Assembly (NCBI GenBank): GCA_018674495.1
Contig: JABHAA010000026.1
Coordinates: forward strand, 84,075-148,074
Source: Rhodospirillaceae bacterium
Lineage (GTDB): Bacteria; Pseudomonadota; Alphaproteobacteria; Rhodospirillales; UBA2165
Reading direction: 5' to 3'
DNA length: 64,000 nucleotides
Shown in pieces: positions 1 to 64,000 of the stretch. The translations under genes and the position numbers were made by a program. The notes beneath the pieces were generated by a model, which was given only the letters and a program-made list of their open reading frames with translations, ran no database searches and was not told the DNA's origin. The stretch's first letter is position 1; each line of letters opens with the position of its first letter.

Positions 1-33
1 GGCGGCTTCAACAACGAACAGGACGTGGGCCAT
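1..33 (-). CDS. 5' end of an unidentified gene running out of the window (11 codons visible)
   Basis: ATG is the complement of 31-33, 7 nt after the SDR stop codon (41-43). It reads MAHVLFVVEAA and continues the same minus-strand operon. Too short to name. Confidence 0.2.
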   Translation of the reverse strand, partial: MAHVLFVVEAA

Positions 34-40
34 CAGACGC

Positions 41-856
41 TCACCACGCCGTCCGGCCGCCGTCAATGGTCAGGCACGCGCCGGTCATATAGCTGGATGC
101 ATCCGAAATCAGGAACGCGACCGCAGATTTGTATTCGTTCACATCGGCCATGCGGCCCATGGGGATCAGGTTTGTGAGGCGCTCCACGAAGGCATCATCC
201 TGGCCGTTATGGACGCCGCCCGGCACCAGCGCATTGGCGCGCACGCCTTGGTCCGCCCAATAGGTGGCCAGGTACCGGGTGAGACCGATGAGCCCGGTTT
301 TAACCACTGAATAGGTGACCGGCTTTACCGGCTGCTCGGCATCACGCCTGCCGTCTTCCCGGTATAGCCTCTGGTCCGGCGCTATAACGCCAAGATCGGA
401 CGAGATGTTCAAGATAACGCCGCTGCCCGCGTCGGCCATGGCGGCGCCGAAGACACGCGCGCACAAAAAGGCGCCCGTAAGCCCAACCGCGATATCGGCA
501 TTCCAAACCTCCATGGAAAAATTTTCCAGGCGGGAGAATTCCGTCCCGCCACCATCTTCCATCTTGGGATTGTTGGCGGCGTTGTTGATCAACGCATCAA
601 TGCGCCCAAACTCGGCCATGAGTGTGCAACCCATATCGGCAACGCGCGCATCGTCGGTGATGTCCAGCTTAAAGCCCCTTGCGCCGCCGCCGATCGCCTC
701 GGCCGCCGCCAGCGCGCCCGCCTCGTCGATGTCGAGAAGAACCGGAATGCCGCCAAGCTCAGCCGCCGCCTCGGCGTGCTTTTGGCCCAAAAGTCCGGCG
801 CCGCCGGTGATCGCCACAACGCGGCCGGTCAGATCAAACTTGTCCAGGGCACTCAT
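41..856 (-). CDS. SDR-family oxidoreductase (sugar / nucleotide-sugar dehydrogenase-reductase type)
   Basis: 271-aa ORF with Rossmann TGGAGLLG (TGxxGxxG), NNAA and catalytic YSVVK (YxxxK). Overlaps the upstream gene by 4 nt. Confidence 0.85.
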   Translation of the reverse strand: MSALDKFDLTGRVVAITGGAGLLGQKHAEAAAELGGIPVLLDIDEAGALAAAEAIGGGARGFKLDITDDARVADMGCTLMAEFGRIDALINNAANNPKMEDGGGTEFSRLENFSMEVWNADIAVGLTGAFLCARVFGAAMADAGSGVILNISSDLGVIAPDQRLYREDGRRDAEQPVKPVTYSVVKTGLIGLTRYLATYWADQGVRANALVPGGVHNGQDDAFVERLTNLIPMGRMADVNEYKSAVAFLISDASSYMTGACLTIDGGRTAW

Positions 857-1602
857 GAATAATTTTCCTGCAAATATTCAAACACGGCGCCTCCAAAATC
901 CTCTTTGAAAAATTCAAGTTTTCGAAAATCCGCCTCGACATCGACCTCGCCGCAATCGGGTGTCTCGAACCCGATGACGCGATCTCCGTAGGTAACGTTT
1001 TGTTCCAAGATAACGCTGGAACGCACCACATCTACATATCCCTGACCGGTATAGGTGGCGGCAAAACCTTGGCGCGGGTTATTGGCAGCTTCGGTATCGG
1101 CACCGGGACCCACGCCCAGGGGCATAAGATATCCATCCTGCATTTCAAAATTTTTCCAGGCGCTTTCCGGCATTTTGAAAACCGAGCGGAGGCCGGTTGC
1201 ATCGGGTGCCGCCTTCAGCCTGGCGACCGCCATATCGATCAAGGCGGGATCGCGCAAAGGCGTGGTCGGGCGAATTTGAACCACAAATTCCGGCACAAAC
1301 TCTTTTTCATCGCGCAACCATTCAATGGCATGGCGGATGACGGGGTAATCGGTCGCCGTATCGCTGGAAAATTCGGCCGGGCGCATGAACGGCACCTCGG
1401 CGCCATATTTGCTCCCGATGGCGGCGATCTCTTCCGAATCGGTGCTTAAGATTGTGCGCTCAATCGATTGCGCCATGTTCGAGGCGGCGACGGACCAAGC
1501 CAGCAAAGGATGACCGCCAAGATCGCGGATGTTCTTGCCGGCGACCCCCTTGGAGCCGCCGCGCGCCTGTATCAATGCAATCACTTCGCATGCGCCGGTC
1601 AT
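853..1602 (-). CDS. Acylneuraminate (nonulosonate) cytidylyltransferase family, NeuA-like CMP-sugar synthetase
   Basis: 249 aa. N-terminal IQARGGSKGVAGKNI matches the ARxGSKxxxxKN signature of the CMP-NeuAc synthetase family. Sits in an operon with a NeuB-like synthase. Confidence 0.8.
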   Translation of the reverse strand: MTGACEVIALIQARGGSKGVAGKNIRDLGGHPLLAWSVAASNMAQSIERTILSTDSEEIAAIGSKYGAEVPFMRPAEFSSDTATDYPVIRHAIEWLRDEKEFVPEFVVQIRPTTPLRDPALIDMAVARLKAAPDATGLRSVFKMPESAWKNFEMQDGYLMPLGVGPGADTEAANNPRQGFAATYTGQGYVDVVRSSVILEQNVTYGDRVIGFETPDCGEVDVEADFRKLEFFKEDFGGAVFEYLQENYS

Positions 1603-1606
1603 GATA

Positions 1607-2425
1607 TCAGTTCAATAAATCGCCATATCGGGATTGCAGCCAGGCCAGTTGGGAGCGGAATATTGCGATGCCTTCATCGTCCCGATAGGCCTGCATGATC
1701 AACGGACCCTGATAGTCCGAAGCCGCCAGCCAGTTGAACACCGCATCGAAATCACAATCGCCGGCGCCAAGCTCCACCGGGCCGCCGCCAAGAGCGCGAT
1801 CCTTGATGTGAATATCGGTGATGCGCGTACCGTACGCGCTGAGCTCTTCGCCGGCATCGAAGCCCAGCGACGCGGAATTGCCCGTATCGTAATTGACGGT
1901 GACCGAATCCGATCCGATCCGGTCCAACAGCCCGGCAAACTCGGCCGGGCCGAGATCGGTTTCCAGCGATAGGTTTAGGCCCCGACTTGCCGCCACCGGC
2001 GCCGCATCAGCCATGACCGCAACAAATTCGGCCGCATCCTTTTCGCCCGACAGGCTGGATTGATCGACGCAGGGGACAACGATGTCGCGGGCGCCGATAA
2101 TGGCGGCGCTGTCCATCAGCCGTTCCAGAACCCGGCGCGCCGCATCGGTGCGGTGCAATGGCGCTTCCATAAAATAGTCGGCGCAAATACTGATGACCGA
2201 AACGCCCGATTGGCTCGCTGTCGCTTTGATCGCAGCCGGATCGGCCAGCAACGGGTTTTCTTCGGCGCCTTCGAAATCGAGAATAAACTCGATCAATTCG
2301 ATGCCCGATTGCTTCGCGGCGGAAAACTCCGCTGCCCAATTGCCCGCCGGAAAGGCCTGATAGCGCCCTTGATATTTGGGTAAAAGGCGGCCCTGCATGG
2401 TGCCAATTTGAAAGCGGCCAAGCAT
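1607..2425 (-). CDS. Sugar-phosphate isomerase/epimerase, xylose-isomerase-like TIM barrel
   Basis: 272 aa. N-terminal GTMQGRLLP...QAFP..W..EF..A...G.E.IE pattern and length are typical of the AP-endonuclease-2 / hexulose-phosphate isomerase-like TIM-barrel family. Confidence 0.6.
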   Translation of the reverse strand: MLGRFQIGTMQGRLLPKYQGRYQAFPAGNWAAEFSAAKQSGIELIEFILDFEGAEENPLLADPAAIKATASQSGVSVISICADYFMEAPLHRTDAARRVLERLMDSAAIIGARDIVVPCVDQSSLSGEKDAAEFVAVMADAAPVAASRGLNLSLETDLGPAEFAGLLDRIGSDSVTVNYDTGNSASLGFDAGEELSAYGTRITDIHIKDRALGGGPVELGAGDCDFDAVFNWLAASDYQGPLIMQAYRDDEGIAIFRSQLAWLQSRYGDLLN

Positions 2426-2427
2426 AT

Positions 2428-4221
2428 CTAACCGGCCTTCGATATCAGCGTATCGCCGATAAGCAGATGATCGAGCCCGGAACTTTCGAAAGTGTGCATC
2501 GCGTCCTTGACGTTGTTGACGATGGGCTCGCCGTGCAGATTAAAGCTTGTGTTCAACAGGGCCGGAATTCCGGTAACTTTGCGGAACGCATCGATCAGTT
2601 CGTAATAGCCGTCGCTGCCGGTGCGCTCGACCAGTTGCGGGCGCACCGTCCGGTCATAGGGATGCGTGCCGGCAACGATCTGGTCGTACCCTTCGGGCTT
2701 GGTGTCGAAAGCGATCGCCATATACTTGGCGGCCAGGGCTTTCGGATTTTCGATATAGGCGTCGGCGTAGTCTTCCAGCAATGAAAATGCGAACGGCATC
2801 CAGAAATCACGGTTCTTAATGGCCTCGTTGATTTTCTGCACCGATTCCCGGCGCGAAGGATCGGCAAGAATTGACCGGTTGCCAAGGGCGCGCGCGCCGA
2901 ACTCGCAGCGTCCGTTGAGGCGGGCGATAATGTCGCCGGCGGCCAACTTTTCGGCCACGTCTCCGGCGCTGACACCGTGGCTTACTTGATGGGTTTTTGC
3001 TATTCCGTCCCAATCGATGGAACCCAATTCTTCGTTGACGTTATAGCCCAGATACATGCTCTCCAAGGCCACGTTGCTTCCAGCGCCTTGATTGAGGTAA
3101 TAGCAGCCGCCGATTGGCAGGCTTTCGTCCGATGAGGATGCCGCCACCATGATGTCATCGACGCAATCCAGTTCCGACAACACCTTGTTCATCTTGATGT
3201 TCATGGAAATGCCGCCGCCAATGGCGAACCGGCGAAGCCCCGTTTGTTCGTGGATCGCGATCAATACACCGCAAGCGAGATCTTCGGTATATAGCTGAAC
3301 GGCGCCGGCGATGTTGTCGAACCGCTCATCGAGCCAAACCTCGCGCAGATAATTGTAAAGATCGGCGGGCCTTTGATCGTGCTGGATGCGCATGCCATCG
3401 GTGCGGTTGATGGGCTTGATCTTTTGGGCCGCCTTTTCCACATATTGCTGCTTGGCGTAGGGTGCCAATCCCATAACTTTAAACTCATGTTCATCGGGCC
3501 GCATGCCGAGATGCAGGGTGGCAAATTTGTAAACATGGCCGATATCGTTTTGATCGGATTCGCCGATTAGCGACAGCGCGTCATCCTTGGCCAGCCAGAC
3601 CGTTTGATTGCGCCCGTCCCCCCAGCCATCGAGGATAACCACCGCCACATCCTGGCCCCGGGTTGGCCCCGAAAAGTAAGAATAATGGGCGTGACAAGAA
3701 TGGTGGTCGATAAATTCAATCTGGCTTTCCGCAAGGCCGAGATAATTGGCCAGCGTGCGGCGCCGCTCATTGGTCCAGCTATCGACAGCGGCGGCGGGAT
3801 CGTCGAGAATTTCATCGGTCAGGAACGAATAATCGAACACCGGGTCGGCGTGCGCAAACTTATCGTCATCGCGCAGCCAGCGCAGGTAATCCAATCCGTC
3901 CTCGCCGCGCATTTTCCTGGCGTGATAGCGTTCGCCGTAATAGTCGTGGTAATCGCGCAAGCTATAGGTCGGCGTGACTTTCGCTTTCACTTCCCAGGGA
4001 TGTTCGTAAATCGTCGTATAGGCGGCCGCCGTCAGATCGGAGCCTTCAATGGCGGCCTCTTTGAGGCAAAAATCGATGGCTCGGGCGGGAAATCCGGTCT
4101 CGTTTTTTTGGCGGGTAAAGCGTTCTTCCTGCGCCGCCCCGACAACGACGCCATCGACCATAATCGCAGCCGAAGCGTTATAGCCCACATGGACACAAAG
4201 ATATGATTGAGATTGAGGCAT
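2428..4221 (-). CDS. NodU/CmcH-family carbamoyltransferase
   Basis: 597 aa. N-terminal GYNASAAIMVDGVVVGAAQEERFTRQKNETGFP (ASKHA-like carbamoyltransferase N domain) and C-terminal LLNTSFNLHGEPIV (carbamoyltransferase C domain). Confidence 0.85.
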   Translation of the reverse strand: MPQSQSYLCVHVGYNASAAIMVDGVVVGAAQEERFTRQKNETGFPARAIDFCLKEAAIEGSDLTAAAYTTIYEHPWEVKAKVTPTYSLRDYHDYYGERYHARKMRGEDGLDYLRWLRDDDKFAHADPVFDYSFLTDEILDDPAAAVDSWTNERRRTLANYLGLAESQIEFIDHHSCHAHYSYFSGPTRGQDVAVVILDGWGDGRNQTVWLAKDDALSLIGESDQNDIGHVYKFATLHLGMRPDEHEFKVMGLAPYAKQQYVEKAAQKIKPINRTDGMRIQHDQRPADLYNYLREVWLDERFDNIAGAVQLYTEDLACGVLIAIHEQTGLRRFAIGGGISMNIKMNKVLSELDCVDDIMVAASSSDESLPIGGCYYLNQGAGSNVALESMYLGYNVNEELGSIDWDGIAKTHQVSHGVSAGDVAEKLAAGDIIARLNGRCEFGARALGNRSILADPSRRESVQKINEAIKNRDFWMPFAFSLLEDYADAYIENPKALAAKYMAIAFDTKPEGYDQIVAGTHPYDRTVRPQLVERTGSDGYYELIDAFRKVTGIPALLNTSFNLHGEPIVNNVKDAMHTFESSGLDHLLIGDTLISKAG

Positions 4222-4230
4222 TATGATCTG

Positions 4231-4992
4231 CTAAAAGCCTGTGGTTTGTCCGCCGTCTACCACGAGATCAGTGCCGACGATAAAACTCGCATCGGGTGAA
4301 CACAGAAATGCGGCCGCATCGGCAACTTCGCGGACGGTGCCAAACCGTTTCAAGGGAACCGTTCTATCGATCAAATCATCGATTGCCTTCGGATCCTTGG
4401 ATCGCCGCGTCGCCCAGCGTCCGCCATCGAATAGGATATTTCCAGGGCTGATCATATTGACGCGAACGCCAAAAGGCGCTAGTTCGCGGGCCATGGCCTT
4501 CATGGCATGGCGCAATCCAGCCTTGCCGGCGCCGTAGGCGATGGGCGCGCCGATGGCCTCGATACCGGCGATCGAGCCGATAAATAACAAAACCCCCGAC
4601 CCCCGATCCTTCATGTCCGTTGCCAAGTGCCGCGCCAGGCGAAACGGTCCGCCGAGATTGGCGGCGATCAGCCGATCCCATTCACCGTCCGAGGTTTGAA
4701 ACCCAGGGGCCGTGTCGGTGGCGCCGAAATTGATCACGGCTATATCCACCGGGCCGGCGCCGGCCACGATTTCCAGAGCCTGGTCCTGATCGGACAAATC
4801 ACCCTGAAGGGCGGTCACCGGACGGTCGAATTTATCTTGCAGACGGGATTGGGCAGCGTCCAGATCGGCCCCGGTGCGCCCCGTCAATATCAGGCCCCCG
4901 CCAACTTCGGCAAATCGCTCCGCAATCGCAAAGCCGATGCCCCGGGACGAGCCGGCCACCAGGATGCGCTTGCCGCCCAAATCTGTGCTCAA
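4231..4992 (-). CDS. SDR-family oxidoreductase
   Basis: 253 aa with GSSRGIGFAIA glycine-rich loop and YGAGK catalytic Y-x3-K. Overlaps the upstream VOC gene by 4 nt. Confidence 0.8.
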   Translation of the reverse strand: MSTDLGGKRILVAGSSRGIGFAIAERFAEVGGGLILTGRTGADLDAAQSRLQDKFDRPVTALQGDLSDQDQALEIVAGAGPVDIAVINFGATDTAPGFQTSDGEWDRLIAANLGGPFRLARHLATDMKDRGSGVLLFIGSIAGIEAIGAPIAYGAGKAGLRHAMKAMARELAPFGVRVNMISPGNILFDGGRWATRRSKDPKAIDDLIDRTVPLKRFGTVREVADAAAFLCSPDASFIVGTDLVVDGGQTTGF

Positions 4993-5438
4993 CGCTGAAC
5001 GCCCAAAAGTTCGACCAGTTCAATTATGACGCCATCGGGGTCATGGCAGTAGGCGACCAGAACCGGATCATCGGGACTTTCGAGGGGGGCGCTCTTGAAG
5101 GTGATATCAAGTTTGCTCCGCCGGTCATAAATCCCGCCCAAGCCGGAAACCGTCAATGCGAAGTGCGGACGGCCAGGCTCCGACGCCGACGCGTCGGCGC
5201 CCGGAGCCGATGCATGGGAGCGGTATTGCAGCAATTCTAGCTTGGAGCCATCGGGCGCCTCAAGCAGCACGATATCCACCTCGGCGTCTTCCAGACCAAC
5301 CAGCTCCGAGATGTAATCCCCGGACTGCCCGCGGCGTTCCCGAACAAGGCGATATCCAAGTGCCCTGCAATAGAAGCGCATGGAGCGCTCCAGGTCGCTG
5401 ACGGTAATGCCGATATGGCGGAATGAAGGTGTGCTCAT
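4989..5438 (-). CDS. VOC (glyoxalase/bleomycin-resistance/dioxygenase fold) family protein
   Basis: 149 aa. N-terminal FRHIGITVSDLERSMRFYCRALGY is the typical first beta-alpha-beta module of VOC proteins. Confidence 0.7.
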   Translation of the reverse strand: MSTPSFRHIGITVSDLERSMRFYCRALGYRLVRERRGQSGDYISELVGLEDAEVDIVLLEAPDGSKLELLQYRSHASAPGADASASEPGRPHFALTVSGLGGIYDRRSKLDITFKSAPLESPDDPVLVAYCHDPDGVIIELVELLGVQR

Positions 5439-5445
5439 ACGCCGC

Positions 5446-6288
5446 TCAGCGCATCGCCGTTTCGATTGGCATCAGCTTTTCGCGGACGGCGCGTTCGCCA
5501 TCGGACAGGATTTTCACACCATCGCCAAAGGCAGTTTCGATCAGGCGAATACCATCGACCAGCCTCCGAAAACCGACAAGCTCCACCGAGGCGGCCTGGT
5601 CCGAGCCATACATGGCCCGGTCCAGCGTAATATGGCGTTCGATGGACGAAATGCCGATTGCCGCGGCGGCCATGGATATGACAATGCCGGTTTCATGACC
5701 GCTATAACCCACGTCGCATCCATAGCGATCGCGTAAGGTCTGGATAACGTTCAAATTGGCGTCCCTATCGGGCATCGGATACTGGCTGTTGCAATGCATC
5801 AGCTCGAACGGGCATCCGGCTTTGCGGAAAATTTCCACGGCCGCATCGATTTCCTCCAGCTCGGACATGCCGGTAGAAATGAAGGTGTGCTTTTTCTCTT
5901 CGGCGATCATTTGCAACAAAGCGTGATTTATAAGCTGGGCCGATGCCACCTTGTTATAGCGGCCTTCATATTGGCGCAAAAATTCCTGCGCCTCCAAATC
6001 CCACGCCGATGCGAACCAGGCAATCCTGTGCTCCTGGCAGCAGCGCTCGATCTCTGCAAATTCCGCCTCGCCAAATTCCAGCCCTTCTTTCTGGGCGCGC
6101 TGGGTCGTACCCCACGGGCTTTCGCGCGTTTGAGCGAGATAATCCGCGTTGTAAACCTTATCGATGGAGCGTTTCTGAAACTTGACCGCATCGGCGCCGC
6201 AATCGGCGGCACCGCTGATCAATTGCTTTGCGGTGTCGATATCGCCGTTATGATTGATACCAATTTCAGCGATAATAAATATTGCCAT
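5446..6288 (-). CDS. NeuB-family (N-acylneuraminate / ulosonate-phosphate) synthase, lacking the C-terminal SAF domain
   Basis: 280 aa. IIAEIGINHNGDIDTAKQLI..A..CGADAVKFQ is the canonical NeuB N-terminus. The protein ends right after the TIM barrel, about 60 aa shorter than NeuB proteins that carry the SAF/antifreeze-like domain. Confidence 0.85.
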   Translation of the reverse strand: MAIFIIAEIGINHNGDIDTAKQLISGAADCGADAVKFQKRSIDKVYNADYLAQTRESPWGTTQRAQKEGLEFGEAEFAEIERCCQEHRIAWFASAWDLEAQEFLRQYEGRYNKVASAQLINHALLQMIAEEKKHTFISTGMSELEEIDAAVEIFRKAGCPFELMHCNSQYPMPDRDANLNVIQTLRDRYGCDVGYSGHETGIVISMAAAAIGISSIERHITLDRAMYGSDQAASVELVGFRRLVDGIRLIETAFGDGVKILSDGERAVREKLMPIETAMR

Positions 6289-6315
6289 AATGTTCGGTCC
6301 TGAAAGCGTTAAGTT

Positions 6316-6786
6316 TTACAGTTGAAAATAACCGTCAATAAGCTCACGGATCACACCGTAGCCGCCCTCCGCTCGGGTGATGTGATGGGCGACGGCGCGA
6401 ATACTGGCATGAGCGTCGGCCGGCGCAATGGCGTGGCCAACCAGCGCCATTACGCCTGAATCGTTAATATCGTTGCCGACAAAGACGGCATCGGCCAACG
6501 AATAGTGATGTTCCGCCGCATATTTTTTGAGGACGGCAGCCTTGTCGTTGAGCCCCGAGATGCAAGGAATTCCAAGCTTGGCGGCGCGCGCCGCGACCAC
6601 CGGATTTTTTTCCATGCTCAAGATGATTTGCGAGGCGCCGGCGGCCTTCAGCATACCGATCGCAAGGCCATCGCCGCGATGAACCATAACCGATTCTAGC
6701 CCGTCTTCGCGAACCATGACCCGGTTGTCGGTCATGACGCCGTCGAAGTCGTAACAGATGACGGATATTTCAGATATTGGGATAAT
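6316..6786 (-). CDS. KdsC-like HAD-superfamily ulosonate-phosphate phosphatase (start codon uncertain, probably non-canonical)
   Basis: The listed ORF (6316-6735) has HAD motif IV (GNDINDSG). The HAD nucleophile motif DFDGV(M)TDN lies in frame immediately upstream of the first ATG. That upstream stretch has no ATG/GTG/TTG before the in-frame stop at 6802-6804, so I extended the gene to the ATT at 6786. Confidence 0.65.
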   Translation of the reverse strand: MIPISEISVICYDFDGVMTDNRVMVREDGLESVMVHRGDGLAIGMLKAAGASQIILSMEKNPVVAARAAKLGIPCISGLNDKAAVLKKYAAEHHYSLADAVFVGNDINDSGVMALVGHAIAPADAHASIRAVAHHITRAEGGYGVIRELIDGYFQL

Positions 6787-6832
6787 GGCGGGATCCGTTT
6801 TTTAGGGCCATAGCGTTTTTGCGGGGACCAGG

Positions 6833-6853
6833 CAAGCTACCGCAGCCCGGGTG
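6833..6853 (-). promoter_or_regulatory. ops/JUMPStart-like element in the leader of the nonulosonate operon
   Basis: The minus strand reads CACCCGGGCTGCGGTAGCTTG. The last 12 nt match the E. coli ops GGCGGTAGCGTG at 10/12. It shares 18/21 nt with the copy at 33264-33284. It lies between the predicted promoter (6947-6974) and the gene start (~6786). Confidence 0.5.
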
Positions 6854-6931
6854 AAAGCACTCATCCGCAGCATCGCACAAAGGCCTGAATAGCTACACTC
6901 GGGAAGGCATAAAGGCCCAATTTCCCAGCAT

Positions 6932-6975
6932 GTTCACGCTGCGAACACTATAGCGTTCAATCTGTGAACGTCAAG
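6932..6975 (-). promoter_or_regulatory. Sigma70-like promoter with two overlapping palindromic operators
   Basis: On the minus strand: -35 TTGACG (6974-6969), 16-nt spacer, -10 TATAGT (6952-6947). Palindromes are GTTCAAtctGTGAAC (6955-6969, in the spacer) and GTTCACgctGCGAAC (6932-6946, at the start-site region). The same architecture is at 34515-34557. Confidence 0.55.
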
Positions 6976-7053
6976 TTTGAAATTGCCTTTATACAATGGA
7001 CTTGGCGGCCATATTTGGGATTTTACCGCGATCATTGGTTCGTGCAAAAACAC

Positions 7054-9258
7054 CTATTTGGCGGCAATTTCTTCCAGCTTGATGACCGCAATCTCAGTGC
7101 CGGCAATCAGGGTAAGATTGATGCGTTCGAATTCGCTTGGCAGTTCGAGAGCATAGCGGACGCAGCGCGCCTCGCTTTGACTCACGCTCAGGCGCGCGCC
7201 GCCAACCGATACCGAGCCCTTTGGGGCGGATTTCAGCGAAGCGAAACAGGTTCGGATGCGGATATTACCGCTTACCGGAGCGGGTAAAATTATGCGCGGA
7301 TCGGCGGACCCGCCATAGCCGGCGTCTTGGCGATAGGATTTGACCAGGCGACGTCCATCGGAATATTCGATCTCAAATGTTGTGCCGAACTGATTTTCAA
7401 TATTGCCTTCGCCGCGAGCCGCGAGCTTGATGAAGCGCGCCGGATTCAGATTATTTCGAAACAACAATGTCTTGGCATCGGAAAGCCGCCGGGCAAGGAA
7501 ATCCCAGTCGCCATCCTCGTCGATGTCGATCCAACCCAGCGGATAGATGGTTCCGCTGGCGGATCCTGAAATGGCCGGCAACAGATCCATCAATTTTCCC
7601 TGATGAAAGCTCAACAGTCGCCCAGGCTGCGCCGTAAGTATGTCGCCCCGGCCGTTAAAGTCGAAATCCTTGGCCCGCAGATAGGTGTTGAACCCATAGA
7701 AATGCCGCTCTGATTCCACCACCCGTTTAAAGGGCCTGGCACGCTCGCCGGTGCCCAAAAACAGTTGCAGATAAAATTTTGGCATATGAACGCCAACGCC
7801 GTGATAATTCAGGATAAAGTCCATAATGCCATCGCCATTGACGTCTTCCAGCAATCCGCCTTCATCAATCCGCGTCGGCATGTCACATACGATTTCAGGG
7901 AGTTGATCGCCACAAACCTGTCGGAATTTTCCGTCTTCATTGCGAAACAAAAAGCCATAGGCAAACAAATCGATATCGCCATCGCCATCGAAATCGCCGA
8001 TGTCGGATCCTTCGGAATAAACCGCGCCCGGCGACCAATTCAACAGATTTAGCGCCTGATCGGAAAAGGTGCCATCGGCGTTTTCCACATACAGTTTGTT
8101 CTCGGAATATCTCGGGTGGGGATATCCCGACCAAATTATGTCCAGCCGCCCATCGCTATTGGCATCGAAAAACAAAAGCGGCTCCAGCTTCCGGTACATT
8201 TGGGGTGCCCCATCAGGAAACAATTTTGCCGTGACGTTCTTCCAATTGTCCAAGTTAATCTGGCGGAACACCTGCCCCTTGATGGCCGGCTTCGATACGG
8301 GATACCAAAAGAGCTTCTTCAAGTAGCCATTTTCAAATGCCGATTCCGGATTGGGCCCGAAATTCGCGACGACCAAATCTAGTCGACCGTCCCGATCTAG
8401 ATCAGAAAAGTTGAAGCTGCCCAGTGTGTCCGACTTTAATACATCCAGGAAATTGGCCTTTTTGATCAGAACTCCCTTTTTGTTCAACCACAACCCTATC
8501 TCTCTAGATTCGTCGAAACCCACAAGGTCGTAATAGCCGTTGCCGTCTATATCGATAATACTCTGAACGGTAGTCCTCAGATCCAATTCTTCAATGCTGA
8601 ACAAGTCCGTCCGCATCCGCGCCGAACTTGGTACTTCGGATCCATTCCTTTGGGTTGTCTTGTCAGGATTGTCCGCAGAATAGGTCGCCTCTTTGGCGGT
8701 AGGCATCCGCGCCGCATCATACCTCTCTTCCACAGTCAAGTTACGACCGAATATGTTGAACATGGCTATATAGAAAGCGACAATACCGGTGCCGAGAAGC
8801 AAGCCCTTGAACGGCGATGCAACTGCTGGAAACACCCCGGTGGGCGGATTACTGAATTTAACCAGAGCCAATAAATAATAGAAAAACGGATAGACGCTGG
8901 CGTAAATCAGCGCAAAGACAACGCCCACCAGCAATCCACGGGGGTCCGTGGGAAAAAACGGTTGATGCAGCAAGGCAGATACGGGAATCGCCGCCACAGC
9001 CGCCAACAAAAAGCGCAAAATTCCCACTTCCCGCCCACGTAACCGGATAAAGAAAATTGCGCAGACGAGTAGAAGCGCCACCAAGTAAAACGGAAGCATA
9101 TCGAGCAGATAAATCGATAATTGCCTAATTTTATACGAGCCTGGAAATATTTCCCAAATTCGAAATTTAGAGGAAAAATGGGCAAAAAAGTATAATGCCA
9201 GCGCGGCCCCAGATGCCAATCCGTGCACAATTGCAGTGCCTGTTATTTTTCTAAACAT
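7054..9258 (-). CDS. CRTAC1-family protein: polytopic N-terminal membrane domain + FG-GAP/VCBS repeats + ASPIC/UnbV domain
   Basis: 734 aa. About 6 hydrophobic helices fill the first ~190 aa. These are followed by repeated Ca-binding-type D.DGDG..D motifs (DIDGNGYYD, DLDRDGRLD, DANSDGRLD, DFDGDGDID, DVNGDGIMD, DIDEDGDWD). The C-terminal GTTFEIEYSDGRRLVKSYRQDAGYGGSADP resembles ASPIC/UnbV. Confidence 0.7.
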   Translation of the reverse strand: MFRKITGTAIVHGLASGAALALYFFAHFSSKFRIWEIFPGSYKIRQLSIYLLDMLPFYLVALLLVCAIFFIRLRGREVGILRFLLAAVAAIPVSALLHQPFFPTDPRGLLVGVVFALIYASVYPFFYYLLALVKFSNPPTGVFPAVASPFKGLLLGTGIVAFYIAMFNIFGRNLTVEERYDAARMPTAKEATYSADNPDKTTQRNGSEVPSSARMRTDLFSIEELDLRTTVQSIIDIDGNGYYDLVGFDESREIGLWLNKKGVLIKKANFLDVLKSDTLGSFNFSDLDRDGRLDLVVANFGPNPESAFENGYLKKLFWYPVSKPAIKGQVFRQINLDNWKNVTAKLFPDGAPQMYRKLEPLLFFDANSDGRLDIIWSGYPHPRYSENKLYVENADGTFSDQALNLLNWSPGAVYSEGSDIGDFDGDGDIDLFAYGFLFRNEDGKFRQVCGDQLPEIVCDMPTRIDEGGLLEDVNGDGIMDFILNYHGVGVHMPKFYLQLFLGTGERARPFKRVVESERHFYGFNTYLRAKDFDFNGRGDILTAQPGRLLSFHQGKLMDLLPAISGSASGTIYPLGWIDIDEDGDWDFLARRLSDAKTLLFRNNLNPARFIKLAARGEGNIENQFGTTFEIEYSDGRRLVKSYRQDAGYGGSADPRIILPAPVSGNIRIRTCFASLKSAPKGSVSVGGARLSVSQSEARCVRYALELPSEFERINLTLIAGTEIAVIKLEEIAAK

Positions 9259-9464
9259 GTGTTGCTAGCTAATAGTTGAGGCATGGCAGGTTACAAACTT
9301 CATGCCGCTGATTTGGCTATCTTTGGTAGCAGGTTACCCCCTTTTCGGCAATATCGCCATCCCGGCAATATATGAATCCGCAGTCTTCAAATTGACTATA
9401 AACCAACTACCATGTATTGGGCGTTGTTCACGGACGCCCGAAACAACGGATAAGTCTGAAACGA

Positions 9465-11714
9465 ATGTCCCATCCACGTCAGTGCAAAATCTCTGCATGG
9501 GTATTGTTCCTGTTCGTCATTCTGTATGGCGCTCTCTACCTGAGCCGGGCTTATGATCCCCATTGGTCCTTCACCGGCGATACATCCAATGGCGTGGGTT
9601 TAATGGCGCACCAGATATCAGCCTTTCACCGGGGTGAGTATCCGGCATGGAACCCCTTGGTGCGAACCGGCCAGCGGGAACCGGTGTTCCATGTCATTCT
9701 GACCGGCAATCCCATATTCAATTTCTCGGCCCTGTTATCCTTCGCCGCCAACGCCCGCGATATGGTGTTCGCATGGGCCCAGGCATTGTATTTGTTCGCC
9801 ATATTCTACGTGGCCGGTATATATGTTTTGCTTCGATATTTAACCGGCAGCCCTTGGGCTGGCACCTTTGGCGGTATATTGGCGATCGGCTCATCGTCAT
9901 CGGTTTTTATAAATTTACATTTTGAATTTATCTTGATCGTGCATGCCATACCCTGGCTGATTTATGGATTTGTTGCTTATTGGCGTAAAGGGCACTTGCG
10001 GTATCTGTTTATTATCGCCATCGCATCCATCGCGTTTCTGCACGGCTATGAATTTGTGATGGGGCTTCTTTTCCTTCTGTTCCTGTTGATAGGGTTGGGT
10101 TTATTTCATGGATTCGGGAGTGGCAAGCTTGCGGCCGGGCTGGGCCGTATCAAACAACTTCCAGTTACCCATATATCCATTGGCGCGGTACTGGCGCTGA
10201 TCCTCTTGGTGCCCAATCTGTTTCTATTTGTTGAGTTTCTGGAACAGCTGGCTTTAACCCGTCTGGCTAACTTGAATGTAACCGAAAATTTTGGGCTTAC
10301 GTTCGACAAAATTTCGACGGCCACCTTTATTGATTACGCGTTTCGGCCCAAATTCTGGATTAGTTTGTTTTCGGGCGCCGTTTTCACAGATTTTAACGAG
10401 CTCCAATACCTTGTAGGTGCGTTGGTCCCGGCCTTGGCGGGAACGGCTATTCTCTCGCCAAAATATCGAAAACCAGCCCTAATTTTTACCTTCGCCGGTC
10501 TGATGATATTTTTGAGCAATATCTATCCGCTCCGAATTTTATTGGGGTTTTTTCCCTTTTCGCTCATCCATAATGGTGGATTTCTCTATCAGCTGGCGCT
10601 ATTCGCCATGGTTATCGTCGCCTCACTGGGGTTTGCAGCAATTTATGACAGCCCGGCGCGGCAATGGTTTGGGCGGCTGGCGATTTTATTCCTGGTCTTT
10701 CTCGCCCTATGGCTCGGCGCGCAATTCATTTTCAGCCCATTGGACCGCTCGCACAATGTGCTTCTGATCCTGGCGGGCGGCGCTGCCACCATCTCAATGA
10801 TCGCGACAGTTAAATGGGTCGCGACGGAGCGGCTCGGTTTGGTCATGACGGTAATCGCTTCGCTTTACACAGGGCTGGCATTGGCGGCTTATGACCGGCT
10901 TCCCATAGCCGGCGCATATCTGGAAGATGCCGAAGCCTATGCCGCATATCGGTACAGGGACGGCCACGGCCTGATCTTCAAGCATACGCGGCCAAAAGAA
11001 ATCGAAGTAATTCCAACTCAACCGCAAAAAATACCGGCAGATTTTACCGAAAACCTGCAGCATGAATTTTCATCGTTCCTGACCCGGCGCGACAATTCCT
11101 ATTTGCCATCCACGCTGCCGCAACCGGCGGCGTTTCCCCAGGAGATTCCTTACTTTTTATTCCGGTCCCTGGCCGGGCACGAAGGATATCTGGCGGGTAA
11201 ATTTCATTTCGCGACGCGTGCCCTGACGTCGTCCGATCGCTCGGACATGTCCCTGTTCAATGGAAATTCAACGCTTCTAGGTGATATTCGAAATGCCGGC
11301 GTGGCTGTCGTCGATAGGGTCGCCGGCAAGACAGCCAATTATGGAAATCTCACCGCCGCTAATTTGAAAAAGGCGCTCGACGGAGCGGCGAAAGCGCAAG
11401 TCCAGGTCCAGGCCCAGGTGGTGGACTACAATGCGAACAGTGCCCGATTCAAGGTCGCGTCGGAATCAGCGGGACTTTTGATCTATACGGACCTGTGGAA
11501 TTCGGGTTGGCGGGTTTCCGTGAATGGCCAACCGGCGCCGCTGATCAAGGCCTTTCACACGTTCAAGGCCGTCGAGATTGGCGCCGGTGTCAGCGATGTG
11601 CTGTTCGAATATCGGAGCCGGGCGCATGATGCGCTGGTTCTAATGAACATTACATGGCTGCTACTGGTTCTTGTGCTGGGGCTGATATTGCTTCGGCGCA
11701 AAGCGCAATATTGA
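9465..11714 (+). CDS. YfhO-like polytopic membrane protein (GT-C-type glycosyltransferase candidate)
   Basis: The ORF runs 9417-11714 with its first ATG at 9465. About 14 hydrophobic segments precede a C-terminal extracytoplasmic domain ending WNSGWRVSVNGQPAPLIKAFHTFKAVEIGAGVSDVLFEY and a final TM helix, as in the YfhO family. Confidence 0.55.
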   Translation: MSHPRQCKISAWVLFLFVILYGALYLSRAYDPHWSFTGDTSNGVGLMAHQISAFHRGEYPAWNPLVRTGQREPVFHVILTGNPIFNFSALLSFAANARDMVFAWAQALYLFAIFYVAGIYVLLRYLTGSPWAGTFGGILAIGSSSSVFINLHFEFILIVHAIPWLIYGFVAYWRKGHLRYLFIIAIASIAFLHGYEFVMGLLFLLFLLIGLGLFHGFGSGKLAAGLGRIKQLPVTHISIGAVLALILLVPNLFLFVEFLEQLALTRLANLNVTENFGLTFDKISTATFIDYAFRPKFWISLFSGAVFTDFNELQYLVGALVPALAGTAILSPKYRKPALIFTFAGLMIFLSNIYPLRILLGFFPFSLIHNGGFLYQLALFAMVIVASLGFAAIYDSPARQWFGRLAILFLVFLALWLGAQFIFSPLDRSHNVLLILAGGAATISMIATVKWVATERLGLVMTVIASLYTGLALAAYDRLPIAGAYLEDAEAYAAYRYRDGHGLIFKHTRPKEIEVIPTQPQKIPADFTENLQHEFSSFLTRRDNSYLPSTLPQPAAFPQEIPYFLFRSLAGHEGYLAGKFHFATRALTSSDRSDMSLFNGNSTLLGDIRNAGVAVVDRVAGKTANYGNLTAANLKKALDGAAKAQVQVQAQVVDYNANSARFKVASESAGLLIYTDLWNSGWRVSVNGQPAPLIKAFHTFKAVEIGAGVSDVLFEYRSRAHDALVLMNITWLLLVLVLGLILLRRKAQY

Positions 11715-11717
11715 ACG

Positions 11718-12584
11718 TCACCGGTCTCGGCAAAGTGTCAGCACGGTAATCTCCGCCGGCGCATTGAAGCGCACGGGTAATATCGAGACTCCGGCGCCGC
11801 GGCTGGTGAAACCAAGCATATTACCGATCTTCCACGCCCCGACATCACGGATTGCGCCATCATGCAAGTTCAAGTTCAAAGGGTGCCCGCCCGGCAGGGC
11901 CACTTGGCCGCCATGGGTATGGCCACAGAGGTAAAGTCCGTAACCGGCCGCCTCCGCTTCGTTTTCAATTCCAGGCGAATGCACCAGCGCAATTTTAAAA
12001 CCTTGCGGCGTGTCTTTAAGCACCCCGGACGCAGCCGGCGTATAATAAGAATGCACATCGTCTAATCCGGTTATAAAAATTTGGCTATTCCCACGGGCTA
12101 GACTTACCGTCTCATTGACCAGGAAGGTTACTCCCAATTTTTCCAAGGCCGGAATGAGCCGGAGACTGTCGTGATTTCCGAGAATGGCAAAGATGCCGTC
12201 GGGCGCGGTGATATGCGGCAAAAGCCGTTCGACAGAAGCTACCGGCTGATCCAACTGGTAAACATGGCGGCCCTGGATATCACCGGTAATTACGCATAGA
12301 TCAGCGGCAACATTTTTTGCAATTTTGCAAATCGCGTCGTCGATGCCCGCTATCGTATCGAAATGTGGATCACTGATTTGCAGCAATCTGTATCCGTCGA
12401 ATTCTTCCGGCAAATGCTCAAAGCTAAGATCAATCTCGGTCAGCTTTATATTCAGCGCATTTCGAGTACCAAGTTTTATAATTCCAGTGACGCGCAAGAG
12501 GCCAAGAAACACCCAATAGCCAAAGCCCAGCAGGCTGTGGCGCCACATGGGCAGAGAATGTTCGCGGCTGCGCGCTTCCTCCAC
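11718..12584 (-). CDS. Calcineurin-like metallophosphoesterase, membrane-anchored
   Basis: 288 aa with motifs ISDPHFD, GDIQG, LGNHD and CGHTHGGQV, plus an N-terminal hydrophobic helix. Confidence 0.8.
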   Translation of the reverse strand: MEEARSREHSLPMWRHSLLGFGYWVFLGLLRVTGIIKLGTRNALNIKLTEIDLSFEHLPEEFDGYRLLQISDPHFDTIAGIDDAICKIAKNVAADLCVITGDIQGRHVYQLDQPVASVERLLPHITAPDGIFAILGNHDSLRLIPALEKLGVTFLVNETVSLARGNSQIFITGLDDVHSYYTPAASGVLKDTPQGFKIALVHSPGIENEAEAAGYGLYLCGHTHGGQVALPGGHPLNLNLHDGAIRDVGAWKIGNMLGFTSRGAGVSILPVRFNAPAEITVLTLCRDR

Positions 12585-12681
12585 TTTGGCGCGCGCCGCC
12601 AGCCACTCTTCTCTCCGGCCATCCGAATGAGGCGAATTGCGTGGTTCTATAATCGCTGTCTGCCTGGCGGGTTCCGTGACC

Positions 12682-13668
12682 TTAATTTTCGAGATCCAAA
12701 TTTTGATTGGCGCCGGTTACGCCTTTTTTCTCATGAACAAAAAATTTGCGCATATATTTTTTAAAGCCGAAATCGTGGTCGCTTAAATGAATGTTCTGCC
12801 CCTTCTCCCAGGCAACATAGGCCGATTTCAACCAGCGTTGATCTTCGACCATGGCCAGATGGCGGATCACGCTTTTGAAGGCGACGGTGGCTATCAATCT
12901 GATAATCGGGTTGGGATGGTAGCTGTTGATGGTGATGGTATATTGGGAAACTTGGTGGCTGATCGGGCGGACGAAAATCTGCCACTGCGCCTTGGCGACC
13001 ACATCGTGATATTCGCTGCAAAAGGGGTGGACGGTAACCTCGACCTGGTTTTCGTTGATCCGGTATTTGAAATGCTTTTCATCCTCGCTGAGGATTTCCG
13101 GCGTATAACTCGTTTTCAACGGGTTCTTGCGGCCAAAAAATTTCCGGTAGAGTCCATAGAAATCATAAAAATAGGTGTGATAGGCATGATGGGGAAAGTC
13201 CATGGAACTGTTCATGGCCAGATAGAACGGCACCTCATAGGGAACCGAATTGATCAGACAGCGCTCGGGAATTTCATCGAGAATGAAAGATTTGGCCCGC
13301 TCAAATCCATCCGCCGATCCCGGGTAAACGAATACCATATTGCCGCGCGAATAGGTCTGATAGGACTGCAGGGCGCAATCTGGCTTGTTGCGGGCGAGCG
13401 GCGCATCAAGCAGCGCGCCGTCTTTTAAATCGAACGTCCAGCCATGGAAACCGCAACTAACCTTGCCGCCGGTTATTTTGCCTTGATCCAGCGGCAATCC
13501 GTAATGGGGGCAGAAATTTTGATAGCATTTCGGATCACCATCGTTCCAAAAAAGGATGAGATCCCGGCCCCAAAGGGTAAAGGCGTACAACGATTGACGT
13601 TTCAATGCGGAACGGGTGATAATTCCGTATAAAAATTTGGCATAATCGTCTTTGCTGAAATTAAACAT
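12682..13668 (-). CDS. Rieske [2Fe-2S] domain non-haem oxygenase-like protein
   Basis: 328 aa with Rieske ligands CPHYG...(17 aa)...CGFHGW (CxH...CxxH) in the N-terminal domain and a catalytic-type C-terminal domain of unknown specificity. Confidence 0.75.
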   Translation of the reverse strand: MFNFSKDDYAKFLYGIITRSALKRQSLYAFTLWGRDLILFWNDGDPKCYQNFCPHYGLPLDQGKITGGKVSCGFHGWTFDLKDGALLDAPLARNKPDCALQSYQTYSRGNMVFVYPGSADGFERAKSFILDEIPERCLINSVPYEVPFYLAMNSSMDFPHHAYHTYFYDFYGLYRKFFGRKNPLKTSYTPEILSEDEKHFKYRINENQVEVTVHPFCSEYHDVVAKAQWQIFVRPISHQVSQYTITINSYHPNPIIRLIATVAFKSVIRHLAMVEDQRWLKSAYVAWEKGQNIHLSDHDFGFKKYMRKFFVHEKKGVTGANQNLDLEN

Positions 13669-13701
13669 CGCGGGTTTCTTTTATTAGATGCTAGGCCGCA
13701 T

Positions 13702-14724
13702 TTAATTGTTGAGGAGCGCGTTTGATCGCACCATATCCGATACCAGTTTGCCTGTCTTGTGCGCCACCGCAATATATCCTGTATATAATGGCGCCGTAAC
13801 GCTGACATGGTCGAGCTTGGCCCGGTACAGGAGCGCAAGCGCGCGCTCGAACCCAATGAGCCCAAGGATACGCGCGACAGGCATCGACTGCCTGTCGGTT
13901 TTCAATTCATCGATCGTCATTCCGTTGGTCGCACAATATTGGCGCACAAGGTCTGCAGTGTATATTGTTCCCGCAGACAAACGGTATACATAAAAACGCG
14001 AAGCAAGAAGGCGCGATAGCCAACGGGTATAATCCGCAAAATTAAAATAAAACATACCGCCCGGCTTGAGATTCCTCGCGATATTGGCGAACACCAACGA
14101 TGGATTTACAAAGTTGGACAATGTTGCAAAACACGTAATCGCATCGAATTGCCTATTGTCTCCCCACTGTCCTTCAAAATCTGCCACGGTTACATTAGCG
14201 CCAAAGGATTTACGCCCGTAATCGACCATGGTCGACGAGATGTCGATCCCCTCGGCTTTGAAACCATGGGCATTCAGAACATCCACAAACACCCCGTCAG
14301 AACAGCCGATATCCATTATTCTGGCTCCTTCGGGGAGCTCTTTTGATAGTCTTTTGGCGCGAACGGCGGCATTGATGCGGCGCAAAGGCTCTTCCTGAAT
14401 ATAGGAATCATAATTGACGAAGTCCTTATCCGCTTCGTCGCCGTCCGTTACATTGCTGAATTCCCAATATTCCTGCGACTCATAGACATGCGCGCGGGCT
14501 TCCTTGCTGAGCGAAGGGTTTTGAAATATTAAACCACAGTCATCGCAGCGGGAAAACTGGATCAGAAACCCCGCCATGCGGAAGGAATGGATTTCTTTAA
14601 GGTTTGAGCTGGAGCAAAAATCGCAACTGCGGTCGATAAAATCGAATTTGCCTGGGTCCAAAGAAACAAACGCGCGGCGCCCGCCGGCCGGGTCACCGCC
14701 AACATCACCAATATCACTACACAT
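13702..14724 (-). CDS. Class I SAM-dependent methyltransferase with N-terminal Cys4 zinc-ribbon-like segment
   Basis: 340 aa. CDFC...(24 aa)...CDDC, then SAM motif I IMDIGCSDG and an acidic residue after beta-2 (EGIDIS). Confidence 0.75.
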   Translation of the reverse strand: MCSDIGDVGGDPAGGRRAFVSLDPGKFDFIDRSCDFCSSSNLKEIHSFRMAGFLIQFSRCDDCGLIFQNPSLSKEARAHVYESQEYWEFSNVTDGDEADKDFVNYDSYIQEEPLRRINAAVRAKRLSKELPEGARIMDIGCSDGVFVDVLNAHGFKAEGIDISSTMVDYGRKSFGANVTVADFEGQWGDNRQFDAITCFATLSNFVNPSLVFANIARNLKPGGMFYFNFADYTRWLSRLLASRFYVYRLSAGTIYTADLVRQYCATNGMTIDELKTDRQSMPVARILGLIGFERALALLYRAKLDHVSVTAPLYTGYIAVAHKTGKLVSDMVRSNALLNN

Positions 14725-14726
14725 AA

Positions 14727-16454
14727 TTACTCGGCGGCCACGGAATTGCTGATTTCATGCTCTTCTTGGGGGCTGGCGGCCATAGATGCGAACCCATCAA
14801 CCACTTTTTCGCCAAGCAGGCCATCGGCGGGCAGCCTGAATTGCTTTTCAACCAATGGGAATTTTTTGTGCCTTTTGAACAGGCTAAGGTGATATTTCGG
14901 ATCCAGCCGCTTCTTAAGCCACCAAATATAATTTTTTACATAGGTGGTCGCATCCGTATCGCGGGTCGCAATGGCAATGTCCAGAAGACTTATGAATAAA
15001 CGAAACGGCCCCATCCAGAAGATATTATAGGCCTTCCATTTCAGGAGAAGACGCTTGGAATTAGGCGAAAGAAAGCTCATCAGCCGCAGCATAACCCGGT
15101 AACCGTTCAAAAGCCGGAGACGGTCTTTGTCCAAGCCGACGGAGCCGCCGCTCATGTAGTTGTCATGAAAACCGTTGTCGATGCGGTCTACTTCATCAAT
15201 GTGAATTTCGCCTGCAGCCAAGCCGTGCTCGATCATTTCCGTTCCGGGCATATATTGCAGCATAAACGGCGCGATCCGGTAGCAATGCTTGAGCGGCACC
15301 AGAAACTCCGCAAACTCCATCAGTTCCACCTTGATGGAAGCCAGGGATTCTTCCGGCGTCGGCGGGCGGGTTGATCCGTCGGCCTCGCGAACGGGTAGCC
15401 TTGGAATCCCGAGGATATAATCAAACGCATAATCTTGGCCGACACTTTCAAGAATATCCGCTGCCGCGCGTATCTCATCATTGGTGTCGGGCCGGTTGAG
15501 AATGGTATTACGAATTTCCTCGTTCCAACATTCCACGCCGATCTGAATGGCAAAGCATCCTGCATCATGCATGGCACGAACCGCCCGCTCGCTCACCAGT
15601 TTCGGGTGCAGGAAGCAGCGGAATGGAACGCCGACTTCGCTCTTATATTTTGTGAAAAATTCTTCCATCCATTTCGCACTGCATGCCATGACGGGCTGGC
15701 GAAAATCAACCCAGGCTGAATTGTATTTTTCAACATGGACTTTCAGCTCGGCGATTAGAGAATCGACGGATCGTTCGCGCACGCGCGGACCCTTCAATTG
15801 GCGCGCATCCTCGGCCAGAAATGACAGAGAGCAGAAATTACAGGCGTAGGGGCAGCCACGGGACGGGCACGACAAATAGGAATTTTTCAACGGAACGTGC
15901 GGCGCAAACAATTCCTTATCGACCGGCGGCAATACATCCAAATCAGCAATCAACGGTCGGCGCGGTGTCTTGATAATCTCGTCATTTTCAAGCCGATACC
16001 AAATATTGGGTATGGTGTAGTCGATTTTCCCCGCTTCAATGCTATCGGCCAATTCGACGATGGCAAAGTCGCCTTCGCCCAGGCACACCATATCGACCGC
16101 GCCATCATCTTCGTTCAGAACCGCATCCGGCGCGGAATGGGGATGAATACCGCCAAAAATTACCGGCACGCTATAGTGCTTCTTCAGCTCCGCCGCTATA
16201 AGACGCATTTCGCGGTATTGAACCGTCTGCACATGGAAGCCGACCAGATCAGGTTTCAATTCGATAATATATTGGATCAGCTTCTTGCGCTGATCCAGAA
16301 GCTTCGCCGCCCAATCGATTTTGATGTAATTCTTGTCGTCGAACAAAGCCTGATCATAGGCCAGCTCAACTTCGTGCCCGCTCTCTTTGAGCTTCGCCGA
16401 TAAAGCCTGTAGGGCGATATTTTCCCAACCGATTGCGACCAGAACGCACTTCAT
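14727..16454 (-). CDS. B12-binding-domain radical SAM enzyme (class B), paralogue 1
   Basis: 575 aa. N-terminal Rossmann-like domain with VIFGGIHPHSAPD, then SRGCPYACNFCS (CxxxCxxC). Confidence 0.85.
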   Translation of the reverse strand: MKCVLVAIGWENIALQALSAKLKESGHEVELAYDQALFDDKNYIKIDWAAKLLDQRKKLIQYIIELKPDLVGFHVQTVQYREMRLIAAELKKHYSVPVIFGGIHPHSAPDAVLNEDDGAVDMVCLGEGDFAIVELADSIEAGKIDYTIPNIWYRLENDEIIKTPRRPLIADLDVLPPVDKELFAPHVPLKNSYLSCPSRGCPYACNFCSLSFLAEDARQLKGPRVRERSVDSLIAELKVHVEKYNSAWVDFRQPVMACSAKWMEEFFTKYKSEVGVPFRCFLHPKLVSERAVRAMHDAGCFAIQIGVECWNEEIRNTILNRPDTNDEIRAAADILESVGQDYAFDYILGIPRLPVREADGSTRPPTPEESLASIKVELMEFAEFLVPLKHCYRIAPFMLQYMPGTEMIEHGLAAGEIHIDEVDRIDNGFHDNYMSGGSVGLDKDRLRLLNGYRVMLRLMSFLSPNSKRLLLKWKAYNIFWMGPFRLFISLLDIAIATRDTDATTYVKNYIWWLKKRLDPKYHLSLFKRHKKFPLVEKQFRLPADGLLGEKVVDGFASMAASPQEEHEISNSVAAE

Positions 16455-17179
16455 GATCTTGTTCTCCGACGCGAGTGAATTTTCACGAAAAAATCAATCA
16501 TATCCCAAAATGTCCGCCACATCGTCCCATAGCGCGCCGAAGTTGGAATTCCATACATCCGGCGCCGCATTTGTGATGGTACCTCGGCAATAATTAACTT
16601 TTTATGCCGTGCTTTGACTAACAATTCAACCAGAAAGAAAATGCCAGTATATTCAATACTTATTCCGCCTCCGACAAATATTTCGCGGCGATAGGCTTGA
16701 ATCCAATTTACATCCGAAACACCAATATTGAATAAAATCGGGACCAGTATTCGATTGTAAATAAATGAAGCCGCATGGGCGACCGGATGATAGCCAACCC
16801 GCTCAACGCGCACGCCAACAACGATGTCGCAGATGCTCATCCTCGGGAGGTAAATTTCCAGCTCTTCCTTGGTGAGCGGATTATCGACGGGCATCAGGAT
16901 TATGAAATCTTTGGTCGCGTGGCCAGTGCCGGTTCGAAAGGCGCCGCCGATACCTTGGTTGGCGGAATGGTGAATGACGGTGATTGATGGCTCATTTTCG
17001 GTAAGGCTATCCGCGATGGCGCCGGTGGTGTCGATGCTGCAATCATTGACAATGACAATTTCCGATTCGATGCGAAGCGCCAACAAGGTTTCGCGAATGA
17101 TGGAAACTGCCTTCTCCAGAGTTTGCTCTTCGTTGTAGGCAGGAATCAGGATCGTGATTGAAGGATGGTGATCAACCAT
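16451..17179 (-). CDS. GT2-family glycosyltransferase, polyprenyl-phosphate sugar synthase (DPM1/GtrB/ArnC) type
   Basis: 242 aa with ITILIPAYNEE, VNDCSIDTT (DxD-type) and MPVDNP. Overlaps the rSAM gene by 4 nt. Confidence 0.8.
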   Translation of the reverse strand: MVDHHPSITILIPAYNEEQTLEKAVSIIRETLLALRIESEIVIVNDCSIDTTGAIADSLTENEPSITVIHHSANQGIGGAFRTGTGHATKDFIILMPVDNPLTKEELEIYLPRMSICDIVVGVRVERVGYHPVAHAASFIYNRILVPILFNIGVSDVNWIQAYRREIFVGGGISIEYTGIFFLVELLVKARHKKLIIAEVPSQMRRRMYGIPTSARYGTMWRTFWDMIDFFVKIHSRRRTRS

Positions 17180-18278
17180 AATATTCCGAGATGGCCCTTA
17201 CCACATTGTCGATTTGCCGATTCGAAATTTCCGGAAACATCGGCAGCGATAGAATTTGACTGGCCTGGGATTCTGCAACCGGGCAACTGCTTGGCCCAAA
17301 CCCAATATGCTCAAATGCCTGCTGCAGGTGAAACGGTATCGGATAGTGGACGCCTGATTGAATTTGCCGGCCATTCAGATGCTCGGACAACCCATCTCGG
17401 TCCTTAGCCAGGATGACGAACAAATGAAAGATGTGCCGTTCAATATCGCTCCGCTCGAATTTGGGCACGGTCACGGAGCCGACACCCTCCAACCCTTCAC
17501 AATACCGGCTAGCCGCCGCAAAACGTGCGCGGTTCCAGCCATCCAAATGATCCAGTTTCACATTCAACACGGCCGCCTGGATTGCGTCCAGCCGGCTATT
17601 GGTTCCCGCCAACTCGTGGAAATATTTCTTGGTGGAGCCATAATTTCGGAGCAGGCGCAACTTTTCCGCCAAAGCTTCATCGCTGGTGACGGCGAGGCCG
17701 CCATCGCCGAGCGCGCCCAAATTCTTGGACGGGTAAAAACTGAAACAGCCAATATCACCGATAGCGCCGGCAGAGCGGCCCTTGAATTTGGCCCCATGGG
17801 CCTGGGCGGCGTCTTCGATGATTTTCAATCCATGGGCCGTGGCAAAATCGGAAACGACATCCATGTCCATGACCTGCCCATACAAATGCACCGGCATGAT
17901 GGCCTTGGTACGCTTCGATACGCTGCGCCCGGCCGCGGCGATATCCATCAGGGAACTGTCGGCATCGATATCGACTGGCACCGGTATGGCGCCGACCATA
18001 TTTACCGCCAGCGCCGACGCTATGAAGGTATTGGCGGGAACAAGAACTTCGTCCCCGGGTCCGATTTCAAGGGCGCGGCAGGCAAGAAACAAAGCATCGG
18101 TTCCCGTCCCCATGCCTACGGCAAACTTTGATCCAACATATGAAGCAAATCGGTTTTCAAACTGCTCGACTGGGGCGCCGAGGATTAGCGATGCGCTGTC
18201 ACAAACATCCGATATGGCGCCTTCTAACGCGCCTTTAAGGTTGGCGTAGTTCGCCCGCAGATCTACAAATGGAATCAT
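17172..18278 (-). CDS. DegT/DnrJ/EryC1/StrS-family PLP-dependent sugar aminotransferase
   Basis: The family-typical N-terminus MIPFVDLRANY starts at the internal ATG 18278, 4 nt after the upstream stop. The PLP-lysine region is SFYPSKNLGALGDGG. The listed 412-aa ORF (to 18410) carries a spurious 44-codon extension. Confidence 0.85.
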   Translation of the reverse strand: MIPFVDLRANYANLKGALEGAISDVCDSASLILGAPVEQFENRFASYVGSKFAVGMGTGTDALFLACRALEIGPGDEVLVPANTFIASALAVNMVGAIPVPVDIDADSSLMDIAAAGRSVSKRTKAIMPVHLYGQVMDMDVVSDFATAHGLKIIEDAAQAHGAKFKGRSAGAIGDIGCFSFYPSKNLGALGDGGLAVTSDEALAEKLRLLRNYGSTKKYFHELAGTNSRLDAIQAAVLNVKLDHLDGWNRARFAAASRYCEGLEGVGSVTVPKFERSDIERHIFHLFVILAKDRDGLSEHLNGRQIQSGVHYPIPFHLQQAFEHIGFGPSSCPVAESQASQILSLPMFPEISNRQIDNVVRAISEYYG

Positions 18279-18282
18279 GTAT

Positions 18283-18798
18283 TTATTTTTCTCCGCGCCC
18301 GGTTCGGGTCGCAATTTCAACAGCATCCAGTTCCCGCAAAACCTGAGCGGGATTGCCCGCCACGACGGTAAAGGCCGGCACGTCCTTGGTAACCACGGCG
18401 CCGGCGCCAACTATCGCCCCTTCGCCAATTTCGAGACCAGCGAGGATGGTCGAGCCGGTTCCGATGGATGCAAAATTCTGGACCGTCGTTACCTCGCAAT
18501 TCCAGCTTCCATCTTCGGCCGATAACACCGACGGATACCGGTCATTGATGAAGGACACATTGTGGCCAATAAAAACGTCATCGCCGATTGCAATTTCAGA
18601 GCAAATAAAACTGTGGGACTGAACCCGCACCCGGTGGCCCAATGTCGCGCCGCGCTGGATTTCCACGAACGTGCCGATACGGCATCCGTCTCCGATTTTG
18701 CATCCGTACAGGTTTGCGTATCCGTGAACGATGACATCGCCACCAAAGACAACGTCGTCGGAAACGGTGCAATTGGGGCCTAGGCTGGGCGATGCCAT
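18283..18798 (-). CDS. Left-handed beta-helix (hexapeptide-repeat) sugar N-acetyltransferase, WbpD/WlbB-like
   Basis: 171 aa with successive hexapeptide repeats (IGDGCRIGTFVEI, IGDDVFIGHNVSFIND). Sits between an oxidoreductase and an aminotransferase. Confidence 0.75.
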   Translation of the reverse strand: MASPSLGPNCTVSDDVVFGGDVIVHGYANLYGCKIGDGCRIGTFVEIQRGATLGHRVRVQSHSFICSEIAIGDDVFIGHNVSFINDRYPSVLSAEDGSWNCEVTTVQNFASIGTGSTILAGLEIGEGAIVGAGAVVTKDVPAFTVVAGNPAQVLRELDAVEIATRTGRGEK

Positions 18799-18802
18799 AT
18801 AA

Positions 18803-19888
18803 TCAATTCACGGTTTGCAAGGCGCTGTTATTTGCAGAAGATTTATCCCCAGCCGACAATACAGCCGAAACATCGGCGGCGAAAACCGCAGAGGCGGGGT
18901 TTGGCTTGTCGTCAAGTATCAGATCAACAAATGCATCGGTTTCGCATCTGAGCGGCTCCACCACATGCACTTTCGGGCTAATGATATCGCCATCATTGAT
19001 CAGATACCGAAAGGCGCCGAAATCGGGCTCAATCGTATCGGCAACGCCAATACCTTTTTCGAACAGGCGCACCGGTTCCAGATTGTTCAGATCATCGAAA
19101 ATCGCGCGGGCCTTGCTGCCAACCAATTCCATGGTGCGCAATTTGTTGGCATCTACCCATGATACATGGATTTGACCGAGAACGCCGGATGGGTACTGCA
19201 AACTGATAAAGGCGACATCGGAATTTTCGGTGCCGAGCGGGTTTGATCCAACCACCGACACCTTATCCGGGCGTTCGCCCAACAGAAAATTCATGATTGC
19301 CACATCGTGCGCGGCCAAATCCCAGACGACATTCACGTCCTGGCGAACTAATCCCATATGGGTGCGCGTCGCCTTCATGTAATATAGCTTTCCAAGGCGA
19401 TCCGAACACATCAAATCCCTGAGCTTCAATATTCCGGCATTAAACAAAAACGTATATCCAATCATCAGTTGGACATCGTTTTCTTTCGCCGTCCGGTCAA
19501 GCGCCAATATCGTTTCCCCGTCAAAGGCCAACGGCTTTTCGCAAAAAACATGTTTGCCCGCTTCCAGGGCCTGGCGCGCGATCTCGGCATGGGAGGACGC
19601 GGGCGTCACGATGACCACGGCATCGATATCCGGATCACCGATTATGTCTCGGATATCCGAACAGCGCTTGAAATCGGCCCCAATTGTGGCGCCCAAATTT
19701 TCAAAGGCTTCTGGGCGCGCATCGCACACAGCGACCACATCGACCCGAGGATTTGAGGAAAAATTTCGCACCAAATTCGGTCCCCAATGACCAAGGCCGA
19801 TAACTCCAACTCGCAGTGACAAATTTTGTTCTCCCGTTATCGGGCCTTGAATTTTTGGGCTTCCGCCCAGCGGCACGGTACGGCCCAT
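18803..19888 (-). CDS. Gfo/Idh/MocA-family NAD(P) sugar oxidoreductase (nucleotide-sugar 3-dehydrogenase candidate)
   Basis: 361 aa with Rossmann VGVIGLGHWGPN and the EKP motif (FCEKPLA). The true start may lie downstream of 19888. Confidence 0.75.
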   Translation of the reverse strand: MGRTVPLGGSPKIQGPITGEQNLSLRVGVIGLGHWGPNLVRNFSSNPRVDVVAVCDARPEAFENLGATIGADFKRCSDIRDIIGDPDIDAVVIVTPASSHAEIARQALEAGKHVFCEKPLAFDGETILALDRTAKENDVQLMIGYTFLFNAGILKLRDLMCSDRLGKLYYMKATRTHMGLVRQDVNVVWDLAAHDVAIMNFLLGERPDKVSVVGSNPLGTENSDVAFISLQYPSGVLGQIHVSWVDANKLRTMELVGSKARAIFDDLNNLEPVRLFEKGIGVADTIEPDFGAFRYLINDGDIISPKVHVVEPLRCETDAFVDLILDDKPNPASAVFAADVSAVLSAGDKSSANNSALQTVN

Positions 19889-19966
19889 TCGAATTCTCGG
19901 ACCATAAACTGGCGATAAATGATTGTCACGATCAATGAGGGAATAGGCTAACGTCGAAGCCAGCCG

Positions 19967-21685
19967 TCAGCTTTGGGCACCACCAACGGTGTGTTCCGGA
20001 CTTTGTCCGGCGTCAAATTTCTGTCCAGCTTTCAACGAGATCGCGCCTGTTTGGGTATATTCTTCGCGCGCGGATTTGAGCATTTTGGTTTTCTCGCGGG
20101 TCGCCGCTTTATCCCAATCGGATGATTTGTGTTCATCGGGTTTATAGGCCTTAATCCTGGGCCGCTTCTTCAACTCCGGATTCAACCAGTTCATGACCGG
20201 CTCGGTCAGCCGGAATGGCAGAGCGGCCCATAAAACATTTATCAACACCTGGCTGCCGACGATTGCCATCTCCACTATCTCAGCGGGGTTTAAATACCAC
20301 CGCTTGGGAAGCGCAACCCAACCCATGGAGCGGGTATGGTTCAACAGGCTCATAACCGTGCGAAAAGAAAGATAGGCCCTGAGGTTATAATAAATTATGT
20401 CGCGCTTAAGTTCCCATTCGGATGCTGTTTCCGGCACATAGGGCAGCGGCGTCTTATCAAATACGCTGCGTGTCAGCGCCAGCGTACTGTTGAAATTTGA
20501 CCAATCCTTTTGAATATTCAAGCGCCCGGAATTGACCAGATCTGTATAGAGCGGCGTTCCTGGATAGGGAATCAAATTGTTGAATTTGGTTGACTTGATT
20601 TTGAGGTCCTCGATGATCTTGAACCCGTCTTTTCGGTCCTGGCTGGTTTCGGTCGGCAGGCCGTAGATCATACCCAGGGACACACCCAACCCATGGCGGC
20701 GGCAAAGCGCCACCGCTTCGATATGGATATCAATGGTTTCATCTTTCAAGGTCAAATCCATGAGCCGCTGAACGCCGGTCTCCATGCCGAGAGACGCATG
20801 CGTAAATCCGGCCTCCGACATGCGCTTCACAACCTCGTCGCCGCCTTGCAAGACCAGGTTATCGGCGCGCGTCTGCACCGCAAGTTCCACTTTTGTATGC
20901 AAGCCTCGCTCAATAATTTTATCGCACAAGTCTATAACCCGGCGCGCCTTGATGCAGAAGTTGTCGTCGTAAAATATGATCTCTCTCTGACCATAGCGTT
21001 CCACGAGGGTTTCCAACTCGTCAACAATGGCGTCGTTGGACTTAAACCTGTAGGTCGTGCCGGTCATCATGCGCTGGCTGCAAAATGAGCATCGATATGG
21101 GCATCCACGCGATGTGGTGAGGAACCCCATATCGTATTTCGGATTTTCGAACAGGTGATACGGAAATGCAGGAATTTGATCTAAGTCCGGAAACAAGGGC
21201 GCGTCGGGATTATGACAATTGATCCCATCTTTTCGGAAAGACACGCCGCGAATATCATGACTTTCATCGTCGCCATGGAGAGCACGGTATAGCTGGAGCA
21301 TTATCTCTTCGCCCTCGCCGCGAACCACATAGTCTATGACACCTTGATCCAGCGGCTCATCGGGCAACGCGGTCGGGTGAATGCCGCCGACAGTGATAAT
21401 GGTATCGGGAATTTCGGCTTTGATCATTTGAGCTATCTGGTAGGCGCGCGCCACATGGGCGGTCAAGCAGCCGATGCCGATAACATGGGGCTTGGGCATG
21501 CCGGCCAAGGCTTCGCGGACCCTGTCGGCGGTGATTGTTTCGACTTCCTCATCCAGAACACGGCAGCGGATATCGTGCTTTTCCATATAGGCACAGATAA
21601 AACCAATACCGACCGGAATACCGACCGGAACATAGCGTGACACGAAGCCACCGAATTTTTCTGCGGCAGGATTTATAAATAACAT
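19967..21685 (-). CDS. B12-binding-domain radical SAM enzyme (class B), paralogue 2
   Basis: 572 aa with TVGGIHPTALPDEPL, then TSRGCPYRCSFCS. It is the closest paralogue of 44225-45850. Confidence 0.85.
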   Translation of the reverse strand: MLFINPAAEKFGGFVSRYVPVGIPVGIGFICAYMEKHDIRCRVLDEEVETITADRVREALAGMPKPHVIGIGCLTAHVARAYQIAQMIKAEIPDTIITVGGIHPTALPDEPLDQGVIDYVVRGEGEEIMLQLYRALHGDDESHDIRGVSFRKDGINCHNPDAPLFPDLDQIPAFPYHLFENPKYDMGFLTTSRGCPYRCSFCSQRMMTGTTYRFKSNDAIVDELETLVERYGQREIIFYDDNFCIKARRVIDLCDKIIERGLHTKVELAVQTRADNLVLQGGDEVVKRMSEAGFTHASLGMETGVQRLMDLTLKDETIDIHIEAVALCRRHGLGVSLGMIYGLPTETSQDRKDGFKIIEDLKIKSTKFNNLIPYPGTPLYTDLVNSGRLNIQKDWSNFNSTLALTRSVFDKTPLPYVPETASEWELKRDIIYYNLRAYLSFRTVMSLLNHTRSMGWVALPKRWYLNPAEIVEMAIVGSQVLINVLWAALPFRLTEPVMNWLNPELKKRPRIKAYKPDEHKSSDWDKAATREKTKMLKSAREEYTQTGAISLKAGQKFDAGQSPEHTVGGAQS

Positions 21686-21931
21686 ACCGGTTCACTACCC
21701 ATCATTTTAAAGGTGACTCTCATTAACGCCGCCAAAATTCTTGTCGCAATTTATATCCCATGCATCATTGTTTTTAATAGGTTTAAGAATCGTTTGCAAC
21801 CCATCGGTTATACCAAGGTAATGTAACAACGGTGCGCAAGTAACGCGGCGCACTGAATGTTTTTTCCAATCATTGCCGTCCCCGCTACTCATTGCCCCAA
21901 TCTACCAGCAGGCGGATTGACCGGCAATTAA

Positions 21932-23668
21932 CTAAACGGAATTTCTTTCCGGGGTTAACTGAATGACCCGGGACGATTGATGATCACGCCTTAGCACCGG
22001 AATGGCGTTGGCAAGGTGGATGTCGTCCGTCTTATCGGAAGTCTGGCTAGTGACACCCAGATCCTGCTTTTGCGCCCGAATGGTCCGGTAAAGCGCATCC
22101 CAATTTTTAAATAAAGCGGCCTCATCGCGCTTCGAAATCCAGCGGGCACTGAAACGAACGCCAAGCGATGCCAGGCCGGTTTTGGCGGCAATCCGAAACG
22201 CCGTCTGCAATTTGGACTTATGCGCCTTTTTTGAGAGCCCGGTGACCGCCCTGCCGATGGAGCCAGTCCGGCCGGACAGCTTTGCATCCCGGCTTGTCCG
22301 GTAAAATGCGAAAAATATCCGGAACTTCCAATAGATCAGTTCCAGCTTGGAAAAGCGCGAATTGTGCGAAACCGCCGGGGTCAACTGGCTGCCATGCAAG
22401 ATGTGGGCAAAATATTGCCGGTCAAAATTGATCTGTCCGGCATCATAAAGGCTGTTGAAAATTTCTGTGCCCGGCAGAGCGGTATAAAAATTCACAACAA
22501 CATCGGTGACGCCAAGTGTCTTCATCAATTTAACAAAGGGAATATTTTCCCCCATCTCGCGCCGGGTTTCGTGGGGGAATCCGATAACAATGAAGATGGC
22601 CACGTTTAAATCGGTCTTGATTGCCGATTTCACGCTGCTCACCAGATTTTCAGTTTTCATCTTTTTCTTGATCAGCTTGCGCGTTCGCTCAGAACCTGAT
22701 TCCGGGGCGTAGCTCATACTGACCATACCGGTGCGCCGCATCAATTCGGCTACGTCGTCATCGACCGCTTCGCAGCGGGTTCCAGATGGAAATTGCCAGG
22801 TGATATCCAACCCCCGATCAAGAATTTCATTACAAAATGTCACCACCCAAGGCTTTTGAATGATCGCCGTCAGGTCTTGAAACGGGAAATTTCGGGCGCC
22901 GAAAGTATCGATGTAATATTCGATTTCATCGACGACCATGACCGGATCTCTGGGGATCCATCTGGGCAGCCACATATTCGGCGACGAGCAGTAGGTGCAT
23001 TGATAGGGGCAGCCGCGCGTCGCCAGGATGGGTATGGTTGTTGCAGCCACATCCATGCCGCCGACCATCCGGTGATGATTATAAGTGGCGACATCAAACC
23101 GTTTCCACGCTGGCGGGGCAATATCGTCCACCGCTGAGATTCGGGGCCGGCGGCTATTGACCACCACATCATCGCCATTCCGGTAGGCAATTCCTTGAAT
23201 TTCGGCGATCGGGGCGCGCCCCTCAAAGGCATCGACAAGTTCAATGATCGTTTCCTCGCCTTCGCCCATAGCAACCACATCTGCGCCCGAAGACGCCAGG
23301 CAGAATTCCGGCATCGACGTGCAGTGCTCGCCGCCAACAATGATGTGCATGTCGGGGCGCAAATTTCGGATGAGTTTTATCAATTGAACCACGGCGGGCC
23401 ATTCGTGGGTAAATATGACGGAAATTCCAACAATCGTGCATTCCGGCGCTATGCGCCCGGCAATATCTTCAAGCCGGCTGCCAATCAAAAACCCCTTATA
23501 ATACCGTGTCTTCCCCGTTGGCGCTTCGGCAACCGCATCGATCACATCAAAGGCAATATCGCGTTTTTGCAGCGCACCCGCGATATAGGCCAATCCAAGC
23601 GGCAACGTGACGGACGTTGTCGCAACGCGAAATGATTCGACAGCGGGAGGTCGGATGAGACAGATCAT
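21932..23668 (-). CDS. B12-binding-domain radical SAM enzyme (class B), paralogue 3
   Basis: 578 aa with IIVGGEHCTSMPE, then ATRGCPYQCTYCS. Confidence 0.85.
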   Translation of the reverse strand: MICLIRPPAVESFRVATTSVTLPLGLAYIAGALQKRDIAFDVIDAVAEAPTGKTRYYKGFLIGSRLEDIAGRIAPECTIVGISVIFTHEWPAVVQLIKLIRNLRPDMHIIVGGEHCTSMPEFCLASSGADVVAMGEGEETIIELVDAFEGRAPIAEIQGIAYRNGDDVVVNSRRPRISAVDDIAPPAWKRFDVATYNHHRMVGGMDVAATTIPILATRGCPYQCTYCSSPNMWLPRWIPRDPVMVVDEIEYYIDTFGARNFPFQDLTAIIQKPWVVTFCNEILDRGLDITWQFPSGTRCEAVDDDVAELMRRTGMVSMSYAPESGSERTRKLIKKKMKTENLVSSVKSAIKTDLNVAIFIVIGFPHETRREMGENIPFVKLMKTLGVTDVVVNFYTALPGTEIFNSLYDAGQINFDRQYFAHILHGSQLTPAVSHNSRFSKLELIYWKFRIFFAFYRTSRDAKLSGRTGSIGRAVTGLSKKAHKSKLQTAFRIAAKTGLASLGVRFSARWISKRDEAALFKNWDALYRTIRAQKQDLGVTSQTSDKTDDIHLANAIPVLRRDHQSSRVIQLTPERNSV

Positions 23669-23936
23669 ATTTTAGGCGGTCTTATTCAAGTAATTGCCAA
23701 AATTGGTTCGTACAAGCATCAACGCCGTAATCCATATGGGTTCAAATTCAGCAATCATTCGTGAATTCGGGTCAAAAATCATCTATCAGGCAATTTCAGC
23801 TGCAGATAATTCTTGGTATCAGGTTTCATGGCAAAATTCTAGCGCCCAAATTCACCAGCTATGCAGCCAAACTGGATAAAGCCTGGCCAAGCTGGAAAGT
23901 TCGGCATGAATATATTCAAATCTCAAAGATGCCGAT

Positions 23937-24467
23937 TTGAGTGGCGCTAAGTTCGGCGGTACCAACTTTGCCCAGGCGCATCTTGATAACGTCACCGTGG
24001 ATTTGAAGGCGCTGCTCGATCACCGTCGGCGCGGCCAAAGCAAGGCCTTTCTCAGTCAGCTCACGCGTCTACCGCAAAGGGATTTTCGAAACTGGAACTT
24101 TCAAGACTACGACCTCAGCAAAATTGACATTACCGGCAGTAATCTGGCGGGCGTCAATTTGCGCCGCGCCGATCTCCGGGGCGTCAATGCCGGCCTAGCC
24201 GATTTTCGCGGCGCCCGGCTTGAGCAGATATTTTTTGACATGGTCAAAGCCAACGGCGCTGATTTCAGATCGAGTCGCCTCAACAAAGTATTTTTCAGGC
24301 GATCTCAACTCAAGGACGTTGATTTCCGGTTTGCGGTGCATACCGGTGTGGCGTTTGGCGGCAGCACTATTGAAAACCCACGCATTGAAGTAGCCCGCGT
24401 CCTCGGCGCCAAACTGAACAATACAAAGCTGATTGGTACCACGCTCAAATCGCTGCAGTCGCCGTGA
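23937..24467 (+). CDS. Pentapeptide-repeat protein
   Basis: 176 aa with consecutive A(D/N)LxX-type pentapeptides (GSNLAGVNLRRADLRGVNAGLADFRGARLE...). TTG start; the open frame begins at 23910. It is the only plus-strand gene between 11.7 and 38.8 kb. Confidence 0.75.
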   Translation: MSGAKFGGTNFAQAHLDNVTVDLKALLDHRRRGQSKAFLSQLTRLPQRDFRNWNFQDYDLSKIDITGSNLAGVNLRRADLRGVNAGLADFRGARLEQIFFDMVKANGADFRSSRLNKVFFRRSQLKDVDFRFAVHTGVAFGGSTIENPRIEVARVLGAKLNNTKLIGTTLKSLQSP

Positions 24468-24525
24468 GCGCTGTTAGGCGGCGTCAATCCGACCGGTGAG
24501 TGCGCGCTCCGTTACCGAAGCGGTA

Positions 24526-25401
24526 TCACCAACCCGAATACAGCTCCGATATTTTTGTGTCCCGTTCGGCATAAATGATCAGAAAGCCTTCGAAATCCAG
24601 CCGCTTCCACAATGGTTGCATCAGCCGCAACAAACCCCGGCGGGGATATTGCAGATAGATTTTCCGGTGGATGGTTTTGAAGCCGGCAAAGCGGACCAGA
24701 TATTCCCAGTCTTCCGGGTTCAATTCGAATATATGGAAATTTTCGGGCGTCAGGTCCTTATAGATTTCGGCATCAAAATTGCGCAGCTGGTAGCCGCCGA
24801 ACCGGCTGCGCTTGACGTAGGGAACCGAAAACAAAATTCGGTCGCCCTGACCCTCGGTCGCAAGGGCGCGAAAAAAGCCGATGGGGTCAATAAGATGTTC
24901 GACCATTTCGAAACTGGTATAGAGATCCGCATCGATGCCGTGTTCGTGAATTTTTTCGGCGCGCCCGAGCACCGCCCGCCCACCCTTGGCTTTGATTTTA
25001 TCGATGGCGCCGGGGTCAAGGTTTACCGAGACGATGTCCTTGATTTTGCCCTTGGGCGCCAGCGCTTTCAGCACTTCGGCATGGGTTCCGGCCGAATCGC
25101 CAATATCCACAATGGTCAAGCCGTCGCCGGAAAAATGGTCCAGCGCTTCCAAAACGCTTTTGATCTGAAACGCGTGCAATCCCCGTAATTTGTATTTCCA
25201 GTAGCGCTCATACTCGGTGCGGTCAAACTCGTTGGTGTATTGATCGATCAGGTCGGGAACGATTTTCTCCATATCCGCAAACAGCGAATAGCGCCCGGTT
25301 TCCTTGGCTGCCGAAATGACCGACGCAGCCGAAAGCCGCTGATACAAATCCGTCGTATCGAGCCCAAACCCGCGCAATATTGATTTGATCAGCCTAAGCA
25401 T
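24526..25401 (-). CDS. Class I SAM-dependent methyltransferase
   Basis: Motif I is LTIVDIGDSAG. I chose the internal ATG at 25401, which overlaps the upstream stop by 8 nt, over the listed start at 25479. Confidence 0.6.
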   Translation of the reverse strand: MLRLIKSILRGFGLDTTDLYQRLSAASVISAAKETGRYSLFADMEKIVPDLIDQYTNEFDRTEYERYWKYKLRGLHAFQIKSVLEALDHFSGDGLTIVDIGDSAGTHAEVLKALAPKGKIKDIVSVNLDPGAIDKIKAKGGRAVLGRAEKIHEHGIDADLYTSFEMVEHLIDPIGFFRALATEGQGDRILFSVPYVKRSRFGGYQLRNFDAEIYKDLTPENFHIFELNPEDWEYLVRFAGFKTIHRKIYLQYPRRGLLRLMQPLWKRLDFEGFLIIYAERDTKISELYSGW

Positions 25402-26455
25402 CCGGCGGCCCCGGTTCGGCCACGCCGTTATCCAAATTCCACCGCGCTTTCCATTCGGGATCGGCGCAATAGATGTCATAGACCAGCTTCATGGTATTGA
25501 ACGCGTCCCTAGACGAGCCATTGGTGATAGCGTGATCGCCGGCAATGGCGCCCGCAAACTCGGCAATTTCCGCGGCCCAGGATGTGTCATTTTTGTAGCG
25601 GGTGATGTGCTCTTCGGGATCGCCGTCGAAGACGCCGTTCGTGCGCGCCACGGTCATGGTTTCCTCGCCATAGCTTTTCGATCCCGAAAGGATACCGTTG
25701 AGGGTGATCGAGCCTTTTTCCAGTGTAATGTCGAACTGGAATCGGTGCCGCCATTCGGTCGCCGAGGAATGCAGCATGGCAACCACGCCCGTATCAGAGC
25801 GCATCAGCGCATAGGCATTATCCTCCACATCGTGGTTCCAATAGCTGTTGGAGACAACGCTGGAAATCTCCGGATACTCGCCGCCAAACAGGCGCATGAG
25901 ATCGACCATGTGAATGCCTTGATCAAGCAGAATACCGCCGCCAGCAATCTCGCGCTTGGTGCGCCAGTCGGATTGAAAATTGATCATCACCGATTTACCA
26001 TAGACGCCGCGAATATTGATCACCCGGCCCAATTCGCCGGACGCGACGATGTCGAGGGCGCCCGCAACCGAATCATGGTAGCGGTGATTGAAGCCGTATT
26101 TGAGCTTAAGCCCGGTGGTATTCTCTTCACAGGCAATGACGCGCTGAATGTCATCGAGATTGCGACCAGGCGGTTTTTCGCAAAGAGTGTGGAACCCGTG
26201 TTGCAGCGAGGCGATGGTAACCTCGGCAGCGACATCGTTGGTCAGGCAAATAAAGGCGACATCCAGATCTTCGGTGAACAATCGGGAATAGTGGGGATAA
26301 TAATTGATGCCGTCTTCCAATTGGCCTTCATCAGAATATTTCCGGTCGCAGACCGCCACCACCCGCATATCGTCGCGGCTATCGATATATTGCCGGCGGC
26401 GCTGACCGACGACGCCGTAACCGGCGATACCGACGCGTAAACGCTCGGCCGTCAT
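25394..26455 (-). CDS. Gfo/Idh/MocA-family oxidoreductase
   Basis: 353 aa with Rossmann RVGIAGYGVVG and EKP motif LCEKPPG. Overlaps the upstream gene by 4 nt. Confidence 0.8.
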   Translation of the reverse strand: MTAERLRVGIAGYGVVGQRRRQYIDSRDDMRVVAVCDRKYSDEGQLEDGINYYPHYSRLFTEDLDVAFICLTNDVAAEVTIASLQHGFHTLCEKPPGRNLDDIQRVIACEENTTGLKLKYGFNHRYHDSVAGALDIVASGELGRVINIRGVYGKSVMINFQSDWRTKREIAGGGILLDQGIHMVDLMRLFGGEYPEISSVVSNSYWNHDVEDNAYALMRSDTGVVAMLHSSATEWRHRFQFDITLEKGSITLNGILSGSKSYGEETMTVARTNGVFDGDPEEHITRYKNDTSWAAEIAEFAGAIAGDHAITNGSSRDAFNTMKLVYDIYCADPEWKARWNLDNGVAEPGPPDA

Positions 26456-27225
26456 TCGCCAATATCCATATAGTGGCGGGTCCAGGGATCGGCCTTCAGC
26501 ATTTCTTCGGCACGGTCCCTGTCGGCCGGCGTATCAACGCCTAGGGTTGGCCGGTCTGCGATAACGACGCTCACCTCAAATCCGTTTTCGAGGCCGCGCA
26601 GGATATCGATCTGCTCGGCCTGCTCCAAAGGGGTCGGCGGCATCTTGGAAAACTGATCGATGAACGAGCGGGTAAAGCAGATGATCCCGGTCTGCTGGTA
26701 GGCGGGCGCGGGGTCATCCCGAAAACAGGCGGGGATCGGCGCCCTCGAAAAATACAACGCCTTGCCGGTAGGCGCCGCGACCACCTTGACCCGGTTGGGA
26801 TCGGTGAGGTCGGCCTCATTGGCCAGCGGCGAGATCACGTTGACGATTTCGGAGCCGCCTTTGGCGAACTTATCGGCGACCGCATCGCCCATATCGGGCC
26901 CAAACAGAATTTCATCGCCCTGCACCATCAGCACCGGTGCATCCGGCGCCAGATCGGGCTGGAAATTTTGAATGGCCTGCTGAGTGCGGTGCATTGCGCT
27001 GGGCTGCGCTTCATCGGTCATGACGACGGTAGCGCCGAAACCCTCAGCGGCGTCCTTGATCGACCCATCGCACGTGGCAATCACCACCGGGCCCAGCTTT
27101 TTGGCCAGCCGGCAGCGCTCATATATATGTTGCACCATCGCCAGGCCAAGCATCGGAACCAACGGCTTACCGGGAAAGCGGCTGGAATTCATGCGCACCG
27201 GAATGACGCAAATGGGCGCCGTCAT
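26452..27225 (-). CDS. KdsB-like (CMP-ulosonate synthetase family) cytidylyltransferase
   Basis: 257 aa. N-terminal VIPVRMNSSRFPGKPLVPMLGLAMVQHIYER matches the IPAR..S.R.PGKPL...G.pMi signature of 3-deoxy-manno-octulosonate cytidylyltransferases. Confidence 0.75.
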   Translation of the reverse strand: MTAPICVIPVRMNSSRFPGKPLVPMLGLAMVQHIYERCRLAKKLGPVVIATCDGSIKDAAEGFGATVVMTDEAQPSAMHRTQQAIQNFQPDLAPDAPVLMVQGDEILFGPDMGDAVADKFAKGGSEIVNVISPLANEADLTDPNRVKVVAAPTGKALYFSRAPIPACFRDDPAPAYQQTGIICFTRSFIDQFSKMPPTPLEQAEQIDILRGLENGFEVSVVIADRPTLGVDTPADRDRAEEMLKADPWTRHYMDIGE

Positions 27226-28016
27226 TTCTGCAGGTCCCCAAACCCTTTGAGGGCATCGCGCATCGCCGTCAAATCGGTGCCGTAGGCAACGAAGCGAAAG
27301 CCTGACTTTATTTTGGCACGCAGCTCATCCAGATCCGTGCCCACCTGATGAATGCCTGGCGCTTTGCCGAACCGGCGGCAGGCATCCAAAACTGTGTCCA
27401 GCTTTTCCTGAAATTCAGGCCCAGAAAAATCACCGTGGGCGCCCATGCTGGCGGACAAATCGTAGGGCCCGATGAACACCGCGTCGGTCAGATCGGAGCC
27501 GATGATTGCCTCGGCCTCGGCGACGCCGCGCATGGTTTCAATCTGCGGCACCAGGAACGGACGGAACCCGGGCACAAGTTCATCGAACCGGTCGCCCCAT
27601 TGGTTGGCCCTGGATAGTCCGACGCCGCGGGTGCCGGCCGGCGGATAATGGCAGTGGCGGGCGAATTCGGCGAAATCATCGGCGCTTTCGACAACCGGTA
27701 TGATCAGCCCCTCTGCGCCGGCGTCCAAAAGCCGGCGGGCCAAGTACGGATCGGCGCTGGGAAGACGCACGAACGGGGTGGCTCCATGACGCTCGGCGGC
27801 GGCAAAAATAGAGATGGCGCTCTCGATATCAGCGGCGCCGTGCTCCATATCCACGGCCAGCCAATCGAAGCCGAGGGACGCCATCGCCTCGGCGGCCAGC
27901 GCCGAGGCGGAGGTAAGCCAGCAGCCGATGGAAGCCTCACCGGCGGCCAATTTATTTCGGATTTCGCTGATCATGTCATACATCTCATTCGGCAAAAATG
28001 GCCGCCCAAACCCCAT
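27222..28016 (-). CDS. HpcH/HpaI-family (class II, pyruvate-dependent) aldolase
   Basis: 264 aa with GCWLTSASALAAEAMASLGFDWLAVDMEHG, FVRLP and PQIET, typical of the 2-keto-3-deoxy-acid aldolase TIM barrel. Confidence 0.75.
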   Translation of the reverse strand: MGFGRPFLPNEMYDMISEIRNKLAAGEASIGCWLTSASALAAEAMASLGFDWLAVDMEHGAADIESAISIFAAAERHGATPFVRLPSADPYLARRLLDAGAEGLIIPVVESADDFAEFARHCHYPPAGTRGVGLSRANQWGDRFDELVPGFRPFLVPQIETMRGVAEAEAIIGSDLTDAVFIGPYDLSASMGAHGDFSGPEFQEKLDTVLDACRRFGKAPGIHQVGTDLDELRAKIKSGFRFVAYGTDLTAMRDALKGFGDLQK

Positions 28017-29574
28017 AATTCACATCGGCAAAAACCTGCTCGCGGGGAACCGGGCTGGGGCGCGGTAGATCTGAAAATGCGCCGGAAATATCGTCGCGCC
28101 CGGCGAAAGGCACGCTAACGTTTTCGGGCAATATGTCAATTGCGACCACTTGTTCGGCAACGAAGCGCAAGGTCGGTATGCCGGCAAAATAGGCTTCCAG
28201 CCCGACCGCCGAGGCGGCATAAAGAACGCCTGAGACCGCGCCCTGTTCCGGCAGCGGCGCATCGGTTCTTTCAAAACCCGGCGTATCTTCGAATGTCATC
28301 GGTAGCATCGGATGCGGCTTGACCAGAAAGCGAATGCCATCTTTGGCGGCAGCGCGAATGGCGCTCATCATTTCGGCGCCCACCGCGCCGGCGAAGGGCA
28401 GCGCCGCGAACACCGGCGCGGATGTATCAAAGCTGCATTTGGCAGGTCCAGAAAATCGGAATGCGCCGGCGATCTGCAAACGCTCTTCGGGCATCGACCA
28501 TTTCGCCAATTGGGCATAATAGGGCGCACCGATGCACAACACCCGGTCCGGAATGCTGGCCAGATAATCCACATTGGAAAGCGGCGCATAGTTGAGCATG
28601 TGCCGTCCGACCATAGAATGCTGATAGCCGACGGTGCCGATGCCAAGGGCATGGGCGCGGCGCACAAAGCTTCGCTCCCAGGAATGGTTTTCCCACGGCC
28701 AGGCGACAAGGACGGGGGCCATATCGGTCAGCCACCGTTGCTGGCAATGGTTCTGCCAGCGTATCATGGCGGCGGTGCCGGTGCCGCCTTCCCGCGCCGC
28801 CGCCCGCGCCACCAGCCAGCCATATGGGCCCTGCAAATGGCGCCTGGCGGGCCGCCAGCGGGCAAACGGCAGCGAGAATGCGTAGCGCCAATTGCCCCAG
28901 CCATTGAGGCTGACAGTGCCCGGATGCCGGGTCAGTTTTGCCAGTAACGGATCGATGCAATCCACATGCAGGATGCGCCGAAGGCCCGGATAAATTTGCA
29001 ACAGATCACCGAAATAGGCGTCCTTGCCCTCGGCGTCGCTGTAGGGATGTCCATAGGCCAGCAACCATTGCCCGCCCTTTGCGCCGGGCGTTGGGCGGTG
29101 CCCGTAAGTCCAAATGCGCCGCAGCACGGTGATCACGGTCTTGGCGCGCGCCGCATAGCCGCGGACAAACAGACGTAGTGCGGCGGGCCACAACCTTGGC
29201 GGCCGCCCGGCATCGACGCCGGGCCAGTTCTTTAAATGGCGATACAGCCAAGGGTCATCGCAAATCACCAGGGTCTTAGCGTCTTCGCCCGCCCATTCGT
29301 TGATCAGCTTTGTCCAGGCCAGCATGGTGCCGAAGTCCGACGCGTTGGTGACGCAGGCCGGCGTATGGGCGAGGGCAGAGGATGGATCGCCGGAAAGAGC
29401 TTTGCCGATGGCAAACCATTGCTCGGCACATTGATCGAAGGCGGCCTCCAGCTTGAGACCAACCCCAGGCCGCCGCCGCTCTCTCGGCAATGAGGCTGGA
29501 TCACCCGAAAGCACAACCCAACTGTCATAGCCGGCAGTGGTGGCTTGATCAGATCTACGCAAAATTACCGGCAA
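27985..29574 (-). CDS. Conserved-looking protein of unknown function (possible GT-B-like transferase for the CMP-activated sugar)
   Basis: 529-aa ORF in the operon frame, overlapping the aldolase gene by 32 nt. I recognise no motif. The transferase idea comes only from its position next to a cytidylyltransferase. Confidence 0.4.
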   Translation of the reverse strand: MPVILRRSDQATTAGYDSWVVLSGDPASLPRERRRPGVGLKLEAAFDQCAEQWFAIGKALSGDPSSALAHTPACVTNASDFGTMLAWTKLINEWAGEDAKTLVICDDPWLYRHLKNWPGVDAGRPPRLWPAALRLFVRGYAARAKTVITVLRRIWTYGHRPTPGAKGGQWLLAYGHPYSDAEGKDAYFGDLLQIYPGLRRILHVDCIDPLLAKLTRHPGTVSLNGWGNWRYAFSLPFARWRPARRHLQGPYGWLVARAAAREGGTGTAAMIRWQNHCQQRWLTDMAPVLVAWPWENHSWERSFVRRAHALGIGTVGYQHSMVGRHMLNYAPLSNVDYLASIPDRVLCIGAPYYAQLAKWSMPEERLQIAGAFRFSGPAKCSFDTSAPVFAALPFAGAVGAEMMSAIRAAAKDGIRFLVKPHPMLPMTFEDTPGFERTDAPLPEQGAVSGVLYAASAVGLEAYFAGIPTLRFVAEQVVAIDILPENVSVPFAGRDDISGAFSDLPRPSPVPREQVFADVNYGVWAAIFAE

Positions 29575-29604
29575 GGAATCCTGCGCGGCTGGATTTTCCG
29601 GGCC

Positions 29605-31203
29605 TCAATCATACGTCGCTGATTTGCCACGGGTGATGTCGTCCACAGTCAGCATCCGGTTTTCAAGCAGCTTGGCGTCGTCTTCCCAGTTTTGCTCTTC
29701 ATCGCCGCCGGCGTGGAAATAAGAGTTGGCATAACGTGCGCGCAGCTCGTCATAAATCCGATTGCCTTCTTCGTCGTCCTTTTCGGCGCGTTCGATCAAC
29801 GGCCAGTCTTTTTCCGGAAAGCGCACATAAAGGGCGAAGGTTTTGCGCAAGCCCAGCACCTCTTCACGGGACAACTGCGGCTGGTCCAGGGCGAAATCCG
29901 ACAGGAACGATCCCGGCGTATGGTCCGGCTCGATAAAGCCTTCCTTAACGCAGACGGTTTGTAGATCGGTGCCATGGAACGGCGCGAACGGAGAGGCGTT
30001 GACGCTGTCGAAGGTCAGGTTGCGGTTCAGGTGAACGGTGTCGAATATCAATTCGCGGGTCTCACCGGGAAAGCCGATGATATTGTTGACCGTGAGCGGT
30101 ATCTCCGCCTGCTCGACAATTTCCGACGCCTTGATCATGTCGATATTGTCGAAGCGTTTGTGAATGACGCGGGAGCGGAAATCTTCGTTGCCGTGCTCCA
30201 AACCCATGGACATGCGGTGGCATCCCAGTTCGGCCAATCGCTCGATCCGCTCTTCGGTGACAGTTTCGGCGCGGGTTTGAATCCAGAACGGCAATTTGTA
30301 GCGGGCATAAACCTCGCAAAATTCGTCGAACTCTTGGTCGTTAAACAGAATGAATGTGTCGGAGGCGAAATACACATACTCCGCATCGTGGACGCGCACC
30401 AACTCTTCCAATTCCCGGCCGATGGCGGCGGCGGATTTCTTGCGGAAGAACCCCGAAGTGCCGTTGTCCCGATACATCTTCAACGTATAGGGCGAATTGC
30501 AGAAGGTGCATTTATAGGGACAGCCGCGATTGGTCTCAACGGGCACGGCACGATAAATCTTGCCGCCCATGGGACGCAACAAACGCTCGGGCTCGAACAG
30601 GCTGTAATCGGGGACCGGCTGGGCGCTGATATCTTCCAAGGGACGCATGGGGTTTTGCACCAACTGGCCACCATCGAGATAGGCCAGATTGGCGATGGAA
30701 CGGACGTCTCCCCCGGCCGCCAAGGCCTGGCAGATATCAACTAGCAATCCTTCGCCTTCGCCCATGCACACATAATCGATATGCTTGTTTTGCAAGATGA
30801 GTCTTGGTGCCGAGTAGGCGAGAACGCCGCCGGCCAGAACCGGCGCCGGATAATCGCCGATGGCATCGAGCAGCTTCAACGCCGGCGCGTAGGTGATTTC
30901 CAAAATGGAGGCGACAATCAGATCGGGCTTGAAGTCATCGATGATCTTGACGAAGTCGTCGACCATGTCGGTGGTCTTCAATTTGGAGCGCCGCACCGCA
31001 TCATCGACCGGGGTGGATTGCATGAAGCGCTCTTTGGCATCGTCCGATGTGATCGATGTCGCTTCGGTGTAAAAGGTGGTGTCGAACAACGCCAGCTCGA
31101 CGCCTTCACGCTTCAAAAGCGCCGTGAACAGGCCGACCGATATGGGCGGCGGGTTCATCAGTGTGCCGTTAGGATAGATGAATAGGACTTTGAATTTATT
31201 CAT
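29605..31203 (-). CDS. B12-binding-domain radical SAM enzyme (class B), paralogue 4
   Basis: 532 aa. N-terminal FKVLFIYPNG... Rossmann-like domain, then TNRGCPYKCTFCNS. Confidence 0.85.
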   Translation of the reverse strand: MNKFKVLFIYPNGTLMNPPPISVGLFTALLKREGVELALFDTTFYTEATSITSDDAKERFMQSTPVDDAVRRSKLKTTDMVDDFVKIIDDFKPDLIVASILEITYAPALKLLDAIGDYPAPVLAGGVLAYSAPRLILQNKHIDYVCMGEGEGLLVDICQALAAGGDVRSIANLAYLDGGQLVQNPMRPLEDISAQPVPDYSLFEPERLLRPMGGKIYRAVPVETNRGCPYKCTFCNSPYTLKMYRDNGTSGFFRKKSAAAIGRELEELVRVHDAEYVYFASDTFILFNDQEFDEFCEVYARYKLPFWIQTRAETVTEERIERLAELGCHRMSMGLEHGNEDFRSRVIHKRFDNIDMIKASEIVEQAEIPLTVNNIIGFPGETRELIFDTVHLNRNLTFDSVNASPFAPFHGTDLQTVCVKEGFIEPDHTPGSFLSDFALDQPQLSREEVLGLRKTFALYVRFPEKDWPLIERAEKDDEEGNRIYDELRARYANSYFHAGGDEEQNWEDDAKLLENRMLTVDDITRGKSATYD

Positions 31204-31305
31204 TGGAATATTTATAAACTACCTTGGAACTGTCTATCAATTAAAAGGTCTGAGCCGGAATGCGCCCATGGTATCGCCAATCGAAAGCGCCCGGCCAATA
31301 GCCAA

Positions 31306-31336
31306 ACCATATCTTGTTCATAGAATGAACGTCAAG
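31306..31336 (-). promoter_or_regulatory. Sigma70-like promoter with palindromic operator upstream of the rSAM-4 operon
   Basis: On the minus strand: -35 TTGACG (31335-31330), 18-nt spacer, -10 TATGGT (31311-31306). A perfect palindrome GTTCATagaATGAAC (31316-31330) abuts the -35, the same layout as at 6955-6974 and 34537-34556. Confidence 0.5.
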
Positions 31337-31356
31337 GAATGAAAGCCTGGATTTCA

Positions 31357-32226
31357 TCATTCCAGCATCCTCGACAGCTGCCCGGCGGACTGACGGTAAC
31401 GGCCATCAAGGCCGCCTTCGAGAACTAGGTCCAGATAGGTATCGGGCAAGTCCGCCTCAATCTGATCGGCCAGCAACGCATAGCGACCGGTGGCCTCTGA
31501 ATTGACGCCGCGGATACCGCTTCGGCAATATTTGTAGTAATTCGATATTAGGGCCAAGGCATCACCATGGATGCTGTCGATATTTCCAAAGGCAAAAGCA
31601 TACCAATCGACACGCGCTTTCAATTCTTCTTCGATGCGCGCCCCGGCGCCGCTGATTTCGCGCGCCAGCGCCTCTCCTGTCAAATCCGACAATCTCTGGT
31701 GGCCCATACCATGGGCGCCGACGGTATGGCCCATGGCACGAAGCTCGCCCAATTCGGACCATGTCATCAGGCGCCGATCTTCAGATATCTGGCGCCAATC
31801 GAGATTGCCTCTGAATATATTTGAAGCGATTGCCCGAGCCTGCGCCTCACCTTCCAAATCCACCAGCTCGGGGCAGACGAAAAACAGGGCTTTCACGCCG
31901 TGTCCTGCAAGGCATTTTGCGGCCACCCCGAAATTGGAAACAAAGCCATCATCGAAACTGATCAAGACCGGCAAACTCCCCCAATCATTGGCCGGATGTT
32001 CCGGGGGTGCCCCATCCAGCAGCAATTCTGCCTCTTCCGGCGACAGGATTTTTCGAGATACCTTCAAATCTTCCAAAAATCGCTCGAAGGCCATAATTTG
32101 CACGGCAGGAATATCGTGCAGCATCAGAATTCGAAATGCCGAGGCTGGCGGGCGGCCCTTGAAATTGTTGATGACGCGCCGGGCGGTCAGCCACGGTGCG
32201 GCGACTTGGTAGCGCAGCTTGTTCAA
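31357..32226 (-). CDS. NodB-homology polysaccharide deacetylase
   Basis: Motifs ISFDDG and AHGMGH. I chose the TTG start at 32226, which forms a TTGA start/stop overlap with the upstream FemAB-like gene and follows GAGGG. The listed 358-aa ORF (to 32433) would overlap that gene by 210 nt. Confidence 0.75.
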   Translation of the reverse strand: MNKLRYQVAAPWLTARRVINNFKGRPPASAFRILMLHDIPAVQIMAFERFLEDLKVSRKILSPEEAELLLDGAPPEHPANDWGSLPVLISFDDGFVSNFGVAAKCLAGHGVKALFFVCPELVDLEGEAQARAIASNIFRGNLDWRQISEDRRLMTWSELGELRAMGHTVGAHGMGHQRLSDLTGEALAREISGAGARIEEELKARVDWYAFAFGNIDSIHGDALALISNYYKYCRSGIRGVNSEATGRYALLADQIEADLPDTYLDLVLEGGLDGRYRQSAGQLSRMLE

Positions 32227-33239
32227 GCGGCCCTCGCCTTCGATACCCGCCAGCGCACAAGGCGCTGGATCAGGCCGCCACCAACCGCCTCTATTTCTGG
32301 GGCCAACCGGTAGGGCACTCCGTTCATTCCGGTTTTGAATTGCAACACACCCGGCGCGGTTAGTTCCGGATCGACGCCGCCAAGATCGAAATTTTTGAAA
32401 CCGGTTTTCTGCAATTCCACAAGCGCCCGCCAAAGAAGCAATTGACCAGCATTATTTTTGCGTCCGGCATCGGTGCTGGTGCCGGCCAGATATTCAGCGG
32501 CGGTGCCATAGCGGGCGATCAGCGCCGAAGCAATCGGAGCGCCATCCAGATAGGCTGTGAACACCTTCAGTTTGCGCGCCTCGGGCAAGCAACGCTGCAA
32601 GCCGGCAAGAAGGTCTGGCGTCACGGATGTGGTAAATCCGCGACCACCGACAAAGGCCCGGTAACTTTCCAGGAACTCGGCGAACAAGTCGGCACCTGTG
32701 CCCGACGCAATTTCCAGGTTCGCCCTTTCCGCCTTGTTGAGGCAGTTCCGCCATTTCTGTTTAAGCCCGGCCCGAAGATCATCTTGGGCGCGTGTCAGAT
32801 CGAGAACGGTTGATGCCCACCCCGACATTCCGGCATCTTGAAGGCCGCATGTTGATGCATCCAGAATAGTTGTTTCGCCCGGCACATGGCTCGGCGCAAG
32901 GCGCAGATACATGCCCCGCTCCAAGACATAGTAGGAATACAATTGGTGCAACGCCTCGCCATAAACCTCTGGCCCCTGGCCCGTGGTTGTCTGCCACAAA
33001 GGCGCCCGATTTATCCAGACCAGGCCGCCCGAAAACACCGGTATGGGGCGGATCAGCGCTTGAAATATGCTGGTAATTTCCTGGCCAGAGTGGAGCACAC
33101 CCCGCTCCACGCGCCAGCCGCCGTCTTCGGTCTTGGCTTCGCCATAGGCCCAGTCCTGCACCAGACTTCGATCACCGAACCGGGATTGCAGCGCATCCCA
33201 TTCGGAGCTCGAAAAATCGCGAATTTCAATTTTGCTCAT
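32223..33239 (-). CDS. FemAB-family (GNAT-fold, aminoacyl/peptidyl-transferase-like) protein
   Basis: I chose the start at MSKIEIRDFSS. The C-terminal AEYLAGTSTDAGRKNNAGQLLLWRAL....GFKNFDLGGV is typical of FemAB / lipid II glycyltransferase-like acetyltransferase folds. Confidence 0.7.
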   Translation of the reverse strand: MSKIEIRDFSSSEWDALQSRFGDRSLVQDWAYGEAKTEDGGWRVERGVLHSGQEITSIFQALIRPIPVFSGGLVWINRAPLWQTTTGQGPEVYGEALHQLYSYYVLERGMYLRLAPSHVPGETTILDASTCGLQDAGMSGWASTVLDLTRAQDDLRAGLKQKWRNCLNKAERANLEIASGTGADLFAEFLESYRAFVGGRGFTTSVTPDLLAGLQRCLPEARKLKVFTAYLDGAPIASALIARYGTAAEYLAGTSTDAGRKNNAGQLLLWRALVELQKTGFKNFDLGGVDPELTAPGVLQFKTGMNGVPYRLAPEIEAVGGGLIQRLVRWRVSKARAA

Positions 33240-33263
33240 ACGGATATATTGGCTTCGATTTTC

Positions 33264-33284
33264 CACGCTACCGCACGCCGGGTG
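33264..33284 (-). promoter_or_regulatory. ops/JUMPStart-like element directly downstream of the NusG-paralogue gene
   Basis: The minus strand reads CACCCGGCGTGCGGTAGCGTG. The last 12 nt match the E. coli ops GGCGGTAGCGTG at 11/12. It lies 24 nt upstream of the FemAB-like ATG. Confidence 0.55.
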
Positions 33285-33330
33285 CAACGGAACGAACCCG
33301 GCGGGCACAGTTTCCGCGTCTCGCCCGGCG

Positions 33331-33840
33331 CTAGGTTGTCAGCGCGCCGCTTGGTGTCACAATGCGAAGGCGCCGGCCCAAGATTTCCAGCAATACCACG
33401 CTCCGGTCTTTCGAGGCTTCGGCTTCGAATATGCCGGTGAGGCTGGCCAGCGGTCCGGACACGATCTTGACCGCGTCGCCTTGGGCCAAGTGCAAAAATT
33501 TATCCAGCAGGACGACGCCGCGCTCGTTCTCGCAGGCGCGTACTTCGTCGACAAAGCTACTCGGCACCGGTACCGGCGCATCGCCCTGGCAAACAAGATT
33601 GCTTACCCCGATTGTCGAATGGATGGCGCGCCAGCGTACATTGTCAAGACTCATACGGACGAACAGATATCTTGGGAAAAGGGCCTTTCGGACCCATTCT
33701 GTACGGCGCGCGTGCCTTCGTTGTTTTAGATGCTCGGGCAAATACACATCGAAGCCTTGATTGGCCAGATTGAATCTGGCCTTGGCTTCGGCGTTCGCCT
33801 GGGTATGGACCGCGTACCATTTTTCCATCGGGGTAATCAC
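33331..33840 (-). CDS. Specialised NusG paralogue (RfaH/UpxY-like transcription antiterminator)
   Basis: 169 aa. NGN domain (WYAVHTQANAEAKARFNLANQGFDVYLP...FPRYLFV) plus KOW motif (GDAVKIVSGPLASLTGIF). Its GTG start forms a GTGA overlap with the regulator gene upstream. Confidence 0.8.
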   Translation of the reverse strand: MITPMEKWYAVHTQANAEAKARFNLANQGFDVYLPEHLKQRRHARRTEWVRKALFPRYLFVRMSLDNVRWRAIHSTIGVSNLVCQGDAPVPVPSSFVDEVRACENERGVVLLDKFLHLAQGDAVKIVSGPLASLTGIFEAEASKDRSVVLLEILGRRLRIVTPSGALTT

Positions 33841-34520
33841 ATCAAGGTTGGTTGGGTTCGGGAGATATTCAAAAACCGGGGCGCTAGGATGGTTTGGGGC
33901 GGCACCTGTTTCGAGATCGTATCAAAAGTTTTTTGCGATGTTTCCAAATCGGTGATGATGACCGCATCGAATGCGCCGATATTTTGCAAATCGGTGAACA
34001 CTGCAAGATCGGAAAATTGAGCATCCCCAAATTTTGCGTCAACGATGCCAATCAGTTCCACCGGAAATTCCTTGGCGCACAGGATGGCAATCTCGGTCAA
34101 ATCGCTACAGCCGCAAAATATGATCCGGCGCAAATTCTGCTGCTCGCAGGTCTGATAGATGTCCGTGCATTGATTGCGCATTTCGCGAAAAAAATTGAAA
34201 GATATGGATAGATATTCAGCCGTCAGCCGGCTTTTTTCGGCGAAACCCTTGGGCGTCAGATAATAGGCAAAGCGGTTGGCCGGCGCCTGGTTGACCTTGA
34301 TGAGACCCTTTTTGATGCAGCGTTTAAGATACGTGTTGGCAAGGCCGAGCGCGATGCCCAACTCCTTGGACACCGAGCGCTGGGTAACCGTTGAGTCACC
34401 CTCGACCGCGTTCAGAAGACCAAGCGTGATTTTGGTTTCCGAGCCAACGGTGCTTTCGGACTGGTTCTCGGCCAAGCTGATTCCCCCTAGGGCCGTTAAA
34501 AAAGGGCCCGCCGCGTTCAA
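33837..34520 (-). CDS. Winged-helix (MarR-like, EPS-locus type) transcriptional regulator with extra C-terminal domain
   Basis: HTH region is LGLLNAVEGDSTVTQRSVSKELGIALGLANTYLKRCIKKGLIKV. The C-terminal ~110 aa (RIIFCGCSDLTEIAILCA...) looks Rossmann-like. An alternative TTG start at 34475 follows GGGGGA. Confidence 0.7.
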   Translation of the reverse strand: MNAAGPFLTALGGISLAENQSESTVGSETKITLGLLNAVEGDSTVTQRSVSKELGIALGLANTYLKRCIKKGLIKVNQAPANRFAYYLTPKGFAEKSRLTAEYLSISFNFFREMRNQCTDIYQTCEQQNLRRIIFCGCSDLTEIAILCAKEFPVELIGIVDAKFGDAQFSDLAVFTDLQNIGAFDAVIITDLETSQKTFDTISKQVPPQTILAPRFLNISRTQPTLM

Positions 34521-34557
34521 TGCGTGAACATACCTCGTTCACGATGTGAACGTCAAC
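34515..34557 (-). promoter_or_regulatory. Sigma70-like promoter with two palindromic operators upstream of the regulator operon
   Basis: On the minus strand: -35 TTGACG (34556-34551), 18-nt spacer, -10 TATGTT (34532-34527). A perfect palindrome GTTCACgatGTGAAC (34537-34551) and GTTCAAtgcGTGAAC (34515-34529) lie 22 bp apart. Confidence 0.55.
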
Positions 34558-36607
34558 CTTTGAAGGGCGGGCGCTTATTTGGATTGGTTTTGGGCCCGAG
34601 GGTTTTCCGAAGGGCGCGGCCCTGCAAATATTCCCGGACCGCCGCCAATTGCTTCACCACCTCCGCTCCCAGGTAATCGTTGCCGAAAACGTTCAGGTGA
34701 TCATTGTCGGCATAGAGGGATTTGCCGTCCGCAAACGGCGAGCAGCCCGAGCTATCGCAAAGGGGCGCGGTAATATCGATGAGTTTGACGTCTGATCGCT
34801 GCCACAAGGCGCCGAGGAATCGGGTGCGTTCGTCCAATTCCCGGCGCGATCTCCGGTGCGCCGGTTGCGAGCCCAGTATCCGGAACTTCAAGGCAAGCGT
34901 GGGCGGATCGATATTGAAATTGGGTACTTGGCGGAACACATAGACGCGAACGCCATGGGCGCGAAGCACCCCGACCATGGCAGTGAAGTTTTCAGCAAAA
35001 TCCTTTCTGGCCGAGATCTTGTCGGCTCGGTTTCGGCTTTCGTGGGCGGTCACGAAGGGGTCCTGGCCGGCATCGAAGATATCCCAGCCCTCTACATACA
35101 TGGCGAACCGGGATATCAACATGACCGCCGGCGCGCCGGTATCAATGATGTGTTTTATGACCGCCTGGTTGAATTCCCGGCAGCGGTGTTCGGTGCGTGC
35201 CCGGTAGGCGACCGAAAGGCCGGTGACCGGCGGACATCCCGGAAAGTGGGCGAAGGATATGGGAAATCCGAGTTTTTGGGCGGCGTCCTTTACCGCCGGG
35301 AATATGGCCTGGGCATGGCTGTCTCCCCATAGGACGACGCGCCCGCCACCGGGTCCGGGATCGCCAAAATCGCACAGAAAATTATCCGGCCTTACATTAA
35401 ACCGGTTGCATTCGGACCAGGGCTCGATTTGGCGCTCCAGCTCATACTGGGCAAGAATTTGCGGCGCGATACGGCCCGGCAGCCCGCCGGTTGCGTGCAC
35501 GCCAAGACCGGCAAGCGACACCACCAGCACTGCGGCAGCGGAGCCTAAGGCCAGTCTTTTATTGGAAAATAATTGCCGGTTCCGGCGCAAGGGCTGTTCC
35601 ACAAATTTGTAGGCAATCAGGGCGATGACGATGCCGGCGGCGGCGGCGGCGGCATCGCTGATCGGCACCGGCGGTGCGAAACTGGTAACCCGGTTGAATA
35701 CGATGGCCGGCCAATGCCAGAGATAGATCGAATAGGACAACAGCCCCACCTGGACCAGGGGCCGCCATGCCAGGAAGGTGCCAACGACAGTGCCACGTGA
35801 CCGGTTGGCCCAGATGATCAAGGCGGTCCCGAATGTGGGCAGCAATGCCTGATAGGAGGGAAAGGGCGTGTTTTCCGTATAGACGAAGACCGAGTACAGA
35901 ATGGCCGCCGCGCCGATAATCGCCAGAAACTCGTCTAGCCATTTTTGCGCAAACTGGTTCCCGGCATCAATGATCCAATGGGCCAGCAAGGCGCCGATAC
36001 CCAATTCCCAGGCGCGGGTGGGGAGCAGGAAAAATGCGGCAGACGGCTTATGCGCGGCCCCCCAAATGGAAAGGCCAAAAGATATAACCGACGCCAGGGC
36101 AATGATATGCCAGAGGGAAAATTTTGTGAACCGCCGCACCAGGAGAATAAAAATCGGAAAGAAAATATAGAACTGTTCTTCCAGGGACAACGACCAGGTA
36201 TGGCGCAACGGCTTCAATCCAAGGACCTGATCGAAATATCCCGATTGCTGCCAAAACCAAATGTTGGACACATAAAAAGATTGCGCGGCCACCGATTGCC
36301 CAAAATTTTTAAACGCATCGGGGGGCAGCACCATGCCGAACAGCGGTACCGATACCGCCAGCATCAAAAATAGCGCCGGAAATATGCGCCGAATACGCCT
36401 GAGCCAGAAACCGGCCAGCGAAAAAGATCCGTCCGCGGTATCTTTCACGATTATTCCGGTGATCAAAAATCCGGATATGACGAAAAAAATATCCACACCG
36501 ACAAATCCGCCGCTCAGCGGGCCGAGGCCGATGTGAAACAGAATGATGGCAATTACCGCAACCGCGCGCAACCCGTCGACATCTGCGCGATAAGGCAATG
36601 TCACCAT
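34553..36607 (-). CDS. Acyltransferase-3 (OafA/YrhL-type) membrane O-acyltransferase fused to a C-terminal SGNH domain
   Basis: 684 aa. N-terminal YRADVDGLRAVAVIAIILFH is the AT3 signature, followed by about 10 TM segments. The C-terminal domain has VVLWGDSHA (SGNH block I). Confidence 0.85.
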   Translation of the reverse strand: MVTLPYRADVDGLRAVAVIAIILFHIGLGPLSGGFVGVDIFFVISGFLITGIIVKDTADGSFSLAGFWLRRIRRIFPALFLMLAVSVPLFGMVLPPDAFKNFGQSVAAQSFYVSNIWFWQQSGYFDQVLGLKPLRHTWSLSLEEQFYIFFPIFILLVRRFTKFSLWHIIALASVISFGLSIWGAAHKPSAAFFLLPTRAWELGIGALLAHWIIDAGNQFAQKWLDEFLAIIGAAAILYSVFVYTENTPFPSYQALLPTFGTALIIWANRSRGTVVGTFLAWRPLVQVGLLSYSIYLWHWPAIVFNRVTSFAPPVPISDAAAAAAGIVIALIAYKFVEQPLRRNRQLFSNKRLALGSAAAVLVVSLAGLGVHATGGLPGRIAPQILAQYELERQIEPWSECNRFNVRPDNFLCDFGDPGPGGGRVVLWGDSHAQAIFPAVKDAAQKLGFPISFAHFPGCPPVTGLSVAYRARTEHRCREFNQAVIKHIIDTGAPAVMLISRFAMYVEGWDIFDAGQDPFVTAHESRNRADKISARKDFAENFTAMVGVLRAHGVRVYVFRQVPNFNIDPPTLALKFRILGSQPAHRRSRRELDERTRFLGALWQRSDVKLIDITAPLCDSSGCSPFADGKSLYADNDHLNVFGNDYLGAEVVKQLAAVREYLQGRALRKTLGPKTNPNKRPPFKG

Positions 36608-37041
36608 GTCAAATGCGATCCGATGATCCTATGGACCCGCCATAATTAATCCAGGCTGGCCTATCTGCTGCCGCCCGCTCGATTCGTTTCTGGTTACAAT
36701 CGAATGACATCCGAATCAAGAGGCGATGGAGCCGCCGGTTGCAAAAAGGCGCGCGCCGGACTTGCGAAATATTTTCTGCGTTCTAAATACCATACTGTGC
36801 TCTTTGACAGCACGTGCTCTTGTATATCGTAAATAAAAAGTATTGCCCCCGAAGCGCGGCCGTGCGATCACGGAATGCTTTGATAAGCGCCACCTATCGC
36901 GGTGCCAAGACAGACGTCGAGCTGGCCATCCCCAGACCAGATGGGCCGATCCCTAAAAACCGTTAGGAAAGTTCGTGAGACGGTAGGGCCGAAATTCAAA
37001 AAAATGTCGCACAAGCCATGCGCATTGCGCTTGGGCTCGGC

Positions 37042-38517
37042 TTAGCTGGATTGCATCTCTTCGAAGAAAGATTGCTTGTCGTTCAAAATCTGGCGCAGCG
37101 AGTTACTGCCGGAATGCTCATTGATGCGGGCTTCGAACTCCCGGGCGAGAGATTTGAGATCCTCGGCGCTAAATTCCTTGGTGGCGATCAGCGGCTCGCC
37201 ATAATACTGGGTTGCGGTCAGATAATCTTCGTCGGAGATATTTTCGTCGATCATGTTGTGCTCGACCGCCACGTCGTATAGCTCGGTTCCGTAGAGCGGC
37301 GTTGCGAACAGCATGATCGGCACCACTTTGTAGTCCTTGAACAGGCGCACCGCCAACTCCACCGTTTCGCGCATGTCTGACATGGTTTCGCCAGGGAAGC
37401 CCATTATATAAAAGGCACACATATTGATCTTTAATTCGGCGCAATAACCAACAATCTCGATAACTTTTTCAAGGATGGTGTCTTTTTTGACAATCGTGTC
37501 GAGTACCTTCTGGTTGCCCGATTCGATGGCCAGTTGAACCCCGGCGCAACCGGACTTTTTGATTTTCTCGACGATGCGGTAATTCAAGCTGTCGGCGCGG
37601 ATGCCGTTCGGCGTGTCCCACTGGATGTCCATTTTCGCATCGATGATACCGTCCAGGATCGCCTCGAAGCGGAGCGGCTTGAAGGAAATATTATCATCTT
37701 CGAGATGGAAATTGGTAATCCCCATTTCCTCGACACAATATTTGAAATGACGCAGGACATATTCTGGCGAATGAAAGCGAAACTTCTTGCCCATATGCAG
37801 TTTGATCGAGCAAAAGACGCAATTGAACGGGCAGCCGCGGCTGGTGATGATCGAAACTGATTTGGTCGGGATCGCGGAGCGACTTTTATAGAGGTTCGGA
37901 TTGTTAAGATAGTCATCCAGGTTCAACAGGTCGTACGCGGGCAGCGGCAACTCATCCAGATCATCCAATGGGCGGCGTTTGGTATATTCGACCTTGCCGT
38001 TGGTTTTGTGGGCGACGCCTTCGATATTTTCCAACGATTCGCCGGCGCCAAAACGCTCGATAAATTCGCGGAAGGTCACCTCGCCCTCGCCGACAACGCA
38101 GAAATCGCAATCGCCGTCGTCGAGCAATTTGGCGTAACGGACGCTGGGGTGCGGGCCGCCCAGCACAACGGTTATTTCGGGATCGATATCGCGGCAAAGG
38201 GCGGAGATACGCAGCCCGTTTTCCGACTGGCTGGAAAAGGGAATGGAAATTCCGACGATGTCGGGCGCGTAGTCTTCGATCGCGACCCGGACTTTTTCGA
38301 TGGGTGTGCCGTAAGTGACAAACCCGCCCACCTCCACGGCTTCAAAATCCTCGATCAAGCAGTCAAAGATTTTAACGTCGCAAATATCCTTGGTGGTCGC
38401 GGCAACGTACAAAAGGCTGAGCGGGAAGTAGACGTTAAATCCAAGGGCCTGACCCTTATATTTATGGGGCGGATTTATCAGCAGTACGCGCGGCTGTTTC
38501 TTGGACAAAGTATTCAC
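37042..38517 (-). CDS. B12-binding-domain radical SAM enzyme (class B), paralogue 5
   Basis: 491 aa with VVLGGPHPSVR, then TSRGCPFNCVFCS. Flanked by 434-bp and 360-bp non-coding spacers. Confidence 0.85.
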   Translation of the reverse strand: MNTLSKKQPRVLLINPPHKYKGQALGFNVYFPLSLLYVAATTKDICDVKIFDCLIEDFEAVEVGGFVTYGTPIEKVRVAIEDYAPDIVGISIPFSSQSENGLRISALCRDIDPEITVVLGGPHPSVRYAKLLDDGDCDFCVVGEGEVTFREFIERFGAGESLENIEGVAHKTNGKVEYTKRRPLDDLDELPLPAYDLLNLDDYLNNPNLYKSRSAIPTKSVSIITSRGCPFNCVFCSIKLHMGKKFRFHSPEYVLRHFKYCVEEMGITNFHLEDDNISFKPLRFEAILDGIIDAKMDIQWDTPNGIRADSLNYRIVEKIKKSGCAGVQLAIESGNQKVLDTIVKKDTILEKVIEIVGYCAELKINMCAFYIMGFPGETMSDMRETVELAVRLFKDYKVVPIMLFATPLYGTELYDVAVEHNMIDENISDEDYLTATQYYGEPLIATKEFSAEDLKSLAREFEARINEHSGSNSLRQILNDKQSFFEEMQSS

Positions 38518-38754
38518 CTAAAAGCACCCTTGTGCGATGTCCGAGCGCCTTTGCGCCATCCAATATGCGCAATATCCGGCACCGGGAGATTTGAACCTGA
38601 AATCCATTCTATCCACTTTTCGCAAATTTCAAAGCCAATTTTAAAATTAGAACTATAAAACAATCGGCTATAACCGTTTAAATTTAATGGATAAATTAAT
38701 TGTATAGCTTCTATATTGGAATCTAGAAAATCAATAATCCGCCATCCTGGCCCC

Positions 38755-38766
38755 GTTGGTAGCGTG
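38755..38766 (+). promoter_or_regulatory. Weaker ops-like element in the leader of the Wzy-like gene
   Basis: The plus strand reads GTTGGTAGCGTG, 10/12 to ops with the 3' nine nt GGTAGCGTG identical. It lies 112 nt upstream of the 38878 start in the correct orientation. Confidence 0.3.
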
Positions 38767-38877
38767 CTTTGGGCCCGATTGAAAGATTTCTTTGACTTAC
38801 GGCCTTATCAAAACTGCGCCGGTTTTGTATTCTGTCGAACCCTTTGAATCCGGACCCGGAAAAGTCAGCAACCGCCT

Positions 38878-40329
38878 GTGCAAAACATTGACGCCCCAGC
38901 ATCTGCCTTGAAGCCCGGATTGCAACGTCCGGTGTTGTTGATCCTTGTCTTAGGCCTGGTTGCCAGCGTCTTACTTTATGCCAGCCGCGTCGTGCCTTGG
39001 GATACGGCATTGCTAGGTTTGGCAATCATTTGGACGGCGGCCCTTCCCGGTATATTGTATCTGCAAGGGATCGGGCGCGGGCCGGTGCCGTTTTTTCCGG
39101 CGGTTGGCGTATTCTATATCGTATTTTTCGGCTTGCCGGTCTTTACCCTTCCCTTCGGCTACACCGGTGCAGACAATATTATATTGTACAACCGGGTCAT
39201 TTTGACGTTTGTTAAGCCGGAAGTCCTGGCGCTTGTACTCCTTAGCATCGGCGCCATGGTCGGCGCTTTTTACATGTCGCGGGCGTTTCTGTTTAACCGG
39301 TTGCGGGCCTTCCGATTTGCCAATGAGGCGCAGGCGCCGGCCATCAATATCTTGCTGGCTGGATTGATCGTTTCGCATGTAGCGTTTCAGTATCTGCCGG
39401 TCTTAAGGCAGGTTCCGTCCCTTGGCCAATTGCTTGGCCCGGCCGGGTTTCTCGGCTTTGGCGGCTATTACTTGTTATGGGCCCGGGGCCAAACTTATCG
39501 GCTCGACGCGGCGGCTATATTTTTTATTCTGTTGCCCTTGGAAATATTTTCGCGGGTTCGCGTTTTTTTCCTGACCGACATCATTCTTCTGGCAGTCTTT
39601 TTCATCTTTCTGTTTTGGCGGGAAGGCCGGATGAAAATACTGGCGGGTCTGACCGGATTTATCTTGATCGTTCTTCTAGCATACACCGCCTCCACCAACC
39701 TCAGGAGCCTCAGCAACGACACGGCGGAAAAATTCAAGATCGTCGGCAAGGGGTTCGTAGAGAATTTGCTTCATGGCAAAATCACCGATCCGGAAATTGA
39801 TGTCGAAAACACCTACGCGGATGGCCGCTTTGCGCCCCTGGTCAAGCGCATGTCCCATATTTGGATATTCCATTGGGTGTACGATCAGAGCCCGACACCC
39901 ATCCCATATTGGGACGGGTTCAGCTACCGGCCGTTGATAACATCCTTCGTGCCGAGAGTCCTCTACCCGGATAAGCCAAGGGAAGTAAGCGGTCACACCT
40001 TCGGCCAACGGTACGGCTTGTTGTCGAACAGCAGCAGCACAACATCTGTAAACATCCCTTGGCTGACAGAGTTGCTGGCCAATTTCGGCCCTTGGGGGGC
40101 CGTCCTTGGCATGTTTTTGGTGGGCGTATTTCTGGCGTTCCTCGATACGCTGTTTAACCGGCGTGGCATGTCTGATTTGGAATTTGTCATCGGCCTTACG
40201 CTCATATTCCCGCTGGTCTATCCAGAATCCAACATTTCGGTTATGACCGGATCGCTTCTGCCCCTTTTCATTGTCTTGTTTGCATATTTTTATGTTGGTT
40301 TGAAAATGCTTCATAATTGGCGCGCATAG
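38878..40329 (+). CDS. Polytopic membrane protein, Wzy-type glycan polymerase candidate
   Basis: 483 aa with about 11 hydrophobic segments and one large hydrophilic loop (residues ~290-380). No diagnostic motif; the call rests on topology and context. Confidence 0.4.
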   Translation: MQNIDAPASALKPGLQRPVLLILVLGLVASVLLYASRVVPWDTALLGLAIIWTAALPGILYLQGIGRGPVPFFPAVGVFYIVFFGLPVFTLPFGYTGADNIILYNRVILTFVKPEVLALVLLSIGAMVGAFYMSRAFLFNRLRAFRFANEAQAPAINILLAGLIVSHVAFQYLPVLRQVPSLGQLLGPAGFLGFGGYYLLWARGQTYRLDAAAIFFILLPLEIFSRVRVFFLTDIILLAVFFIFLFWREGRMKILAGLTGFILIVLLAYTASTNLRSLSNDTAEKFKIVGKGFVENLLHGKITDPEIDVENTYADGRFAPLVKRMSHIWIFHWVYDQSPTPIPYWDGFSYRPLITSFVPRVLYPDKPREVSGHTFGQRYGLLSNSSSTTSVNIPWLTELLANFGPWGAVLGMFLVGVFLAFLDTLFNRRGMSDLEFVIGLTLIFPLVYPESNISVMTGSLLPLFIVLFAYFYVGLKMLHNWRA

Positions 40330-40401
40330 CTTGGAATTGCGGCCTTTCGAATTTGACGGGCTTGAAGGCCGTGCACTTAGGTTTCTCAAATCATATTCAG
40401 A

Positions 40402-41103
40402 CTATTTCCCCCGTCCCGCGCCACCAAGAGAGGGCGCTGCGGCGATAAATTCTTTCAGCGCCTGAGCCGGCGTTGGCCGCTCGGCGGTTCCCGGGAACGG
40501 CGAGGCCAGGTTGGCGCGCGCAATATTTTTATATGTTTTAACAAACTTATCGATAAAGGACGAAAGCTTCGGATCAAGCTTTGCCGCCTCATTAAAATAT
40601 TGGGCGGTTTTCAAAATACTTGATTGCACACAGCGATTGCCATCCCGGTGCATACTGCCAAGCACGATATTGGCGCCCGCATCGCCGGCCGCCGCCGCCA
40701 TATTCAGAAGCCGGATGGAAATTTTGCAGCGATCCATTTGGCGCGCCGGCGATATGGAAGCGCCCTCCCCCAAGCGTAAATTTATAAATAGGTGCACGGC
40801 CCGAAGATCGCCCAATTGGGCGCCCTTTAAATACCACGCCGCAGCTTTTTGACGGTCGGCAATGGGAGAAACGGCACGGCGGTCCAATTCAAATATCCGG
40901 CCAAGCAAAATGGCCGCGTGCATATCCCCACGTTCGGCGCGCGCCGCCAGACCGGGAATTGCGGCGGCGGGGTCGCCGCCCATATAGGTGATATAGCCCT
41001 GCTCATCGGACCGGATTTTAAACGCCGCCCCAATTACAATCAGAATGACGGCGATTGCTATTAGTCGACCGGGTTTGGTCATGGCGATTTCATTCCCGCC
41101 CAC
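40402..41103 (-). CDS. Sel1-like (TPR-related) repeat protein with N-terminal membrane anchor
   Basis: 233 aa with an N-terminal hydrophobic helix and repeats of the A..W..KAA..GD..A...LG type (AAAWYLKGAQLGDLRAV, AAAAGDAGANIVLGSMH). Confidence 0.55.
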   Translation of the reverse strand: MGGNEIAMTKPGRLIAIAVILIVIGAAFKIRSDEQGYITYMGGDPAAAIPGLAARAERGDMHAAILLGRIFELDRRAVSPIADRQKAAAWYLKGAQLGDLRAVHLFINLRLGEGASISPARQMDRCKISIRLLNMAAAAGDAGANIVLGSMHRDGNRCVQSSILKTAQYFNEAAKLDPKLSSFIDKFVKTYKNIARANLASPFPGTAERPTPAQALKEFIAAAPSLGGAGRGK

Positions 41104-41316
41104 GTCAACGCCGAATCAAATTGGCGGATAAGATGGACAAAATCCTGCAACACCGGGCTCTCCGATTGGTCCCAGGACCGGCTCGCCAGCACCGGATCCA
41201 CAACAGAAATTGATAGGGATTGCGGCGGTATGGATAACGCGCCTGTGTCCATGATCCTGTGTTCCGATAAATTAATTTGGATTCTACAAAATTAATTATC
41301 GAATATTATCGGGCAA

Positions 41317-42192
41317 ATGCAAATCCAGTGGCGTTGCTGGGGCCATTCGCCCTTTCAACCACGCGATGAGACTATGACTGCCGGGGCGAATATGATATGC
41401 AAGCAAACGCCCCGCCAGCCTGATAATTTATGTGTTATGGATCTCAAGGAAGTCGAAAACAGGGAAAATCCGCGCCACCCGTGGGAAATTTGCCGGCGGA
41501 ATTTTTTCACCGGCATTGTCGCGGAGACCGTGCGGGGCGGGGCCAAAACCAAAATTCTGGACGTGGGCGCAGGTGATGGCTGGGTGAGCCAGGGATTGTC
41601 GGATGCCATCCCCATCGGCGATAAAATTATCTGTTGGGATATCAACTATACGCCGCAAGATCTGGATCAATATTCCATGGGCGCGGCAAGCGGGTTGAAT
41701 TATGTTTGCGAGCGGCCGCAAGGGAAATTCGATTTGATACTGATGCTGGATGTGCTCGAGCATATGGAAACTGATAGCAAATTTCTAGATCAACTGGTTT
41801 CCGGAAACCTGGATGCGGATGGATTTATCGTGATCAGCGTGCCCGCCTGGCCCGCCTTGTTTTCAGCCCACGACCGCGCCCTGGGTCATTTCCGCCGCTA
41901 TACGCCGGGGGGAGCGCGCGCCCTTATTACCGGCCAGGGGCTGCGTATCCTGCGTTCCGGCGGTTTGTTTCATTCGCTGATACTGCCCCGCGCCATGCAG
42001 CGCGCCCGCGAAAAATGGGCCCCGAAGGGGCCGGGTAAATCTGGGGTTGGCGGATGGAACGGCGGTACGTTGGCAACCAACGTGATCGTTGCCGCACTTT
42101 CTGCGGACAACAAGTTTTCGGCGCTGTTGTCGCGGATTGGAATTTCGGCGCCGGGGCTTAGTTGGTGGGCGGTATGTCAAAAAAATTCATAG
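41317..42192 (+). CDS. Class I SAM-dependent methyltransferase
   Basis: Motif I is KILDVGAGDGWVS, with LILMLDVLEH post-motif II. The start is uncertain; internal ATGs at codons 20 and 42 are possible. Confidence 0.75.
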   Translation: MQIQWRCWGHSPFQPRDETMTAGANMICKQTPRQPDNLCVMDLKEVENRENPRHPWEICRRNFFTGIVAETVRGGAKTKILDVGAGDGWVSQGLSDAIPIGDKIICWDINYTPQDLDQYSMGAASGLNYVCERPQGKFDLILMLDVLEHMETDSKFLDQLVSGNLDADGFIVISVPAWPALFSAHDRALGHFRRYTPGGARALITGQGLRILRSGGLFHSLILPRAMQRAREKWAPKGPGKSGVGGWNGGTLATNVIVAALSADNKFSALLSRIGISAPGLSWWAVCQKNS

Positions 42193-42938
42193 TCGTACCC
42201 TGCTACAACGAAGCAGACCGCCTGAATGGGGACGATTTTATTGCGTTGAGCGCCGGCGCCAACGCCACGTTGATCTTCGTGAACGACGGCTCGACCGACT
42301 CCACGGGAGCCAAGTTATCCGAACTTTGCGGCCAGCTTGGCGAACGCGGGCTAGTCATTGAATTGGAGAAAAATGCCGGCAAGGGCGAAGCTGTTCGCGC
42401 CGGCATGACGGTGGCCCTGGACCTAGGTGCCGGATGGGTTGGCTATATTGACGCAGATATGTCGACGCCGGTATCCGAAATTATTCGGCTACTGGCAATC
42501 GGTGAGGCCGGAAATCACCGCGCGGTCATTGGCGCCCGCATCCGATTGTTGGGACATTCCATCGATCGGTCCGGCACCCGGCATTATCTTGGAAGAATTT
42601 TCGCGACACTTGCAGCCGTGATACTGCGCATACCGATCTATGACACCCAATGCGGGGCAAAATTTTTCCGTAGCAATACCGAGCTCCGCAATGCCTTATC
42701 GACACAGTTTCGATCACGCTGGGCCTTTGATATCGAGTTGATAGGCCGATTGACAACGCCGCCCGCGGCATCCACCCTGCCGCGCTGGTCCGGCATTGTT
42801 GAGATTCCATTGGAAAGTTGGTCTGGCCGGACCGATTCCAAATTGGGGCCCTTCGGAATGATTAGAACGGCGCTTGATTTAATCCAAATATGGTCAAATT
42901 TACGCCGCGCCAGGAAGCAGGAACGATTATCGCGATGA
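42174..42938 (+). CDS. GT2-family polyprenyl-phosphate hexose synthase (ALG5/DPM1-like)
   Basis: FIVVPCYNEADRL, VNDGSTDST and YIDADMSTP (DxD). Its stop forms an ATGA overlap with the next gene. Confidence 0.8.
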   Translation: MSKKFIVVPCYNEADRLNGDDFIALSAGANATLIFVNDGSTDSTGAKLSELCGQLGERGLVIELEKNAGKGEAVRAGMTVALDLGAGWVGYIDADMSTPVSEIIRLLAIGEAGNHRAVIGARIRLLGHSIDRSGTRHYLGRIFATLAAVILRIPIYDTQCGAKFFRSNTELRNALSTQFRSRWAFDIELIGRLTTPPAASTLPRWSGIVEIPLESWSGRTDSKLGPFGMIRTALDLIQIWSNLRRARKQERLSR

Positions 42939-44128
42939 AATTTCCTTTGATTTGGTTTGGCGCGGGAATGTTATTTCTGTCGGCAGCTGTATTTTTCTTC
43001 ACCATTTTTACCAATCTCGACCATGGCTTCTGGCACGATGAAGTCATCTCGCTAAAATTTGCCAGCCCAGACTTTGATTTCGGCGAATCATTCCGATGGT
43101 GGGCAAATTTCGAGCCTCATCCCTTTACCTATTACATGTTTCTACGGATCTGGTTCATGATAGTGGGATTTGGCGAAGCTACCGCCAAACTATTCAACCC
43201 AATAATTTTCGTGATTTGCGCCATTTTGGCTTATCGAATTTGGCCCGCGGAGCGGCGTGCGGAGTTTCTGCTATTCCTGTCACTGAATATGACCTCGGTT
43301 TGGTCGATATTCTATCTCATTGAAGTTAGATCCTACGGCGCCATGCTGTCCGTCAGCCTGGTTGCCGCGAGCGCCATATTCGCGCTGCAGCACTATTCGG
43401 AAACCGGCGATGGCCTGCCCCGGAAACTGTGGCAGCCGTTTAGTTATTTGACGGCATGCGTCATCCTTTTGGCGCTGTTGGATTCATGGGGTGTGCTGCT
43501 GGGCTCCGGCATCGTTGTATTCGTACTCTTAAGATTTCCGATGTTACGGGCGCAAATAATGGACAAATGGCTATTATTTACCGTGCTGACCATCGTGACC
43601 GGCGTGGCTATGCTGCAATATCTGAATATCGTCCTCATTTACGACGGACTTACCTCGCTCGGCATTACGCTCAGAAACTTTACACTGGATGCGTCATCTT
43701 GGCAGGTGATCCAGATCATGGTGGGCGAACTATTCCATCATATTTACGTCACCGGTCGAAGCGAGATTATTGTGGCCGTTGCTGCTTTGGTATGGGCCGG
43801 CGCATTGGTTCTAAATCGGCGCGTTCCGGTCGCTGAAATCTTGATCTATCTGGGCCCCGTTGCCTTCGCCTATGGGGTGGTATTGGTCCTGCATGCCATC
43901 AATGGCCAAGCCTATTACCGGCACTATTCTTCGCTTTTGTTGTTGCCGTTTCTGTTTTTGTTTTTATTGTCAACGGCGTTCCGGGCGCGGGGCATGCAGG
44001 CCTTGCCAGCGCTGGCCATCTCACTGTTTGTCCTGGCAAATGTCGCCTCCATTCCCTTTTTCGAGAGATTCCCAGACAAGCCCCGCCATATAGGTTATGT
44101 AAAAGTATACCAACCTGTGTTCCGATAG
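42935..44128 (+). CDS. GT-C-fold (ArnT/PMT-like) polytopic glycosyltransferase candidate
   Basis: About 11 TM segments. The first loop has the acidic pair FWHDEV, reminiscent of the DE/DD motif of GT-C enzymes. Translationally coupled to the GT2 upstream. Confidence 0.55.
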   Translation: MKFPLIWFGAGMLFLSAAVFFFTIFTNLDHGFWHDEVISLKFASPDFDFGESFRWWANFEPHPFTYYMFLRIWFMIVGFGEATAKLFNPIIFVICAILAYRIWPAERRAEFLLFLSLNMTSVWSIFYLIEVRSYGAMLSVSLVAASAIFALQHYSETGDGLPRKLWQPFSYLTACVILLALLDSWGVLLGSGIVVFVLLRFPMLRAQIMDKWLLFTVLTIVTGVAMLQYLNIVLIYDGLTSLGITLRNFTLDASSWQVIQIMVGELFHHIYVTGRSEIIVAVAALVWAGALVLNRRVPVAEILIYLGPVAFAYGVVLVLHAINGQAYYRHYSSLLLLPFLFLFLLSTAFRARGMQALPALAISLFVLANVASIPFFERFPDKPRHIGYVKVYQPVFR

Positions 44129-44224
44129 ATCAGGTGGCGTCGACAAATTGGCAACCTTTGACATTGTAAAAGAGCAGACCTAAAAGTGGGTTCCAGAATA
44201 AATTAGAATCATACTAAAAATACT

Positions 44225-45850
44225 ATGCACATTACGGAAACAGAGAGGCATACGTCGACAATGTTACTCATAAATCCAGATTTGCATCCTGATACCCAAC
44301 CCGAGGTTTTCAAGCCTTTCACCTATGCCAGCTTTCCAACGGCGATCGGCTATCTGGGTGGATATTTACGGGAAAAAAATGGCGCGGCGGTCGAGCTGTA
44401 CGACGAACAGATTGACTACCTGAGCAAAGACAAGTTGCGGTCTATGCTCGCCGCGCTGGATGCGCCAAAATTGGTTGGCCTCTCGGTTCTCACCGGCACC
44501 GCCAAACGCGCCTACGAAATAGCCCGATGGATCAAGGAGATTGATCCAGAAACCCACATTGTTATGGGCGGCATCCATCCAACGGCGGTGCCCGACGAGC
44601 CTTTTTTGAGGACCCCTGTCGATATTGTTGTTAAAGGCGAAGGCGAAGCGACGTTGAGCGAGATTTACGCCACCCTTATGTCGGGCGAAGATGATCTCAG
44701 CCAAATCAAGGGAATCGCCTACCGAAGCGGCGATCAAGTGAACCACAATCCGGCGCGTGAATTGCTGGACGTGAACGATATGCCGCCCTTTCCCTATGAC
44801 ATGTTTGCGGACAATATCCATCATTACCCGGATTTCGGAACCATCATAAGTTCGCGCGGCTGCCCGTTCGCCTGCAGTTTTTGTTCACAGCGCATCATTT
44901 CCGGGCGGCAAATGCGCTACCTGTCCAATGAACGGGTGGTCAAAAAAATAGAGCTGTTGGCCAATACATATGGTCAGACCAAGATATTTTTTGTCGATGA
45001 TGTGTTCACCGTCAATATAAAGCGAACCATGGCTCTTTGCGATGATATCATCGCGGCCGGGCTCCATAAAAAAGTTCGCTTTATTTGCGAATCCCGTGCC
45101 CGTGAGATTTGTGCCAACGAAGAACGCGGCAACGCTTTGCTAGCCAAGATGAGAGAAGCCAATTTCGTCTCGATTGCATATGGCGTCGAAACCGGTTCTG
45201 AACGGCTGATGGAGACGATCAATAAATCGGAAACGGTGCAACACAATATTCGCGCCATCGAAATGACCCATGCCGCGGGCATTGCCGCAGATGCATCTCT
45301 GATCCTGGGACTCCCTAGCGAAACCAAAGCCGACCGGAAAATGTCGGTCGATGTCGCCAAACGTATTCCCTTGGATGGGGCCCGGTTTAACATCGCTGTT
45401 CCCTATCCCGGCACCGCCTTTTACAACACCGCCGAGGCGGAGGGCCGGTTGAACATTGGCGAGGATTGGGTCAATTGTTCCAATCAGCACTATCTCTCGA
45501 ACAATGATCTGCCCTATACGCCGGTGGGTTCCACCGCCAACGAATTAGTATTGGCTGTCTTCCTGGCGAATTTGCGCTTCACCGCAAGACCCGAAGTGCT
45601 ATTTCACATGCTGTTTGCCGATTCCATGGCCGGCGGCACCGTCGTATCGGTGCACTCGAAATGGTACAAAAGCTGGAAAATGTGGAAGGCCGTGTTCAGG
45701 CTTTTGCTCTTTCTTGCCAGCCGGTCCGCGGTGATCCTTTTCAAAGGTCTCGTCCTGCCATTGTTCGGCCCGAAAAAGCCAACGGCCCGGACCCCGAATA
45801 CGAACAACGAAATTGGCGCGCCTGGTGAAAGAGATCAGCCCGCCGAGTAA
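44225..45850 (+). CDS. B12-binding-domain radical SAM enzyme (class B), paralogue 6
   Basis: 541 aa with VMGGIHPTAVPDEPF, then SSRGCPFACSFCS. It can be aligned by eye with paralogue 2 over most of its length. Confidence 0.85.
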   Translation: MHITETERHTSTMLLINPDLHPDTQPEVFKPFTYASFPTAIGYLGGYLREKNGAAVELYDEQIDYLSKDKLRSMLAALDAPKLVGLSVLTGTAKRAYEIARWIKEIDPETHIVMGGIHPTAVPDEPFLRTPVDIVVKGEGEATLSEIYATLMSGEDDLSQIKGIAYRSGDQVNHNPARELLDVNDMPPFPYDMFADNIHHYPDFGTIISSRGCPFACSFCSQRIISGRQMRYLSNERVVKKIELLANTYGQTKIFFVDDVFTVNIKRTMALCDDIIAAGLHKKVRFICESRAREICANEERGNALLAKMREANFVSIAYGVETGSERLMETINKSETVQHNIRAIEMTHAAGIAADASLILGLPSETKADRKMSVDVAKRIPLDGARFNIAVPYPGTAFYNTAEAEGRLNIGEDWVNCSNQHYLSNNDLPYTPVGSTANELVLAVFLANLRFTARPEVLFHMLFADSMAGGTVVSVHSKWYKSWKMWKAVFRLLLFLASRSAVILFKGLVLPLFGPKKPTARTPNTNNEIGAPGERDQPAE

Positions 45851-45926
45851 TATTTGGAGCGGGTCCGCAAGACGGATAATTGTATATAATAGTCACATCC
45901 CATGACCTCGGACCTGTCCGTCCAAC

Positions 45927-48437
45927 ATGAATAGCCCAGACCCATCCGCAACATCCGGCGCCTCCGGCGCGGCCTCATATATGAAAATCATCACCGTGGT
46001 TTTCATCATATCTGGTGCCGCCGCCCTGATCTATCAGGTTCTCTGGATGCGCCATCTGTCGCTGTTCTTTGGATCCGACGTGTTTGCCGCAGCGATAACT
46101 TTAAGCGTGTTCATGGGCGGGCTTTCCATCGGCAGCTTCGCCTCCGGCGCCTTCGGAGACCGGGTGCGGGGGCCGTTGATCATCTATGGCGCCATCGAGA
46201 TTTTGATCGCCATTTTCGCTCTCTTTTTCCGCGACATTCTGTTCGGTTTGGAAGACACCTACCGGATCATCTATCGATCCAGCTTCGAGACCGATCCGTT
46301 TCTCTATCAAGGCTTCCGCATCGTTGCGGCGACGCTGACGCTACTGGCGCCAACCCTTTTGATGGGCGCGACGCTGCCATTGATCATCCGCCAGTTCGCC
46401 AACCGCATGAACGAATTGGGACGCCGCGCCGGGTATTTCTACGCCGCCAATACCCTCGGCGCGCTGATCGGCACCTTTTTGGCCGGCTTTATCATGCTGC
46501 CCTTGATCGGTATTCAAGCATCGACATTGGTAACCGCCTCGGCCAATGGCCTGATCGGCGTCACCGCGATCCTGATCGGCGTGGCCTTGATTGGCCGCGG
46601 CGAGAACCGGACATCCGAGGCGGAGACGGAGACCGAAGCTGCCAGTGAAGCGCCGGGCGCATCGTCATCCAGCGCGCGGGCGGCAGCGGTAGCCATCTTT
46701 ATATCCGGGCTGGCGGCCCTGGCCCTCGAAGTGGTTTGGGTGCGCATATTGGTGCAGTCGTTCAGCGCCACGGTCTATGCCTTTACCATCATGCTTTGCT
46801 GTTTCCTGGCCGGCATCTATTGGGGAAGCATCAAGGCGGCCAGGAGCATCGACGACGACGAAGCGCCGTTGCTTCAGTTTATCCGGCTGGAGTTGTTCTT
46901 GGCCGGCTCGGTGGCGCTCTTGCCGGTATTTATCTTTTTCGCGCCGTCCCTGTTCGGGGCTCTGACCTGGGGCCTTACCACCGTATTGCAGGGGAACTTC
47001 GCCTTCGCCAGCATCGCCGCCCAATTTATTGTGGCCGGCATTTTCATCATTATCCCGACCACCTTGTTGGGCGCCACCTTCCCAGTCGCGGTCAAATCCT
47101 TCACCGGGAATATTCAGCGCCGCGCCCATGGCACCGGCAGCATTTACGCCGCCAATACCGCCGGCGCCATCATCGGCGCGCTGCTCGGCGGCTTCGTGCT
47201 GTTGCCGACGTTCGGCAGCCGTTGGAGCCTGGAAGTGATTGCCCTGCTGTTTTTGTCGGCGGCCATTTATATGGGCTGGAGCAACCGCAAAACCATGGCC
47301 CGGATGATAGGCCCGAGACATATCGCCGTGCCCGGCGTGATGATCGCCGCCGGTGTCGGCGCGGCCTTGTTTTTGCCGGTACAGATCGTCGCCAATTATA
47401 ATCTGCAAAACAACACGGCGCCGGAGAGCATCTATCACGGCGAGGGAGTCGCCCACACCATCGATATTGTGCGCTCCGCCAAGGGCCACACGATCATGAT
47501 GGTCAATGGCAATATCGAAGCCGACACGTCGCTTATTCAACGCCGGCATTTTATCTTGAAAGCGCATCTGCCGACGCTTCTGCATGGGGATGCCAAAAAG
47601 ATCGGTGTTGTCGGCCTTGGACTCGGCGTCACCACGGCGGCGTTGTTACGCAATCCCATGGTCGAGAATGTGCATGTGATCGAGCTGAGCCCAAAAATGG
47701 TCGAGGCGCACCGGCTTAACCCGGAACTGACCGGCGGCATTCTCGATAATCAGAAGTTGACCCTGACCATCGATGACGGGCGCAATTTCATGACCATGAC
47801 CGACGCCAAATTTGACGTGATCACCGCCGATCCCATCCATCCGAGGATCACCGGCGTCGGCTATCTCTATACCAGGGAATATTACGAGCAGCTGAAATCG
47901 CGCCTCAAGCCGGGCGGATTGGTTCTGCAATGGATGCCCATGTACAACATCGCCAAAAGCTCCTTCGACGTGGCGCTTCGGACATTTGCAAAAACCTTTC
48001 CCAACGCGTCCTTCTGGTATGTACGCGGTCATGGGCTGATGGTCGGCACGCAAGGGCCGCTGCACCTGGATTTCAAAAAATTCGCAAAGGGCTTTGAATT
48101 GCCGAAAATACGAAAAGATTTCGCCTCCATCGGCATGACCTCGCCCGAAGCCGTACTGGGCCATTTGCTCATGGATGCAACACATATCCGGGCCTATCTG
48201 GACGCCGGCGGCGAGGCCATCATTAATACCGACGACAACGCCTATCTGGAGACCCGAACGCCGTTTGAGTTTCTCGGCCGCACCAGGGATCTGGTCGAGG
48301 CCATCAAACCCCTGTCCGGCTGGAATATGCCGGAGATAATGAAGGGCGCCTCGCCCATGGCGCGCGAATTGGTTCAGGGCGCCTATAGCCAGCGACTGAA
48401 ACGCCTGCTGACCGAGCTTGATACAAGAATCCAATAG
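45927..48437 (+). CDS. Fused polytopic (MFS-like) membrane domain + spermidine-synthase-like aminopropyl/methyl-transferase domain
   Basis: 836 aa with about 12-14 TM segments. The C-terminal domain has VGLGLGVTTAALL..P.VE.V.VIELSP and FDVITADPIHP...LYTREYY..LKSRLKPGG, the SpeE-like SAM/dcSAM fold. Confidence 0.75.
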   Translation: MNSPDPSATSGASGAASYMKIITVVFIISGAAALIYQVLWMRHLSLFFGSDVFAAAITLSVFMGGLSIGSFASGAFGDRVRGPLIIYGAIEILIAIFALFFRDILFGLEDTYRIIYRSSFETDPFLYQGFRIVAATLTLLAPTLLMGATLPLIIRQFANRMNELGRRAGYFYAANTLGALIGTFLAGFIMLPLIGIQASTLVTASANGLIGVTAILIGVALIGRGENRTSEAETETEAASEAPGASSSSARAAAVAIFISGLAALALEVVWVRILVQSFSATVYAFTIMLCCFLAGIYWGSIKAARSIDDDEAPLLQFIRLELFLAGSVALLPVFIFFAPSLFGALTWGLTTVLQGNFAFASIAAQFIVAGIFIIIPTTLLGATFPVAVKSFTGNIQRRAHGTGSIYAANTAGAIIGALLGGFVLLPTFGSRWSLEVIALLFLSAAIYMGWSNRKTMARMIGPRHIAVPGVMIAAGVGAALFLPVQIVANYNLQNNTAPESIYHGEGVAHTIDIVRSAKGHTIMMVNGNIEADTSLIQRRHFILKAHLPTLLHGDAKKIGVVGLGLGVTTAALLRNPMVENVHVIELSPKMVEAHRLNPELTGGILDNQKLTLTIDDGRNFMTMTDAKFDVITADPIHPRITGVGYLYTREYYEQLKSRLKPGGLVLQWMPMYNIAKSSFDVALRTFAKTFPNASFWYVRGHGLMVGTQGPLHLDFKKFAKGFELPKIRKDFASIGMTSPEAVLGHLLMDATHIRAYLDAGGEAIINTDDNAYLETRTPFEFLGRTRDLVEAIKPLSGWNMPEIMKGASPMARELVQGAYSQRLKRLLTELDTRIQ

Positions 48438-48543
48438 ACTAAATTTATAGAACTTTACTTGAAACCGGCCTTGGTCTAGATATTTCCAGAAGCGGATTTC
48501 ACCGCATCGATCCATTTTTTAAACGCAACGGGGCGGCGCACGC

Positions 48544-48696
48544 TTGCTAGATTTTTTGAAAGAGTTTTTTTTGTTCCTGAAGCAGCAAAAAAAACTTTGG
48601 CTTTTGCCGATCCTGCTTGCCTCGGTATTCATTGGCGGCTTGATCGTTTTGACTCAGGGCTCCACCGTCGCGCCGTTCATCTACACGTTGTTTTAG
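48544..48696 (+). CDS. DUF5989-like small membrane protein (50 aa, not in the supplied ORF track)
   Basis: TTG start. The translation is MLDFLKEFFLFLKQQKKLWLLPILLASVFIGGLIVLTQGSTVAPFIYTLF. The ...KKxWLLPI..(TM)..LTQGS.VAPFIYTLF pattern is the hallmark of this family as I remember it. Confidence 0.7.
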   Translation: MLDFLKEFFLFLKQQKKLWLLPILLASVFIGGLIVLTQGSTVAPFIYTLF

Positions 48697-48745
48697 TCCT
48701 GCACGCCGTCCTCCGTCGGGCGCCCCGCCAATCCAATTGGTAGCC

Positions 48746-49729
48746 ATGAAAAAAATAGCCCTTTATTACGTTATGACGTTGGTGCTGGTTGCCGCGTTTC
48801 TTGGCGGCGGCACGGAACTGTTTGTCCGCACCGTCATCGATGACGGTATGCAGTTTGATCTGGAAATGTGGAAATATGCCCGCCAGCTCAAATTCGTGTC
48901 GGAGAATGCCACCCTCGGGCACGAACACAGGGCCGGCGGCCAAGCCCGCCTGATGGGCGTCGATGTTGACATCAATAACCATCGGCTGCGCGGCCCTGAC
49001 ATAAGGTTGGAGCCGCCCCGGGACAAAATTCGCATCCTCATGCTGGGCGATTCGATCACATTCGGCTGGGGCGTGGCCGAAGACAATACGGTCGCCCGAT
49101 TGCTGGAAAAGCGGTTGACCAAAAGCGGCCATCCGACCGAGGTCATCAATGCCGGGGTCGGCAATTACAACACCGACATGGAGATCGAATATTTCCTGAA
49201 AACCGGGATACGCTTCAAACCGGATATCGTTGTTTTGAATTTCTTTGTCAACGATCCCGAAATCACCCCCGCTTACGGCAATCAGACATTCCTGGACCGG
49301 CATTCCTATGCCTATGTCTATCTGCGCAGCCGCCTGGATTTGATCATGCGCCAAACCCGTGTCCGGCGGGATTGGAAACGCTATTTGAACGATCTGTTCA
49401 ACCCCGAATTCGAAGGCTGGAAGGTGGCATCAAGACGCATCGATGAGTTTGCCGCCGCCGCCAAGCAAGGCGGGATGAAGGCGTTGCTGGTTTACTATCC
49501 CGATCTTCATGAGCTGGACGATTATCCGTTCCAGCAGTCACAACAAATGCTGCAATCGGCGGCGTCGAAAAATGGCATCGATTTTCTGGATCTTATGGTT
49601 GCCGTTCGCGGCCATGACGAGCCGTCATTATGGGTCAGCCCGACAGATGCGCACCCCAACGCCATCGCAACAAAGAAATTTGCGGCGGCGATTATGCAGA
49701 AATTGCGCATCCTCGGATGGTTAGGGTGA
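48746..49729 (+). CDS. SGNH/GDSL-family hydrolase or acyl-esterase, N-terminal membrane anchor
   Basis: Block I ILMLGDSITFGWG, block III NAGVGNYN, block V PTDAHPN. I chose the ATG at 48746; the listed TTG is at 48737. Confidence 0.8.
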   Translation: MKKIALYYVMTLVLVAAFLGGGTELFVRTVIDDGMQFDLEMWKYARQLKFVSENATLGHEHRAGGQARLMGVDVDINNHRLRGPDIRLEPPRDKIRILMLGDSITFGWGVAEDNTVARLLEKRLTKSGHPTEVINAGVGNYNTDMEIEYFLKTGIRFKPDIVVLNFFVNDPEITPAYGNQTFLDRHSYAYVYLRSRLDLIMRQTRVRRDWKRYLNDLFNPEFEGWKVASRRIDEFAAAAKQGGMKALLVYYPDLHELDDYPFQQSQQMLQSAASKNGIDFLDLMVAVRGHDEPSLWVSPTDAHPNAIATKKFAAAIMQKLRILGWLG

Positions 49730-49778
49730 CGCTCCAGATGCGAAACCATGGCCGCTGCCGAAGTTTGGGAGGTTAGCC

Positions 49779-51113
49779 ATGCGTTGGCTGGCAATCCTTC
49801 CTTCGATATTTTCGGCCGCAGTGTCGGTGGCGCTGATCGTAGTTTTGTGGAAGCCGTCCGAAGTTCAACAGATTTTTTCGTTTTCCTATATCCGCTTTGG
49901 AGTGTTGGCCGCGTTGGCGCTGGTGGCAGCCTATTTTGTCCTGTCGGTTCGCAGCGAAGCCCTCAACCGTTTCAACAACGCGGCGATTTTCATAGCCGCC
50001 GCAACATTGATATTGGTGGAAATCACATTCCGGGTTTTTCCGTCGCTGGTGCCGAACGCCTGGCTGCAGCTTCTGCCGGCAACGGCGCGCGAGGAATTGG
50101 CCGCCGCCCGGGGCTTTCTCACCCAATCCAATATGCGCGGCGGTGGTTTGTTGTTCCGGCGTAAGGCCGGCATGCGGGTGCGCACCGATAAGACAAATGT
50201 CTTCATCGACAGAGACGGATTTCGCAATCCGGCAACCCTTGGCAAGACAGTTGATTTGGTCATTGTCGGCGCGTCGGTTTTTGACGGCACCTACACAAAG
50301 AAGAATTTGGGCGATCTGTTTCGGAGCAACGGCATTGCCGCCTACACCATGGCCACCCCGGCCTGGGGTCCGGGCCAATACCGGGATGCGTTCAAGAAAC
50401 TCATCGTCGGGCGCAATATCAAGGCGGGCGCTGTCATTTTTCACGTGGTCATACCGCGCGATATTGCCAAGATGGCCCACTATATCCAAACCCGCGATAC
50501 CGGCGGCGATTGGCGGGATTATTTGGGCCGGCCGCGCCTGATGAAAATGCCCTTTGCCGATAAATATTATCCCTGGACCCTATCCATATTAAACGGCCTT
50601 CCCTTCCGAATTCTCTATAGCGGGAGCAAAAAAATTCCTGGTCCAAACATTCAGAACAAACCGATGACCGTTAAATTGCCGTGGGGCGTATTCACCATCC
50701 CCCGAGAGAGTTTCAAGGTGCCGCGCACCCAACGCAACTTGGCGGATTACAAAACCGTATTGAAAGACATGATGGTCATCGCCAAGGCCGCCGGCACCAA
50801 ACCGATATTTCTGCAAACCCCTTCGATGCAGGCGGCGCTGGCGCCTTATGTGGTTGAAGGTAAAAAAGCCGGCGCGGCCTTTGCCAATTACCACGCGTCG
50901 GTGACCGCGCAAATCCGGAGCGTCATCGAAGCCGGCGGCGGCGAATTTATCGACACGACCGATTTGTTTTCCAAGGAACTGGTACGGGCGCCGCTGACGG
51001 GCAGCATTCTGGACGTGCATTTAAACGAGCAGGGACTGCAAAGCCTGTTTGGCTGGCTGGAGCCACGGTTGCGCGAAATACTTGGGCTCGGCGATGCCAA
51101 GGACCGGCCGTGA
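49779..51113 (+). CDS. Membrane-anchored SGNH-like protein (divergent)
   Basis: 444 aa. GGAGG lies 6 nt upstream of the ATG. Two or three N-terminal TM helices. A block-I-like IVGASVFDG and a block-V-like LDVHLNEQG. Confidence 0.45.
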   Translation: MRWLAILPSIFSAAVSVALIVVLWKPSEVQQIFSFSYIRFGVLAALALVAAYFVLSVRSEALNRFNNAAIFIAAATLILVEITFRVFPSLVPNAWLQLLPATAREELAAARGFLTQSNMRGGGLLFRRKAGMRVRTDKTNVFIDRDGFRNPATLGKTVDLVIVGASVFDGTYTKKNLGDLFRSNGIAAYTMATPAWGPGQYRDAFKKLIVGRNIKAGAVIFHVVIPRDIAKMAHYIQTRDTGGDWRDYLGRPRLMKMPFADKYYPWTLSILNGLPFRILYSGSKKIPGPNIQNKPMTVKLPWGVFTIPRESFKVPRTQRNLADYKTVLKDMMVIAKAAGTKPIFLQTPSMQAALAPYVVEGKKAGAAFANYHASVTAQIRSVIEAGGGEFIDTTDLFSKELVRAPLTGSILDVHLNEQGLQSLFGWLEPRLREILGLGDAKDRP

Positions 51114-51125
51114 GATAGTGAGCCA

Positions 51126-51827
51126 TCAAGCTCCACCGGCATCCCTGGGCTTAAAAATATGCAACTTGTTCATGCCGTAATAAAACGAGACGGTCCGTTC
51201 CAGCTCGAACCCGCCGCCATTTGCGAGCTCCATGATCTCGGCCTCGTTCATGCCCATCAGCTCATCCACATGTACGTCCCGGTGTGAATGCTCGCCCCAC
51301 CAGCGCAGCCGGTGGCTGATGCCGCCAACGAACCTGGAAATCATGGTGATCAAAAGCCGGCCGTCATCGCCGAGAATTCGGCGCGCCTCGACAATAGCCT
51401 CGGCCCGCTCCGGAATATGGTTGAGACAGGCGATAAATGCGACGCAGTCGAATGTGCTGTCGTCAAAGGGCAGATGCGCCGAATCCTGTATCAACTGGGT
51501 ATCGGCACCCCAATCGACCACATCGACACCGACGCTCTGGCCGGCGGCCGAGGCATCGATCCCAAGCTCGCCGGACATCTCGCCATAAGTCCGCAAAAGC
51601 TCGTTATCGTGGGCGCCCACATCCAGGCAGCGGCCCTTGAGATTCTGCAAAACAACGGCCATGCGTTCGGTGCGCAAAGACGACAGACCGAACCGCTCGG
51701 CCTCCTCGTCCGGCAAAAGCATGCGCAGCGGTGCCAGCGCCAGATCATAAATGGTCTGGCCCGCAGATTTCGGGCGCCGGAGCAGATATTTTGGAAGTCG
51801 CGACATATTTAATGGGCAATTTGTCAA
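51126..51827 (-). CDS. Class I SAM-dependent methyltransferase
   Basis: 233 aa with motif I RCLDVGAHDN and DCVAFIACLNHIPE...GRLLITM (Methyltransf_11-like). Confidence 0.65.
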   Translation of the reverse strand: MTNCPLNMSRLPKYLLRRPKSAGQTIYDLALAPLRMLLPDEEAERFGLSSLRTERMAVVLQNLKGRCLDVGAHDNELLRTYGEMSGELGIDASAAGQSVGVDVVDWGADTQLIQDSAHLPFDDSTFDCVAFIACLNHIPERAEAIVEARRILGDDGRLLITMISRFVGGISHRLRWWGEHSHRDVHVDELMGMNEAEIMELANGGGFELERTVSFYYGMNKLHIFKPRDAGGA

Positions 51828-51889
51828 AGGCGGGCGGGAAATCTATTATGCCTGTCCTTCGGGAGCGTGCAACGAAATTTCAAACCTGA

Positions 51890-52840
51890 TTGGCAAGCCA
51901 AGTGAACGATACGCCGACATCACCTGAAAACAATACCGAGGCGGCCCGCCATGACTGGGAGAGCACGCTTTCTATAATAATCCCCGCCTTCAACGAAGAA
52001 GGCGGCATCGCCAAAGTTCTGGAATCACTTCATGGGGCCCTGCCGGGGGCCGAGGTGATCGTGGTAGACGACGCCAGCACCGACAAAACCGCCAATATTG
52101 TTGCCGGGTTTCCAAACTGCAAATTGGTGCGCCACCCCTTCAACCAGGGATATGGGGCTTCGCTGAAGACCGGCATGCGCGCCGCCGCCGGCACCTACCT
52201 CGCCTGGTTCGATGCCGACAACGAGCACCGGGTCGAAGACCTAGTCGCCATGGTCGAACTGTTGATCCGGGAAAAACTGGCCGCCGTGATCGGCGCAAGG
52301 CGTAATCCAGCCCCATCCGCCATCCGCAGCGGCGGCAAATTGTTTTTGCGCATGCTCGCCAGAAGCCTGGGCGCATCGTCGGTCAGTGACATGAATTGTG
52401 GCCTCCGCGTCTTTCACCGGGATTCCATTCTGCCTTATCTCGGCGTGCTTTCTGATAAGTTTAGCGCCAGCACCACCAGCACCTTGTTGATGATCGACCG
52501 AAAAATGCCGCTCCGCTTCCATCCAGTAACCCTGAACCAGCGCGAAGGCACCAGCAAAGTTCAATTCAATGATGGGCTAGCAGCGATTGCGCTGATATTC
52601 CGAATTGTCCTTTTGGTCGCGCCCTTGCGTGTGTTTTTGCGGGCCGGGCTGTTGTTCATAGCGGTGGGCGCCGTTTATGGCCTCTATTTGAAACTGGCGG
52701 TGGGCGGCCCGCTTGGAACATCCGCCGTGGTGCTTACCATCTTCGGTATGTTCCTTTGCATTCTGGGTTTGATATCCGACCAGATCAGCCAAATGCGGCT
52801 GAACATGGAACGCCAATCGGTCGATCGGCAAAAACATTAG
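51890..52840 (+). CDS. GT2-family polyprenyl-phosphate glycosyltransferase (GtrB/ArnC-like) with two C-terminal TM helices
   Basis: LSIIIPAFNEE, VVDDASTDKT and WFDADNEH (DxD). The C-terminal hydrophobic pair is typical of GtrB/ArnC. Confidence 0.8.
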   Translation: MASQVNDTPTSPENNTEAARHDWESTLSIIIPAFNEEGGIAKVLESLHGALPGAEVIVVDDASTDKTANIVAGFPNCKLVRHPFNQGYGASLKTGMRAAAGTYLAWFDADNEHRVEDLVAMVELLIREKLAAVIGARRNPAPSAIRSGGKLFLRMLARSLGASSVSDMNCGLRVFHRDSILPYLGVLSDKFSASTTSTLLMIDRKMPLRFHPVTLNQREGTSKVQFNDGLAAIALIFRIVLLVAPLRVFLRAGLLFIAVGAVYGLYLKLAVGGPLGTSAVVLTIFGMFLCILGLISDQISQMRLNMERQSVDRQKH

Positions 52841-52846
52841 CGCCGG

Positions 52847-53827
52847 CTAGCTGCCGTAATATTCCCGGTACCAGGCAACCAGTTTCGGCAATCCCTCTTC
52901 GATGGAAACGCGCGGCTCGAAGCCAAGCTCACTGCGGCTTTTATCGATATTGGCGAGGGTTTCAGGGACGTCGCCCGGCTGCATGGGCAAATAATTGATA
53001 CTGGCGGCCGCACCCAGTTCTTTTTCGATGATATGCACAAAATCCATCAACTGTTCGGCGCGATTGTTGCCGAGATTATATATATTGCTGGGCGGCTCGG
53101 TGCCATCTGAAATGGGTGGACGGTCCAGACAATTCACCACACCGGCGACAATATCATCGATATAGGTGAAATCGCGCTTCATCTCGCCATTGTTGAACAC
53201 GTCGATGGCGTCGCCGGCCAATATTTTGCGGATGAAGATCATCGCTGCCATGTCGGGCCGCCCCCACGGACCATAGACGGTGAAAAACCGGAGCCCACTC
53301 AACGGCATGCCATAAAGATGGGCGTAGCAATGGGCCATCATTTCGCACGATATCTTGGACGCGGCATAGACCGACATGGGCCGCTCCAATTTCTGATCGA
53401 CGCTGAACGGCATATCAGTGCTGCTGCCGTAAACCGAAGAAGACGAGGCATAAACAATATGCTTCAACTGCTTCAATTTTCGGCAAGCTTCCAACAAAGT
53501 CACCTGGCCGTCGATGTTTGTATGCAGGTAGGTATAGGGGTTTTCCAGCGAATAGCGGACGCCGGCCTGGGCGGCCAGATGCACAATGCCCTCGATCTCG
53601 CCGTGGGCATCAATGATGCCGCCGACATCTTCGCGGTTGGCAATATCGGCATGATAGAAAGTAAAAGACGCATCGGCCTCCAACTCCGCCAGCCGCGCGT
53701 TTTTTAATTCCACATCGTAATAGTCGTTGAGATCATCGAGACCGATAACCCGCTCGCCCCGCGCTAATAAGACTTTGGCCGTGTGAAATCCGATGAAACC
53801 GGCGGTGCCGGTGATAAATACGCTCAT
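52847..53827 (-). CDS. NAD-dependent nucleotide-sugar epimerase, UDP-glucuronate 4-epimerase-like
   Basis: I chose the start at MSVFITGTAGFIGFH (GxxGxxG). SSSSVYG and YAASK form the catalytic triad. The DDLNDYYDVELK region is typical of the CapI/LpsL group. Confidence 0.8.
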   Translation of the reverse strand: MSVFITGTAGFIGFHTAKVLLARGERVIGLDDLNDYYDVELKNARLAELEADASFTFYHADIANREDVGGIIDAHGEIEGIVHLAAQAGVRYSLENPYTYLHTNIDGQVTLLEACRKLKQLKHIVYASSSSVYGSSTDMPFSVDQKLERPMSVYAASKISCEMMAHCYAHLYGMPLSGLRFFTVYGPWGRPDMAAMIFIRKILAGDAIDVFNNGEMKRDFTYIDDIVAGVVNCLDRPPISDGTEPPSNIYNLGNNRAEQLMDFVHIIEKELGAAASINYLPMQPGDVPETLANIDKSRSELGFEPRVSIEEGLPKLVAWYREYYGS

Positions 53828-53850
53828 GGCTGCTTTCGCCCGATGGTAAA

Positions 53851-55314
53851 ATGTCCGTTTATGGCGGCACCAAATGCCTTGGGGCCTTTGCGCCGGTAGC
53901 ATTTCAAACTATAAATTGGGAAGCAGGATCCGCTATTCCAGCAATTCTTATCTCTTACCACAATCTCGTTGCCAAGGGAATTCAGGCTCCATATCTTCGG
54001 GGCGCAACCAAACCAAGCAAGGCCGCCTTCCATTTGACAGTTTTCAAAACCATTCGCTTCGATATTGCCGGCGTTCTGGCCGCGACGTTATTCCTGATGC
54101 CGGCCATCGGCACGGTATCGCCAAAAGCAATGGTGCCGTTGCTGCTTATCTCCCTCGTGGCCGTGGCTGCGATCCAGATAACAAAAGGCGGGCCAAAATC
54201 CATGCCGTCGCCGTTGTTGGCCACCGGATTGGCGATATTCCTTTTATGGGCGGCGCTGGGCCTGACTTGGGCGCCGATCCCGCTGCCGGCGGGCTTTTCG
54301 ATCCTATCGCTGACCGCATTGATTATCGCCGGGATGGTGTTTCTCTGGCTGATCCCAACAACGGTTGCGGGAGCGGAAAAAGTGGCAAATTGGTGTTTGA
54401 CCGGCTACGCCACCGCCAACCTGATCATCGCCTTTGAAGCCATTTCTGGCAATTGGATTTCCCGGCGCGTTCGCGGGTTGGAGTGGCGCGATATCATCAG
54501 CATCGAAGGCATCGGCGAAAATCTGGATGCGTTTCTTAACAATGGCATCGTCATCCTGGCGCTGCTTGTTTGGCCGGTGATCACCATACTGAACCGGCGC
54601 CGGCAATGGGCGTGGACGATTGTCGCCCTGGCCTTGATAATGGGTGTGGCTTTTTACTTCCGCCATTCGGCTTCGCTTCTGGCCGTCTTGGCCGGACTGG
54701 TGGCGTGGGGGATGGGGCGCATCAGCCGGGTTTGGACGGCGCGCCTTTTGGCCCTGGGCTTTGTTGTCATGGTGCTTGCCAGTCCGTTCCTGATGGAGCG
54801 ACTGACCCGCGGCGTCGATCTGCACAGCCTGGCCAATTCGGAATTTGGCCGCCGGCTGCCTCAGTCCATTATTCCGAGGCTGTTTATCTGGGACTTCGCG
54901 GCAAAGAAATCTCTGGAAAGACCCGTGCTTGGCTGGGGCATGAATGCGTCGAGGCTGATCCCCGGCGGCGGCGAAAAATTTATCGTCTACGACGCGCGCG
55001 TCGGCAGCGGGAAAATAAAGCAGCTTTATAACGATTCGCTTTTGCCTCTGCATCCGCACAATCAAGCCATTCAAATCTGGCTCGAGCTGGGCGGTGTCGG
55101 CGCCGCCATCGTCGCCCTGTTCGGCGGGTTATTCCTGCTCCGTCTCAGGTTCTTGGCGCCCGCCGAGGCAACCTTGTTTGGAATGATTGTCTCTTATCTG
55201 GTATTCGCGCTGTCCAGTTTCGGCGCCTGGCAAAATTGGTGGATCGCCACCTTGTTTTTGGGCGCCGCCTTGTGGCGGACCACCGGCCGGGAGCGCCTAG
55301 GCGTGCCCGCGTAA
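53851..55314 (+). CDS. O-antigen ligase / Wzy_C-domain polytopic protein
   Basis: About 11 TM segments and a periplasmic loop with LPLHPHNQAIQIWLELGGVG (H..N......E.G..G signature). The true start is probably downstream of 53851, for example ATG 54097. Confidence 0.65.
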   Translation: MSVYGGTKCLGAFAPVAFQTINWEAGSAIPAILISYHNLVAKGIQAPYLRGATKPSKAAFHLTVFKTIRFDIAGVLAATLFLMPAIGTVSPKAMVPLLLISLVAVAAIQITKGGPKSMPSPLLATGLAIFLLWAALGLTWAPIPLPAGFSILSLTALIIAGMVFLWLIPTTVAGAEKVANWCLTGYATANLIIAFEAISGNWISRRVRGLEWRDIISIEGIGENLDAFLNNGIVILALLVWPVITILNRRRQWAWTIVALALIMGVAFYFRHSASLLAVLAGLVAWGMGRISRVWTARLLALGFVVMVLASPFLMERLTRGVDLHSLANSEFGRRLPQSIIPRLFIWDFAAKKSLERPVLGWGMNASRLIPGGGEKFIVYDARVGSGKIKQLYNDSLLPLHPHNQAIQIWLELGGVGAAIVALFGGLFLLRLRFLAPAEATLFGMIVSYLVFALSSFGAWQNWWIATLFLGAALWRTTGRERLGVPA

Positions 55315-57269
55315 TGCCTGGATATCTTCTCTACATCCTTTTGGGGTTCGGCTTGGGCGCATTGGTGCCGGGACCGGGACGCATTGGATTTTCATCGCCG
55401 GGGTTGCGCCTGTTTTTGGGCATCGGCTTGGCACCCATAGCGGTGTTCGTGCTGCACAAAAATATGGGGCTGGGGCTGTTTCACTCGGTCTCGGTCATAT
55501 TTGCGGCAGCCGCGGCCGGGCTGGCGCTGGGCGTCTGGCGCCTGGCTCGCAACCGGCCATCTCTGGAAGATACCTTTAACCCGGCCTTCGTGTTGCCGGC
55601 GGTGATCGGCATCGTCGCCTTGAACTTTGGCGCGCTCGACTACGTGCCCTATTTGGGCGATGAATTTTCCGGCTGGATAAACATCGCCAAACAAATCAAT
55701 GCGGTCGGCGGTTATGCGCCGGAAGACATGTTTGGCTTGCAGGCCGACTATACCCCCGGCTGGCCGCTATTAATGAGCTTCCCTGCCCTCCTGTTAGGGC
55801 AATTCGAGGAGCGCATGGTTGGGCTTTTGCCGGCGGTGATGCATGCCGGGTTGTTTGGTCTGGTGTTCGATCTCGCTGGGCGGACACTCATCAATTTTGG
55901 CGATTTTTCCGCTGCCCGGCGCGCCGTTTATTCCTGGCTCATAGTCTTGTTGCTGCTCAGCGCCGAAGCCACCGGCCAATTGGTAGCGCGCAATTTGCTG
56001 GTCGAACCGCCGCAAATTTACGGTATCGGCGTAACCATGATGTTGGCCGTGGCCATGTTTCTGCCGGGCGTCAGCCAAAGCTGGGCTTCGTTCCTGATCG
56101 GGCTTTCCTTTGCGATCTTGTATTTTATCAAGGTGACGGCGCTGGCATTGCTGCCGCCGATCCTGTTTCTGGCGGTGATCTTACCGTTCGCCGAACGCTT
56201 CTTCGCCGGGTCTTTGGCTCCCGCCCGCGGGTCAGTAAACTGGATAGCGCAATCGATCAAAAATCTGGCGGCGGCGTTGTTGCCCGGCGTCCTTTTGATT
56301 GTGCTCTTCAAATCGTCCATAAGCTCGAGCACGCCCTTCGGCTCGCCATCATCGGTCTTATTACCGGAAATGTTTGCCAAGGCCTTTTCGCTGCAATCGT
56401 TGGAGATCACGCGCCTTGTGGGCGGCGCCGTTTGGGATTTCACCGCCACCTATAAAACGCCGGTCAGCATCGCAGCCCTGATTGGGCTGATCGCGGCCGC
56501 CTTCAATCCCCGCTGGCGCTTGGTGATCGCCGTCTTGTTGGCATTCCTGTTGGTCTATTTCGCCGCCTTGAACTGGTATCATCTGACAATCTGGGACGAT
56601 AATCTGCGCTCCATTCAGCGATATTCCCGCATTCCAGTTCGCGTCTTCCACCTGATTGGATTGATGTTGTTGTTCGTCAATGTCGCCGAGCTGGTGTTGG
56701 GCCGGGAAAGCAGCCGGTTGAAGCACTTTTTGGAAAGCCGGCTGCCGTTCGTCCTGGCAATCGGCTTGGTCGTAGTGTTGGCGGTCTGGCAGGTGCGCCA
56801 GATCGACCGGCGCATCGCCGATCTGTCGACGCGCCAATTTCAGCACGTGGCCGCCTTCCACACCAGCGTCCCGAAAGCGGCCAAACAGATGGGCCAAATT
56901 TTAAGGCAGCTCGGCGATCGAAAAGTGAATCTTTTGGTGGTTCAGCAGGGCGGTAACCCCGATATCTTGGAAGTCGTCCATTATTATTTGGTTTCCAACA
57001 GCTACCGGTCCGGCATTCCAAACATACAATTTCATGCCGTCGTTAGCTGGCCGCTGGCGTCTTCCAGCAACCCATCCGCAGCGGAGCGTCTGGATAAGGC
57101 CATGACCAAAGCCGATGTGATTTGGCCAGTACGCCTCGACGAAGCGATGTCCCGCCGCCTCCGGGAATTGACCGGACCCGGCAAATGCGCCCAGCCTATG
57201 GCCGATAATTTTTTTCTTAGCGACCACGGTAATCCACCGCAATTGCGGTGCGTCACCAAAACCGATTGA
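55314..57269 (+). CDS. Large polytopic membrane protein, GT-C-like glycosyltransferase candidate
   Basis: I chose the ATG at 55314, which forms a TAATG overlap with the upstream stop. About 14 TM segments, an early loop with YLGDEFSGW (acidic pair), and a C-terminal soluble domain. Confidence 0.45.
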   Translation: MPGYLLYILLGFGLGALVPGPGRIGFSSPGLRLFLGIGLAPIAVFVLHKNMGLGLFHSVSVIFAAAAAGLALGVWRLARNRPSLEDTFNPAFVLPAVIGIVALNFGALDYVPYLGDEFSGWINIAKQINAVGGYAPEDMFGLQADYTPGWPLLMSFPALLLGQFEERMVGLLPAVMHAGLFGLVFDLAGRTLINFGDFSAARRAVYSWLIVLLLLSAEATGQLVARNLLVEPPQIYGIGVTMMLAVAMFLPGVSQSWASFLIGLSFAILYFIKVTALALLPPILFLAVILPFAERFFAGSLAPARGSVNWIAQSIKNLAAALLPGVLLIVLFKSSISSSTPFGSPSSVLLPEMFAKAFSLQSLEITRLVGGAVWDFTATYKTPVSIAALIGLIAAAFNPRWRLVIAVLLAFLLVYFAALNWYHLTIWDDNLRSIQRYSRIPVRVFHLIGLMLLFVNVAELVLGRESSRLKHFLESRLPFVLAIGLVVVLAVWQVRQIDRRIADLSTRQFQHVAAFHTSVPKAAKQMGQILRQLGDRKVNLLVVQQGGNPDILEVVHYYLVSNSYRSGIPNIQFHAVVSWPLASSSNPSAAERLDKAMTKADVIWPVRLDEAMSRRLRELTGPGKCAQPMADNFFLSDHGNPPQLRCVTKTD

Positions 57270-57285
57270 GATAAGCCGCCTTGCG

Positions 57286-57906
57286 TTAAAATTTGCGCTC
57301 GACGATAAGCGCTTCATCCATGCGCGCCTGGCGAAGATATTGGCCCATCAGATGCATCAACGATTGGTGCACGTCCTCGATGATGCCGTAATTATCGGCA
57401 GTCACATGCAGATTGACGCTGGCCAATTTGGCGGTGCGCCCACCTTCAAAACCGGTCAGCGAAATCACTTCCAAGCCATTGTCCCGGGCCCAGCTGGCGG
57501 CCCGCACCACATTCTCCGAATCCCCCGACGACGATACGGTCATCACCACATCGCCCTTGCCGGCTTGCAGTTTGAGCTGATGGACAAAAACTTCGTCATA
57601 GGAAATATCGTTGGCGATGGCGGTGATCACTTCGACATTGGCGGCCAGGGATTGCACGCGCGGCAACAGATCCGTATCGGTGGCCAGCAGCTTGCCGTGG
57701 TCGCAAGCCAAATGGTTGGAGATCGAGGCCGAGCCGCCATTGCCGCACACAAACAAGGTGGCGCCGCCTTCATAGGCTTTTCTAAGAATTTCGGTCGCCA
57801 GCCCAAGGGCGCCACGCTCAACGCTTCTCGCCGCCTTGGCGTATTGATCGAAATAGGCGTCCACATAGGCGCCCGCATCGGAAAATTTTGTATCTGGAAA
57901 GCTCAT
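57286..57906 (-). CDS. SIS-domain sugar-phosphate isomerase, GmhA (sedoheptulose-7-P isomerase)-like
   Basis: 206 aa with LFVCGNGGSASISNHLACD and SSSGDSENV, typical of phosphoheptose-isomerase-type SIS proteins. Confidence 0.7.
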   Translation of the reverse strand: MSFPDTKFSDAGAYVDAYFDQYAKAARSVERGALGLATEILRKAYEGGATLFVCGNGGSASISNHLACDHGKLLATDTDLLPRVQSLAANVEVITAIANDISYDEVFVHQLKLQAGKGDVVMTVSSSGDSENVVRAASWARDNGLEVISLTGFEGGRTAKLASVNLHVTADNYGIIEDVHQSLMHLMGQYLRQARMDEALIVERKF

Positions 57907-57970
57907 AGGTGATTATGTACCAAGCCGGCGCCGACTGATCAACGCTGCCCAGAGCATTTCCGGAATTGCT

Positions 57971-59203
57971 CTAGCCGCGTCTGGCGTCTGTGACCGTAAA
58001 CAGGAGCGCGCCGCCGGCTGCGAAAAACACCAATATGGTCGCCATGCCCCAACGCTGGCTTGCGGTTAGCGCCGTTACCGCAGCAAAGACGAGGGGCCCG
58101 ATAAACGCCGTTGCCTTACCGGAAAACGCAAACAGCCCGAACATTTCCGTCTCCAAGCCTTGCGGTGCCAGATGCGCCATCATCGAGCGGCTGGCCGCCT
58201 GCACGGGACCGACGAAAATACCCAGCGCCGATCCCCAGATCAGGAATGCCAAAGTGGTTTCGGCCGATAAAACGCCGGCGGCGACGATGATCAATCCGGC
58301 CAGCGAGATCAAAATTGTGCGCTTGGAGCCAATCCAATCATCAATCCAGGCGAAGGCGAAGGCGCCCAACCCAGCGGTCACATTGATGCCGACGCCGAAT
58401 TGCAGAACTTCGGCAGTGGTCATGCCGAACGTGGTTTTGGCATAGATGCCGCCAACCGCGAACAGAGTAACCAGCCCATCGTTATAAAACAGACGCGCCA
58501 GCAAAAAACGGGCGATATCGCCGTGGCCCCTGACCTGACGCAAGGTGGTGATCAACTGGCGAATGCCATCTTCAATGGCAACCCGCCAGCTTATCGTGCG
58601 CGCCGGCGTATCCGGTGTCCATATAATGAGCGGCAACGTAAACACACCGAACCAGGCCGCCACAAAAACCGAGGTCAGGCGAACCTGATCCAGATTGCTG
58701 GTGTCGAAGGCGCCCAGAATAAACACCAGACAAGCCAGGCCGCCGACATAGCCGAGCCCCCAGGCCCAGCCCGACACCCGCCCGATAATCGGCGCCGGCG
58801 CGATGTCTGGAAGCATGGCGTTATAAAACACGATGCCCAACTCGAAGCCGACATTTGCAAGCGCGACTATAATAAGCGCCGCCAGCACAAAGGCCGGGTC
58901 CGGCTCCACGAACCACAAGGCGCCGGTCAGAATTACAGAAACTGCGGTAAATAATATTATCCAGGGTTTTCGCCGGCCGCCGCGATCGGCAATGGCGCCC
59001 AGCACCGGCGCAAGAACCGCGATCACCAGGGCCGATGCGGATATCGCAAAACCCCATTGGGCGGCGCCAATCGTGGGATCAGGCGCAACGGCGGATACAA
59101 AGTAAGTCGCGAACACAAAGGTGATGACGATCGTCGTGAAAGCCGAATTGGCCCAGTCATAGTAGCACCAAGCGGCGATCCCCAGCTTATCCTTGAGCGG
59201 CAA
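57971..59203 (-). CDS. MFS transporter, UMF1 (Atg22-like) family
   Basis: 410 aa with N-terminal AWCYYDWANSAFTTIVITFVFATYF, characteristic of UMF1, and 12 predicted TM segments. Confidence 0.75.
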   Translation of the reverse strand: MPLKDKLGIAAWCYYDWANSAFTTIVITFVFATYFVSAVAPDPTIGAAQWGFAISASALVIAVLAPVLGAIADRGGRRKPWIILFTAVSVILTGALWFVEPDPAFVLAALIIVALANVGFELGIVFYNAMLPDIAPAPIIGRVSGWAWGLGYVGGLACLVFILGAFDTSNLDQVRLTSVFVAAWFGVFTLPLIIWTPDTPARTISWRVAIEDGIRQLITTLRQVRGHGDIARFLLARLFYNDGLVTLFAVGGIYAKTTFGMTTAEVLQFGVGINVTAGLGAFAFAWIDDWIGSKRTILISLAGLIIVAAGVLSAETTLAFLIWGSALGIFVGPVQAASRSMMAHLAPQGLETEMFGLFAFSGKATAFIGPLVFAAVTALTASQRWGMATILVFFAAGGALLFTVTDARRG

Positions 59204-59212
59204 TCCTTTTGC

Positions 59213-62200
59213 CTAGCCGGCGCCGCTGGCGAGGCTGCTCAAATGACGCGACGCCACTGCCAGCATGGAGAGATCGACCTGCTCGGCGGCCTCCAACTCG
59301 TTCATCATCTGGCGGGTTTGCTCCATTAGCGAGGGGTTGGACTTCATCCAGGCTTCCAACGAGCCGTTACCGCCGCCATTGCCGTTGACGATACGCAAAG
59401 TTATGCCCTTCTGATGGGTATAAAGCTCTTCAATCATCGCCGCCGAGGCCAATTTTTGCCAATGATTTTCGGCCGGCAATTGTTCAGCGCCAAAGCGCAA
59501 CCAGCCGAGCCCGAATATCTCGCCGACGCGGAAATAGAGGCGCGCCACATCAGCAATTTTTACGTGGCAGAGCATTTCGGTGCGGACGATATCGAAAGAC
59601 GAGATCAGCAACAACAAATAGGCAACGCGCCGGGCCAGATCGACCGGCACGCCTTCCCCGGCATAACGCTGGACCCGGTATTCGACCCGCTCGATAACCT
59701 CTTGCGGCGCCACATCCTTGATGATTTTCTTTAGCTGCTGGATACCGGGCTGGAATTCTTCGATGGCGCCGCCGATATTGATAGGATGTTCGAGCCCGCG
59801 TAGCAGCCAAAGGGTCGCCCGCTCGATGAGTTGGTTGACCGCCTGCAAAAGCGTCGCCTGCATGGAGGAGGCTATCTTGTTGTCCAGCGCCTCTATATCG
59901 CGCCAAATGGCTTCCAGACCAAAGCTGTCGCGGACTACGATATAGGCGCGCGCGATATCCACCGGCTGGGCGCCGGATTTCTCCATCAAATTGATAACGA
60001 ACGTACCGCCCACATGGTTGATCATCGAGTTGGTGACGGAGGTGGCGATAATCTGCCTTGCCAGGCGGTGGCCAAGAATTTCGCGCTGGTATTTTTGGCG
60101 GAGCGGCGTCGGGAAATACTCGATCAAATCGGTTTGCAGAAGCTTCTCGTCGGGCAGGCTGGAGGCCAGCAATTCATCGTAAAGCCAAAGCTTGGCATAG
60201 GGCATGACAACCGAAACCTCGGGCCGCGTAAGACCGATCTTGTCGCGCTCCCTTTCTTCCAACTCTTCGTCGTTGGGAAGGAATTCCACCGCCCGGTTGA
60301 GACGCCCCGAACGCTCCAAAAAGCGCACAAAACGACCGTGAAGATCGAGAACATCGGATTCGCGGGACCGGGTCAGGGTGATCGCCTGGGTTTGTAAATA
60401 GTTGTCGCGCAACACCAAATCGCCAACCTCGTTGGTCATACTTTCGAGCAATTTGTTGCGCTGGCCCATGTTGAGTTTTTTCTTGGCAACCACCGAGTCC
60501 AACAGGATCTTGATATTGACCTCGTGGTCCGAGCAATCGACGCCGGCGGAATTGTCGACCGAGTCCGTATTCAAGCGGCCGCCGGCAAGGGCAAACTCGA
60601 TGCGCCCGCGCTGGGTGGCGCCCAAATTTGCGCCTTCGCCAATCACCTGGCAGCGCAGCTCAGCGCCATCGATGCGGATAGCATCGTTAGCCCGGTCTCC
60701 GGCATCTGCATTCGCTTCCGTAGACGCCTTGATATAGGTGCCAATGCCACCGAACCATAACAGCTCGATCTCGGCGCGCAGAAGAATTTGAATTAGCTCG
60801 TTCGGCGTCACCGATGAGTTCGAGATGGCGAAGCGGGAACGGATTTCCGGCGAAAGCTTGATGGTTTTGGCGCTGCGTTCGAAAATGCCGCCGCCCTTGG
60901 AAATCAGCTTAGCGTTGTAGTCGGTCCAGCCCGAGCGCGACAGGGCGAACAGGCGCTTGCGTTCGGCAAAGCTTTTCGCCGCATCAGGATTGGGATCAAC
61001 AAATATATGCATATGGTTGAAGGCGGCATAAAGATTGATGTGCTTGGACAAAAGCATGCCGTTACCGAACACGTCGCCCGACATGTCGCCGACACCGACG
61101 ACGCTGAATTCTTCGCTCTGAATGTCTTTGCCGGATTCGCGGAAATGTCGTTTTACCGATTCCCAGGCGCCGCGCGCGGTGATACCCATTTTCTTGTGAT
61201 CGTAGCCGACGCTGCCACCCGACGCATAGGCATCGCCCAGCCAGAAGCCGTAATCGTCAGCAATACCGTTGGCGATGTCGGAGAATGTCGCTGTGCCCTT
61301 GTCGGCGGCGACCACCAGATAGGGATCGTCGTCGTCGTGGCGGACAACATCCTTGGGTGCCACAATCTTAGCGCCCTGATAATTGTCGGTGATATCGAGA
61401 AGCCCGCTCATGAACAGCTTGTAGCAGGCAATACCCTCGGCGATGAAGGCGTCACGCCCGCCGGTCGTGGGCGGATTCTTGACCACAAAGCCGCCCTTCG
61501 ATCCGACCGGAACGATGACCGCATTTTTGACCATTTGCGCCTTCATCAGGCCCAGAATCTCGGTGCGAAAATCTTCGGGCCGGTCCGACCAGCGAAGCCC
61601 GCCGCGCGCCACCAGACCACCGCGAAGATGGATCGCTTCGAACCTCGGCGAATAGACAAATATCTCGCGCAAGGGCCGGGGTAGGGGCAGCTCGTCGACG
61701 GCACCGCTGTCTAGCTTGATGGAAAGGTAGGATTTCGGTCCGCCATCGGCATTGCTTTGAAAGAAATTGGTGCGCAATGTTGACGCCACGCCGTTCCAGA
61801 AGCGGCGTAAAATCCGATCCTCATCGGCACTTTCCACCTTGTCCAAAAGATCGTTCAGCGATTGCGTCAGGCGCGACACCTGGCGGTTCCGGTTCTCGGC
61901 TTTGGGATCGAAGCGGGCACTGAACAGGCGCGCGATAGCCCCCGCCGCTTGCGGGTTATTGCCGAGTGCGCGCTCCATATAATCTTGCGAAAATGGCGCG
62001 TTTGTCTGGCGCAGGTATTTGGCGTAAGCGCGCAACACGGTTATTTCCCGCCAGCCGAGACCGGCGCTCAACACCAACGCGTTGAAGCCATCGCTTTCCA
62101 TTTCGCCTTCCCAGGTGCGGCGAAACACTTCGTGGAAATTGTCGCGAACTCCATCCAGGGACACGTTTTCCCCGTCCCGGGTAACAAGCCCGAAATCGTG

Positions 62201-64000
62201 AATCATGATGGTCGGCATGGCCTTGTTGGCGAGATGAACTTCGTTGGGCAATTCGTCGATGACTTTAAGCCCCATATCTTCCAGCATCGGCAAAACATCG
62301 GACAAGGGCAGCGGTGTCATTGGGTGCAGAACTTTGAAACGCAGCGTGTTCCGATTGGCGCCGGCCGGGCGGTATAGGTTCAGCATCACCGCGTCATTGG
62401 CCGCGACACTTTCCATTAGTTCAATATCGGAAACCGCTTCGGCGGAATCGATGGTCTCGGTATAATTGGCCGGAAACGCTTGACCATAAATGTTGGCAAG
62501 GTGGAGGCCCTTGGCCGGGCCTACCGCTTGGATCAAGGCATCGCGCAACAATTCGGTCCACGACTGCGCGGCGCGCGCCAGCTTGGCTTCCAAGGCCGCG
62601 ACATTGACTTTGGTGGTTTTTTCGCCGGAGAGCGATACCACCAGATGCAGGCGCGCCAGCGGCGTTTCCGAAAATTCAACATCGTAGCCCGATACCTCGC
62701 CGCCATAGGCGTCTTCGACGATAGCCTGCAGCCGGTGGCGCAGCGTCGTTGTATAGCTGTCGCGCGGCACATAGATCAGCAAGGATACGAAGCGGCCAAA
62801 ATCGTCCATGCGCACAAACAAAGCCACGCGCTGACGTTCCTGCAAATGCAGAACGCCCATGGACATTTCCATCAACTCGGCATCGCGCGATTGAAACAAC
62901 TCTTCGCGCGGGAATGTTTCGAGAATATGTTGCAGCGCCTTGCCATCGTGGCTGTCTGGCGCGAACCCGGCTTGCGCGATGGTCCTATCAAGTTTGCGCC
63001 GGAGAAGCGGGATATCTCTTGGGCTGGAAGAATAGGCCACCGATGTAAATAGACCGGTGATCAGACGCTCGCCGATCACCTTGCCCTTGGCGTCGAATTT
63101 TTTAACGCCAATGGTATCGAGCAATACCGAGCGGTGAACGGTGGATTTTATATCGGCCTTGGAGATGATCAGCGGATCTGGCCCGCGCACCAAACGCTGC
63201 ACAGCGGACGGCGCGCGTTGCAGATGGCGTAATTCATTGAACACCAGCCGTTTCGGATTTCGCAAAATGCCGAGACCCGAGCCGGAATCGATGCGCGCCT
63301 TGGCGCCCTTGCCGGGGCCGGCAAAATCATATTCGCGGTAGCCGAGGAAGGTGAAATGGTCATCATGCGCCCATTGCAGGAAATCCTGAGCTTCGGCGAT
63401 ATCGGCAACCGCGCCTTCCGAGTTGCGCAATTTAAACTCGTCGATGATGCCCTGAACCTTGGCGCGCATGGCCTGCCAATCTTCGACCGCCGCATAGACA
63501 TCCCCCAGGACCGATTGGAGGTTTGCCTCGATTTCCTTAATGCGCGCCGGATCATCCTGGCGGTTGATGGTTATGCTCATCATCGATTCGTTCTGCACAC
63601 CGGCGCCGGTCTGGTTGCCGGCAAAGAAATCTTGGAGCTTGCCGGCTTTGTCGCGCCGCGTCCGGTACACCGGATGGATAATCAAATGCACTGAGTGGCC
63701 GAGGCGCGTTAACTCGGCGCTGCTCGAATCAAGAAGAAACGGCATATTGTCGGAGAGAATATCAACCACGCTGTGGAGGGATGCGTTGCCTGCATCCAAG
63801 CCGCCCGGATCGCGGACATCGATGATGATCTGGCCTGGTTTGCGGCGCCCCGATAACTTGAGCATCGCCATCGCGTCGCCGGCCAAGCGCGCATGGCTGC
63901 GTTCGGCCAAATCGGTGGTGGAAACATGTTCGTAATATTGGCGGACAAATTTTTCGGCGAGCTTGGCGCCGCGCTTGCCGGCCAGCCGCTGCGCCTCATT
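59213..64000 (-). CDS. gdhB: NAD-specific glutamate dehydrogenase, large (~180 kDa) Bac_GDH type, 5'-truncated by the window edge
   Basis: More than 1590 aa are in frame. The catalytic core is [39 protein letters not shown]. The reading frame stays open upstream of the listed TTG start (…[20 protein letters not shown]…) to position 64000. Confidence 0.9.
   Translation of the reverse strand, partial: [1595 protein letters not shown]

Follow-up and report, generated by a model that had tools for sequence, protein, structure and literature searches.

A conserved ops-like element following MarR-like and RfaH-like genes at the head of alphaproteobacterial polysaccharide operons

The E. coli RfaH protein and its ops element are the model for both the sequence-specific loading of an elongation factor and protein fold-switching and, to our knowledge, nearly everything known about this pair comes from Enterobacteria. 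In the E. coli JUMPstart leader a hairpin lies upstream of ops; the related factor LoaP binds RNA, in the form of a leader hairpin. Evolutionary schemes place the gain of the ops contacts together with that of autoinhibition, and late (PMC7593976). Other RfaHs are encoded in cis beside long operons and predicted to be monomorphic (beta), or belong to the cluster CL4 with an HTH neighbour (Wang et al. 2020, PMC7593976), and their recruitment has been regarded as ops-independent or unknown (bioRxiv 2026, PMC13015549; PMC7593976).

In the 64,000-nucleotide stretch of DNA that we analysed (the window), which comes from a marine alphaproteobacterium, the minus strand carries a cassette made up, in this order, of a promoter/operator (TTGACGTTCA-N5-TGAAC), a MarR-like gene, an rfaH-like gene, a hairpin with an ops-like site and variable glycan genes (Table 1). 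Similarly to the E. coli system, the factor is a NusG paralogue best matched by the RfaH model, the site has the same pause frame and the same potential C3:G8 pair and G4-A7 loop, it lies in leaders that are transcribed ahead of long, Shine-Dalgarno-poor envelope-glycan operons, and it has a hairpin directly upstream, as in JUMPstart. Unlike E. coli rfaH, which is monocistronic and unlinked, the gene occurs here within its target transcription unit and is paired with a MarR-like regulator; the predicted C-terminal domain (CTD) is a beta-barrel instead of an alpha-hairpin, K10, R73 and E48 are not conserved, and the hairpin sequence (GGGTGA/TCACCC) is unrelated to that of JUMPstart. The locus resembles those of the monomorphic and CL4 RfaHs in its cis-encoded factor, predicted NusG-like CTD, partial lack of ops-binding residues, glycan neighbours and adjacent HTH regulator, a likeness that is not an assignment to CL4; in contrast to them, a strictly conserved ops follows the gene here and recurs at an unlinked operon. 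As with Bacteroides UpxY/UpxZ, a NusG-like factor is encoded among the first genes of the locus, with a second regulator, and would act through the leader of its own locus, but the partner is here a DNA-binding winged-helix (wHTH) protein and the leader signal an ops. LoaP (Bacillus) and TaA (Myxococcus) are likewise cis-encoded NusG paralogues serving a long biosynthetic operon, though their targets are polyketide operons and no ops is involved. From this comparison and the following lines of evidence, we consider it likely that the 12-mer TGCGGTAGCGTG is a genuine ops-type element, at which the polymerase would pause and be loaded with the RfaH-like factor whose gene immediately precedes it, and that it is part of a portable cassette that stands, in a single alphaproteobacterial clade, at the head of variable polysaccharide operons.

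Table 1. Coordinates of the features in the window.
Feature	Position	Strand	Remarks
Promoter/operator P1	34515..34556	(-)	TTGACG(-35)-18-TATGTT(-10), overlapped by two inverted repeats
MarR-like winged-helix regulator gene	33837..34475	(-)	C-terminal extension; likely start TTG 34475
RfaH-like NusG paralogue gene	33331..33828	(-)	165 aa; NGN domain and KOW-type beta-barrel
Hairpin GCCGGGT / 12-nt loop / ACCCGGC	33277..33302	(-)	directly upstream of ops1; covariation
ops1 TGCGGTAGCGTG	33264..33275	(-)	putative site of pausing and RfaH loading (non-template strand)
Start of glycan operon after ops1	24526..33239	(-)	extent inferred from gene packing only
FemAB/GNAT-like gene	33239..32223	(-)	first gene after ops1
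Polysaccharide deacetylase gene	32433..31357	(-)	
Third promoter/operator copy TTGACGTTCATTCTATGAAC	31316..31335	(-)	before the B12-radical-SAM gene, inside the downstream gene run
B12-radical-SAM gene	31203..29605	(-)	
Promoter/operator P2	6932..6974	(-)	TTGACG-16-TATAGT; GTTCA/TGAAC repeats as in P1
Second hairpin-arm and ops element TTTCACCCGGGC-TGCGGTAGCTTG	6831..6856	(-)	ops2 = 6844..6833
Operon after ops2	41..6811	(-)	13-codon ORF, HAD phosphatase, NeuB, glyoxalase-like, SDR, carbamoyltransferase and more

The initial annotation reported a 169-residue open reading frame (33331..33840, minus strand) encoding a NusG paralogue with NGN and KOW domains within a glycan island. The frame exists and does encode such a paralogue, as borne out by the Pfam and NCBIfam models and by the gene context, but its true start is the ATG at 33828, which yields 165 residues. 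This ATG is almost certainly the real start because all 35 aligned homologues begin, with M-x-x-W-Y/F, at its position; the stop codon is at 33333..33331. The protein has the NGN and KOW-type C-terminal architecture and the length (about 160-170 residues) of the family, with the Pfam NusG (NGN) domain at residues 3-96 (79.7 bits) and NCBIfam alignments spanning residues 8-163. The best NCBIfam model was that of RfaH (TIGR01955, 119.7 bits), followed by UpxY (76.5 bits), NusG (66.6 bits) and LoaP (50.2 bits). None of these scores reached its cut-off, neither those of the RfaH equivalogs (144.5 for TIGR01955; 124 for NF006534, which scored 86.5) nor those of UpxY (100), LoaP (125) and NusG (135.7). 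Going by their ranking, the model scores support an RfaH-like protein rather than an UpxY, a LoaP or a NusG.

The 12-mer downstream of this gene had been described as a near-perfect ops. It is identical to the E. coli ops GGCGGTAGCGTG at positions 2-12, the sole mismatch of the 11/12 match being a T at position 1, and it conforms to the ops consensus GGCGGTAGnnTG with the pause frame G2...T11 G12. The second site, ops2, matches the E. coli 12-mer at 10 of 12 positions, and both sites fit GCGGTAGnnTG. The gap between the stop codon and ops1, first given as 47 nt, measures 55 nt. The next gene starts at the ATG at 33239, 24 nt past ops1, and not at the mechanically called GTG at 33308; the site stands upstream of the FemAB-like and deacetylase genes, as had been stated. 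On its own the match would be unremarkable, since 0.31 matches with at most one mismatch are expected in the window, and at least one was found in 27 of 100 shuffles of it. It is only by its conservation in other genomes that ops1 is shown to be non-random. A chance resemblance has a negligible probability in our view, being refuted by the 59 loci described below and by a position weight matrix trained solely on foreign sites, which scored 33.1 bits at ops1 and 34.5 bits, the best value of the window, at ops2, and found nothing above 8 bits elsewhere in the window (best of 20 shuffles, 9.7 bits).

Homologous loci were collected with a profile built on an 11-sequence alignment, a 36-sequence alignment being too diverse; a scan of the genome contigs with the single protein returned no homologous locus, and the one locus from the metagenome scan (29% identity) was excluded. 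The homologues were 43-56% identical to the window protein, and 91% in the contig L082. The initial annotation had made its case depend on conservation of the motif at this position in related genomes, and the comparison bears this conservation out. In 59 of the 81 homologue loci the coding strand has TGCGGTAGCnTG ([T/G]GCGGTAGCnTG) at a distance of 46-101 nt beyond the stop codon of the homologue; the post-rfaH site is missing in 21 of the 80 informative loci. GCGGTAGC is invariant among the conserved sites. The base counts over 61 sites are 61 for G2, 60 for C3, 61 for each position from G4 to C9 and 56 for both T11 and G12, position 11 being a pyrimidine in 60 sites. The bases G4, G5, T6, A7 and G8, invariant in 61/61 sites, are those that the E. 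coli ops needs for RfaH recruitment and not for pausing (PMC5995543). Four further loci have the composite element (hairpin and ops) elsewhere, always co-oriented with the following gene, and all 63 foreign sites are co-oriented. Across some 747 kb of loci there are 90 occurrences of GCGGTAGC, roughly 60 of them being the post-rfaH sites; just 4 of the 32 other occurrences have the CACCC arm described below.

In most loci ops is followed first by a glycan gene (Polysacc_synt_2 in 22 of 58), and a Shine-Dalgarno sequence precedes this first gene in 5% of cases versus 70% for rfaH, figures that rest on naive start calls and are suggestive only. Like the length of the operon, this is no more than an indirect hint at the polarity suppression, NusG/Rho exclusion and S10-mediated ribosome recruitment that mark an RfaH. 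The element goes with this RfaH clade and was absent beside the other RfaH-like clades inspected. The notion that every alphaproteobacterial RfaH-like gene has the cassette was rejected, as the Cereibacter and Bradyrhizobium plasmid homologues that we inspected (36-40% identity) are devoid of marR and ops. Phage carriage was rejected as well, since the 120 viral-contig matches to the composite pattern behave as chance, only 3 of these 120 matches to 15 specified bases having TG at ops positions 11-12. We found no description of the cassette in the literature on the motif, on RfaH in Alphaproteobacteria or on RfaH with MarR. Dozens of other Alphaproteobacteria have the same cassette at the head of sugar-polymer operons, so that the ops signal is, as judged by sequence comparison, real and either much older than its enterobacterial textbook case or much more widely distributed. 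Together, the conservation in 59/81 loci, the invariance of G4-G8 and the RfaH model scores support the original proposal of an antiterminator gene accompanied by its own putative loading site.

The composite element consists of a hairpin with CACCC in its 3' arm (33285..33281 at ops1), a spacer of 1-3 nt and the ops. CACCC is invariant in 61/61 sites, the stem shows compensatory pairs at -2, -3, -10 and -11 (counted from ops nucleotide 1), and the mean perfect stem is 6.2 bp versus 2.86±0.28 in shuffles. Stem pairs were counted by a script, with 5'-arm shuffles as a control, in place of a covariance model, because MAFFT placed no gaps in the variable loop. The arms are 3-14 nt apart, depending on the site, and the left one is not conserved in sequence. 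The single-sequence folding energies of the two leaders are unexceptional (z = -0.65 and -0.43). An Rfam scan of the whole window returned nothing at E<=1; JUMPstart (RF01707) reached 11.9 bits against a gathering threshold of 35, with the ops end alone aligned and a 21-position middle section skipped. The element lacks a U-tract, which rules out an intrinsic terminator.

The hairpin ends 12-13 nt behind T11, a spacing that resembles the geometry of his-type pause hairpins. Together with the conserved pause bases and the ops-independent activity reported in E. coli for predicted monomorphic RfaHs (PMC13015549), this would suit a factor-independent pause or checkpoint, which would synchronise transcription with the translation of a Shine-Dalgarno-less first gene, or let Rho act, the RfaH-like protein being recruited elsewhere or with no sequence specificity, in line with proposals made for monomorphic RfaHs encoded in cis. 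We hold this to be quite improbable: G4-G8 are dispensable for pausing and variable in consensus pauses, yet invariant here, and the element tracks this RfaH clade and is missing beside the other RfaH-like clades inspected.

The MarR-like protein passes the Pfam HTH_24 threshold (36.5 vs 21.9 bits) and misses that of MarR_EPS (TIGR04176, 61.4 vs 88 bits). Its gene has a maximal open reading frame from the TTG at 34520, a GGGGGA Shine-Dalgarno before the TTG at 34475, and a stop codon that overlaps the mechanical GTG start of the rfaH-like frame. In 70/81 loci the gene that immediately precedes rfaH on the same strand is a MarR-like homologue, and 3 further loci have one at another place. The inverted repeats of P1 are GTTCA-N5-TGAAC at 34551..34537 and 34529..34515, and in 52/81 loci TTGACGTT[CG]A-N4-6-TGAAC occurs 600-1100 nt upstream of the rfaH homologue start, just before the marR-like gene. 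The repeats are putative binding sites for the MarR-like regulator.

The inverted repeat GGGTGA/TCACCC next to ops, along with a TAGCGT that fits TAnnnT, might alternatively be taken for a double-stranded DNA site, i.e., a MarR-like operator or a promoter of the downstream operon. This is very improbable, and we rejected it on several grounds. First, arms spaced by 3-14 nt, the left one unconserved, are ill-suited to a dimer operator. Second, it is another, well-conserved palindrome (GTTCA-N5-TGAAC) that occupies the real promoters. Third, all sites are strand-specific, and RNA contigs pass through both elements from upstream.

A second unit of promoter, hairpin and ops (6974..6831) heads the operon of NeuB, a nonulosonic acid synthase, 26 kb from ops1. 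There, the predicted P2 start precedes ops2 by about 95 nt. RNA contigs cover ops2, and the RNA stops near this predicted start, contigs from three metatranscriptome runs ending at 6894-6914 and none of the contigs in those runs covering 7025-7588. Both window sites are co-oriented with their downstream operons and overlaid by RNA contigs, as befits signals that are read on the non-template strand of a transcribed leader.

The gene and the site had been assigned to one transcript. This holds, as no promoter motif lies between them and one metatranscriptome contig (33234-33415) runs from the 3' end of rfaH through the ops to the start codon of the following gene. In four runs marR-rfaH is covered by RNA contigs, the deepest of which (X26, depth 13) ends at 34504. 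Downstream of ops1, at 32520-33170, contig depth is zero in all four runs, so the site could mostly stop transcription in situ, on data that are sparse and may include DNA carry-over. The ATG at 33239 is devoid of a Shine-Dalgarno, and genes on the same strand run on to about 11718, with a gap at 23669-24525.

The side chains with which E. coli RfaH reads ops are K10, H20, R23 and R73 (PMC5995543). The window protein has none of these four G5/T6-reading side chains (K10Q, H20N, R23N, R73I), so that ops recognition would need other residues. Across the family, position 10 is Q or H and position 73 is I, V or F; H20 is present in 70% and R23 in 85% of the ops-linked members, and Q24 and T72 are invariant. 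E48 is replaced by K in the window protein and by A in most members, whereas the equivalents of R138, F130 and I93 are retained. An autoinhibited RfaH is characterised by an alpha-helical CTD packed on the N-terminal domain (NTD) and by the E48-R138 salt bridge. AlphaFold (AF2, family-only alignment, run with no E. coli control) predicted a beta CTD (pLDDT 75-86) with a beta-barrel at 119-159. With Foldseek the full-length model aligned to active RfaH (8phk) and NusG, and only its NTD to the autoinhibited structures 5ond and 2oug; the NTD superposes on that of RfaH at 1.5-2.7 Å. These models suggest that the RfaH-like factor probably has no autoinhibited state.

The absence of the E. coli DNA-contact residues from the window protein and the NusG-like beta-barrel predicted for its CTD would also suit an element acting as RNA, as would the covariation of the hairpin and the RNA contigs, which are plentiful as far as the element and missing directly after it. 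The hairpin with CACCC and GCGGUAGC would then be a leader RNA recognised by the RfaH-like protein, in a LoaP-like manner, or by another factor, or else a structured attenuator, its likeness to ops reflecting shared ancestry and not a non-template read-out. Comparison cannot separate the two, because the non-template DNA and RNA signals share one sequence. We nevertheless regard the RNA-level reading as unlikely: the invariant bases coincide exactly with the requirements of E. coli RfaH in the non-template loop and are accompanied by the G2/T11/G12 pause frame, no Rfam family matches, and the lack of a U-tract leaves no intrinsic terminator.

We propose that the polymerase would start at the sigma70-like promoter, where the GTTCA-N5-TGAAC repeats are the likely operators of the MarR-like regulator, and would transcribe marR and rfaH, then, about 30 nt past the rfaH stop, the hairpin and TGCGGTAGCGTG. 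There G2, T11 and G12 would form a consensus elemental pause at T11, which the RNA hairpin behind the paused 3' end may prolong, while the non-template C3:G8 pair would close a small loop presenting G4-A7. The NGN domain of the RfaH-like protein would bind this loop, lock onto the polymerase and exclude NusG and Rho, and the polymerase would then finish the long, Shine-Dalgarno-poor glycan operon. The unit at 6974..6831 would extend both controls to the NeuB operon, acting in trans. Since the factor probably lacks autoinhibition, its specificity would come from ops and from its synthesis beside its main target.

More tentatively, and with less than even confidence, we suggest that ops recognition may not be a late enterobacterial refinement tied to autoinhibition. 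A clade without K10, R73, E48 and a predicted alpha-state might depend on ops, read it with different residues, and be loaded by proximity at a hairpin-reinforced pause 57-112 nt past the rfaH stop (at T11), as the trailing ribosome releases new RfaH; with the MarR-type operator, this would make up a portable two-tier switch acting on initiation and elongation. If true, such proximity loading would amount to a sequence-guided form of the 'ancestral cis recruitment' that Belogurov 2009 and PMC13015549 postulate.

The clade is large and includes the cultivable Bradyrhizobium, Nitrobacter and Afipia, in which a cis-encoded RfaH (with a predicted beta CTD) is followed by the invariant ops. It thereby makes testable the reading of ops without K10 and R73, whether ops dependence requires autoinhibition, and the role of the proximity of gene and site. 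In addition, the 26-nt signature offers annotators a mark of surface-polysaccharide operon leaders in these bacteria, and the inverted repeats provide a candidate operator for an uncharacterised MarR-type regulator. No ops follows the third promoter/operator copy, at 31316..31335; the contig L082 (91% identity) has this copy in the corresponding position.

The ops element and the cassette that carries it are a real feature. The site that follows the RfaH-like gene (ops1, see the table) differs from E. coli ops, the recruitment element of RfaH, at position 1 only. The initial annotation had described the site correctly (the ORF, the 12-mer with its 11/12 ops match and the FemAB-like gene downstream), save for the gap between stop codon and motif, which is 55 nt and not 47 nt, i.e. 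8 nt off. The probable ATG at 33828 is at the position of the first residue of 35/35 aligned homologues. Judged within the window alone, the ops1 match is by itself not significant (0.31 matches with at most one mismatch expected; found in 27 of 100 shuffles).

Coordinates of the cassette features, all on the minus strand
Feature	Position	Strand	Remarks
Promoter/operator copy 1	34556..34537 (full unit, P1, 34556..34515)	minus	before marR-rfaH
RfaH-like ORF	33840..33331	minus	probable start ATG 33828, giving 165 aa, N-terminus MEKWYAVHTQ
TAG stop of RfaH-like gene	33333..33331	minus	
ops1 hairpin	33302..33277	minus	stem GCCGGGT/ACCCGGC
ops1, TGCGGTAGCGTG	33275..33264	minus	55 nt 3' of TAG stop, 24 nt 5' of next ATG
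FemAB/GNAT-like gene, first after ops1	start ATG 33239	minus	
Promoter/operator copy 2	31335..31316	minus	before a B12-radical-SAM gene, inside the presumed long operon; also in the marine contig encoding the 91%-identical protein
Promoter/operator copy 3	6974..6955 (full unit, P2, 6974..6932)	minus	predicted start about 95 nt before the second hairpin-ops (ops2)
13-codon ORF	6811..6770	minus	starts 21 nt past ops2; other frame than the phosphatase

A lack of conservation of the motif at this position in relatives was one of the outcomes that would have spoken against the proposal of the initial annotation. We compared 81 loci, namely 80 genomic loci retrieved with an 11-sequence alignment (proteins 43-56% identical to that of the window; Rhodospirillales, Hyphomicrobiales, Xanthobacteraceae, Bradyrhizobium, Nitrobacter, Afipia, Pseudolabrys and others) and one marine contig (protein 91% identical). 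The motif [T/G]G[C/T]GGTAGC occurs on the strand of the gene, at a distance confined to 46-101 nt past the stop of the homologue, in 59 of them, and one further locus is uninformative, its contig ending 21 nt past the stop. In the set of 61 sites, to which the two window sites belong, G2, G4, G5, T6, A7, G8 and C9 are each present in 61 and C3 in 60; T11 (pyrimidine in 60), G12 and a T at position 1 are each present in 56, and position 10 is free. Knowing that in E. coli G4-G8 are needed for RfaH recruitment and not for pausing, which is set by T11 and G12 (PMC5995543), the invariance of the central bases argues for a read-out by a factor, and not merely for a pause.

Two controls address specificity. 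First, a position-weight matrix trained on the 58 foreign sites matched the 64-kb window exactly twice, at 33287..33262 (33.1 bits) and at 6856..6831 (ops2, 34.5 bits), with no other position above 8 bits and a top score of 9.7 over 20 shuffles. Second, a scan of viral contigs with CACCCGNNNKGCGGTAGC returned 120 matches, only 3 of which have TG at ops positions 11-12, i.e. the chance rate, as compared with 56/61 at real sites. GCGGTAGC was found 90 times in about 747 kb of the loci, about 60 times after rfaH and 32 times elsewhere, and only 4 of these 32 are preceded by the CACCC arm; all four head a co-oriented gene, two of them in divergent operons 5' of marR and two a few kb downstream. 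Three of the loci scored as lacking a site (L076, L071 and L080) contain a decayed element at the expected place after rfaH, such as TTCACCCGGGCTGCGGCAGCAATCG at 5492+ of L076, where T6 is changed to C (GGCAG), which suggests that the site is occasionally lost.

The CACCC sequence, invariant in 61/61 sites nine to five nt 5' of ops, belongs to the 3' side of a hairpin whose usual form is cGGGTGA-loop-TCACCCGg. The loop measures 3-14 nt. The hairpin stops 1-3 nt short of ops, and its end is 12-13 nt behind T11. The perfect stem averages 6.2 bp, versus 2.86±0.28 with the 5' part shuffled, and compensatory pairs occur at -2 (T-A, G-C, C-G, G-T), -3 (C-G, T-A, T-G), -10 and -11 (A-T, C-G and G-C at both). 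Because the arm spacing is variable and the left arm is not conserved, a single-stranded hairpin fits better than the operator of a dimer. The Rfam search returned no family for the hairpin-ops element; JUMPstart scored 11.9 bits (gathering score 35), matching through the ops end only.

A MarR-like winged-helix gene lies directly 5' of rfaH on the same strand in 70/81 loci; that of the window matches HTH_24, and TIGR04176 (MarR_EPS) below its cut-off. Upstream of this gene, TTGACGTT[C/G]A-N4-6-TGAAC is found in 52/81 loci, as part of a layout in which the -35 hexamer merges with a GTTCA-N5-TGAAC palindrome, with a TAnnnT -10 and another GTTC...TGAAC repeat coming after it (full consensus TTGACGTTCA-N5-TGAAC...TAnnnT...GTTC-N5-6-TGAAC). 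In the window the motif is matched exactly three times, each time on the minus strand, a count reached in no shuffle; the regulon of the MarR-like protein is probably marked by this motif. The genes after ops vary by locus, yet they are glycan genes: Polysacc_synt_2 dehydratases (22/58), GFO/IDH/MocA oxidoreductases, glycosyltransferases, DegT aminotransferases, asparagine synthase-like enzymes and ABC exporters; the operon after ops2 encodes a HAD phosphatase, NeuB, an SDR and a carbamoyltransferase. As judged from naive start calls, a Shine-Dalgarno sequence precedes the first gene after ops in 5% of loci, versus 70% for rfaH. Neither marR nor ops was present at the plasmid-borne alphaproteobacterial homologues inspected (36-40% identity; Cereibacter, Bradyrhizobium), and the cassette therefore defines one clade.

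The HAD/KdsC-like phosphatase is the first long gene after ops2. Its frame opens after a TAA (6804..6802) with no ATG, GTG or TTG upstream of the catalytic DFDGV motif, and RNA contigs display no indel near its start (6811..6735). Initiation at a non-canonical codon or a frameshift may account for this; alternatively, the 13-codon ORF may be a leader peptide.

Marine metagenomes commonly contain the window sequence, and metatranscriptomes contain it too, the RNA data being assembled contigs of low depth in which DNA carry-over is possible. Contigs cover marR-rfaH in 4/4 runs examined, hardly touching the acyltransferase gene upstream, and the deepest one ends at 34504, near the start predicted from P1. 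Another (33234-33415) reaches from the 3' end of rfaH across the hairpin and ops to the start codon that follows, in line with the earlier proposal that the antiterminator gene and its putative loading site share one transcript. In these sparse data, depth just past ops1 (32520-33170) is zero in 4/4 runs and patchy beyond; most transcripts may thus end or be degraded at the hairpin/ops in situ, as at a checkpoint. As for ops2, contigs from three runs cover it and end at 6894-6914, 7025-7588 being uncovered. This coverage places both ops sites inside transcripts from the predicted promoters, and we rejected the possibility that they are promoters themselves. A 734-aa FG-GAP/VCBS-repeat membrane protein is encoded just upstream of P2 (7054..9258, minus); no RNA contigs of its gene were seen in the four runs examined.

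Pfam detected an NGN domain in the RfaH-like protein, whose best NCBIfam model is RfaH TIGR01955 (119.7 bits), ahead of UpxY (76.5), NusG (66.6) and LoaP (50.2), none of these NusG-family models reaching its curated cut-off. Its database relatives, nearly all Alphaproteobacteria where taxonomy is given, are named "transcriptional activator/antiterminator RfaH". An L-G-R in the KOW loop is invariant across the family (LLEILGR, residues 146-152 of the window protein), the corresponding residues being F-G-R (Rho-contact loop) in E. coli NusG and I-N-K in E. coli RfaH. The window protein has Q10, N20, N23, Q24, K48, T72 and I73 in the alignment, whereas E. coli RfaH (5OND) has K10, H20, R23, Q24, E48, T72 and R73. 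Among 59 ops-linked members, Q24 and T72 are invariant, position 10 is Q/H, H20 is shared by 70% and R23 by 85%, position 73 is I/V/F and position 48 is mostly A. In E. coli RfaH, the ops bases G5 and T6 are read by the side chains of K10, H20, R23 and R73 only (PMC5995543), and autoinhibition requires E48 (PMC7593976). In the 22 homologues without ops after rfaH (from L009-L081), R10 occurs in 10/22 (Q/H in 53/59 with ops) and G71 in 9/22 (S in 58/59 with ops), and position 16 is R/L, not K. These three positions face ops in E. coli, and the differences could be protein-site co-variation or just phylogeny.

AlphaFold2, run on a family-only alignment, predicted that the C-terminal domain folds as a beta-barrel (mean pLDDT 87). 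With Foldseek, the model matches NusG and fully recruited RfaH (8phk) over the full length, and autoinhibited RfaH (5ond, 2oug, 8pfg) by the N-terminal domain only (rmsd 1.5-2.7 Å); as modelled, the protein is a "monomorphic beta" RfaH by the criterion of PMC13015549. It departs from RfaH sensu stricto in three respects tested: equivalog cut-off, contact residues and autoinhibition features.

Judging from sequence, the cassette would work like RfaH/ops. The data show how the element is built, that it is conserved, that its stem covaries, that it is co-oriented with the genes downstream and that it is transcribed; the steps that follow are inferred. The MarR-like protein would control initiation at the shared promoter. 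The polymerase would transcribe marR-rfaH and then pause at ops, with the hairpin in the RNA exit channel and a C3:G8/G4-A7 loop formed on the non-template strand. By analogy with hairpin-stabilised pauses, the hairpin could prolong the ops pause. The NGN domain of the RfaH-like protein would then bind, making the polymerase processive and NusG/Rho-resistant along the long operon, while the C-terminal domain may aid translation of the Shine-Dalgarno-poor genes; the NeuB operon would receive the factor in trans. Should the protein lack an autoinhibited state, specificity would come from ops and proximity. The 46-101 nt spacing is compatible with a hand-off of fresh protein from the trailing ribosome, and equally with plain compactness; proximity is not obligatory, since divergent or distant sites exist.

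The finding chiefly concerns the transcription-elongation field. Wang et al. 2020 (PMC7593976) assigned 18% of RfaH genes to Alphaproteobacteria, noted an HTH neighbour for one cluster (CL4) and called the recruitment of cis-encoded paralogues unknown, and a 2026 preprint argued that cis-encoded monomorphic RfaHs act ops-independently (PMC13015549). For Alphaproteobacteria, no account of an ops, of the hairpin with its CACCC arm or of a marR-rfaH-ops cassette turned up in the literature searched, which covers few subscription journals; an earlier description is possible.

The glycan island also encodes two B12-binding radical-SAM enzymes (29605..31203 and 37042..38517, minus), the first of which best matches P-/C-methyltransferase-type families, all far below cut-off; such chemistry is unusual in a polysaccharide locus. 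A 1565-aa ORF (59213..63910, minus) occupies the end of the window.
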